A DNA stretch of 64,000 bases from Adineta vaga (GCA_021613535.1 CP075497.1:6138001-6202000), one strand, 5' to 3'. Counted from the first letter of the stretch, positions 1 to 64,000 are shown. Numbers and translations: made by a program. The notes: generated by a model from the letters alone, not told the origin.

Positions 1-2295
1 CAAACAATTCACTTGACAATTTACCACCAAAAATTCGTGAATATGTTCAAGAAAAAATCAATCTATGTCAACCAAGTAATTTTCATGTATGTGATGGAGG
101 TGAAGAAGAAAATCAACAATTACTTGATGGTATGGAAGAAGCTGGTGTTATTCGTCGTCTTAAAAAATATAAAAATTGGTAAGATCGATGATACATTGAA
201 GTTCAACATGAAAATCTTCTTTTCTATTTTAGTTATATTGCTACAACTGATCCACGTGATGTTGCTCGTGTTGAATCACGTACAATTATTTGTACAAAAA
301 ATATGAATGATGTTGTATCTACACCACGTTCTGGCTTTCCTGTTGTAACAGATCCAAATTTACCAAAGAATCTTAAACAAACACCATTAGGAAACTGGAT
401 GGATTCGGATGAAATGTTGGAAATTATGGAACAACGCTTTGATGGTTGTATGCGTGGTCGTACACTTTTTGTTATTCCATATATGATGGGTCCTTATTCA
501 AGTCCATATTCAAAAGTAGCCATTGAAATAACGGATTCACCATACGTTGTTGTTTCAATGCGTATTATGACACGTATGGGTACACAAGTCTTCAAAGAAT
601 TGAAAGAATCTGATGGTTCAACTATTGTGAAATGTCTTCATTCGGTTGGTGTACCATTACCAACTGATAAACCAATATGTGCAACTTGGCCAAGTAATCC
701 CGAACGAACATTGATTACACATTTTCCAGAAAGAAATGAAATTATTAGTTACGGAAGTGGATATGGTGGAAATTCGTTATGTGGAAAGAAATGTTTAGCT
801 TTACGTATTGGTAGTACCTTAGCGAAACGAGAAGGATGGTTAGCTGAACATATGCTTGTAAGTATTTGTTAAAATTCACGAAATATAACTAAACAATCTT
901 CTTTGTAGATTATGAGTGTAACCAATCCAGAAGGTGTGAAAAAATATTTTGTTGCTGCTTTTCCAAGGTAAAAATTTACATAAGACATGAATTTGAAATT
1001 TTTATATTGATTGTTTAGTGCTTGTGGTAAAACAAATTTAGCTATGCTTCGTCCTAATGGTATTCCTGGTTATAAAGTTGAATGTGTTGGTAAGTAAATA
1101 TACTCGTGCGAAAAAAACGAATGAAAATAATACATTGAAAATCATTTATTAGGTGATGATATTGCTTGGATGCATTTTGATGATGAAGGTCGTCTACGAG
1201 CCATTAATCCTGAATATGGATTTTTTGGTGTTGCACCAGGTACAAGTAAATCAACAAATCCAATTGCATTAGGTAACGACAAAAAAGTCACGAAGAGTCG
1301 ATTTTTTTTAATAATAACGATGATATTGTAGATATGGTACATGAAAATACGATTTTCACAAATGTTGCTGAAACAAGTGATGGTGATGTTTATTGGGAAG
1401 GAATCGGCGAAGAAATTGATGGACTTCATGAAACATTAATTCGTTCATGGAAAAATAAACGATGGTCTGTTGATTTAGGTGAACCTGCTGCTCATCCCAA
1501 TAGTCGGTAAGAAATTTTTGAAAATTCATTGGAATAAAACAAACAAAAAGCGTTTCTCTATTCGAATGTTCAGTTTCTGTACAACAATAAAACAATGTTC
1601 AATTCTCGATCCCGAATGGAATAATCCTCAAGGTGTACCTATCGAAGCGATTATCTTTGGTGGACGAAGACCAGCTGGCGTACCACTAGTCTACGAATCA
1701 TTTAATTGGCAACATGGAGTTTTTGTTGGAGCATCAATGAGATCAGAAGCAACAGCTGCAGCTGAATTCAAAGGTAAGAAAATAACTAGTTTCATCCTTT
1801 TATATTCTCAATTTCGATCATTTAGGAAAACAAATCATGCATGATCCATTTGCTATGAGACCATTTTTTGGTTATAATTTTGGACAATATCTTTCTCATT
1901 GGTTGTCCTTTGGAAAGAAAGAAGGCGTTCATCTACCAAAAATTTATCATGTCAATTGGTTTCTTAAAGATTCTAAAACAAATGAATTTTTATGGCCTGG
2001 CTTTGGTGAAAATATTCGCGTTATTGATTGGATCTTTCGTCGTTTATCAAATGATTCCTCTCAAAAAGCAGCAGCTCGGGAAACACCTATTGGTCTTCTA
2101 CCTGATCAAACTACTCCCAATGGTATTCGTGGTGGTGAAGTCAATCCAGCACTATTCGATATTTCAACGGATTTCTGGCGTGAAGAATGTAAATCTATAA
2201 GAAATTATTTTCAAGAAAATGTCAACGAAAATTTACCCGAAGAAATTACTTTGGAATTAAATGCACTTGAAAAACGTTTATCACAACAAATATGA
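1..2295 (+). CDS. PCK: Phosphoenolpyruvate carboxykinase (GTP), multi-exon, 5' end outside window
   Basis: Spliced translation has [95 protein letters not shown] and [10 protein letters not shown]; GT-AG introns (e.g. 179-232); stop 2293-2295. Confidence 0.97.
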
Positions 2296-2547
2296 GAATA
2301 TTTCTAATCCTTAGGAACAGCTGGTTAACTTTTTTTTTCTATGAATGCATCGTCTTATCTAGCTTTCTTGTTCTTTGTGTGGTTTCAATTAATATTTATA
2401 TATATATATCTGTGTATTTTTACTGTAGAATTAAAACATAAGACAATAAATGGTTTTTTTTTATTTATGATATACAAATATTTTATATACATCTAATCTA
2501 CGTATAGGATGGATAAAATTGTATATTAATTCGTCAAAGAATGAATA

Positions 2548-3709
2548 CTATGCATCACTTTCGAGTGCTGCTGATGACGGAGATGGACTATTATCATTAT
2601 TTAAAGATTGAGTTGAATTTGTTTTAATTGGAGATATTTTTTGTTGCATAATTGTAGTAACATCTTGATTGACACCATTTATTGGAACAATAAGATTATC
2701 TTTAGGAATAAGAGCATAACGTAAAGCAAAGACAGTAAAACGACGACAGAGATGGGTACGATCTTCAAATTCATCGTAAAGTGTACGATGATGATAGTAT
2801 GCATGAGAAAATATACGATAAATGCGACGGCATACACTGCCTAATTTGGCTATGGAAGTATCTTTGATAGAGATTCTGTAGATAAAAGAAAGGTCATTTT
2901 AGTATTTTAAATTTTAAACTTCTCTAATAAAACAGACTCAATTTCTAAGAATAATTAAAAAATTCTATATTATAACTCATCATTTACAATATATTATTCA
3001 GTACTTTCTCTCTGCCAAACTTCTAAGGATTATCTTACTATTCTAATATTCATAAAATGTATGATATCAACTCATCTTCTCTAAAACTGGTATTTACCGG
3101 CTTGGAAAATATTTACTACTATTTAATAAAGAAGCGGCACCGTCCAATGTATGTCTGGTATAATCAATAGCTGCACACTAAAATGAACGTATATATATAT
3201 ATATATATGTTTCAAAGATGAATATGTCAAATAGAAACTAACTTCTTTGGGATTTTTATGTGCTGCACATAAGAATATCCATTGTTCAGTGGCTGTCATT
3301 TGTGAACAGCTAGTTGGTAAACATTCTTTCTATATGTCGGAAAACAAAAGAAAGAAGACATTTCAATTTATAGCAAACTATTTATATTACCTGTAAAAAA
3401 ACAGTTAAATCATTGAGTTCAAGACAAAACTGTCGTAAATGTTCATATTTCCAAATACCTTCATCTTGCTGATCAGGTACTTGAAGAATAGTATCAATAT
3501 CTGACGGATCACGTCGAATAATTTGTTGAATATACTATATGATGAAAATGAAAACCATTATAGAAGACAATTCATATTGTGATTATTCTTACTTGTTGAA
3601 TATGATAAAGTGAATCCATAGTATCGATTGTTTCATCTGGCCAACGACACCAATCTTTTGCTTTTGTTCCTGGTCGATTTCGACGTGTTGTTTTTTGTGA
3701 ATTAGTCAT
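2548..3709 (-). CDS. MOB4: MOB kinase activator family member 4 (phocein)
   Basis: Absent from the ORF track. Manual minus-strand splicing gives [76 protein letters not shown] and [20 protein letters not shown]. Confidence 0.95.
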
Positions 3710-3840
3710 ATCTACAATATTAAATGTTTACTTTTAAGAGATTAATTAAATAAGATTCGAAATTGCAATTGCAAGACGATGAAAACATTTTTTTAAAAAA
3801 AGATATGAGACTAGATATATCTTCAGAAAAAAGGTTTGTT

Positions 3841-5643
3841 TCAATCAAAAATAATTTCATTTGATACCAATAATTGAAGAATATCCATCAGATCTTGTTG
3901 ATTATAATAGGCAATAAATGGTACACATGCATAATCTTTTGGATTGAAATGATTTGGTTTAACATTATTATAAATAATCTGAAATTGTGTTAAATTGAGA
4001 TTATTGAGAGATTTATTTTGTTCATAATAATTTAATATTTGACGTAGATCAAGTATTTGACCATTGACTGATTGAATAATAGCATGAGCTGCACATAAAT
4101 CCCAATTATAAGCAGCCGATTTTGTAACTAAATATACATTTGCTTGTTTTAATGCAATGGATAATAGTTTATTACCTAAAATAGAATAATTCTCCTTTGG
4201 TCAAATAGAATAGAAGCCATTACGATGGACTTTAATCTTAAAAACTAAACGCTATATGATATAGTTAGAGGTAGACAAACCAAGTATAAATGGATTGTCA
4301 ACTAATCACTACATAGATTGTATAAGGTAACGGTGTAGAGTACGCTAGTCACCAATGATAAGAAACGAAAAAAGAAGACAACATTCATGCATTACTGTCG
4401 CAAGAATACGGAGAGAATGATTTCGACAAAGAAAAATTCATCAGAGACTGACTAAGATTATCTCTATTCAATTATTTAAATACATTTTCATACCACAAGC
4501 AGCGACTTCTAATTTGATCCAATTTTCAAACATATTATCAAATGTATTTGCATTAACACTTCCATGCAATAAGACTTGTTTATCCTTCATCGGATTTCCT
4601 TTATAAACATCATCTAAATTATTAAATTTTCCATCAGGTAATGCTGTGCCCCAATAAATTAAACTTTTCCATCTAAGGCAAACATTAAATTATTATCATA
4701 CATTTTTCTCTCCTTCTCTAACTTACGTATGTTCATCTACTCTTTCATGAAATGCACGATTAATTACTCCAAGAACAGCATTACCATTTCGTACATCAAA
4801 ACAACCAATGAGTACTAAAGCTGTTGGAAGACCATCGACTATAATACCTGACCGGAATCAATCAGTCCATCTGTACCATTGATATATTGTTGTGTACCAT
4901 CTACTGGATCAATCCATATACCAATTTGAGATAAATTAATGGAAACGTTCTCTGGAATTTTTTGAAAAGATTGTTGACATTGTTCGGAAAGTGTTATCTT
5001 AGAAGACGATGAAACGATGCCAGCTAATGTTTGAATTGATTGACTAGATTTATCATTGAATAATTTCGCTACATAACAAAAAAAGAAAATAATTGATAAT
5101 GAAAATTATATGATAGATTTACTTACTAAGAAGAACAAGAATATCATCATCAGTACCAGTAACATCAATTGGAATCTTCTCAGCACTTGATTGTAGTTTC
5201 AATGATCCATCTTCTTCACCATAGATTCGATTATCTAATGCTGGATACTAGAGCAAATTCAATCGAATTCGATAATGCAAATATTAATGATAAAGTATCT
5301 TACAAGATTACATAAATCTCGTTTTATAACTTCTTGAATGATGACATCACTGAAATAGAAAGCGAACACAATAAAGATGATTGTAGAAATGAGTTATATC
5401 GAAGAATTTAGTTTACGCTAGAGTTTTATAATCAGCATCGAGATGTTGATGATTTTCATCGACTAAAATAAAATGTAGTTTCACAATTGAAAAGAAATAC
5501 AATTCAACATTCTTACGTTGTTTTTCTTCGATAATACTATTAAAATCTGAATGCATAAAACGTATATAACGAGCAATACATGCTGCTTTTTCCGAACAAA
5601 TAGCTACTTGATTTAAAAAGTCACGTAATAATATTTGTGACAT
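3841..5643 (-). CDS. INPP1: Inositol polyphosphate 1-phosphatase (apparent frameshift near 4852)
   Basis: Spliced exons give SEKAACIAR, DYKTLADVIIQEVIK, IYGEE, IWIDPVDGTQQYI, VLIGCFD...GVINRAF, ACGYKLL and WDLCAAHAII; stop 3841-3843. Confidence 0.88.
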
Positions 5644-5981
5644 GATCTAAAATGAGTATAAACATAGATATCTTTCTCATAAAATAATGTATTTATATTT
5701 GACTAAAGAACGAATAAATGATACAGAAGTAAAAAGCTCTCTATCATATGGTAAAACTTAAGTTAATTTTTTATCATAAAATATTTGACAGAGAGTGAGA
5801 GAGAGAAAAAGACGAAATGGAATGTTGATTACAAATCAATTTTTTTACTAATGGTAAAAGTGCAATAATGAATGATGCATGCATTCGAAGGCTGTACGTC
5901 AGTACTATGCGCAGTAGAAATTGCTAAGAACTAGTTTTTTTTATTACTGCTAATGAGGAAAAAAAAATTATCAGAGTTCTA

Positions 5982-6054
5982 TGCCCGAGGACAGAATTGA
6001 ACTGTCGACCCCTGGTTTACTAGACCAGTGCTCTAGCCACTGAGCCACACGGGC
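5982..6054 (-). tRNA. tRNA-Thr(AGT)
   Basis: Reverse complement GCCCGTG-TGGCTCAGTGGCTAGAGC-A-CTGGT-CTAGTAA-ACCAG-GGGTC-GACAG-TTCAATT-CTGTC-CTCGGGC-A folds as a cloverleaf with A/B boxes; a downstream T9 run (5959-5967) can act as the Pol III terminator. Confidence 0.95.
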
Positions 6055-6397
6055 GCACTTCTATTTACTTAGGTTCATTTATTCCATATGGTGAAATAAA
6101 TATCACATGTTTAAAACACTAAATATTTTCAATGTCATTGCATCATAGTTGATTATGTGATGTTATAGAAGTTTTCGACTAAACTAAACTGTGTATCGAT
6201 CGTTTTTCATATGATGCTGATGCTGATATGAATGAATTTTGTGTATAATAAAAAAGCAAAAAGGAAAAGTTATTATTGAGATTATTCTATTTTTCTCTAT
6301 ATTCAAAAACCAACATACAAACAAATAAATAAATGAAATGAAAAATATTTCTTTTCAGAATGAACAGAAAACAACATAAATGTACATAAAGACATGT

Positions 6398-6975
6398 TTA
6401 AAGATCCACACGTGATCCTAATGGTATCGTACGAAGTTCATGTTTTTTGGAAAAATGTTCCGAGAGGATTGTCATGATGACAATTGAGAAAAATTGTGCA
6501 ACATACCAAGAAAAGACATTCGGATGTTGATAATTATATATCCAACATGCAATAAAATGATAAAAATGAATTGTTATAGAAAAATCTAAACATTGCTTAT
6601 ATCGACCAACGAGATAAACAATCGCTAAACCACTACAAACAAATCAAAAGATTAAAAACATTCATCTCTACGGTCTCAGTATTCTTATCTTTACCTTGTT
6701 AGAGCATTGAGAAGAAACACACTAACAAATAAGCGTCCATTCCAATTCGATAATTGCAATTTCTAAACAAATTTATTAAAATGAATTGAGAACAAACAAT
6801 GTGTACAGTAATTTACTTCATAAGAAAATAGATAATCAAGTGTAAGGACTTGGTTATTAATGGATGTAATGAAGAAAATCCAAAGTCCCAAACCTAAGTA
6901 ATACAATGTTTGAACAGCGATAATCTGACTAATAAGTAACCATGGATCCCATTTTTGACTACGAAATCCACTCAT
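6398..6975 (-). CDS. SYS1: SYS1 Golgi trafficking membrane protein
   Basis: MSGFRSQKWDPWLLISQIIAVQTLYY, VGRYKQCLDFSITIHFYH and C-terminal ELRTIPLGSRVDL; three exons. Confidence 0.9.
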
Positions 6976-7137
6976 GATAGAACTCAAGAATATTAGATCA
7001 TATCTATAAAAACAAACGAAAATTTTCATCTTCTTGTTATTTAAGATCTTCTATTAAGTTTTTTTTATTTCTTTTAATGAAATATTAAACTGTTTTCTTG
7101 TTCTAAAATCGATAAACAATAAACAAAAACAGTTCAT

Positions 7138-7934
7138 TTATTTCTTTTTGCCACGTCGGTGATGACCACCACCAGATTTCTTCGGTTTACCACCTAAAAC
7201 AAAAACAAATAAATACATATATTTATGCAGGAATTCCACAAGATTCTCTTACCAGGCATAATAACACCATCGTATGTTTGTTGAAACCATTTTACTGCTT
7301 CATCTTTGCTGATCTTATGTGAATGACCCATACGTCCTTTTTTGTGTTTACGTTTACCAATGTCAAAACCAGCTCGTCCAAGTACAACATAAAAATCCAT
7401 ACCATAGATACCAATGGATGGATCGTATTTGATACCTAGAATTGAAATATTCTTTTTATTCATATACTATTCAATAATTGAAATGATAATCTTACCTAAA
7501 TCGATGTGTTCTTGAATACCGAATCCAAAGTTACCCATTGCGCTGAAATTGCCTTTGTGTAATTCGTATTCTTTAACTTTCAAACCTTTTTCTAAGATTT
7601 CTTTCGCTTTTTCACCACGAACAGTACAGAAAACGCCGATTTTTTCATTACGACGAATACCGAATGATCGTACAGTATAACGAGCTTTTGAAAAAACTGG
7701 AGTTTGACCAGTTAATTGTTCGAGCACTTTGGATGCACGTGTCAAACGATCACCAGATTCACCAACGCAAATATTTAAACATAATTTACGGATACGTAAA
7801 TCACGCATAACATTTTTGGATTTATCTTTTTTGACTACGCGGCCAGTTGTTGCTGCTGTTTTTGTGCCAGCTTTTGTTGGACTTTTCGTGGCTGATTCGG
7901 GTTTGGTGGTTGTATTTGCTTTTCGTCCGGTCAT
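7138..7934 (-). CDS. RPL11: 60S ribosomal protein L11 (uL5)
   Basis: [85 protein letters not shown]; three coding exons, the last encoding [17 protein letters not shown]. Confidence 0.98.
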
Positions 7935-9243
7935 GATTATTTCAATCCAACGAAAACAAGATGTTTTTAATCTAGAAAAAGAGAAAAGTTAAAACAAGAG
8001 CGAAGATGAATGATATAAAAGAATGTGAAACTTCTCTGAATGAAAAATCACTTTCGAACTTATAACGAGAGTTTTAAAAAACTCAAAATGAGAAATTTTT
8101 TTAACTTAAACTTATTTCACCAGAGATCATTGAATGATATTTAAGTCTACAAACAATATTCTGAACGTTTGATTGTTGAATAAATTTTACTCACGATACT
8201 ACTACCTAAATAACTGACAATAGAAAGCAATTGATGAATTGAAAAAACGAATAATAATGAAAAAGTAAATAAATAAATAATATGGATAGGTATCGATAAA
8301 TTGAATAAAATGAAATTCATCCATTGGCAACTTGTTTTGCCTTATTTTCGACATTCAAATTAGAAAAGAATTTATCTAAACAAATAGTTAAAACTAAATT
8401 ATTTTCTGAAATAATTACTTTTAATTAAATTTCTTTTGAAAACTGAATCGATTTATTTTCGATAACATTCATATAGATGTCGCTCTATGTCAATATTGTT
8501 CATTGATTGAAAGCTTCAGAAGTTCTAGATTGATATAATTAGACCATTTGAAATTGGATTACATATATATCTTGCGAATATTTTAAACAACTTGAATTGA
8601 AATCAAATATTTCTATGAGTAGTAAAACAGTCATTTCAGTTCTCAAAAGAATTCTCTTAATTAATAGTGTCACATCGATCTCCTGATCACAAATAGAGAC
8701 TTAATAATATATTTCAATTTTACAATCAATCATGGCATTCCTTGGAATTCAATATTTTATTCTAGACGTATTCAGTAAGAATCAGATAAGCTTAATTTAT
8801 TTTATAGTACAATAACATATATATATATATATATATGTCACCAGTTTTATGTATTTTTTTGAAATTGTTAATAACACCTAAATTGTTATTTCACAAAAAT
8901 GAGAATTAAATACAATATTTTTTGATTGCTGTCGTATGCTAACAGACCGATCATATTTTGGATGAAAGAAAAGGTAATTTAATATTTAAATCTCATCGAA
9001 AAACGAATATTTTTGTCGAAGGAAAAATTACTTCTATGAAATCTAATATTTGCAAAGACCGATTGTTTTAAAACGAAATAAAATAGATTAGTCTGCATAT
9101 GTGAGCAGAAGAGTATCAAATTGAGAAAGTTTCAGCTGATTTATCAAGTCCACCAATGAAAAGACAAATACTAATAATTGATATTGTCTTTATAAAGGAT
9201 ATTTTTTTATAGAATATCATTTATTTTCTCATACAACATAGCG

Positions 9244-10351
9244 ATGTTGATCATAGGTATTACGATTCTGCTTGCTGCTTTTACAGCTACAGCTAATGTA
9301 ATAACATTAGACAATATTGAGAACGGTAAGATCTGTAGTGCATGGCAATATCTTTCTGACACAGAAGTTGATATTGAAACATCTAAATGTTCAAGCAGTG
9401 TCGATTATGAACTGAAGATATATAATAACGTGTATATCCTGCGTTTTTGTTGCACATATAGTGGTGAAAAGAATCCATCTATTGGACCTGCAGTAGCAGG
9501 ATGTGGTCGTCAAGCCATTGCTCCATTACGATCACGAATTGTTGGTGGACAAGAAGCAGTTCCACATTCTTGGCCTTGGCTTGTTTCTCTTCAATATCGT
9601 GGCAATCATTTCTGCGGTGGAACTTTAATTGTAAAGTATATCAGAGAAACAACATTAGATTTTGTATCTGATTATATTTAGGATGAATATCATGTTTTAA
9701 CTGCTGCTCATTGTCTCCAAGACCAGTCATGGTTTAATTCAGATTTAACTGTTGTAGCTGGTCTTCATACACGAAGTAAAACAAGTGAAGGAGGTGTACA
9801 ACGTAAACAAGTGTCCAAAATTACTAACCACAATGACTACGACGATGTTACAAATCAAAATGATATTGCTATTATACGTTTAGCTTCACCTGTTACACTC
9901 AATAGTCATGTCAATCTAGCTTGTCTTTCAGGAAAACAACCTGCTGTGAATGATAATGTGATGATTGGTATGTAGTTCGAAGATTGTTTGTTTGTTGTAA
10001 AATGAAATTAAACATTTTTCAGCTGGTTGGGGTACAACAACATATGAAGGTACATCACCAGATTCTCTTCGTCAAGCTAGTATTGTTGTTATGGATGTAT
10101 GTAAACATGTCTATTCATACTATAATACTAATAAACAATTGTGTGCTGGTAATTATCAATATACAAAAGATTCTTGTCAAGGTGATTCAGGAGGTCCACT
10201 CATGGCGGAAATCGATGGTCAATGGGTTGTTAGTGGTGTTGTTAGCTTTGGTGATGAATGTGCTAAAGTAAATAAACCAGGTGTTTATGCTCGTGTTAGT
10301 TCATACCTTTCATGGATTCAAAGTACAATTACGAGACTATCGGGAAAATAA
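9244..10351 (+). CDS. Secreted trypsin-like S1A serine protease
   Basis: Signal peptide; activation site CG...R|IVGG; triad motifs LTAAHC, NDIAII and GDSGGP; Asp in the S1 pocket (KDSCQGD); introns at about 9631-9681 and 9968-10022. Confidence 0.95.
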
Positions 10352-10521
10352 AATATCTTGCTTTGAATAAAATAAAAGAACTTTTTTTCATGTAAACGAT
10401 TACATGTTCCCAAGAGCAAAAGAAACGCTTTTTCTTAATATATTTAAACGAATATGAAAACAAGGAAATTACATAAAAGGATTAAATATTGAAAATTGTC
10501 AATTATTATAATTTTGTTTGA

Positions 10522-11029
10522 TTAATCAAATAATCTGCAAAATTCATCGAATGAAATTCTTCCATCTCCACTTGTATCTAAGGATTTAATCATTGCTTCA
10601 ACATCACTTCGACTTAAATTTCGACCCATACGTGAGAGAATATCATTTAATTCTTTTGTTGAAATGTACCCATTTCCATCTTCATCAAACTTTTTAAACG
10701 CAGCCGTCAATTCTTGTTTCGAATATTTTTTAAAAAATGAAGCAGCCATGACTTTTTTAAATTCACTGAAATCGATTTCGCCACTATTATCCGCATCCAT
10801 TTGACTCATTATTTGAGATAATTCCTTTTCGCTCGCTTTTATATTTAGTGCATGTAGGACTTTTTTTAATTCATTTTTTGAAATTTTTCCTGAATGATCT
10901 AAATATGTCGGAAAAAATGGCAGTTTTTTTTTTCTTTAAATTTTTCATTACTATTCATTACATACCACTATCGAAAAGCTCGAATGCATCATGTAATTCC
11001 CGTTCTTGACTTGGTGTAAGTTTAGCCAT
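10522..11029 (-). CDS. Calmodulin-like four-EF-hand protein
   Basis: MAKLTPSQERELHDAFELFDS|DHSGKISKNE, DADNSGEIDFSE, DEDGNGYISTKE and DTSGDGRISFDE; too diverged to be canonical calmodulin. Confidence 0.92.
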
Positions 11030-11929
11030 TCTTTGATATCTAAAATGAGATTTTTCTTCAAATAACTTTGCTAAAGAATTTCTTTTTTTTTTCTTCATTC
11101 TTTTTTTTTCTTGTTTATGTCTCTTGTTGACCTTCTCGGTCGTTACTATCGACGAGAAAAAAAACGGAAAAATGAGTGCTTACCGTTAACAAGAGACTAG
11201 AAGAACTGAAGAAATTTATGTAATCGTAACCAATGTAATTCTTTCAAACCTGCACTTTTTTCATTACAAAAAAAAAATTATAAGTCTCTTTTGATGCTAT
11301 CGACAAATTTTTATTTATAAGCGTTCCTCTTAATAGAAAGAAAGAAAGTCTGTATGGGTTTTATCTAAAGAATCAAATATCTATCAATAAGATTATCAAC
11401 ATGAAATGATTTATGTTTATGTAAAACAAAACATAACGATAACTGCATATGAATCAGAATACGAATAGTTCAACTCTCTTAAATTGTTTTTTTTTGTTAT
11501 AGATTAAGAACATCAGATTTCTATTTTGTTGATTGATTGAATTTGAAATTCTAATGAATACTTGAATTGACGTAATATCTATAAAATACTGGTATTTTAA
11601 TTTATTTTATTGATTTGATAGTGACGTATATGGTCTGTTTTATGCAAAACATATCATCGATAATATGTCTCGCCTACGAATGATTACTAATGATACTGAA
11701 TTGTTCAATCGATCGAAGATATATATCATCTTCTTCGTCGTTATTTTTTTTTGTTCAGTTTTTAATAGGACATACTAAATTAGAATGTTACTATTTTGTT
11801 TTGTTATGTTCAATTATTGTTCATTAAAAACTGATAACATTGTCGATATCGAACAGATCAAATATTATATAAGAATGAGATATGATTTCCTAGTTATACT
11901 TTATTAAATAATAAACAAATTTTCACCGA

Positions 11930-12313
11930 CTACAAATCATTCTTTGCTATTGTTTTTACTTTATTATGTGCTTGAGTAATACTTCGTTGTAATTCTAAAT
12001 GCTCAAGTTTTCGTTTTGCATTATGTTCTCGAAATAAATCCATGACTGTAGGAGGTTGTATACCTAGAACAAAGAAAAAAGAAGAAGAAGAAGAAGAAGT
12101 TTATGAATCTATTCGATTTTATCCGATTGAATCACCTTGTTTAGATTTTTCTTTTTCATATAAAACATTATATGTAATTACAATCGAAAGAAATAATACC
12201 GATGCCATTGCAATGGCAATTCGTTCTGGTGTTTTATCTGGTTCAGCTAGAAATGCACGTCGAACTTTACGATGTAGATTAGCACTAAATTGTTTGAAAA
12301 ATCGGAACACCAT
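11930..12313 (-). CDS. Small single-pass membrane protein, PET117-like (cytochrome c oxidase assembly), two exons
   Basis: GT-AG intron 12064-12135 with a long pyrimidine tract joins MVFRFFKQF...ASVLFLSIVITYNVLYEKEKSKQG to IQPPTVMDLFREHNAKRKLEHLELQRSITQAH...DL* in frame (~103 aa). The PET117 assignment is from remembered motif spacing. Confidence 0.6.
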
Positions 12314-13021
12314 ATCTGAAACAATGAGTAGACTTTCATTGGATATCTGTCTTTGTTTTCTATTTATCATTTCATAATCATAAAAAAATGAAGAATTTGT
12401 AATTATTCTGTATTATTTCTTTTGTTTTTTTCACACACGCATTATGGATTTTAATGTTGTATATGAACAAAAAAATGCCTTATCTAACGCGTCAAAGAGA
12501 AAATCAAGTATGAAGAAGGAAACGACTATAAACAAACCAACAAACACACACAAACAGTCCTAGAGAGAGAGAAAGATTTTTGTTTTTTTGAATCATAACG
12601 AAAAAAAAGAAAGAAAAACCAAAATAGGACGCTTTTCATCATCATTTTTTCATAGATATATATACATGTTATTATGAATAAAGAATAAATGTTTTGTCGA
12701 CGGAGTAGAATGGATTGTTTTCTTTTTGAAGCACAAAAAAATGAAGGAAAAAATAAAAAAACGAAGAGAAAGAAAAAACAAGTAGAGAAGAACTCCGTGA
12801 ATAATTATTTCATATAGACAAATATAAATAAATAGAATTAGACCAAAAGACAAATGAGAAAAGAAAAGAGAAACAACACATAAAGAGATAGAGAAAGAGA
12901 TTTTATTCGGACAAGCTCGAATTTGTAATATATATGTATATATATATAAAATTGTGGGAAAATGCCATTGAAACTTTGTTTTTCAATTGGGATTGATCAA
13001 AAGAGACGAAAGACATGACGA

Positions 13022-19101
<6,080 letters not shown>

Positions 19102-20704
19102 GTTCAATGTTACCGTGCATACTGATGAGAATAATAATTATTTATCGACGACAACATATATACAGAAAGATCTATAAAATACAATATAAAAAATAACAAA
19201 ACATTATTTGAGAAACTGAAGATGACAAACAAATTTTTGCTTGAATATACGTCAAAGAAAAAGAGAGGAAAAAAGAGAAAAAGGTCGTCGTCACTCCCGA
19301 TCAATCTTGCCCCATTCATACACAGCGAACATTCTTTTTTTCGAGCGTCGATACTGTTTACGTAACCTAGCTCTGGCGGTGTGTATATGTGTTGGATAGA
19401 GGACATACAGTAGTAGTAGTAGTAGTTCTATCTTGCCTACGACGATTGTCATCAATCAATTTTGATGAACCTCGTCCTGCAAGGTTCATTATTAAATAGA
19501 TGTATAAAGGTTCTTTTTCTAACACATAAGCAGCTGATTCGTATCACAACTAAGACAGTCTATTTACGAAACACAAATTAAATCTATCGAATAGCATGTT
19601 CGTTAAACATACATATATACGCGTTCGATCGGTTTCGTTGACATACTTGCTTTTGGGCGGAAGAAAGCAAGGAGATATAACGTGAAAGAGAATATAAATG
19701 CTTGTATTTTATGATGTTGTTACCAACATGAAAAAAAAAGAGATTAATAACTATTATATCGCGAGAATTAGTTGTTTTTCGCTTTCTTCGTTTTTTCTTC
19801 CAACAGCAAAATATATCGTCGATACGAGTAACATATGCCGAGATCTATCAACATAAAGACTGTATAACAAGGACAATGTATCATTAAATTAAAAGAAAAA
19901 GAGAAAAAAAGAAAAAAACACAGAGACGAACGGACAATACGAATATTTTGTCCGATTAGATTGGTGTACGCAGTAGTTGTAGTAGTAACACTAATGGTCA
20001 GACGAGAGTAAACGATGAACCTCTAGTATATGTGCATCGTGTTCTTTTTTTCTCTCTTCCCTACTCCACCCAATTCTCTTCATATACATATATATATATA
20101 TATATGTGTGTGTGTATATTGTTCATCGTTTTCGTTCTGTCTGTCTGTCTGAGTAGAGGCGAATAGAGCCGAAATTCGAAACGCTCGATATGTGTTTCGT
20201 TTTTACGAGACTGAAAAATGAATGGACAAAAGAAAAGAAGAAAGATGGCCCTAAAGGTCAATAGTAACAACGAAAACCAAAACAGAAATTTAAATGTACA
20301 AATTACAAATAAAGAAAATTCTAAATTCAGTATTTACTTGTGCAGCTTTTTCTTTTCGTCTATTCTTTTCATATGTTCTCTTTCTGAATAATTTAGTTTA
20401 CTTTTATTATGTAGAAGAAAAAGAAGAAGAGAAAAAAAATACATACAGTCTGTGATGTAATGATTCGTTTTTGGATGATCAAGGAAAAAAAAATAAGAAT
20501 AATTTCTTTTCATGACTATTACAACCATTCATTCCATGATCAACATATTGAAGTGTCAAATCCGATACGTGCAATTCTAGAAGAAATCAATCGATACTAG
20601 CGCTGGCTTTTTTCTCATTGGTAGAATAATCGACCGAATCGAAGATTTCGATCAGCTGTTTATTTGTTTTAATTGAGAAAATCGATCAAGCAAGATAAAT
20701 AACG

Positions 20705-23229
20705 ATGACGGAAGATAAAACTGAAGGTAGAGAAAAAAATGATTTTGACTTTTTCCGTAATCAATATACAGACATGTTATTGAATCTTTTTTTTCCTATC
20801 TATATTTAGCTATTCTATCATTTGAACAATTAAAAAACCTGCATACAAATTATCGACAAGATAAGAAAAATCTTCTTGCTCAATCATCATGTTGTCAACA
20901 ATCACTCACGGATATTATTGTCGATCGGCAAACACGTTTCTCATCTCTTCATGTTTTCAATACAAAAGTAAACATCTTGCGCACAACTAAAATATCGCGA
21001 TGATACAAAGGACATCGATCAGTACTAAACAACGAGCCATAAACGTTGTACATTGTCTATTGATTCAAATTCACGAGTCTCAAGAGACAAAAGGTCGGAT
21101 TCGATAATTGCGCATAAAACTCGGAAAAATTCCCGAACTAGATTAAGAAGAATATTCCTATATGATAAGTAGTCTAGTTATATCGATAGAGGTAATATGG
21201 TATGTGAAACCATTGGGTGTTGGCGGAAATGAGAGACTTCCATTTTCGTATGTTTTCTTCACGTCTTCGTTTATTTCTAAAGAGAAATATGACGCTTCAT
21301 GGTTGTTTATATTTACAAGTTTCCCGTAAAATGGATATATAAGATTTCTCTAGAGAAAATGAAAGCTTTCTTTCTCTAACACGCGATTCGTAATTTGCCA
21401 CTCTTGAATTTCTTTATCGTAAAAGTATGATATTTCTCTCAAAATGACAATCTAAATAAAGATCTCGTCTCTGCTAGAACATAGAACACTTGACATAGGT
21501 CACCAATACTTAAGAAATAGAAAAATTTCATAAATCATAAAAATAAACTACATTCGATATTGTTTTAGTTGTTAACAGAAGGTCGTCCTGTGACAAATCA
21601 AAGAGCTTCAGGTCGTTGTTGGATGTTTGCTTGTTTAAATGTTATCCGTATTCATTTGATGAAAGCATTGAAAATTTCTGAACTTGAATTAAGTCAAAAC
21701 TATTTATTCTACTATGACAAAGTATGTTTCTTTCTTTATTAATATAATGATATTCTAAATGGAATCTATCACAAAATAGATTGAACGAAGTCATTATTTT
21801 CTCATGACAATGATCGATTTAGCTAAAAAGAAAGAACCAATACATGGTCGACTTGTGCAATATCTTTTAAAAGAATTACTCATCGATGGAGGTAACTACA
21901 AATAAAATAGAACGTTGTTTGTCGAATATTTATTTTCATTTTTCTAAGGTCAATGGGATATGCTTGTCAATTTGGTAAACAAATATGGTGTTATACCAAA
22001 AAGTTCTTTTCCAGAAAGTGCATCATCAGAAGCAGCTATGCTTATGAATAAATTTCTTCGAACTAAAGTAATCTTATTGGATAAAAATCTTAATTTTCTT
22101 TCGCGTTTTTATAATTAGTTACGTGCATATGCTCAAGAAATATTTGACGCATTTGAAAAAGAAGATGCTAAAGAGAGCGATATAATTGCTCGAGAAGCTG
22201 AAATGATGACAGAAGTAGGTTATTTTCTACAAGTTGTATATCTTAATAAACAAAGTATTATTTTAGATTCATCGAATTGTAACTATATGCTTAGGATCAC
22301 CACCAGAACAAATCACATTTGAATACTATGATACATCGAAACAATACCAGAAAATTGGTCCAATTAGTCCAATTGATTTTTATCAACAAATCGTAAAACC
22401 AGTTTACAATATCGATAATAAAGTAGTAATCTAATAAACTTCTGATCTTTGTCAATTTTCTTTTCCTTAGATATGTCTTGTCCATGATCCTCGTGTTTCA
22501 CATTCATATGGTCGTCTATATACTGTTGAATATCTTGGAAATATTATTGGTGGCCATAAAACTCGTTATAATAATCAATCTATTCGTGTTCTTAAACAGG
22601 CAGTTTATGATTCGATTGCTGCCGATGAAGTAAAAAGATTTCTATGAAATGAAAACAATTCTACTCACTTTTATTTATAGGCTGTTTGGTTTGGTGTCGA
22701 TTTTGGTAAACATATGCATGCAAAATATGGTATACTTGATATGAAAATTTTTGATACGCAACTTTATTTCAATTCACAATTTCCTTGTCAAAATAAAGCA
22801 TCACGATTAGAATATGGTGAATCATTAATGACACATGCAATGGTATTTACAGGTGTTCATGTAGAAAAACGTTCGTCAAAAGATCAACAAGATAAAATGA
22901 AAACATCTGATGATGAAAAAGCTCAACCTAATGAGTTACAATTTATTCGATATCGAGTTGAAAATTCCCATGGAGATGATAAAGCTGATAAAGGTTATCT
23001 TGTCATGAGTGATGATTGGTTTAATGAATATTTATATGAAATTGTTGTGGATAAAAAATATCTTTCAAAAGATATTGTTGCTGTGATGGATCAAGAACCT
23101 ATTGCTTTAAAAGCATGGGATCCTATGGGTGCTTTAGCATGTTGTGTAAGTTACCTTCTTAAATAGATATTTTTTTCTCTTATCATTCAAATTTAGGAAG
23201 ATGAAATAACAGATGAATTAAAGCAATAA
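20705..23229 (+). CDS. BLMH: Bleomycin hydrolase (C1B cysteine aminopeptidase)
   Basis: PVTNQRASGRCWMFA (catalytic Cys), ELSQNYLFYYDKIER, DGGQWDMLVNLV, MTHAMVFTG (His), RVENSHG (Asn) and WDPMGALA. Confidence 0.95.
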
Positions 23230-23776
23230 AATAATCAGTCTTTCTACATACATCTTTATGAGTAAGTGTTCATTTTTTCATTGATATAAAAGACGAGTAA
23301 TATCAGATCACTGTTTATACAGTTTTATTAAAACCCATATCATTGACTAAAATGTTTACTTCTAAATTAAGTAAGAATTTCAATCTTTTTTCTTTCTTTA
23401 TTTTAGTTAAATCAACTGCGCTATTGATAGCAACATATTCAGGTCCTGCCCTAATAAACTAACTCTTAACATTTATCTTTTCTTTTTTTCTTGTGATTTA
23501 ACATTTTAATCCAAATAAAACATTGATTCTTTTTTTTTTCAACATAAAAATCCGCTAATCTTTAGTTTAATTTTCAGCAAGACCACCTCGATTTATTTTC
23601 AAATGAGAAATAATTAATTGTTTGTTTCTTATCTCGTTTTCTAACCGAGGTGGTCATTATGTATACATGTTATCAAGCGATCGATTTTTATGTTTCTACG
23701 AGGTGGTCTGATTCAATGAAGAGTATAAATATTCGTAGAAATTCACAGTTTTCTTTCAAAAAAAAAGCAACAAACC

Positions 23777-24682
23777 ATGCAGATCATCTTCAATATTATT
23801 TCTATTTTGATATTAGAAGAATGTCTTCGAATACATGCTTCGACTAGTCAAACTGAATCTATTATTGACTTATATAAACGAATTAGTGAAAAAGGTTCTC
23901 TAGTCGATGGATTATCACTCAATGAACATGCTCAATTAAAATTGAAAACAGTCAATACGATTCGATTGGTTCCGTTAACATTTATATCAACAGATAAATC
24001 AATTCTATTATTTAATATTAGTTTAAATAAATTACAAACGAATGAAGAAGTTAAATTAATTGAATTTCGTGTGAAATTAACAACTCCTATTAAAAGAAGA
24101 AAATTACGATTAATTATTCGAAATTCATTTCAGCAAAGAAAACGAATTCGTCCATTGATAATTTCTAAAGAAGAAAGTGAATATATTTCTTATGATATCA
24201 CTGATTATTTAATTCATAATTCAACAGAACAAAGTGTTATAATTCGACAGCAATTTTGGTTACGAAAACATCTTCAAGAAGTATCATTAGTACTTTATTC
24301 TCGTACGCCTGGTGTATTTCTTCTTCCATCACCCACTCTTCGAACAAAACGATCTGTTAAACAACACATTACAGGTCCTTGTTCCAGACATGATCTATTT
24401 GTTAATTTTGATCAACTTTCATTCGGTGCATGGGTTGTTGAACCAAAACGATTCAATGCTGGAATCTGTCGTGGTGATTGTCCGAATCCTTTATCACGCT
24501 TGTATTATCCTACGAATCATGCCATGTTATTGAGTCTGTTACATGAACGTGGCAATTCCATTCAACAACCATCATGCGTACCTGTTCGACTTCGACCACT
24601 GGATTTACTGTACTATGATCGACGAGAACTCGTAATCAAACGACATCAAGGAATGCAAGTCGCTGAATGTGGTTGTCGATAA
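23777..24682 (+). CDS. nodal: Nodal-like TGF-beta superfamily ligand, single exon
   Basis: Signal peptide; prodomain; furin site RTKR (24341-24352); mature domain C..F..W.VEPK.FNA..C.G.CPNPL...PTNHA.L.SLL...CVP..L.PL.LLY...H.GM.V.ECGCR, whose CPNP/PTNHA/H-x-x-M motifs fit Nodal better than BMPs. Confidence 0.8.
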   Translation: MQIIFNIISILILEECLRIHASTSQTESIIDLYKRISEKGSLVDGLSLNEHAQLKLKTVNTIRLVPLTFISTDKSILLFNISLNKLQTNEEVKLIEFRVKLTTPIKRRKLRLIIRNSFQQRKRIRPLIISKEESEYISYDITDYLIHNSTEQSVIIRQQFWLRKHLQEVSLVLYSRTPGVFLLPSPTLRTKRSVKQHITGPCSRHDLFVNFDQLSFGAWVVEPKRFNAGICRGDCPNPLSRLYYPTNHAMLLSLLHERGNSIQQPSCVPVRLRPLDLLYYDRRELVIKRHQGMQVAECGCR

Positions 24683-25009
24683 AAACTCTTCATTTTTAAA
24701 TAAACATGTATTCGTTTTATTTTGAAATTGCATTAAATTTTCGTTCACGAGGATTGACTATATTATTTGCATGCTTTCTATTTCCTATCGTCTTCAACAT
24801 GCAGAAAGATGTGAACACTTATGGTTGGTTGTAAACTCGATTGATTTTTAGAAAAGATATCATTGTAAAGCAAATTTTCTAATTTCATTCTATATTGATA
24901 TTCAAGTGGAGAGGGAATCACAGAATATTTTCATTGCTTTTATCGCATACGTAGCCTTGAAATTCATATGTTTGGAGGAATGCGTGGAAAAAGACCGAAA
25001 GGAAAAATA

Positions 25010-25414
25010 GGTAAGAAAAGTTAGCACCATATTCGAGTATTTTTTGTCAGGATTCGCCTGTAAACTTGTGCTGGTCTTCGAAAAGGTTGTGTTGGATGCA
25101 CAATTGAATTCTCTATCAAAAGATGTAGGTCTTAGGGGATATTACCGCAGGCGAGAGTCCAAGTGTGGGTGTGACGATTTTTTTCTCTGAGTGACCCTCT
25201 TCAAAAACTACATCATTTGATAGAGAATTAAATTCTAAATCCAACACATCCTTTCTTAGACACAGCACAAGTTCTCAAGCGAATCCGGGCAAGAAATACA
25301 AAAGTTTTAAGACCAAAAAATGCGTGAAAAAGCCGGTTTTTCGTCGAAAACTTCAGTTTTTGGACGGCGAATCCTAACAAAAAATACTCGAATATGGTGC
25401 TAACTTTACCTACG
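25010..25414. mobile_element. MITE (family A) inserted in the left MULE terminal inverted repeat (TIR)
   Basis: TIRs AAAGTTAGCACCATATTCGAGTATTTTTTGT.AGGATTCGCC at both ends; flanked by TA at 25008-25009 and 25415-25416. Confidence 0.8.
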
Positions 25415-25736
25415 TAGGGAAAATGTCGAATATATAATTGATTAAAGAAAAGGAGGAGAAATATCGAAAGAGAAAACGTCGAAAAGAAAAATATCAAAGA
25501 AGAGAGAAGAATTAATTCATCAGAGGTCACTGTGATAAGATGTCTGACACATATCTAGTCTGATTGACTTATGCAGTCAAATATGTCTATTAGTTGTAAT
25601 ATGTGATTATGTACGATTGAATACAATGAACAGATATCGATGTCATCTATTTGTTTGTTTTCCATTGTTTTTTATCAATGACTAGACTTTATTCAAGATC
25701 TTCAGAAAAAGTCCCCAATAATTAAAGAGATAAAGA

Positions 25737-26535
25737 CCCAGGATGAGTAATCCGGGATCCAGATCCCGTCGGAAATCCTACTAAATCCGATGAAATCCGA
25801 CAGGATCCAGCAGGTTTTTTACACGTTTTCATACCCAGGATTTTCATTGCTTTTTTTTCAAATTTTATATTTACATATATTCATTTATTGAAATTATTTA
25901 TATAAAACAACGAAAAGACTATTTTACAAAAAGGACAAATAGACAGGTGAAAAACAATTTTTACCCAACGAATCTTTTCATAAAAAAGATTTTTTATAAA
26001 CTGTAAGTATATAAAAAAAGAAAATTTCAAATAAAATATTCGGTTCGAAAATGGAAAAAATAAAATAAAATAATTAATATATAAAAAAAAGAAGTTTAAA
26101 TGAACTATTTTGTTCTAAAACGAAAAAAAATAAAAAAATTGTTAATAAAAATGTTTTACAAATCTAATTCGAGTAGAACGGAAGTAAAAATGACTGTATC
26201 CTGTCGAAGAAATGAACGAACGAAAGGACGATTTTTCCGAGCAGATCGTCACATGACTTGCTGGCAATCCAGAAAAACTGTTAATAGATGTCGCTTAAGC
26301 GTACAGTTAACCTTTCTAAATAATAAATATCTACTTCTTGTAAACATACTGATAAATGTCAATTATAATGAGTCAAATTTTGTTTAAAGATCATTGAAAG
26401 ACCTATCACGAGTAAGAATTGACTGGAGTAGATTACATAGTATTTAATGGTACAAAGCCCTGACAGTTCCGACACTTTCTGATAGTCGGATTATGTGGGA
26501 TCCGACAGGATTCGATGGGATGGTTTCGACCTGGG
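25737..26535. mobile_element. Non-autonomous CCCAG-terminated element (CMC/EnSpm-like)
   Basis: Begins CCCAGG and ends CCTGGG, with GA on both sides (2-bp TSD) and TCCGAC/GTCGGA subterminal repeats at both ends. Confidence 0.7.
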
Positions 26536-26580
26536 GATTGTTGTTTTATTATTTCAGAGTTATTATCTATGTTATTTAAT

Positions 26581-27200
26581 ATGATTTCTTTCCGTAATTC
26601 TCAAAAGGGTTGTCCAATGTTGATCAAGAACAATTATATCTTTAAATATAATAAAACGGTCGGAGAAACAAAGTATTATCGATGTAAAAATACAAGCTGT
26701 AGTGTAACTTTGCATACTGATCTGAATGATGTTATGTCAAAGTTTACTGGTGAACATTCTCATCTACCTGAACGTGAAGAAATTCAAATTCGAAAATTTA
26801 AAAAAGCTGTTAAACAACATGCCAAAAATGAAACTACACCAATTTCACAAATTTATGACGAGGAATCAATACGACTTGATTTGCCGAAATTATCTATTGC
26901 TGCTTTACCATCTGAAAATAAAATGCGTGAGTCAGCAAATGATTTTCTTTCATCTCAGAAATTATTTCTAGGTAGTACATTAAATAAAGCACGACGTTTA
27001 CAAACACTAGCTATTCCTGGTTCTCAAATATTCGAAATCCCAGAATCTTATACTAAAACCTTGAAAGATTTAGGTTTTCTATGTATTGATGAAAGTATAA
27101 AAAGGAAAACTCGAATGTTGGTATTTGCATCAGATGAACATTTAAAATTATTGTTTAGTAGTTCAACCATTTTAATGGATGGAATATTTTCTTCATCGCT
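26581..27200 (+). pseudogene. Truncated FLYWCH + MULE transposase
   Basis: SQKGCPMLIKNNYIF...YYRCKNTSC...HSH (FLYWCH), intron 26927-26971, then RMLVFAS...L...ILMDGIF (first DDE Asp), after which similarity ends. Confidence 0.8.
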
Positions 27201-27392
27201 TGAGATACTGATTGGAATTCTTATTCCTTTTTTCATTTAATAAAGTCTATTCTCATTTTATGAAGATTATTTCTCTTATTCATACATTCTAACCGTCGAA
27301 TATTCTCTTTCTCTCTTTACTCTTTTCGACGTTTATTCATTCGTCGTTTTTCCTTTCGACATTTTTCTTTTCGGTCTTTTTCCACCATACCC

Positions 27393-27800
27393 ATGAACTA
27401 AATCGATATGTATTCAATGGAGAAATATCTGAGTAAAAATTCCTAAATTATTTTCTTGAAATTCTTGATTGAAATCTTTTCTAGTAATGAAATTCGTCAA
27501 CAATTGAATGAAATCATAATTAGTCTAATTAAACAACATGGTTTTAAAGGTGATTAGAAATATTAATTACTTTTCTTTGTATGTTTATTATATTTTACCG
27601 TAGATTTTAATCTAGAATGTGTATTCGTCCTTGAATCATGTTTATTTGATGTTTATCAAGATCTGTTAATACGTTTCAAACAACATATGGAATCACTTGG
27701 TTCATCAATGACAATTCAAGATGCTCTTGAACAAACATTAAATGAAATTATGTCTAGTAATTTACAAGATTTATATGATTACATGAAAGAACAACATTAA
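27393..27800 (+). pseudogene. SUPT7L-like (bromodomain-associated histone-fold) gene fragment lacking its 5' end
   Basis: Three in-frame exons (to 27432; 27485-27549; 27604-27800) give IRQQLNEIIISLIKQHGFKDFNLECVFVLESCLFDVY...DALEQTLNEI...LQDLYDY; no in-frame ATG after the TIR. Confidence 0.55.
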
Positions 27801-27847
27801 TTTCTTCTTTTATGTTTTTGTTAATTTTTTTTTGATGAGTTAAATAA

Positions 27848-28180
27848 CGTAATAAAAGTTAGCAGCGTATTCGAGTATTTCCTGCTGATATTCGCTCATG
27901 GACTTGTGATGGATGTAGAATTCAATTCTCTATCGAATGGTGTATTTTTCAATAGGGGTTGTCGGAGGAAAAACGGGAGAGGGAGAGGTTGGCCCAAATA
28001 CTGGGATATGGGTTGACCCCTTCGCTCGCGCCCCTTTTCCTCCGACAACCCCTATTGAAAAATACACCATTCGATGCAGAATTTAATTCTACATCCATCA
28101 CAACCAATTATAGACTCATCACAAGTCCATGAGCGAATATCAGCAAGAAATACTCGAATACGCTGCTAACTTTTATTACA
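27848..28180. mobile_element. Fold-back MITE (family A relative)
   Basis: Almost fully palindromic; terminus CGTAATAAAAGTTAGCAGCGTATTCGAGTATT resembles the MITE at 25010. Confidence 0.85.
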
Positions 28181-28378
28181 TTACTTCTACATATTTTCAT
28201 TCTCCATCAACAATCTGACTTTCCGTCGACTGTTTCAATCGCTGTTAATCATAATAATATTCTATCCAATACCTTTATTGAGAATAGATAAACAAATTCA
28301 ATCACAAGCCACAAACTAAGCAGTTTCAAAACAATTTACCAAACATCTGTAGTTTCAGAAGAAAGACGTGTTAGGAGT

Positions 28379-29978
28379 GTGCAAAATAACCTTTTCAAAC
28401 TGTTCAATAGCAATACCAACAATAACTACAAAGATTGGCAGAACACTACTACTCACCTACAGCGTGCTATCAACGATATCAATATATTCACAGATGTTGA
28501 TCAATGTATTGAATGCATGATTATTTCAAGATCACTTGGACAGCGTACTGTACCATGTGTATACCATTCGTGTCAATTAAACTCCATTCTGATCTTTTCC
28601 AATGGAAAAATTAAAGATGAATAGTGGACTAAAGAGTGGCCCAAAAGAAGGGGGATGTTTGCAGAAATAGCAGATCAACAATATGAACAAAGTACGATAT
28701 CCATGAGTTTCGTGGTACCCAACAAAAAACTTGATTCATCTTTCATGTACACATATATCCTTAAAGCAATCTTGTTAACCATAAACTTTAGTAATATTGA
28801 TATTGCAAAATTCATTGATTATTGTTCTGATTCACTCACAAATACTAGCGAAGAGCTGAATAATGTTAAAGAATTGATAATAAAATATCATGAAAAAACA
28901 TCCATCTGGTGGTATATTGAAGAAGGCACTCTCTTTTGTGCTAAATCGTGCATTACGCGAGATTAACGGTAATATGATGACGCGTTTGTGCTACTTTATT
29001 AATGATCTTCATCGTCAAATCAAACAATTACGCCAAAAAACAGTGCAGTAATTAATCATGCGCTCAGACCATTACCGTTTATCGTGGACAATATTTATCA
29101 AAGACAGATTTCGAAGAACTACTACAGATAAAAGGTGAACTAATTTCATTCAACAACTTTGTATGCTTCTATTCGTGGTATTAGCTATTTTCACTCACCA
29201 CAGTGATTTCGCATCCATAATATCCCAGCACTGAGCGAGAACAATAGATTCTATGAGATACACTTGAGATTTACCAATGATAATGATAAAGAATTAAGCA
29301 CTCTTACTGAATCCATCAGAGAAGAAAGTTTCCCATGAAATGAAGTATGGCATGATTGAGTTCAGTAAAAAGTCAATTAGACCAAATTGACGCAACAAAA
29401 GAAATCTGCGAAATGCAACTTGCTCAAGCAATAGATGACAGTAAAAGTGCAGAAACATATCATCACCTTGCCAATATCAAACACATCCGAGGACGAATCA
29501 AAAGGCATTGATATTCGATGAGAAATTACTTGAAATCATCGAAAGAAAATATCTTCTGAACTAGTCTCTTCTCGCTATTATCTACCATAGTATTTCTCGT
29601 GTGTTTATTACAGAATGGGTGACTATCCAAAAGCTCTTGCGAATTAGAAAGGATCACTTCCTCAAAAACACCCTTATTTGGCCTTATCCTACAACGACAT
29701 TGGTGAGATGTATAAAAAGACAAGTGACTGTTCAAAAGCACTTTCGTTTCATGAAAAGATCCTTGATATTGGTCAAGAATTGCTTCATTCTATCCATTCT
29801 CAATTGGTATTATCCTACAATAACATCGGCGATGTCTCTCATCAAATAGGAAATAATTCGAAGGCTGCATCATTTTTTGAACACGCTGTGAAGATTGAAG
29901 AACAGTTATTTCCACGAATCCATCAGGAACTTACAAAAAGGTAAAGAAAAGCCTGAAATTGTGAGAAAGGTGTAACAT
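28379..29978 (+). pseudogene. Degenerate ADP-ribosyltransferase + TPR gene
   Basis: Fragments in shifting frames: IFTDVDQCIE, SFMYTYILKAILL, IWWY, LNRALR, FINDLHRQI, TVYRGQYLS, GELISFNNF and TPRs (ALSYNDIGEMY, VLSYNNIGDV); several stops, frameshifts and deletions. Confidence 0.8.
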
Positions 29979-32710
29979 TTAGGTTTTTACAAATTATATA
30001 GAAAACTTTTAAAGAATCTCTGTGTCTTGAGGAAAACATAAAAGAGCATTGTTACTCTTCACAGTGAAGTAAACATTCCTTTCAGTATATATGTACTGTA
30101 GCGAAAACCTATAAGCCTATCTTTTTATTTGAAGAATCAGAGAAAAGCAATAACTTTACTATAATTGTATGGCATTCTGTTTGAAAAGAAAATGGAGAAC
30201 TCTGACTTTTTAACTTTGGATATTATGAAATTGATCAATATTTATAGATGAAAAAATTAGAGAAGAGACACATTGGTTCATACACAACGTTGATATGACC
30301 AGACTGATTGAAATTGAATCTAAAGTAGAACACTTTTGTCTAGTAACACATTTTCTCATAAATAAATGTTCTTGTCGGTTCCTCTTTTTGATAGTGAGCA
30401 TCCCCGAAGTAATTATTACTAAATGTTGTTCGTTTTGCCGAGAACCGTCTTCGATCATATTCATGTACGTGAGTGTTGGAAAAAGTGTTTTGAAATCCAA
30501 AATTTTACAAAAGTATTGTTTCCTATGACTATCTTACAAGCAAAAACAATAAATATAGATGAGTTCAATTCTATTTATATTATCTTAATAATAGGTTTGT
30601 AAATGAATGGGTTTGAGAGAAAAGCAATATTCAAGATCACTGAGTTTATTTCATGATAATCGATGATAATTAGTCATTCAATGACATCAAGGATCGCAAA
30701 TTAAGGAATCGACAAAACTCTACATTCTTCCACTAAATATCTATTTGTATCTTCTTGTTTATTTGGAAATCGCACTAAAGAGAATCGCTAACTTTCTTTT
30801 AATAGTTAATCATGTTGCAAAAAAAGATACATCTGGACTTCAAGGTAATACTAATACAGATTTTGGTTTGTACAACATATTTTGTTATCATTAATCATTG
30901 AAGAAAGTTTCATGGGATATAAATAGATCTATTCTAGATTCAAATAGAAAAAACAGACGATTAGTTAATATAATTTCAACATAGAACTCTCAAAGTGTTG
31001 AGTTATATGTGAAAATTGACTAATTGAGAATAATTTCTCATTTCTTTCACTCGATAATTATTTTTGACATCTACTAAAGTCGTAAACCTGAAAAAACGAA
31101 GAACATTTATCATCGAGATAAACTCGTTTTTTTTGCAATGACAAGGCTATTATTGAAATACACATTTGATAAATATTTGTCAACAAATAAAAAATTCCGC
31201 TTGTTTTTCATCGATAAATTGACAATTTGAGATGAACGAATTAAGATTTATTAAGCTTAACTTTGGGAATATGTTTAATGTCTTAGAATAGACAACATTT
31301 TCCCTATGAACATATAATTGGAATAATCATTGTTCTGTCTTTTTCTCCGACGATTTCTGTCAATTAGTCAGATCAAATTATATTCCAGAGAATAAATTCA
31401 GATATCTAGTCTTCAAGCATGCAAAGGTTAACAGCAGTCGTAGATCAAGTAAACTCATTAGAAAACAAACTTGATCTCTTGTCCATTATTTTTCAAAACA
31501 AATCTATAGAGATAAGTACAAAATGAGTATATATTAATGATAAAATCGAACAATTGTTTTTATCTATAATCATATATCAACAATGAATTTTCTTTTATAG
31601 AAAACAGAAAACAGATAACAGATATTGTCATTTGACAATTGCATACAAATAATTTATTGTCAAATTGATGTTTCTTCAAAACTATTGATAGAATATGTTT
31701 ACTTTCTGTTGCTTTCGACCATATATCTTTGTCTCTATGCTCCTTTTCCGATTAGTCTCACGAGAATAGTACTGGATTCCTTTTCGGCTATCATTATAAT
31801 CTTTTCTTGATCTCTTAGATACGTGACCGATCATCAACATAGTAGTAAAATAATTTTTTCCTGATAAAAGAAACGGATATTATGATATCAATTGATTCAA
31901 TGTATATAAAAGAAATAAATACAACAAAGAAGAAAAATGAGGATGTCTTCCGAAAAATATCCTTAATGTTGTTGCTACTTAATAAAGGTTTCTAATTTCG
32001 CAAATTCTATTATGCGACAAAAAAGATTTATTTGATTGATATTTAAAAGGTCGAACAATTATGGACGTGGATGTCAAAAAGTGGTTGACATCAGAATGGT
32101 AAAGGAGATGAGTTTGGCTTTCTATGTCCTGAAGTATTACTAGGAACATACTGAGATATATCTCTTGGAGCTTCTTTCTCTATTCATACACATGCGCAGA
32201 AGGAAGCAAAAGAAAAATGAGAAGTTTCAACGAACAGGATACCAAGAATTAGGAAAATACTAGTATATTTCATCCATCTGATGCAAATCAATCCATGTAA
32301 ACGGAGGCATACAGACGTAAAGAATAGAAAAGCGAAGGAAAAAATATATGTGGATGCATAAATTAGTTAATGTATGATGATGATGATGATGATGATGCTT
32401 CGATGACGTCGATAGGAAGTCTTGTACATAGATAGATAGGAAGAATAAGATTTCTTTTCTTTTTCTTTCTTTCTCTTCTTTCTTTTCTTCGTTGTCTCTC
32501 GTCTTCACCATCCGTTCGTTTGATGACGTAAGTCAATGTGTTGATATGAAGAAGCAAGACGACGCGGCGACAATAACAACAGCAACAGCAGCAGTAGCAT
32601 CATAACGATTTCGCGATCTCATCAATCTAACTAAAACTGAGTAGAACACAAAACTTTTTTTTTCTTCACATAATTGATCGTTTACACATGTCGACTATTG
32701 TGGCAAACCG

Positions 32711-35700
32711 ATGACCCAAACAATGCATGATTTGCGGCTGGCGCTGCGTGATAGTGCCAAGAAACTTGAAGATGCTGAAAATATGACCAATAAACTACGG
32801 ACAGATTATGAAAATCAGCTTCGAAAAAAAGATGAAGTTATTTCAATGAAAGAATCTATTATCAAAGAAAAAGATGCTTATATTACTAAACTTGAACAAG
32901 AAATTTCCAAATATGATCCAACATTTGTTACATCTGTTGGTTTAGATAATGGTATCAATATCAATCAATCACCACGAGCATCCCTTCTTGATACACCAAC
33001 AAAACAACAACGAATGAAACGTACAGCTATTAGTGCTGAACCTGCTCAACATAAAAAATCGAAAGATTTACGTGTTGTCCTACAAGCATTTGATAAATCT
33101 GAACGGTAAGTTCGAATACAACTCGATGAGAAATATTCAACCTTGACTAAGACAAATCTGCTTCACTGAGATCGATCATCGATAAAAGAAAAGATAAAGG
33201 ACAAAGGTCTTCATCTGGAAATATCGATTTATATTCTGAATAGATGATTATCGTTGCAATACAAGGACAATAATAGTATATTTCTTTGCATGCATCTGTT
33301 TAAGAAGAAACTTATCTTATTTGATTTCTTATGAATAGAACAATTTGACTTTGCTAATTTTCTTTCGAAAGAAAATAGATGATAATGTGTAGGTTGATCA
33401 ACAGGAATACGTTAGTAATGATTTTTCTTGTTATTATTATTATTATTATTATTGAAGAAACGCCATCGATCGTCCAATAGTTCGATGATGATAATAAACA
33501 GAAATTGATCGATAAAACGAAGAAGAAAAAAAAGAAACAAATTTACTAACATTCATAAAGATTAAACCAATTCGATCAAAAGAAAAAAATAATAATATCT
33601 AGATCATATTTCTACGAACTAGAAAATATAATCCATAAAGTCAGAGATCAATATTATTGATTAGTGAGAATCTTTTTCTTCCATTGTACTCTATGATCAG
33701 GTAAAACTATTCGATCTTTTAATGTGTTAATCGTTATAATAATGTAAGTCTGAAAATAGTATTCGATTAAGTACATATGTTTTTTTTAAACCAGATGTTT
33801 TTCTCGAAGAAATGAAAAGTACTATAATCATTTTACTGATATCGATCGATGACACCCGATGACATTTGTTATAAACATCAAAGTTTCGATATATATGACT
33901 GACCCTCAAGGTCGAGCTTTCAACATAAGTTTTCCTTATTATAAACCAAATGAAAATGACAAAGTTTCTTCCGGTCAATTTTATATTCCCAAATCGAAAA
34001 ATTTCAATTACTCTAATAATGATCGTATTTATCATCCAATAGGACAAAAGAATTTTTACGTGATGCTATATTAAATAATGATTTTATGAAAAATCTTGAA
34101 ATGGATCAAATTATGTCTATTGTGGATTGCATGTATCCATTGGAACAGAAAAATAATAGTTTAATTATCAAAGAAGGTGATGTTGGTAACCTTGTCTACA
34201 TAATGGAAGGTAATTAAAAATCGATCTCTGAAATTCTTCTTGTTTTTTATGTTCGCGATATTTTAGAAGGAACAGTTGAAGTCAGTAAACTCAATAAAAT
34301 ATTAACTATCATGGGACCTGGTCGAGTATTTGGAGAATTAGCTATTTTATATAATTGTACTCGTACTGCATCAATCAAAGGTAGTTCAAAATCAACTGAA
34401 CGTATACTGAAAGATTGTTTTTTTTTCTTCTTTTACTTAAATTTAAGCTTTATCACATTGTAAATTATGGGCAGTTGATCGTCAAACCTTTCAAGCAATC
34501 ATGATGCGAGCAGGAATGCAAAAACAAACAGAACATATTGAATTATTGAAGAAGTATCTAATTTCTAACAATGAAAATTTTGTCTATCAATTCGTTTTTT
34601 TGTAGTATCAAAACTTTTGAAAGTGTCCGAGAAGATATTCTTAGTAAAATAGGAGATGCTGTTGATCAAGTCAGTTATACTGATGGAGAATATATTGTAC
34701 GACAAGGTGCAAAAGGTGATACATTCTATATTGTTGCCAAAGGTAAATGGAATTTTTTTATTTAAATATCAATGAAAGATTTATAATATCGATACTTTTT
34801 CTATAGGCCGAGCTCAGATTACTCAAGCAAAATCGAAATGGGATACGGCAGTTTATATTCGACATCTTGAACGTGGAGATTCATTTGGAGAAGCAGCATT
34901 ACAATCGTAAAGATTTTCACGATCATCAGTCATTGTTTATATAATATACGTATCTTTTCAGAGAAGAAACTCGACCATTTAATGTTATTGCTGATGATCC
35001 AAATGGTGTTACATGTCTTGTACTTGATAGACAAAGTTATCGTGAAATGATAGCAGATGAATTATCTCGATTGAAACGAGATGAATCTGTTCGATATGCA
35101 CGAAAAAAGTTTGTTCACTTTTTAGTCATTGAAATAAGGAGTTATTGCTTGTTTTTTGTAGTACAACTTTTATTAGTGGAGAAGATGAAAGAGATTTGAA
35201 AAATCTTCGTTTAGCTGATATTGAACTCATTTCCACATTGGGTGTTGGTGGTTTTGGACGCGTTGAATTGGTAAAAACTATTCTATTCATTTTGATCAAG
35301 AGAAAAATAAGTTTTGTTTCGTTTGTATATTAGGCAAATGATACACGAAATTCGAAGAAATATAGTTTGAAACAAATGAAAAAACAACATATTGTTGCCA
35401 TGAAACAACAAGAACATGTGATGAATGAAAGAAACATTATGATGGAGACGCGATCGGATTTTATCGTCAGGTAAATTATCCTCGTCAAAATCTCTATGTG
35501 AAGATGATATATTAAGTGGGTTTTTTTTCCTTCTTCATTTAGATTGTATAAGACGTTTAAAGATCGAAAATATCTCTACATGTTATTAGAATGTTGTTTA
35601 GGTGGAGAATTATGGACATTATTACGGAATAGAAGCTTTTTTGAAGAATCAGAAGTTCGATTCTATAGTGCTTGTGTTATTGAAGCATTTGCGTATTTGC

Positions 35701-36790
35701 ATAAAAAAGGAATTGTTTATCGAGATTTAAAAGTAAGATTCAGATTTAATGTTTCATAAGAATGAATATTCATAATTTTATTTTGTTTTAGCCCGAAAAT
35801 CTATTATTAGATAGCAAAGGTTATTGTAAATTGGTAAGTTGAGATAGTCTTCTATCAAATGATAACTAGAAATCATCTTATCTGTTTTCGATATTTTCTA
35901 CTTCGATGTTTTGCATAATGATTCAATCAGTTTGTCCTAGAAGAACTTAAATTAATCGTAGAAAATTGTCTTTCTCTTCCTTCTATGTCAATAATTATCT
36001 TCTAGGTTGATTTCGGTTTTGCTAAAAAAGTTGGTCTAGGACGGAAAACATGGACATTTTGTGGTACACCAGGTACGATCGTTATATAGGATGAAAAAGA
36101 TATAAGTGTATCTTCATTTAGAATACGTTGCACCTGAAATTATTCTTAATAAAGGTCATGACATGGCTGCGGATTGTTGGTCACTAGGTATTTTAATTTT
36201 CGAGCTTATTAATGGAAAGTATGGATTGACTTTTACGTGTTCTTGTCTGACATATTTTAAATTGTTTTGTTTTAGTCCACCGTTTACTGGTTCAGATCCA
36301 ATGAAAACATACAATATTATTTTAAAAGGTATTGATGCAATTGAATTTCCTCGACGAGTATCGAAAATGGCTTCACTATTAATCAAACGTTTATGCCGGT
36401 ACATATCTTTAAATATCATCTTCGAAGAATTATTCTATTTTCTCTTATTTAGAGAAAATCCAGTTGAACGTATCGGTTATCAAAAAGGTGGCATTGCAGA
36501 TATTCAAAAACATAAGTAATTTCTTTCATGAATTTGAAGAAATATTTCGATGAAATCTATTTTAGATGGTTTGAAGGTTTTAGTTGGGAATGTTTGAAAA
36601 AAGGAACATTGACGGCACCCTATATTCCAAAAGTATAAGAATTTATTCTTTTTTTTCTAAAAAAAAAAAGGAAACTCTCTATTTCTACTAGGTTGAAAAC
36701 GATGCTGATACCCAAAACTTTGATTTCTTTCCCGAAGATGACGCTCCCGACCCTGAAGACGATTTAACCGGCTGGGATAAAGAATTCTAA
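32711..36790 (+). CDS. PRKG1: cGMP-dependent protein kinase (PKG; PRKG1/foraging/egl-4 type)
   Basis: N-terminal coiled coil, autoinhibitory KRTAISAEP, two cNMP-binding domains ([15 protein letters not shown]; FGEAAL), [42 protein letters not shown] and [10 protein letters not shown]. Confidence 0.96.
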
Positions 36791-39642
36791 TTACGGAAAA
36801 ATCTATTTTTTTTATAGCTCAACATCACACTTACTTATGCTCATATATATATATACTAACAAAAAAGAAAACTCCTTTTTTTGTCAATTTTTTTTTCTTC
36901 ATATATTGTTTGATTTTGTGTTGTATAGAAAGACTTGACTTTTTCTTTTCATGAGTGATGTCTATTTTTTATTTGTCAGTCATTCTGTTAAATTTCATTT
37001 CTTTCGTTTTGTTGTCTCAATCAAAATTTTATTGTATAAGTTCGGATAGAGAAAGATATTTTAGATCTGTATAAAAATAATTAACTCATTTCGAGAAAAA
37101 CGATGAGATATTGTTTATATATTTCTTTACATGTAATCATTTGTAACATACAATTATGGAGATTTTACGTCATAACTTCAATGATATAACTTGAATTTCG
37201 CTTGAATTTTAAAAGTTTCATTATCATCTCATTACTAAACACAGCAGGCATTTTTGTTCATGTTCAAATTCATAGTGTTCTGCTTTTCTTGCCTTTATCA
37301 TGCTCGTTAACCAGTGATAGACAACTTCCGGAAGTGATGTTTACATCTGCATTCAAAACAAAATTAATCGTTCGTATACCATAACGATATAGCCATCACA
37401 TCTATCTGTATATATACATATACAAACAGATTTTGTCGATACAGTCATTATCGACTATATATGACGAGCAATTTTTTGACAGATTTACGATTAAAAAAGT
37501 GAGTTTGTCTTAGTAATTATTTTCTTTTACTCGAAGATTTCTAGGCATATCGATGAGCACTTCAGAGCGATAGTGCGCATCAATGACTTCGTTGAATACG
37601 AATAATTCCCTTGATGATTTATATGTCGTTACTTTTACTTTACCGGTCTATGTAGAAGAATAAGGAGACGAGAAAAAAAGCATTTAACACATTTAGAGTA
37701 GATGTCTCGTCCGTTAATCGAGATTTGAGTATGTTGTTTGGTGTCATATTCAACTCACTTGACGAGTCATTCATTCATTCATTCATTTGATGACCAAGTC
37801 AAATGTATGTCTGGCTAGTATAAAAACGAACGAGTGATGAAAGAACCATTATCTATTAAAAAAAAGATAATGGATCATCGTATGTTCAATGTCTGACTTG
37901 TGACGCGAGACAGTCGGTGATACGCTTGTTTAGTACGGTTTCGCTTAACGTACATTGATAAGATGTGATATCGTTAGTGAGGACATTCTTTCGTACATAT
38001 GAATGAGCGGCTTAGATCATAAAAAAAATGTCCAAACAATCACTGACCTTTTCACTTCGGTCAACATCCTCGCCTTCTCTTTAGTTATCATTAGACACTT
38101 CTTTTGTTAAACAGAAAAAAAAGAATGTCCAATTCTTCAGACAAGTTATGTCACCTAACTCTCCTATACATACATTTCTATAAAGCCGACAATGATGATC
38201 GATTCCGGAAGGCGTTTACTTCTTTTCTCTCGCTCTCCAGTGTTTATAAATTCTACATATGAATTATTTGTGATGTAAGAGCTAGGAAGAAAAACAGAAC
38301 AGTTTTCAGTTGAATAAAACTGTACTATTGTTTCAAACGTTGACGTTTTCTCTCTTTTTTCTTTTCTTTTCTTTTCATAGAAAATGACCGATATTGAGAA
38401 TTTGATATAGTTAAATAAAAAAAGAAGAGTGTTTGTATTTATGGTCAAGTATATAATTAGAATAAGAAAGAGAGCGCCTATACACGCGTCACTCGTTTTC
38501 TATTCAGTTTCAAAAAGGTCGTTTGTGATATATTTGCATTCATTCGATGCTTGGATGATTCGATTTAGAGAAGTAAAGAAGTTGATTATGAATGTTTAGC
38601 TTTAGTTTTTCTTTTTCTTGAACATCAGGATATCTATTGCATTTCTTTCCTTTTTCTAAAGCAGAATATGAGAAAGCATCTATTCGTCTCTAGAGAGAAA
38701 AAAATGCGATACTAATGATAAGAACGAGGAACGTCGTCTCTCTTCTCTTCTCTTCTTTTCTCTCTTGATAGAAAAGGCATGTTGGTTGGCCATCTATATG
38801 GTTGTACAAACGAAAAAAGCATAGACACACATATATTGTTCTTTCTCCCTTTCTTTCTCGTTCTTTTTGCCTTTTAGAAATTAATGATAACCTTGTGCAA
38901 TGCTCAACGGTAAGTGAAGAGGATTTGCTCAGATCAATCCTTTTGGTAAAAAACCTTGAACTTTTGATTCAAGAGAGATTTGTAATCCATTGTAAATGTA
39001 TTTGCTTCTGTTCATTGTTTGTTTTCCACTCTAGTAGTCCTTTCCTTTCTCAATGTACAAATATTTATTCGCTGTGTTCTCTCTTACCCACTTTACACCA
39101 ATGTAAAATGATATCAGTTGATGAGTATGTGTGTGTGTTGTGGCTTTTTTGTTCACTCGTTTTAATTCATTACTGAGCCAGATATTCATATTGTTTTCTG
39201 TTTTTTTTTCGTTGAAACGGAAATGACAGACATCGGTCAAACCTACGGGAATGAGAATTTTATCAGCAGGTAGAGAAAATTTCTATTATCAATATGTTTC
39301 TTTCGGGAACATCCGTTCAAATTAACTATTATTCTTCTTTTTACTAAAGAACACGAACATCAAATTCTCTGGAGTAACTTCTTTTTTATTTTAATTTCAT
39401 TTATAAATGAATTAGATGTTTTTTTGAAGTTAGATAAGACATTGTTTAAGGTATAGGACACGATCAGATTCATCATCTTCTGCATGAATTAAAGCGTCTA
39501 ATGCGATTATCGCTTCTTTGCCTACATTGATAGATTTATCATCTTCAACCACAAACCTCCAACCAGTCAGTCAGTCAGTCAGTCATCTATATGCATCATT
39601 CTATACATAGACAAACATTACACATATAATATCTATTTGTAG

Positions 39643-42600
39643 ATGAATGAATGTTATTATTATCTACTGATTCTAAGTTTATTCAGTAGTTTGAAACATT
39701 CACATTCATATAAAACGGATATTTCAAATGAATTAACGAATGTTACTATTCAACATATCTGTGAAAATGATTTACTTATTATCAAATGTTTAAATATAAA
39801 TGAAACAATTCAAATTGTCCGTTCTATGTATGGACGAACATCACAAAGAATATGTAATCATGATTTAACAGCTCGTTTTTTTGATAAAACATGTGCAAAT
39901 ATTGAACAATCAAAATATCAAACAAAACTTCAGTAAAAATTCATTTTCTCTTGTTATTTCTTATTAGAAATTTCTTTTTCTAGATGTCAAGACAAATCTA
40001 CATGTCAAATTTTAATTGATAATCAAATTTTTACAGATCCATGTGGTTTAACTATTCCTAAACATTTCGAAGTACATTATCGGTGTGTGAATAAAGGTAA
40101 AGAAAATCTGCAGAAGAATTTATCGATTAAATTTCTCTTTTTAGAAAAAATTTGTTCGAAATTACTTCTCAATTGTTCAAAATCAAAAGATATCAAATGT
40201 ATTGAAAAAATTCAAGAAGATTTTTCATGTTTATGTCCGTCAACAATTTGTCGATACAGTATATAATTGATTTTAAACAGAACTAAATGATGAATAAATT
40301 GGTTTTAGATAAAAAACGGATAATTGGATTTATTGAAAACGTTTGTCCAGAGGAGAATCTTCAAGGTCATCGATGGAGTACAACAGCGATAAATAAAAAT
40401 CAATCTTTTCCATGTCCTTCTCCTTGTCATGGTAACACAAACTGATGATTATGTATGTGAAATTTTAATCTTGAATTTTTCTCTCTAGGAAAAATCTCAC
40501 GTTTCTGTCAATCTAATCGTCAATGGTCAGAAGCAAATTATACTAATTGTGAATGTCCGATAAAACAATCCGATCAAGTAATGTTTATTTTTGATTGAGA
40601 TTTTCATTCATTGTTTCTAATGATTAGTTATCAACACATCGTTCGGCCAATGGCTATGTCTTTCAATGTAATTTTTGGCTAATCAATCGAATATTGCCTA
40701 AGGATAATCCATGCATTCTTGTCTGTAGTGTTCTTTATTCATTAATCGTTGAATTTAGTTTTCATTTTTATGTCTAGTCATTTGCCAATTGGAATGAACA
40801 AACCAATGATGATGATGACAGTCAATCAATGAATTGTCTTTTAAGTGCCTTCGAACGAATGACATTTCAATCATGTTTATTAACAAATTCATTTGGAATT
40901 CATTTTGAAAATTTAATTTTTGAAATTTATTTTCCAAAACGAAATGAAAGTAAATTTCATTTCTTAACAAATAATTATGATCGAGTAACAAACATTCCAT
41001 TTAATCAAATTCTTATCGATCGAACGAATAGAATCAAAGAACATTCTCATGCTAATTTACCAATGATGGTTATCGATACGAAAAATCAATCAATTATTTT
41101 AATTGAACAAGGAAATGATTTCAGTTCAGTACAAACGGGCAATGTTACCGTGATATTTAAACGACCGGTTAGTCTATTGATTACAACTTGTTCTTCTCTT
41201 AAGTGCCATATGAGTTATCTAATGTACTATATAATTAACTGAACAGATCATCTGATTACGACATATCATTTGAATAGGACAGTCATTTTTATCTTGAGAC
41301 AATGGAATGTTGTAGAATTCTTCATAAGTTTTTCTTTTTCTATTTTCATAAAGATAAGATCAGTTATGTTCATCAATCATCCGTCTGACATGAAAAGATA
41401 TTTGAAGATAATCTCACTGATGAAAAGACATATTTCATGCATAAAATCTCCGCATTTACCTTGAAATCTATTCTCTTCTTCTTTTTCTCTCTCATTTTTA
41501 GTCATCAGAATATTATTATTATTATCAATGTCGCGCTTATCGTTCAACAAATTTCTCATTACACATCGAGTAAGTCCAAAACAACCTTCTCGCTTGGTCA
41601 TCTTCTTCTAATCATATATTTTGTTTGATCTAGTTCGACAAATATGTTTTTTGCATGTCAATCATTATGTTCAAACACTAGTCATGTTATATGTCAATGT
41701 CCATTTTTCAATCCATTCATGCATTATCACTTGCACATCGATGTAAACGAAAACAATTGATTGATTTTTGATTTATTAATTCATGAATTTTTTCTCGTTG
41801 TAGAAATTGAGAAAGGCAAATGAATTCAGTGAAGAATGTTTAGAAGATATCAATCATACGATGAATGAGAATTTGAATAGAATTGATCGATATATGAAAG
41901 AGATTTCATCGTTACAATCTGCTAAAGTTTGTTTGATCAATAAGAATAAATTAATTCAAGAATTGTTGAATTTGCTTTATAGAAACTTCTTCTATTTATT
42001 GACAAATTAATTGAACGAGAATATAATTGGAATATGACCTATCGAATGATTAAACAAATGGAATATCTTGGTTTAAAAATAGTTCGTTTAACGAAATCGT
42101 TTGTTTCAATTCAATCTCATCTTGGTAAAGGAATTGAATATCTTGAGATTAAAATGAATGTTCGGCTTTTTTTTAAGAATTTTTTATTGAATCGAACAAA
42201 ATTCAAGTTGAGAATTCGAATCAATCAATTGCAATTTCATTTCCAAATAAGAAGAATCAAGATACAGATTTTCAATTGGTATTCTTCACAATTTCATATC
42301 CAAATCAAACAAATTTATTCAACAGTCATATTGTTACTGTCTATTCTTCACCCAAAGGTCAATTGAATGGTAATATTCAAATAAAATTTCGTCATTTAAA
42401 TGAATCCGAACAAATTTCAATTTGTGTTTATTTGAAAAATATTGAAAAGTAAAGAAATTCAAGTGTTTCCTTTTCTTTCACTATCCAATTGATTTCATTT
42501 TTAGTATTATGCAATGGAGTACAGATGGTTGTCAATTATTATCAACAAATTCAACTCATTCGATATGTTCATGTAATCATTTGAGTAATACATTTGCTTT

Positions 42601-44491
42601 ATTAAGAAATTATCAAAAGGTTTGTTTGAAAATTTATCAGAAAAATATCTTCGATAGATTTATTTGTATAGTCGACAATGAAATCTGATACAAATCATAC
42701 ATTACCGATTTCAAAGATTGGCTGTATGATTTCCATTATATGTCTTCTATTGACAATCGTTTTGCTGATTATTATGCGGTAATAATTTCATACTTATAAA
42801 TAGAATCCAATTGATCAATAATAATTTTGATAAATACTCAAAATTAAGTACATCGATTGATATTTGAATTACATAATAGAATTGATGAAGCGAAATATCA
42901 TTATACTTCAATATTATAAATGAGTTTCTGATGAGTTTATATTTCTTAACCTTCGATTTCTTTTTGTTGATATTATTGACTCCTTTATATTACATGAAAA
43001 GTAGTCAATCTATATTATCATTTGTTTGTTTGATAGATCTCATACGAATGTTGATGATGATGATGATGATTTGACAACTGTTCGAAGTATTCTTCATACA
43101 AATATGTTATTATGTTTAATTATTGTACAAATATTGTTTCTATTTGGCATTGATCAAACCAGATATAAAGTAAAATGAAGAGAATTCTTTTCAATTCTTA
43201 AGTTTTTCTTGCAATTAATTTTAGTTTGGATGTCGAATTATATCTATCCTATTAGATTATTTTCTTCTTGCAACTATTTCTTGGATGTTTGTTGATGGTA
43301 TTGAATTGTTAATTGCTCTTAAACATGTTTTTAAAATTGATCGAATACGTTTAATTGCTTATTCATTATATTCATATGGATTTCCTTTACTTATTGTTTT
43401 TCTATCAATATCACTATCAGCTAAAATTGAAAATGAATCAAATCAATAGTATGTATAAAATTAAATTTCTGAGATGTTTTTCTTTTCTCATTTAATTCGT
43501 TTAGTTGTTGGCTATCTCATGATAATTCATTCATCTGGGCATTTGCGATACCATTCGTACTTCTAATACTGGTAAGTGATGGAGAGTTACATTGTTTTGA
43601 AATGAATATTGGTTCATTTTTATAGGCAAACCTTTGCTTCTTTATTATATCGATCCATTCAATCTGTAAAAAGACAAATCCATCGGAATACATCAGTAAA
43701 ATCAGGTTTGTAAAGTAAACCTTAAGAATTCTATAAAAATATTTCGTTTTTTTTTAGAATTTCATTACGTGATATGTCAATAATATCGATTTTATTTGGT
43801 TTAACATGGATAATCGCTTTAGTTTATCTCTATGGTCAAACAATTTCATTTGCATATATATTCACTATATTAAATTCTTTTCATGGTTTACTAATATTTC
43901 TATTCTATGGTTTAATACAAAAATGTATACAAAATTCTTTGACAAACTTTTGTTTTCACAAAAATTCTCATCGATCGGTAATAAAATCTTTGAAATCAAT
44001 GAAATCTAATGAATATTTATCGTTTTAGTTCTTTCATTGTTTTATGCGATCAAGTCGAAATCAAACTCATATGCGTAAGAATCAGTTAGCCGTTTTGCAT
44101 AGAATCACTTCAAAAATGAATTTTCTTTTTAGATAAAAAATCGCTCGAACATTTTTCACTACCTGATAATACAAGTAGTAGTGGCTATAGTTCAGCACAT
44201 TCAACGGATCTTAACAATAAGCAATTATTATGTAATCAAACATTAGATTATTCAACTCATTTATCACGACCAATATCGTTTCCGAATAATCATTATAATA
44301 GACGATCATGTTTGGTTCATGAAACTTCGTATTTACCAAGTATACCAAATAATTTACTACCAAATCGTCTTAGTACATTTCGCTATCAATTACCAGCGAA
44401 TGAAACTATTGTTTCTCATGAACAGAATGAACAATTACTTCAAAAACTCCAAATTCATGATGATGATCATCAGTATTATGAGATTGGTTGA
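39643..44491 (+). CDS. Latrophilin/CIRL-like adhesion GPCR
   Basis: Signal peptide, rhamnose-binding lectin domain (CEND..I.C...MYGRTS..IC...DPC...K.FEV.Y.C), hormone-receptor motif, GPS (WSTDGC...CSCNHLS), and a secretin-class 7TM ([31 protein letters not shown]). Middle exons not fully resolved. Confidence 0.87.
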
Positions 44492-44991
44492 TTATTTCAT
44501 TTGTATGTTTTTCTTTGTATCTTTTTACTGTCCGGTGTTATATAAATAACAAATAAAAGTAATAATAGTTTCTTTGAAAATCTTTCTGTTCTTGTTTTAT
44601 TTCATATTTAATAGCAAACAATAAACAAATTTTGCAATCAGACGGAAATATACTAGAATTCATTGAAATTAGGAGTTAAACATTTTGAGAATATGATCAA
44701 GGTCTAATTATGCATGTGTTTGAGTGAGAATAACAAGGGTATTCCAATTAGGACTTTCAAATATCGTTTTTCTTTCAATTCGACTTTGATTTATACATTT
44801 GAATGATTATAATGAGTTTCTTTTCTAATCGTTGAATACAGATGGAATTACATTGCAATGCGAAAGTTAATGAGAAAAAGACAATAAACAAATATTTTGA
44901 TATAAGATCCAAAGTATTCTCTAGTCTACATCGATACCATCGATTATCTTGATACATTTCAATATAAATTAATAGTAAATAAAACTATCAC

Positions 44992-45069
44992 TTCTCATGA
45001 ACAGAATGAACAGTTACTTAAAAGAACTCAAGTTCATCAGTATTAAGAGACTGATTGATTATTTCATTT
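44992..45069 (+). repeat. Degenerate duplicate of the end of the adhesion GPCR last exon (44413-44502)
   Basis: TTCTCATGAACAGAATGAACA.TTACTT.AAA.ACTC.A.TTCAT...CAGTATTA.GAGA.TG.TTGATTATTTCATTT occurs at both places. Confidence 0.85.
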
Positions 45070-45073
45070 TTAA

Positions 45074-45210
45074 CCCTTTGGCTGCGGGTGACTCAGATGC
45101 GATCATCTGCAGCTAAAGGATCAATAAACTAGAACTACATATTAATTTACGAACAAATATATAGAAAAAAAGAAATTTCAATTTCCTCGAAAATACTCGC
45201 AGCCAAAGAT
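45074..45210. mobile_element. piggyBac-like MITE
   Basis: TTAA|CCCTTTGGCTGCGGGT ... ACTCGCAGCCAAAGAT|TTAA: TTAA TSD with ~16-bp imperfect TIRs. Confidence 0.75.
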
Positions 45211-45283
45211 TTAATAACAAACAACAGACATATATATTCAACTAGAACAAAATATGTAACAGTTCATTGTAATATTTATAGCA

Positions 45284-46811
45284 CTAATGTTCTGGAATAA
45301 GGCGTCTGTTCAATGTCGGAGTTAAATATTTTCGCTGTAAACTGTAATATGATGATGACGGAGGAAGAGGTTCCCTACGAAATAGAAAACGAAACCTCAA
45401 GTAAAAATAAATATGTTGGCGAAACGTCGACGATGAAAGTGCATATATGAAAGGATCAATGCATGCTGCTATCTTAGCGAATAAACCAGTTATTGAAGTT
45501 GTGTACATATTTATGAGATGACTAGGACCAAATTGAGATAGTATTGTCATCAATGCATACGGTGTCCAAGCCAAACAATAGATACCACATATTAGTAATG
45601 CCATACGAGTAGCACGAACTTCGGTACGACGAAAAACTTGTTTCATATGTTTATTTTCACCTAATTCAAGAACACTTTTTACTTTATCCTGTGATATTTC
45701 ATTATTCAATGAATGAAGTGGAATAAAACAGTAAATAATTCCTTGTTTCACTTGCTTATAGGGACTGTCATCAGTATCATTAAAATATTTAAGAGAACGA
45801 CCACGTTTCGATAGTTTCATTAAAATAATTGTATATGATACTATAATTATTGTTAATGGAATCAAAAATCCACCAATTATTAACACCAACATAAACGAAC
45901 GATTCCATCGATCTTTCGACACATAATCAAATGTACAACTTGTACCAAATCCTTCAAATACAAAACGATTCCATCCAAACAATGGCCCGATCATCCATAT
46001 CAAACCATACATCCAACTACAAACAATACATTCTATCAAATCAAACATGCAAATATATATATAGACAACGTTAGGAAAAAGAGCGAAAATACAAACTGAA
46101 TGTAAATTGTGTAGTTAACTTTAATGAACTAAATGGATCAATGACAGCCATGAGTCGAGTAAGTGCAATTGCTGCCATTGTTGCAATGGATGTGAGACCA
46201 CAGAGACCACCGGTGAATGCATAGAAGTTACAACCTAAAATTCGGTTGATAAAATTATGTACAAGAAGACATCATCAAATGAAAGTAGATGTGGTTTTGT
46301 TGTTAAAATAAAATTTACTAAATGATTCAAAATATGATTTTCGATGAACTCGGTAAACATCTTTAAATATATCTTATTTTCACATTCTCTCAAATCGAGT
46401 TCTTTTTTAAAATTGATTCAATCACATTTCATGCGGAAAATTGTTATTCGAGAGTTCAGGAAATACAAAAAGAAAATTACCTATTTGTCCAAATGGCCAA
46501 TATTCATTAAATGACGCAATAACATGTAGTGTATTATTTGTAACAAGCAATCCAAGATCAGTAACAGCAAGATTAATAAGAAGAAAATTACTTGGTTGTC
46601 GTAATCTTGAATTTCTATTAACAAATACATACATGATTCCATGAAAAAAACAAAGATTTTATTTTTTATACCTGACAAATACAAAAATGACCAGACAATT
46701 AGTTAGTGATCCACATAGTAGACATAAGAGAGAAACTACACCTATTCCATAATGCCATATAACCGATACTGAAGTACTCATGTTGGTAGATACAATTAAA
46801 TCGAGGTTCAT
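45284..46811 (-). CDS. Opsin A (rhabdomeric-like, divergent), four exons
   Basis: LRQPSNFLLINLAVTD, WPFGQIGCNFYAF, PLFGWNRFVFEGFGTSCTFDY, LAWTPYA and TM7 LFAK (Lys296 equivalent, 45473-45475). Confidence 0.9.
45799..46286. repeat. Near-identical inverted repeat, partner of 61594-62091
   Basis: Reverse complement matches 61594-62091 apart from one substitution and the (TA)n length. Confidence 0.93.
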
Positions 46812-48046
46812 TGGAAATATGTTGTTTGTTGAATAGTTTTCTTCCCGTTTTTACTCTATCTTACTCTAATAAAAGTAGGGAAGGGAGCAGAATAAAATTT
46901 CTTTATTATCTTTTATAGAAGTGCGACCAGAAAAAGAATTCTGCATTTTGTCATGAACATATTTATTACAACTCCTATTCCAATAATTTGATATCTATGC
47001 ATGATTTCATAGACGCATGATGTATTCTGATCATATAAACGATTAGTATATAACACGAAACAATGTGAGAAAACCTGTTTAACATCCCGAAAGAGAATTG
47101 ACATTACACATTCTCCTTCTATCAAAATAAATGGATAAACAACGAAACTGTTTCAACTATCCTTGTGACTTGGAAGAACACCATTTCTATATAACCGAAG
47201 CGTCAAGTTGAAATGACGATGTTACATTAATTATAAATAATTCCCATGCTGTTATGACTGACAAGACAGTAATTTGAAGAGGACTAGCTTCAATTCAACA
47301 GCTAGCCTCGATAATCTTTGTCTTATTATTGAGTTGATATCATACGATATGTTGTGTTAGTAGTTGGTTTATTAAAAAAGAGCCTTTGCATAACTTAGAA
47401 TTTGAACAATGACGAAAGATTATATCTCATATTTCCTCGAAAAGATTTTTTTACGATAGATTTATGAATGAATACCAAACATATATTAATAAGCACTGCA
47501 AAAAAAATAGGGCATGTTATTTATGAGTCTCTTCTCATATATTTCTTTCTTTGGAAAGGCGAACCGTATCTTTGAACATCGATATTCTATTCAAATGAAT
47601 TCTGAGTATGTAGATACATACATATATATTTCATTTCATTCATTCGGTATTAATTTGAATATTTTGATTTACTGGGAGAAAAAAATCAGTTGGAATCTAA
47701 AGAATATGTTCTGTTTATTTGTGAAAAAGTTAATAGTTGAATTAGAATCAGTGAATGATATCAATTTCGTTTTTCTTCCCACTCGTTTCGTTGTTAATAC
47801 AGTGTAAGAACATCTTCTATCACTTGTTAAATTATCTATCTTGAAATATTGATCGATGTGAAATATGCCAATAGTGTTTTATTTATGACGAACGAAAATA
47901 ATCAATAGTAGAAAAAAAATACTGTAAAAACAACAACAACAACAACAACAATGAAACGAAAGAAGATATTTGTTCCAAAGTTTGAATTGTCACAAATGAC
48001 TTAGATGTTTCTAATTTTTCAATTTATCTCTCTTATCTATTTTTCT

Positions 48047-48138
48047 AAATCGATAAAAAGCAAAAGGTCAGATGTCAAGTCTGTAATAAATCATTACTTT
48101 AAACTTGAATCGTCATGAGGAAATCAAGTTATCAATTT
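48047..48138 (-). promoter_or_regulatory. SECIS element (type II) in the SELENOT 3' UTR
   Basis: Minus strand reads AUGAC-GAUUCAAGUUU-AAA-GUAAU(GAUUU)AUUAC-AGACUUGACAUC-UGAC, with lower helix AAAUUGAUAA/UUAUCGAUUU. Confidence 0.88.
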
Positions 48139-48231
48139 AGTAATAGATAAAAAGAAGATAATTTCAAATTGAAACATTAAAGACAAAAAGTAAGAAAAGA
48201 AACTTTGGATTTTTGTATTTAAGACTAGAAA

Positions 48232-48953
48232 TTAGAAACGGGCAGCAGAATTCATGTTTGAATTCGTTGTAAATGTTTGTAACATTTGAACAAATTCATT
48301 CGCTGATGGTAAACGGCCTGTTTCAAGTTTTGACCAAAGTGGAACATCGTTCACTGATATTTCGAATGCACCCGTTGAAATTAAACTTGATTCAATTGAA
48401 TTTGAAAGGAAAAATACCATTAAACATGCATACATTTTATTTTGTAACGCCCATGAAAATACTGCTGGAGTAGGAATATTTAAAAGTACAAAAGGGTTTT
48501 GACCAAAAAGGAGACAAACAAGTAACGCCATTTTAACCATAGATATTACACGAGCTATTAAAGCTTTGGTAGGTGGTGGTGGGTAATTTTCACCAACAAC
48601 TTCCAATTCAGGATAGTGTGTTCGGACAAGTTGTGCAAACTGTTCAAACACATTTCGGTACCTTAAAAATATGAAATCATTTCTTCAAAAGAAAATTCAA
48701 ATAATCAAATAGTTTACCCTCAGCTATTGCAAAAGAGAAATGTAATTGTTGGTATACCATGCTTTTTGATTTTAGGCGTTGGAATAGTTGAAGATTTTAC
48801 ATACGATTCATCGGAATGGCTATCGAAAGATGATGAAGTAGATTCTGTTGTTTTTGAATCAGTTACTGGAGGATTTAAATATACTTGTGTCAAATCATAA
48901 CATGTTGATAGAAGAACAAGACCTAGACCGAATAAAATCTTTCGGTCCATCAT
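48232..48953 (-). CDS. SELENOT: Selenoprotein T
   Basis: N-terminal hydrophobic leader; FLFCNS-UGA-G|YRNVFEQF (CxxU, TGA at 48720-48722, intron 48662-48717); GENYPP, NKMYACLMVFFLSN and STGAFEI..ND.P.WSKLETGRLP. Confidence 0.95.
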
Positions 48954-50018
48954 GTTCAACGATGACTGTCGACAAGTCTGGTCTGATCTAACTGATCTTT
49001 TTAAAAATATCAAAATAAATAAATCACAGTTAGGAACAAACATTAGAGGTGTAAACCAATCAGCAACTGATAAGATAATATCAGATTGAAATTGTTAATC
49101 AACGACATCTACAGGATCATAAGAGAGAATACATATAGATACTTCTCTATTCAATTTAAACATAAATTCATTGCAAAACTCGTTAAAAACAATTCTTCGA
49201 TCTAAGAAAACGATCATGAGAAGAGAAAACGTTCCGCACATTTAGTTAGTTCTTTCTTTTGTTCTTATTAAAAACTAACGCTATTAAAAAACATGACAAA
49301 ACAGTTCAGCTTTTCAAATAATTAATTTCTGTTGTTTTGTTGAGTTCTACATGATGAGTACTTCTTTCATTCTTCTGTCAACAGAGTGGATAATGATTTT
49401 TCTGAACTATTCGAGGAAAGTCGAGCATTCTCAATTGTATCTTATAACTGAGTATCTGACAAGATTTAAATGAGATTTCCTTTGATTCTATTCTTATTAT
49501 CTGTGATATTTTTATCATATGAATGTCTTATTGTTCAAGAAAAGTATTTCATTTCGTTTCGTTTCGTTTCGTTTTCTTATGAAAGATATTGACAAATTCT
49601 TATATTTCATTCTTTTTCTCGGTTTTTTTCAATCTAATTTATCACAGAATGTTAAAAAGTCTTTTTTCTCCTTTAAAAAAAACGAACGACACAACAGAAA
49701 AAAAACTGACATTCTAATTATCATTGAATATTCTTTATTCTTACTTCATTCTTTTTTCTTTGTCAATTATTCCTAAAGCTTCGAATCTCTTCATTTTTAT
49801 TAGAAACAGAAACAAAGGTGTAAAATTTTCTATTACTGATACGTGATTGAAAGTCGAACGAACCAGGACAATATTAAGAAAAAACCAAAAAAAGTCCAAT
49901 AAGAACAATCTATGGTAATTTATTCTCTCATCATTGCCGAAGCCATCCAAAACTATACAGTGTTGAAACACTGATCATATTCTTTTCTTCTCTTTATTTC
50001 AAAGTATAACTCAAACGA

Positions 50019-50948
50019 ATGGCAGCAAATCATAAATCAACAAAACAAACGACAATAACGTTTCCTAAATCAAATGACTTTCGTCTAAAATTTCCTTCAA
50101 CTAAAACTCCCAATACAAAACCATGTGCAACATCTCCAAATCGTTCAAATAATTCACAGATACCAAAAACTTCACTTATCTATCCAACATTAATTACGCG
50201 TTCACCCTCATCATACTATTCAAATCATCAACAATATTCACAAGATACACGTTATCTATATGTTGTTAATGCATCTGGAAATTCTCATCGAACGCCATCA
50301 ACACAACCACACAACATCAATTTAAATTCAGTACCACTTCATCAACAATCTCATATATTAACTTCATCATCAGTTTCACAGCCACATCCACATTATGGTC
50401 ATTTTCTCGCGTATCTTCGACGGCAATCTTTAGCTCGTCTACGTCGTAAACAAGAACAACAAGAATTAGATGGTGCTGAAAGTGTAGACACAACAATAAC
50501 ATCGAATACAAATAAAACATCATCTCATTCATTACACTCGATATCAAATCTGTCTCTTGGAATATTAACATCAGACGTAACATCGATGCCTGCAATGTCT
50601 TCGACATCAAAACAAAAACCTAGACCTATAACACCACATCGTCAATTGCAACGATCATCATCGTCGTTACCAACAAATTATCGTTTGAAATTAAATCAAT
50701 CCTTACCATTGAGACAAATAACATCATTGGATATAGAAAAGGAAAAGACTGCTAACACTCATTCATTATTATTGCCAATGAAAGCAGACAGTAGTACACC
50801 AGCAAATTCACTTGTTAGTGAAGCAAATGCATCATCAACAAATAAAACTCCTTACGAAGTGAATTTAAGTGGTGATATGCTTAGTTATTGTTATGTGAGT
50901 GATAGCGGAGTTACATATCAAGGACAGTTACTTTCTTCTCTTGTTTAA
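50019..50948 (+). CDS. Uncharacterised Ser/Thr/Pro-rich protein (309 aa)
   Basis: Long ATG-initiated ORF in AT-rich DNA with host-like codon usage; no recognisable domain. Confidence 0.7.
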   Translation: MAANHKSTKQTTITFPKSNDFRLKFPSTKTPNTKPCATSPNRSNNSQIPKTSLIYPTLITRSPSSYYSNHQQYSQDTRYLYVVNASGNSHRTPSTQPHNINLNSVPLHQQSHILTSSSVSQPHPHYGHFLAYLRRQSLARLRRKQEQQELDGAESVDTTITSNTNKTSSHSLHSISNLSLGILTSDVTSMPAMSSTSKQKPRPITPHRQLQRSSSSLPTNYRLKLNQSLPLRQITSLDIEKEKTANTHSLLLPMKADSSTPANSLVSEANASSTNKTPYEVNLSGDMLSYCYVSDSGVTYQGQLLSSLV

Positions 50949-51011
50949 TGACAATATTTTCATTTTCTTATTATTAATATACAAAAAAGCAAAGTTTCAT
51001 TGTTGTTTTCT

Positions 51012-52147
51012 TCATTTGAAAAATTTCGACAGGACAGAAGATGTTTTGGACGGTGGTCGTTTTGTTGTTATCGATGTTGTTGCTTGAGATGTATTATGCG
51101 TTGTAACAGGCGAGCCTGCTTTTGTCGTTGATGAAGTTAATAAATTTGAATGAGATGAATGAATCGATGATTGTGAATCAAGTTTAACTAATTTACCTAA
51201 TTTTTGTGTAAAATTAGCGGGTAAAGGTGGTGGTAATGGGATAGTTGATGGTGGTATTTTTTCTGTTTCATTTAATAATGTAAAATGAATTGATGAATTT
51301 GATGAGGAAGATGATGAAGGAGAAGGAAAATTCATATTTGAATTCATTGGTATAGTTGATGATGGTTCTTCATCAATTGAATTCGATGCAACAACACGTT
51401 CACGTTCTTTTCGTACTTCTCGTACAGTTCGATGAAATAACTGTTGAACATATTCATAATCATCAGCTGCTGTTGTTTCACAAAATGCACAACTAAATTT
51501 TGCAGCAATAGCTTCACCTTCACATTTTGGAATTACTCTATAAAAATTAGAATAATAAAAAACATCGTATCAAAACGATCATTTACCTTGTTCGATCAAG
51601 ATCAAGTTTATTACCCAACAATATCAACACCAATTCATTTGATGAAACACTTAAACTTTTCGAATAATTAGTAATTGCATCTAAATAAGCCAAGGCCATT
51701 TCAAAACTATCCTGCTGAGTAATACTGTAAGTTATTAAGACAGCATCAGCCCATTTTAAATAATAAGGTAAACGTTTATCATCCTTAGAAGGAAATAAGT
51801 GTAAAATTATTCATCAATAAAACAATCTTTCCTATACTTTTCCGTATGTATCCATTACTTTAACAAGTACTTCTTGATGATCAACAGTATCTGGCTTCCA
51901 ATATGTATCTTCTAGAAAAAAAAGAATATCATTTCAATTTCAATTTCAATTTCAATTCAAACAAATCTTTCTAACCAAGAAATGGATCATATTCACAGAT
52001 AAAACGTTTTGTTAAATATTTCACAACTAATGCTGATTTGCCCACATTTTGTTTGCCAAGTAAAACAATATTAACTTCTTCTTTCGGTAAACTAATCGTT
52101 GATTGATGACTTTTAATCAAACTACTCGTTGGTTTATATCGAATCAT
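51012..52147 (-). CDS. RERG/RASL11/RASL12-like small GTPase
   Basis: Four exons: [49 protein letters not shown] and CETTAA; Ser/Pro-rich tail with no CAAX. Confidence 0.88.
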
Positions 52148-52207
52148 GATGATTTACTAAACATAAATGTATTACTAATAATGATTCGACTGTTCTTTTT
52201 CTTCTCT

Positions 52208-52234
52208 GATAGATAGATAGATAGATAGATAGAT
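52208..52234. repeat. (GATA)n microsatellite
   Basis: gatagatagatag... run. Confidence 0.85.
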
Positions 52235-55200
52235 ATGCTTACTCACGTCATATATCAATGACATTACAGAAGAACAAAAGAACGACAAAATACACACTGA
52301 CATCATCTTCGTGCTAGTGCCACTCCTTTTGACAGTACATATAACAAAGTTAGAACATTAATACAGAACGAGAGAGAGAGAGAGATGCATAGTGTGCATA
52401 AGATACAAAAATAATATGTAGATAGAAAAGGCCATAATATAGATAGAGTGGTACCATCTTTGACTACTACAGATGTTTAAGATATATCGAAGGGCGACGA
52501 GAAAAAAATCGATCATTAAGAAAAGAGAAAAGAACATATGAAGACATTTTCCTATACGAGATTATGATGATCCAGGAAAATATTGATTTATTTATTCATT
52601 TGTTATACAATTGTTTGTAAAAATCGTCTCTTTAATATCTGTACAGATCAACTCTATGATCCAGGTTAACAAATCTGTGCGTCGTTATGCAAAGAATCAA
52701 AATATTTTGAAGATAAATTCATTCAGAGTTTGATATTATTGTACTTATTGATCAGATATAAATTCATCTAAGATAATCGATCAATATGTGAACTTGATTT
52801 AAGGAAAATATTACGTCGATTTTACATCAAGATGTGATGACATTCAGTCTATCATTATGCGTCTGACTGAAAACTGATAGTAATATAAGAATTGTTTATC
52901 GAAATGTTTGTAAAAAATCAAATAATGATGTATGATTATATTACATATATAATAATTAATATCGACAACCACAGAGACTATCGTAGTTAACCAAGAATTG
53001 ATTGAAAGTAGAACATTTTCTCGTCTAGTAATTTATATAGAATATACAAATAGAATTGTTTATGCTATTTTGATTTGGTATTCATACTATCACATAAGTT
53101 TTTGATGAAATTTTTCTTTAGAAAGAAATAGAACCATGTGAATTATTCAAAGATATATCTTTGAGTGAAAAATTACCATGCCATTATTTCTCTTTCTGTA
53201 ACTTCTAACAATCTAATTTGTTTGTAAAAACACCCGGAAGAAATATACAAATCAATATTCATTCATAGTTTGTTGATTGTTAATGCAACCAAACCAAGAA
53301 GCTTTTGTTAATTGCATCATCTTCATTATTGTTGTTTGTAAATGAATAAACAGACAAAGAATAAAAGATTGTTTAAATTTTTTTCTAATCGAATAAATAG
53401 ATAAAAGTAATAAAAAGTAAGGCACAAAATTTTAGACATGACTTTTAGTTTGATGAAAAAGAACATACAGATGGTAATTTTTCCCGCCTTTGTGTCATAT
53501 ATTTTGTCTTCATGAGTCACGTGTGTGTTACCATAAAAAACTAGGATCAAGATTTTTCTCTAGAATCATTTTCGTGATTAAAATGCTTATAAACTCATTG
53601 ATTCATCTGAACAAACAGTTGGTTTCCGATCGTGATGAATTTCCTTGAGTTTATTTGCGTTGAAAAAGAAAAGTAAATTTCATCTAAAATCAATATGTTT
53701 TCTGGTTATATTTGTCATTATTCACGGTATTCTCACTGTTGCAAGTTGATTTCATTTCTAGAGTTTGACGTATGTATGTATGCGTATATATCGTTTTTTT
53801 TAAATATGCATTCAACAAAGAAAAACTTATTTATAATTGATAACGGCAGAAAGCATAGGAATGGGGTTTTTTTGTTCAATTAAATTTGACTGATGTCGGA
53901 GAAACGGAAGATGAGATACTTGAAATTTTTTTCTTCTTCTCCTCTGTTTGATTATTCAAATAAGTACCAAGAAAAAAGAAAAAGTCTAGTTGATATATTT
54001 GACAACGATATGAAGAGTAAGGTGAGTAGAACATATTTTAATTTTCAAAAATACTTCTTGACTATCAATTTAATCAGTCAGATCATATTACATTCAGAAG
54101 ATATACTAAATCTCTATACTATTTGTACGTAAAAAGTAGGACGATAAATGTATTCCTTTTGTTTTTTGTCGATATACGTATCACACACATATTACATACT
54201 AACTTGATCAATCAATCAATACATTTTTATCCTTTTGTGTTGCTTTAGTCCTTTGTAAATATGCTTAACAGATTCTACCTCGACTGCAAACATAACAACA
54301 CAGGTATTTAGCGCTTTTGTAATCTTACATAAAATCTCTAATGACTTGACATATATGATTATGTATTGAAGATTTCGATCTATACATATTATTTTCTTCA
54401 TCTTATGAATAAAGACGTGATGAATATCTTCCATATAAATCACAAAGTAGTGACATATATACGATTTTCTAAGTTTTACATATACTCCTTTTTCTTTATT
54501 TCTCTGATCATTATCGTTATATTATTTTTTTAATGTAAAACTCGTAAAAAAAAGAAGAGAACAGATGACTACGTCAATGTCTTGTTTTCATTAGCGAATC
54601 AATATTTAGATGCATGATGTAATTCTAATAGAAGTCACTTTCAAAATAAATGTGTAACTATTCAAATAACATATAGATGCAAAAAATAAATCGTCTGAGA
54701 TTCGTCAAGACGTCATTATTGTCGGTACAAAATCTTTATCGTACTGTACACAATGTACTACGTCAAATAAGCATTTTCTTTTGTTAGTAAAATGTTGTGG
54801 GTGGAAAAACACTCTAAGTTTAAGTAAAACAAAACAGCATAATATTTGACTGAATTAAATGTTTGAGAAATTTTCGAAAAAAAATGTGTCATTATGAAAA
54901 TAATTAAAAGGATTCATATAAAAGAACAAGTTCTATTGACAGAATCCATATAAGTATATACATCTTTTTGACAAATCTTGTCACAATTGTCAATAAAGTT
55001 AAATATATTACAAGAATAACCTTGACGATTTTATCAGAAATAGAGAATTTCGACGAGAAGAGAGATATGAAAGAATCTGATATCCATTAAGCAAAACTTT
55101 TCTTTTTCTTTACTCGTTTTGAATTTTTCTTTATTTGCTTGATAATGTGCATCGTCTAAGTGATTTTGATACGTGACAACACAATGAATAATAAAGGAAC

Positions 55201-55551
55201 ACAATATAGGTAACTTCTTTCTTTTTCTCTTTCATTTATTCACAAATCAATAATCATTTAAGAAGACAAATGATAACGAATTTATTGTTATTGACTGTCT
55301 TTTGGAAACGATTATTACCGTAGACAGTAATTTGACATCAAATCCTAAACACGTACAATATCCATCTGGACTCATTCCCTTGCCTTCCTTAACTTTTTTT
55401 TTTCTTCGATTCTCCACCTACGAAATCAAACCCATCTATCTTAATGTTATCAAACACAATTTACTCTTGATAAGTTTACATAACTAAATATTAACAAATC
55501 ATTGATTCTTCTTCCAGATGTTCGTCGTATAATTTAATTTACTTGATTTAA

Positions 55552-56757
55552 ATGGCTACGACAATCAGTTTTAATTTACCAAATGATGATGAAATGAAAC
55601 CAATCATTCAAACACAAGCTGAACATCAATATTTATTACGTCCACCAGCAAAAATCTTCAAACCGTTACCTCCAACGATCATACAAACAATTAAAAATGA
55701 ACGACAACAACGTCGTTTACAAGTTTCACATTCATCAGCAGATATTTTTAATATTAAACAATCATCAATTGATACAACAGATGAAGATTTTGAAGAAACA
55801 AATCGTTCACAAATAAAATCATCTCAATTGCCTCGTCAAAATAGACGTTGGAAATACGCATCACGTGCAAAACGTTCACCCTCAGAAATACGTGTTACAC
55901 TCTATCCAGATGAAAATATTGGTATTCATGAAAGTTTAACTCATAGTCAATCGGAAGTGTCAAGTCCAACAAGTCGACATGAACTACGCAAATCAGATTC
56001 ATCACTAACGGATAGAAAAGCAATAAAAACAAATACAACTGATTATTTACGACGTACTCTTCTTGAACATCGTTTTAGTCGTCGAGTAAATTCATCCTTT
56101 TCGTCTTCGACAACATTACGTTCATTGAGTCGACGTCGTTCAACACAAAATCTTTCTCCACGTCAATCAACAAATGTTCCACGTAACCGTCGGCATGCAC
56201 ACCATTTACCACGAAATTCAAAATGGCATATTGTTCGTCGTCGTTTACCTGATATTGCTATGATGAGTGAATCTTATGCTCGAATGAAATTACTTGAACA
56301 AGATTTACGTTGGCAGAATTTACGTGAAAAAATTCGTGCTCAAGTATATGATATGCGTGAAATGAATCTCTTACGACAACAAGATGATGGTTTAATATCG
56401 AAAAAGAAAACACAAAAGACAACATTTGATTTGAAGACCATTCCAGTTAATGAAGTTGTTCATGTTGAACGTGATGGACGAGTTTTTTCGATGAGTACTC
56501 GTGATCTTGTTCTTGGGCGTTTACTTGGTGCTGAAGATATACAATTAGATACATTTGCTCAATTAGATGCTCGACGACAATTTCAAGTACAACAACATTT
56601 ATTAAAACAACAAGAAGGAAGGACTCGTTTGAAGAAACACATTGCTTTCTCATTTTGTTTGTGCAATTTATCGTTTATTGTTCTTATGTTTGCTGCAATG
56701 TTTATTTCGGCTATGAGAACAATACTCGATTTAAGAGCAAGAAACTTTCTTTGGTAG
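55552..56757 (+). CDS. Uncharacterised Arg/Ser-rich protein with a C-terminal transmembrane helix (401 aa)
   Basis: Long single-exon ORF ending HIAFSFCLCNLSFIVLMFAAMFISAM plus a short tail. Confidence 0.75.
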   Translation: MATTISFNLPNDDEMKPIIQTQAEHQYLLRPPAKIFKPLPPTIIQTIKNERQQRRLQVSHSSADIFNIKQSSIDTTDEDFEETNRSQIKSSQLPRQNRRWKYASRAKRSPSEIRVTLYPDENIGIHESLTHSQSEVSSPTSRHELRKSDSSLTDRKAIKTNTTDYLRRTLLEHRFSRRVNSSFSSSTTLRSLSRRRSTQNLSPRQSTNVPRNRRHAHHLPRNSKWHIVRRRLPDIAMMSESYARMKLLEQDLRWQNLREKIRAQVYDMREMNLLRQQDDGLISKKKTQKTTFDLKTIPVNEVVHVERDGRVFSMSTRDLVLGRLLGAEDIQLDTFAQLDARRQFQVQQHLLKQQEGRTRLKKHIAFSFCLCNLSFIVLMFAAMFISAMRTILDLRARNFLW

Positions 56758-57812
56758 ATTTTTGTTTTTCTTTCACATCATCAGTCTCACGATTTTGAAT
56801 TTTTCAAAAGACTTCAATTTTTTCGTCTTTTTTTTATGCATTAATAGATATTTTTAATAATTATCAGGTACTTTCAAGTGTGTATAAACGTGTTCTTTTT
56901 TTGTATAATATAAAACGATTAAATACCTATCTTTATTACATATATAGTAAAAACGAACAAGATCATAAGATGTTAAAATATCTTAACAAATCGTCGTTTT
57001 TTTTTATGATATGAAAGAAAAAGAATGTTTGTAGAAAAATCTAATCGGTAATATTGAATGAAGTAATGTAAATTAATAAATACTGTATAGAACTTACAAG
57101 TATTCGATTTAACCTTGGTCGTATAATCAATATCATATGATGACATTTCTTTCTTTCTTTCTTTCAGAAAATTTATTCAATTTTCAATTGATTCGAACAG
57201 ATGAAAAAAAACTTAACATTCGAAGTTCTGCTTTTAATTATCCGTATCATCATTCTTTTGTTTTCCTCTCTATTTGTCCTTCTTAATCTAATGTTATCAA
57301 AGAACCTACTCAGTGTATAGCACATGCTCTTTTCTTTTTTTATTTATCGGTCTACTAACATCATCAGGTCTCTAAATCGCACAACAACAAGAAAAAGTGT
57401 TTTTTTTTTCTTCTTCTTCTTCTTCTTCTTCTTCTCCTCTTTCTCCTTCTTACTATTGTACCAATTCCACACTATGCCATTTTTTGCTTGTTTCTTTTTT
57501 TTTGTTCTTTTTATCATCACCATCACCACTATCGACATCAATTTATATAGAATAAATCATTCGTTTTTTTGCCAATTTCTACTTTCTGTTTCTTCCTTCT
57601 TATTTTCATTCTCTGAAGTCGTTTGTAAACGAATTGAATAAATCACCTGACAGTATTTCATTTTTCTCCTCTTCCTTCTCTCTCTTTTTCCTTTTTTCTA
57701 ACAATCAATCGGTCTCAACTAACAGATCAAATGTATGAATGAACTATCTTTTTTTATCCTCTATTCTATGCATCATGTTGAGTCATAGAACAATAGTAAA
57801 AACAAAAAGTTG

Positions 57813-59933
57813 ATGTCAACAACAACTCATAATCGTAATCGTAATCAAGCCTACTACACCTTTACATTCTATTCTTCTTTTTGTTACGTTTGTGGTCGAG
57901 TTTGCGAGCAAGTATATATGAAATATGGTACGTTATGTGCAAATTTTAAATGAAAACTTTTCATAATTGACTATTTTTATTAGCGTCTTCGTGAATTTTT
58001 TCGTGGTCCATCAAATAATGACCGAAAATCAACAATTTCTTTATCGAATTCATCACTTCTTCCAAATGTTGATGCGAATACTTTTGTTAACGCTGCTCAA
58101 GATAAGGATACTGACACATTACACAAGTATTTGCTTGCAGGTTAGTAACAAACAATGAATAACATTATGTTTGACATAAACATCATAATTCATTAAAGAG
58201 CAATAAGATCATATTTCAGGTTTCCCACCAGATCAACCAGATCCTTCTACAAAAGCAACAGCTTTACATGTTGCAGTTGAATCAGCTAATCTACGCGCTA
58301 TTCAAATGTTACTTCAAGCCGGTGCACAAGTCAATGCAACTGATATGAGTTCTTCGACGCCACTACATATTGCCGCTTATATGGGTTATGAAGAAGTGAG
58401 GTTAATTAATTGCTTGAGAAAGAACAGAAAATTTATATGATTATAGCTAGATGCGTAGATTGTACAGATACTTTTATCAAATGGTGCTGATATGTATAAA
58501 CAAGATAATACAGGTCGAAATGCATTTCATCTTGCTATATCAACAGGAAATCTTCGATTAGTTCAACATTTCCTTTCAACAGCTGATCCGGAACTAAATA
58601 TTTTACACAAACCTGATGCGTAAGCTGTTTTTCTTTGTTATATCTCAAATAAGAGAAAAGTATTGATCAGATTTGAAATTTTTATTATCTATTTAGTCAA
58701 AATTGGACACCTTTGATGTGTGCTTGTGCTAGTAATCATCCAGCAATATGTGCATTTCTCTTATCACATCATACAGATCTATGTGCAATTAATGATCGTC
58801 ATATGACAGCACTTCATATCGCTGCTTTTCTCGGTTCATTACCAGTTCTTCAAGAACTCCTAACATCATCATCATCATCATCTAATGATGAAAACATAAT
58901 AAAAGCACTTAATCAAGGTGATAATCGAAATCAAACTCCTTTATTCTATGCATGTATTGAAGGTCATCTTGATGTTGCATTAGTATTAATTCGTGCTGGT
59001 GCAAATGCTTATCATTTAGATAATGAGAATCAAACATGTTTACATGCAATGTTATCATCAACAATAATATTAAAAAGACATATACGTTTATTCTATCGTT
59101 TTATACAATTTGTTGATTATCATTCTTATCAAGATTGTCATGATCGAACTTTACTTGATCTTGCTTATTTAAATCAATTAAATACAATTATCTATTTATT
59201 AAATTCTTTAAATTATAAAACAAATGTGAATACTATTGTCAACCATGAACAGATTGAAAATCGTACATATCAACATGATAAACAAGTACTTTCTCTTCGT
59301 CATCTTTGTATTCTTCGTTTTAAGAATTCAATTGTCTATGTTCGAGATCAACGACAATCTACACAACATGATTTACTTGAAAAAGCATTACAAGAAACAT
59401 TTCAAATTAGTCCATTGAACGATTTAACAAATTCGAATGAAACAAATACAATGGAATGTTCATTTGGTAAATCATTAGATGATATTTCACTCTTACAACA
59501 ACAACAACAACTATCAAATAAATATCAAAAAAATGCAAAAGGAACAAAAAATCCCGAGAAAAAAATGAGAAAAACATCAACAATTTTTTCGACAATATCA
59601 TCATCATCATCATCAACAAATAAATGGTCGTCACAAATTGATTTACAACATTCACCTTCAACATGGTCCGTATTAACACATAAATTCAAAGGTCAACGAA
59701 CACTTCCACCATTAATCAATCCACAACAAATACTTTTCGAACAACCAACAGATTCATTACAATTATCAGCAATACATCCAATGAAAAATTTAGCTTTAAA
59801 AATGTTAATACCATCAACTAAACTCGAAGATTTACTAGATTTTCCTTCATTAAATAACAATCAGTTCCTTAATGATGATTTAAAAATGTCTATCAAGACA
59901 TATAATATATTAGATATAAATGCAACAAATTAA
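57813..59933 (+). CDS. Ankyrin-repeat protein with a SOCS/BC-box-like motif (ASB-like)
   Basis: Repeats TALHVA, TPLHIAA, NAFHLA, TPLMCA, TALHIAA, TPLFYA and TCLHA over spliced exons; VLSLRHLCILRF at 59286-59321. Confidence 0.85.
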
Positions 59934-60945
59934 ATATATACGTTCCTTATTATTTGTCGTTTTGATTATCATTTTTTTGTAAAGATATTCTATTTTTTTT
60001 TCTTATTTTTCCTTAGCTTTGATTCAAAATAAACAAGGAAATCAATGATTCGACTAAATGTCCTATTTAGGAAAACTTCTTGGTCTCTATTGAGCCAAAA
60101 TATGTCATTACGGATGTTGATCAATTCTTTCCTATTTAATAACGTTAAGTAGCATCTGCCGCTCAATATGTTGTTGAATCACAAAGTACACATTAGTCGA
60201 TTTGACGTAACTAAACTATAACGTGGGATGAACACAGAAGATCTTCAACTGCTAATTTTCGTGAGGAATGTATAATTATTTCTGAAAACTATCATGAGAA
60301 AAAGATGGAATCGAATTATTTCAGTGTAGTGGAGGGAAGTGTTTTAAAAGGTTAGAATTACTTTGACATATCGAATGATGTAGGATGAACAAAAGTGTAG
60401 GTTGTCATGTGTTTTTTTCAAGTCGATTTCATGGATGAACGAAGAATTGCAGTGATAATATCATTTCTCACTCATGCAATGCCTACAACACCTTGTATAA
60501 ACGAATGTCATAGAAAAATACATTTGTTTTCTTTATTTTTCACCTATTCATCTTTGGATTATTAATAGAGCCGCATATATAGTATGTATTGCGAGAGATA
60601 ATCCTAAACAGTTATTAAGAAAAGAAAAAGGACTGATTTAAGAGATTTTAGTTTTTATATATAATAGAAACTCATCTCGAGCACGTATTTTTTTAACGAT
60701 TGCCAGAAGCAGACAAGAAAAATAGAAATAATAATGGGAGCGGATGTAATTAATTGTCGTATATCATGCAAAAAAGAGATGAAATAAATCTTCGGAATAT
60801 CTCTCTATATTTGTAAGACTTGATACTTCAACTCATTTGCTCATATATAAATAAAAGACTACATAGAGCCTTTGTTTCTCTTCTATAGATATCTTGAACA
60901 CTCATAAATCTTTCTGCCATTTTTTTTCTAAACAAAAAATTACTA

Positions 60946-62585
60946 ATGAATAGCAATTCACCCTCCCATATCAATATGTCTGCATCAGTATCAGCTGTAT
61001 GGTATTATACAACAGGCATATACAGTACTTTATGTTTACTATGTGGATCCATGTTCAATGGTTTAGTCATCTTTGTGTTTCTCAGGTACGATACATTAGA
61101 TATTTATTTATTTCATGGGATTATATATATATATATATATATTTACTAATAGAAGTTCAAGATTACGACAACCAAGAAATTTTCTTCTTATTAATCTTGC
61201 TGTTACTGATATTGGATTACTAGTTACAAATAATACACTACATGCCATCGCATCATTCAATAAACACTGGTCATTCGGACAAATAGGTAATCTTTTACAT
61301 TTGTACATCAATCGTTTAGTATGCAAAAATCATTCTTATTATATTTCCATTGCCAAAAATATCAAAACATTAAAGTAATTAGATATGCATATCAAGATTC
61401 TTAGAGAATATGTGGAAGAATATATCTATTCAATTCAGATAAGATTTTTGTAAACATAAAATGTTGAGGTTTGAAAATGTATCAGTAACGTTTCTCAATT
61501 TGTTGAAATAGAGTGGAAATGATCATCATACTGTTTATCGAAAATAAAGTACGGCTATCTTCTCTTGCATGGAAAAGCAGTAGAAAATCTATAACTTTCA
61601 TTTGATGATGTCTTCTTGTACATAATTTTATCAACCGAATTTTAGGTTGTAACTTCTATGCATTCGCCGGTGGTCTCTGTGGTCTCACATCCATTGCAAC
61701 AATGGCAGCAATTGCACTTACTCGACTCATGGCTGTCATTGATCCATTTAGTTCATTAAAGTTAACTACACAATTTACATTCAGTTTGTATTTTCGCTCT
61801 TTTTCCTAACGTTGTCTATATATATATATATATATATTTGCATGTTTGATTTGATAGAATGTATTGTTTGTAGTTGGATGTATGGTTTGATATGGATGAT
61901 CGGGCCATTGTTTGGATGGAATCGTTTTGTATTTGAAGGATTTGGTACAAGTTGTACATTTGATTATGTGTCGAAAGATCGATGGAATCGTTCGTTTATG
62001 TTGGTGTTAATAATTGGTGGATTTTTGATTCCATTAACAATAATTATAGTATCATATACAATTATTTTAATGAAACTATCGAAACGTGGTCATCAAATCT
62101 TGTATCGTAGTAATCTAAAACAGATAGCACGCTTACAACTAAATTATGAACCGAGCACGTATTGTGTTACGTCTTATAATTCATTATTTGACGAAGAAAT
62201 TCTTACTAAATCGACCATTGATGCATCAGTAAATAATCATCAATCCGCTCAAAAGATTTCTCATATAGAATTTCGTGCTACCCGTACGGCATTACTAATA
62301 TGTGGTATTTATTGTATGGCTTGGACACCGTATGCAGTGATGGCAATATTATCTCAACTTGGTCCTAGTCATCTCATAAATGTGTACACAACTTCAATAA
62401 TTGGTTTGTTTACTAAAACAGCAGCCTGTATAAATCCTTTGATCTATGTATTTTCATCACCTATCTTTCGTCGTTGTCTATTTCATCAGTCAACATTTTG
62501 GCAGTACAAAATAACATCACCTGAAAATTGTTCAAATCAAAAGAGAATCTATTTATCAAACTTAACGAGTAATCATTCACATTAA
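60946..62585 (+). CDS. Opsin B (paralog of opsin A), four exons
   Basis: Same intron positions as opsin A; LRQPRNFLLINLAVTD, EGFGTSCTFDY, AWTPYA and LFTKTAACINPLIY (Lys at 62415-62417). Confidence 0.9.
61594..62091. repeat. Near-identical inverted repeat, partner of 45799-46286
   Basis: Direct comparison of both copies. Confidence 0.93.
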
Positions 62586-62990
62586 AAATGATAATATCCA
62601 AGCATTGCTAACACAAATGGATCTAATGGCATTTCGTTGACGAAAAACAACTAAAAAACATATTTATCATTGTTGTATTTGTATTAAGGATATATGGACA
62701 TATATACTAGATGTCGCCTCTAGACAGATCTATTTCGTTTTCTGTTTTAAGTTTGAATATATACTTTTGCATAATTATTTCAAGAGTTTTTGTTGTAAAG
62801 AATATTTTCAATTATATTAATTAATAAAAATCATAATTAGTTTTGTATAATTCTGACTGGTTAAAATCTCTGATATGTTTTAACTGATTTTTCATCTCGT
62901 CTGTCTCATCAAAAGACACAGTGTTCTGTTTTTTTCTTCGATTTACAAACATGCTTTTGTAAACTCTTCCAAAATTTGTTATCAACAACT

Positions 62991-63655
62991 ATGTCAACAT
63001 CGGTTAGTGCATTTCGTTGGCTTGATATTCTTGAAAAAGAATTTGATAAAGCTTTTGTTGATATCGATCTATTACTTGGAGAAATTGATCCAGATCAATC
63101 AGAAATTACTGATGAAGGTCGAGCAAAAATGACTATACTAAGTTCATGTTTTGCACAATTAGCCCATAAAGCGCAAACTATCTCACAAGTAAATGCGAAA
63201 TTAGAAGTATGTAGAATATTTTCTTTCAATCTCTTTTAACATTAAATTTGATTAGGCTCAGTTACTTGATGTTCGAACAGAGACTGTCGAAGTAATGGCA
63301 GATCGACAAGCATTAGAACAACAATTGAAAGAGATTATGGCACAATTACATGCATCACAATTAGAATATCAAGTATTAAAAAATCAAGGAGAAATTGAAG
63401 GTGCTGAAAAGATACTTATTAAATTGGTTTGTTTTTTTTTTATGAAGAAGATGTTATTGTTAATGAAATATTTATTTAGGAAGAACAAATAGCTAAACAA
63501 CGTGAAGAATATAAACAGAATGCAATACCAGAAATTAAAGTACATGAAATCGAAAAAGAAAACGAAAAATTAAAAACACAGATCCTTAATCTTCAATCGG
63601 AAATCTATGGATCACGTTTAGCTGCAAAATATCTTGATAAAGAATTAGCTGGAAG
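62991..63655 (+). CDS. GOPC: Golgi-associated PDZ and coiled-coil protein, 3' part beyond window
   Basis: [42 protein letters not shown] and [22 protein letters not shown]. Confidence 0.95.
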
Positions 63656-64000
63656 GTAAATTTTCAAATCTAACTATTTAGATAGGAACATTCTTAGGAC
63701 ATAATAAACTTCATGCATATTATCAGATACTACTTGTTATTTTAGTAATTGAGAGCTTGAAATGTAGATTACCTCTATTGTAAGGTTCTTCAAAGAATTA
63801 ATCTGAAGAAAAATGTACATTAGGAAAAACAAACTACAATCATTAATCGTTTATTCAATTATAAGTCGAGTATTATTAGTAGCATGTATTTAGTGGTTTG
63901 GTTTTGAGAGTTGAAATCGTTCCTTGCCGATCTATAATAAGCAACAAAAAAAAACAACTCTTATTACGCTTTGCGATTTTCTCATCCATTCAACACAACA

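Follow-up and report, generated by a model that had tools for sequence, protein, structure and literature searches.

Opsin pairs with a history of conversion

The closest described counterpart of the locus considered here is the poeciliid LWS-1 / LWS-3 pair, in which inverted opsin paralogs only a few kb apart undergo recurrent gene conversion that includes their introns (Sandkam et al. 2017, PMC5714168). The converted parts of these genes cluster within species, the unconverted UTRs recover the duplication history, and a self-reinforcing propensity for conversion has been proposed (PMC5714168). Primate L/M and fish SWS2 and RH2 are cited in the same article as further cases of opsin gene conversion.

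The pair described here lies on chromosome-scale contig 6 of the bdelloid rotifer Adineta vaga, where two opsin paralogs are placed 5'-to-5' in opposite orientation, approximately 14 kb apart. Similar to LWS-1 / LWS-3, this is an inverted opsin pair with converted introns, in which the converted parts group by species and the flanks by history. There are also clear differences. Firstly, LWS-1 / LWS-3 are vertebrate c-type cone opsins of sexual species, whereas the rotifer pair is r-opsin-like and belongs to asexual bdelloids. Secondly, LWS-1 / LWS-3 tracts vary widely in extent, while the rotifer tract is limited to TM3-TM5 in three lineages. Thirdly, five unrelated genes separate the rotifer copies, and conversion appears to have acted separately on two diverged homologues. 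With primate L/M and fish SWS2/RH2, to the extent that they are covered in that article, the rotifer pair shares exon- and intron-level homogenisation between opsin paralogs, but those paralogs are in tandem, head-to-tail, with unequal crossing-over. Since the rotifer pair is inverted, a crossover would invert the intervening DNA rather than delete or duplicate it.

Gene conversion in A. vaga itself was reportedly described by Flot et al. in 2013, with the signal mainly between allelic regions. What the opsin tract would share with that process is repair without crossover that homogenises sequence in asexual animals. Its template, however, appears to be the paralog in cis: in Adineta ricciae the tract is 97% identical in cis and about 90% identical between alleles, which suggests that repair from the paralog is more recent than any exchange between homologues. 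We conclude that the tract very probably stems from the most recent of repeated, non-reciprocal gene conversions, within one chromosome, between ancient inverted r-opsin-like paralogs.

Two r-opsin-like genes

The window is a 64-kb stretch of contig 6, and positions are counted from its first letter. The two genes are as follows.

45284-46811, minus strand: opsin A (A. vaga I4U23_029196, 386 aa; frame translation, 100% match to P0001); exons 46811-46672, 46614-46481, 46234-46097 and 46032-45284, the last with the stop
60946-62585, plus strand: opsin B (A. vaga I4U23_029202, 379 aa; matches P0002); exons 60946-61085, 61153-61286, 61646-61783 and 61858-62585, the last with the stop

The gene models worked out from the sequence are in agreement with the NCBI models P0001 (opsin A) and P0002 (opsin B). 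Intron 2 measures 246 nt in opsin A and 359 nt in opsin B; intron 3 measures 64 and 74 nt, respectively.

Judged by sequence, both genes are r-opsin-like GPCRs with a 7tm_1 fold and a TM7 lysine, and their closest relatives are r-opsins. The Pfam 7tm_1 domain (PF00001) is found in opsin A at 3e-25 and in opsin B at 3e-22. The best solved chains for opsin A are squid rhodopsin (5e-25) and jumping-spider rhodopsin, with vertebrate opsins ranking behind, and metagenome relatives carry the JGI label 'r-opsin'. The Schiff-base lysine of TM7 is present, since FAK of opsin A aligns with the FAK lysine of squid rhodopsin; opsin B has FTK at the matching position. The canonical E/DRY motif of TM3 is absent from all contig-6-type copies, which have TRL instead of DRY. 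The HPK that follows NPxxY in Gq-coupled r-opsins is also absent, with SSSTF and SSPIF at the position of squid SHPKF, and opsin A has DPFIY where NPxxY is expected. A literature search on bdelloid opsins found no dedicated paper.

The near-identical tract

Within the pair, one segment is almost the same in both genes. It was located by repeat search, blastn and sequence reading, and is the sole long repeat of the window.

45799-46286, minus strand: putatively converted tract, copy A, 488 bp
61594-62091, plus strand: putatively converted tract, copy B, 498 bp

The first-pass annotation had noted this near-identity, broken by one Thr/Ala substitution and a (TA)n difference, and all three approaches bear it out. 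By blastn the copies differ by one mismatch and one gap. The mismatch is the sole substitution, at 46214 in opsin A (ACC, Thr) and 61666 in opsin B (GCC, Ala), and the gap is a microsatellite in intron 3, which is (TA)5 at 46054-46063 and (TA)10 at 61817-61836. The gene models agree with the extent that had been proposed (the end of intron 2, exon 3, intron 3 and TM4-TM5): each copy runs from the final 52 nt of intron 2 through exon 3 and intron 3, both complete, to 234 nt into exon 4, with its 3' limit at ...SKRG, the start of ICL3. The tract thus contains TM3, ECL2 and TM4-TM5, including the Tyr at the position-113 counterion site and Glu181. The annotation was also correct in its description of these parts as homogenised and of ICL3 and the tails as distinct.

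Outside the tract, only exons 1-2 (80.5%, 266 nt) and TM6-TM7 (87.4%, 191 nt) can be aligned between opsin A and opsin B, and the rest of intron 2, ICL3 and the tails give no alignment. The first-pass annotation called the rest of intron 2, ICL3 and the C-tails barely alignable; this description does not apply to the flanking exons. The blocks that retain similarity are listed below.

45420-45629, minus strand: TM6-TM7 block of opsin A, 85-87% identical to the opsin B block, dS 0.30
62261-62470, plus strand: TM6-TM7 block of opsin B, partner of 45420-45629
46473-46634, minus strand: exon 2 block of opsin A, 88% identical to the opsin B block
61133-61294, plus strand: exon 2 block of opsin B, partner of 46473-46634

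Identity is not similar along the whole gene, with 487 of 488 positions matching in the tract and 80-87% in the flanking exons; if the background identity is 0.80-0.874, so many matches or more would arise by chance with a probability of about 1e-45 to 1e-27. Substitution rates follow the same pattern. Calculated exon by exon on whole codons, with database models as the full-length proteins, dS is 0 in exon 3 and the exon-4 part of the tract, and 0.84 in exon 1. Intron 3 (apart from the (TA)n) and the 52 nt of intron 2 are identical between the A. vaga copies, and so purifying selection is ruled out as the cause of the identity: a similarity that reaches introns and synonymous sites is not due to protein-level constraint. 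A transposable or otherwise mobile origin is ruled out as well, given that the tract is in-frame opsin sequence and that a whole-genome search found, beyond the two copies, just one more, 68% identical, on the ohnologous contig 3. Neither GC nor GC3 is consistently in excess in the tract relative to its flanks, and there is thus no signature of biased conversion.

Comparison with Adineta ricciae

Adineta ricciae has the same diverging opsin pair on two haplotype contigs, with the five genes between the copies and likewise the outer neighbours, and collinearity between A. vaga and each of the two haplotypes extends over approximately 30 kb. Trees of the tract and of its flanks, built with this species, are incongruent. 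From ICL3 to the end of the gene, opsin B of A. vaga groups with opsin B of A. ricciae (98/97) and opsin A with opsin A (87/85), while in the tract tree the sequences of one species and haplotype come together (93/90 and 85/77). The N-terminal tree alone gives no resolution, and orthology at this end of the genes rests for that reason on motif matches and conserved neighbours. Across the two species, conservation of ICL3 and the tails follows type (A or B).

Site patterns give the same picture. In the tract exons, 59 sites (haplotype 1) or 52 sites (haplotype 2) fit grouping by species, and none fits orthology. Within A. ricciae, the tract has 22 cis-haplotype sites and no allelic ones; exon 2 and TM6-7 have no cis-haplotype sites against 57 allelic ones. 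The A. ricciae tract is 396 bp long, begins at the exon-3 acceptor and stops 11 codons earlier than in A. vaga. Its identity is 97.2% and 96.5% within the two haplotypes and 90.4% across them, with the flanks at 74-77%.

A tract that follows species and haplotype, between flanks that follow orthology, indicates that one segment of an ancient pair was converted at least three times independently. On these patterns, the pair predates the split of A. vaga and A. ricciae, and the TM3-TM5 segment was homogenised on at least three separate occasions, namely in A. vaga, in A. ricciae haplotype 1 and in haplotype 2. The recent ectopic conversion proposed in the first-pass annotation is hence strongly supported, and is extended to a second species, with the tract grouping by genome.

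The same comparison bears on whether the A. vaga identity is an artefact of its haploid assembly, in which truly differing copies would have been homogenised by collapse or by short-read cross-polishing. The A. vaga genome is represented by a single assembly, its identity of 99.8% exceeds that of A. ricciae, and cross-polishing could have raised an already high identity to near 100%. However, a divergence of 15-20% cannot become 0.2% by polishing. The tract boundaries are sharp within otherwise well-resolved unique sequence, and each A. vaga copy has a private SNP and its own (TA)n length. In A. ricciae, an independent species, both haplotypes have this segment homogenised too, with shared variants specific to each haplotype, and because divergence there is above zero in a separate assembly, simple collapse is ruled out. 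An artefact is therefore unlikely, and we give it very little credence.

Conversion may also have reached beyond the tract. The 66-nt core of the exon 2 block has a dS of 0.12 in A. vaga and approximately 1.1 in A. ricciae, and the TM6-7 tree joins the two A. vaga copies, albeit weakly (84/78). Since the dS of the TM6-TM7 block is lower than that between orthologues of the two species (about 1), an older conversion of this block in A. vaga is likely. Taken together, the low values in exon 2 and TM6-TM7 point to older, more decayed conversions in A. vaga.

Orientation of the interval between the copies

The interval and its surroundings contain the following features.

46812-60945, no strand: interval between the two 5' ends, 14.1 kb, with the same order and orientation in A. 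ricciae
about 47.9-49.05 kb, minus strand: Rdx/SelT-like gene
50019-50948, plus strand: orphan, 309 aa
about 51.0-52.5 kb, minus strand: Ras/Roc GTPase
55552-56757, plus strand: orphan, 401 aa
about 57.3-59.95 kb, plus strand: ankyrin-repeat gene
38900-44650, plus strand: lectin/GPS adhesion-type 7tm_2 receptor, outer neighbour 3' of opsin A (tblastx collinearity, gene tables)
62980-64000, plus strand: PDZ-domain gene, outer neighbour 3' of opsin B, continuing past the window

The geometry permits inversion, as the two tracts form inverted repeats of almost 0.5 kb that are about 100% identical. In principle, recombination at the tract could flip a 15-kb segment; crossovers would generate chimeric opsins (A5'/B3' and B5'/A3'), and populations or clones would contain the segment in either orientation. 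The first-pass annotation had raised this idea, which finds no support here. A single orientation is present in three independent haplotypes (A. vaga and two of A. ricciae, reference assembly), and the N-terminal, ICL3 and tail motifs remain matched by type. Among the interval ORFs scanned, Pfam detected Rdx and ankyrin only and no recombinase domain; the two orphan ORFs are without a Pfam domain, and the Ras/Roc gene is known from orthologous gene tables.

One A. ricciae contig does have the A5'-tract-B3'-PDZ join that inversion predicts, and encodes a chimeric protein (P0023). On both sides of the switch, this contig matches the reference contigs at every base, with 0 mismatches across 10.5 kb downstream, and so derives from the same data. 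The DNA behind the A. ricciae reference assembly was whole-genome amplified Illumina material (PMC7943196). The switch point lies in the longest stretch, about 148 bp, that A2 and B2 share without a difference, and the orphan B2 5' contig ends there too. We accordingly rejected P0023 as evidence of inversion; on these base identities, the single chimeric A5'/B3' contig is to be read as assembly ambiguity.

The remaining observation in favour of inversion is that the interval has opposite orientations on the ohnologous contigs 6 and 3. Even with this, an invertible segment is the least probable of the explanations considered. A weaker version would be that the tract occasionally resolves as a crossover, so that the 15-kb interval flips and chimeric opsins segregate in clonal bdelloid lineages, the opposite ohnologous orientation being a fixed trace of such an event. 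If so, the promoter and N-terminus of A would be joined to the ICL3 and tail of B, and the reverse. The chance of this is slim, if a shade better than that of an artefact. The locus shows no sign of acting as a DNA switch and is a clean, if ordinary, example of gene conversion between adjacent paralogs.

Origin of the inverted pair

The arrangement of contig 3 was unexpected. Contig 6 reads 7tm2-opsinA-Rdx-312-Ras-401-Ank-opsinB-PDZ, and contig 3, reversed, reads 7tm2-opsin-Ank-401-Ras-312-Rdx-PDZ. Compared with contig 6, the contig 3 interval is thus inverted relative to its outer flanks, there is a single opsin, and the PDZ counterpart adjoins Rdx with no opsin between. The 7tm_2 receptor also adjoins the 3' end of the opsin in A. 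ricciae, A. steineri and Rotaria, and on contig 3. The Rotaria loci read Ank-opsin-7tm2 or Rdx-opsin-7tm2, and so include both neighbour types. Among the protein matches in A. steineri and Rotaria there is no B-type copy, for loci that span 10 kb from the A copy, short of the expected B site.

A single opsin and an opposite interval on contig 3 suggest that the pair may have arisen at an inversion breakpoint. Inversions made through staggered breaks leave inverted duplications at their breakpoints (PMC1885836). Contigs 6 and 3 show this pattern as described by Ranz et al. 2007 (PMC1885836): a gene-sized piece occurs once in the one arrangement and twice, inverted, at the ends of the inverted segment in the other, each duplicate retaining one ancestral neighbour. 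In contrast to that study of sister species, the rotifer case sets two ohnologous regions of a degenerate tetraploid side by side, and either arrangement may be the ancestral one; its duplicates are also old, and conversion has kept them partly similar. On this view, the Rdx-to-Ank interval would have inverted and the opsin would have been duplicated at one breakpoint, which created the pair. A rival order of events is that the pair came first and was followed by crossover and loss on contig 3. In the tree, the Adineta A+B clade does not include the Rotaria opsin that has A-type neighbours, and a breakpoint origin would therefore need an early phase of whole-gene homogenisation. We put the chances of a breakpoint origin at about even.

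Confinement of conversion to TM3-TM5

Conversion at this locus would begin with a break in one copy, which is repaired from the other copy without crossover, presumably by a route of the synthesis-dependent strand-annealing type. Tracts would be confined to TM3-TM5 because this block is the only long island of homology that remains, limited by the long unalignable intron 2 on one side and the fast-evolving ICL3 on the other. The short intron 3 would be co-converted as a passenger. Each conversion would renew the identity of the island and keep it usable, while the flanks drift beyond reach, in what may be a self-reinforcing process.

An adaptive reading of the restriction is possible, though we think it doubtful: selection would keep the retinal pocket identical and purge any conversion extending into ICL3, the tail or the N-terminus, such that spectra are shared and coupling or regulation differ. 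One module was homogenised in three lineages with nearly equal ends, and ICL3 and the tails are kept by type across species, as this reading expects. Selection against conversions that erase ICL3 or tail differences would produce the same pattern as the homology island. Against the adaptive reading, the tract stops on each side where alignable sequence runs out, at intron 2 and ICL3, as a mechanical homology barrier predicts, and the older conversion in exon 2 and TM6-7 of A. vaga suggests that the module boundary is not strict. The 'similar spectra, different signalling' of the first-pass annotation is speculation.

Implications

The locus reveals no new mechanism. It is a compact example of concerted evolution in one receptor module across three lineages, with orthologous flanks that serve as an internal clock. 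In paralog trees built from TM3-TM5 only, the duplication would look far younger than it is. Tracts of this kind also give rise to chimeric contigs in short-read assemblies, which calls for caution among annotators and assemblers. For bdelloid biology, the conversions suggest that breaks at this locus were mended with a cis paralog, 14 kb distant, as the donor, which bears on how the repair template is chosen in an asexual animal.

The opsin pair and its shared tract

The following features (window positions, contig 6, 6138001-6202000, of the 100.8-Mb, six-contig Adineta vaga genome) were considered, the two genes being identified by protein search:

45284-46811, minus strand: opsin A, I4U23_029196, 386 aa
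60946-62585, plus strand: opsin B, I4U23_029202, 379 aa
45799-46286 (minus) and 61594-62091 (plus): near-identical tract, comprising 52 nt of intron 2, exon 3 (TM3), intron 3 and the first 234 nt of exon 4

Both genes have four exons, which were searched one by one; the full-length proteins used are models taken from the database. Exon pieces of both match Pfam 7tm_1, the top solved relatives are squid and jumping-spider rhodopsins, and related metagenome proteins found by protein search are labelled r-opsin. The retinal-binding lysine of squid rhodopsin aligns with a TM7 lysine of copy A, and protein alignment places a lysine at the matching position of copy B. Because TRL replaces the canonical DRY motif and HPK is absent, the pair is called r-opsin-like.

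The first-pass annotation had proposed that the genes share an inverted, near-identical tract of about 490 bp, introns included, and this was confirmed. Repeat search of the window gave complementary arms at 45799-46063/61827-62091 and 46053-46286/61594-61827, which merge into a single blastn alignment (488 versus 498 bp) interrupted only by one mismatch and one gap. Reading of both strands shows that the sole mismatch (46214/61666) makes the codon ACC (Thr) in copy A, on the minus strand, and GCC (Ala) in copy B, on the plus strand, and that the gap is (TA)5 versus (TA)10 within intron 3. The exon-4 share covers TM4, ECL2 and TM5 and ends at the start of ICL3. The repeat search found no other repeat of this length within the 64-kb window, and no GC enrichment of the tract was seen. 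A 26-bp match of 96% identity between 43049-43073, beyond opsin A, and 59593-59618, in the ankyrin gene, is probably due to chance.

The earlier label of barely alignable is true only of intron 2 (246 versus 359 nt, unalignable), ICL3 and the tails. Exons 1-2 (80.5% identity over 266 nt) and TM6-TM7 (87.4% over 191 nt) do align, as the only other such blocks between A and B beyond the tract. At flank background identities, the probability of at least 487 matches in 488 is about 1e-45 to 1e-27.

Age and origin of the pair

The opsin pair is old. Its arrangement is common to A. vaga and A. ricciae (GCA_905250025.1, two haplotype contigs), where the opsins diverge across Rdx/SelT, a 312-aa orphan, a Ras/Roc GTPase, a 401/403-aa orphan and an ankyrin gene, flanked by a lectin/GPS 7tm_2 receptor on the outer side of A and a PDZ gene on that of B. 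By tblastx, window 34-64 kb is collinear with A. ricciae haplotype 1, gene for gene. In ICL3, the tails and the N-terminal motifs, protein alignment matches A with A and B with B between species, and the ICL3-to-C-terminus tree joins the B copies (98/97) and the A copies (87/85) of the two species.

Two intronless open reading frames between the opsins, 50019-50948 (plus, 309 aa) and 55552-56757 (plus, 401 aa), are orphan genes of bdelloids: neither has a Pfam match, yet both keep their place and direction in A. ricciae, A. steineri, Rotaria and on A. vaga contig 3. The deposited A. ricciae A-type opsin models (363 aa) drop the final 19 codons of exon 2 via an internal GT. The DNA of this exon (locus ~10380-10640) is intact to ...NLLHTIASFNKQWPFGKIG, followed by a normal donor, so the actual length of the protein is probably 382 aa.

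On contig 3, the ohnologous region contains a single opsin; read in reverse, its order is 7tm2-opsin-Ank-401-Ras-312-Rdx-PDZ, against 7tm2-opsinA-Rdx-312-Ras-401-Ank-opsinB-PDZ on contig 6. Copy A retains the 3' neighbour of contig 3 and copy B the 5' neighbour. This layout is the footprint of a staggered-break inversion that duplicates breakpoint sequence (PMC1885836), here the opsin, and the odds that the pair arose in this manner are roughly even. The reverse order, in which the pair came first, followed by a crossover with one copy being lost on contig 3, is possible. Rotaria has two opsin loci representing both neighbour types. In trees, A and B form a group that excludes the contig-3 type, a point in favour of the duplication having taken place on the contig-6 lineage. 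That A+B group also excludes the Rotaria opsin flanked by A-type neighbours, so a breakpoint origin would need early whole-gene homogenisation.

The contig-3 opsin model (I4U23_013861, 320 aa; 9806126-9807341) begins inside exon 2 and looks N-terminally truncated, since tblastx matches to opsin exon 1 start at ~9806126. Contig 244 of A. steineri (GCA_905250045.1) carries, besides the full opsin at the A position, an incomplete copy with exons 1-3 only (locus 10001-11529). It lies about 12 kb further out, on the far side of the 7tm_2 and kinase genes. One protein model there covers exons 1-2, and the exon spacing is that of the other haplotype of this species. The incomplete copy is a misjoined haplotig or else a genuine partial duplicate.

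Recurrent conversion

Gene conversion is familiar from bdelloids, and the A. vaga tract is very probably a product of it. Trees of tract and flank across species, a check named beforehand, proved incongruent as conversion predicts: in contrast to the ICL3-to-C-terminus tree, which follows orthology, the TM3-TM5 tree clusters copies by species and, in A. ricciae, by haplotype (93/90 and 85/77). The proposal of recent ectopic conversion was thus borne out.

In A. ricciae the tract measures 396 bp, with identical ends in both haplotypes (loci 10658-11053 in opsin A and 10485-10880 in opsin B). It runs from the exon-3 acceptor to ...IIIVSY, stopping 11 codons short of the A. vaga end.

Nucleotide identities in A. 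ricciae
A versus B tract, inside haplotype 1: 97.2%
A versus B tract, inside haplotype 2: 96.5%
A versus B tract, across haplotypes: 90.4%
Haplotype 1 versus haplotype 2, whole gene: about 91.4%
A versus B, flanking exons 1-2: 74-77%

Across the tract exons, 59 (haplotype 1) or 52 (haplotype 2) sites group by species and none by orthology. Within A. ricciae, tract sites are 22 cis-haplotype versus 0 allelic-by-type, while exon 2 and TM6-7 give 0 versus 57. Because tract sites group by species or cis-haplotype while flank sites group by type, the same block was converted at least three times after the relevant splits. An assembly artefact in A. vaga is unlikely, since an independent assembly repeats the pattern at non-zero divergence.

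dS between copies A and B
Exon 1: A. vaga 0.84; A. ricciae not computed (unequal lengths)
Exon 2 (66-nt core): A. vaga 0.12; A. ricciae about 1.1
Tract exons: A. vaga 0; A. ricciae 0-0.07
TM6-7: A. vaga 0.30; A. ricciae 0.83-1.13

Exon 2 and TM6-7 of A. vaga probably underwent earlier conversion, since their A/B dS is lower than the orthologue dS between species (about 0.5-1.0). Allelic dS in A. ricciae is 0.34-0.38 in the converted exon-4 block versus 0.04-0.18 in flanking exons; in the tract it is two- to eight-fold above the flanks, which, on few sites, would fit conversion of the two homologues in opposite directions.

Conversion without inversion

Homogenisation took place in cis, probably non-reciprocally, and without net inversion. 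It had also been suggested that a crossover in the tract flips the interval between the opsins, as an invertible switch. This is very improbable, as the A. vaga haplotype and both A. ricciae haplotypes share one orientation. A contig with the expected crossover product, Rdx-A5'-tract-B3'-PDZ, does exist in a second A. ricciae assembly (GCA_905250095.1; CAJNOR010001578.1, opsin at locus 10001-11565), and is the source of the public A5'/B3' chimeric protein model CAF1166932.1. However, it is identical to the A side of reference haplotype 2 until the final part of the tract, and for 10.5 kb past that point it is identical to the B side of the same haplotype. The switch point falls inside a ~148-bp run identical between these two copies, in which an orphan contig of the B 5' side (CAJNOR010012089.1, 2.6 kb) also stops. 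The contig was therefore rejected as evidence of inversion and attributed to graph ambiguity, the chimeric model being most likely a repeat-induced misjoin. The A. ricciae reference DNA was whole-genome-amplified Illumina material, and for each sample the same authors also produced a companion assembly that is more fragmented (PMC7943196), which GCA_905250095.1 may be.

Break repair may instead copy the inverted paralog with no crossover. The tract ends coincide with the ends of alignable sequence at intron 2 and ICL3, and every conversion would renew this island of homology, leading to repeated use of one block. Selection against loss of the ICL3 and tail differences is a rather unlikely additional cause of these limits. 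A comparable self-reinforcing argument has been made for the poeciliid LWS-1/LWS-3 opsin pair (PMC5714168). Gene conversion is well documented for opsin paralogs, an inverted pair among them (PMC5714168), and the rotifer pair is a well-resolved further case.
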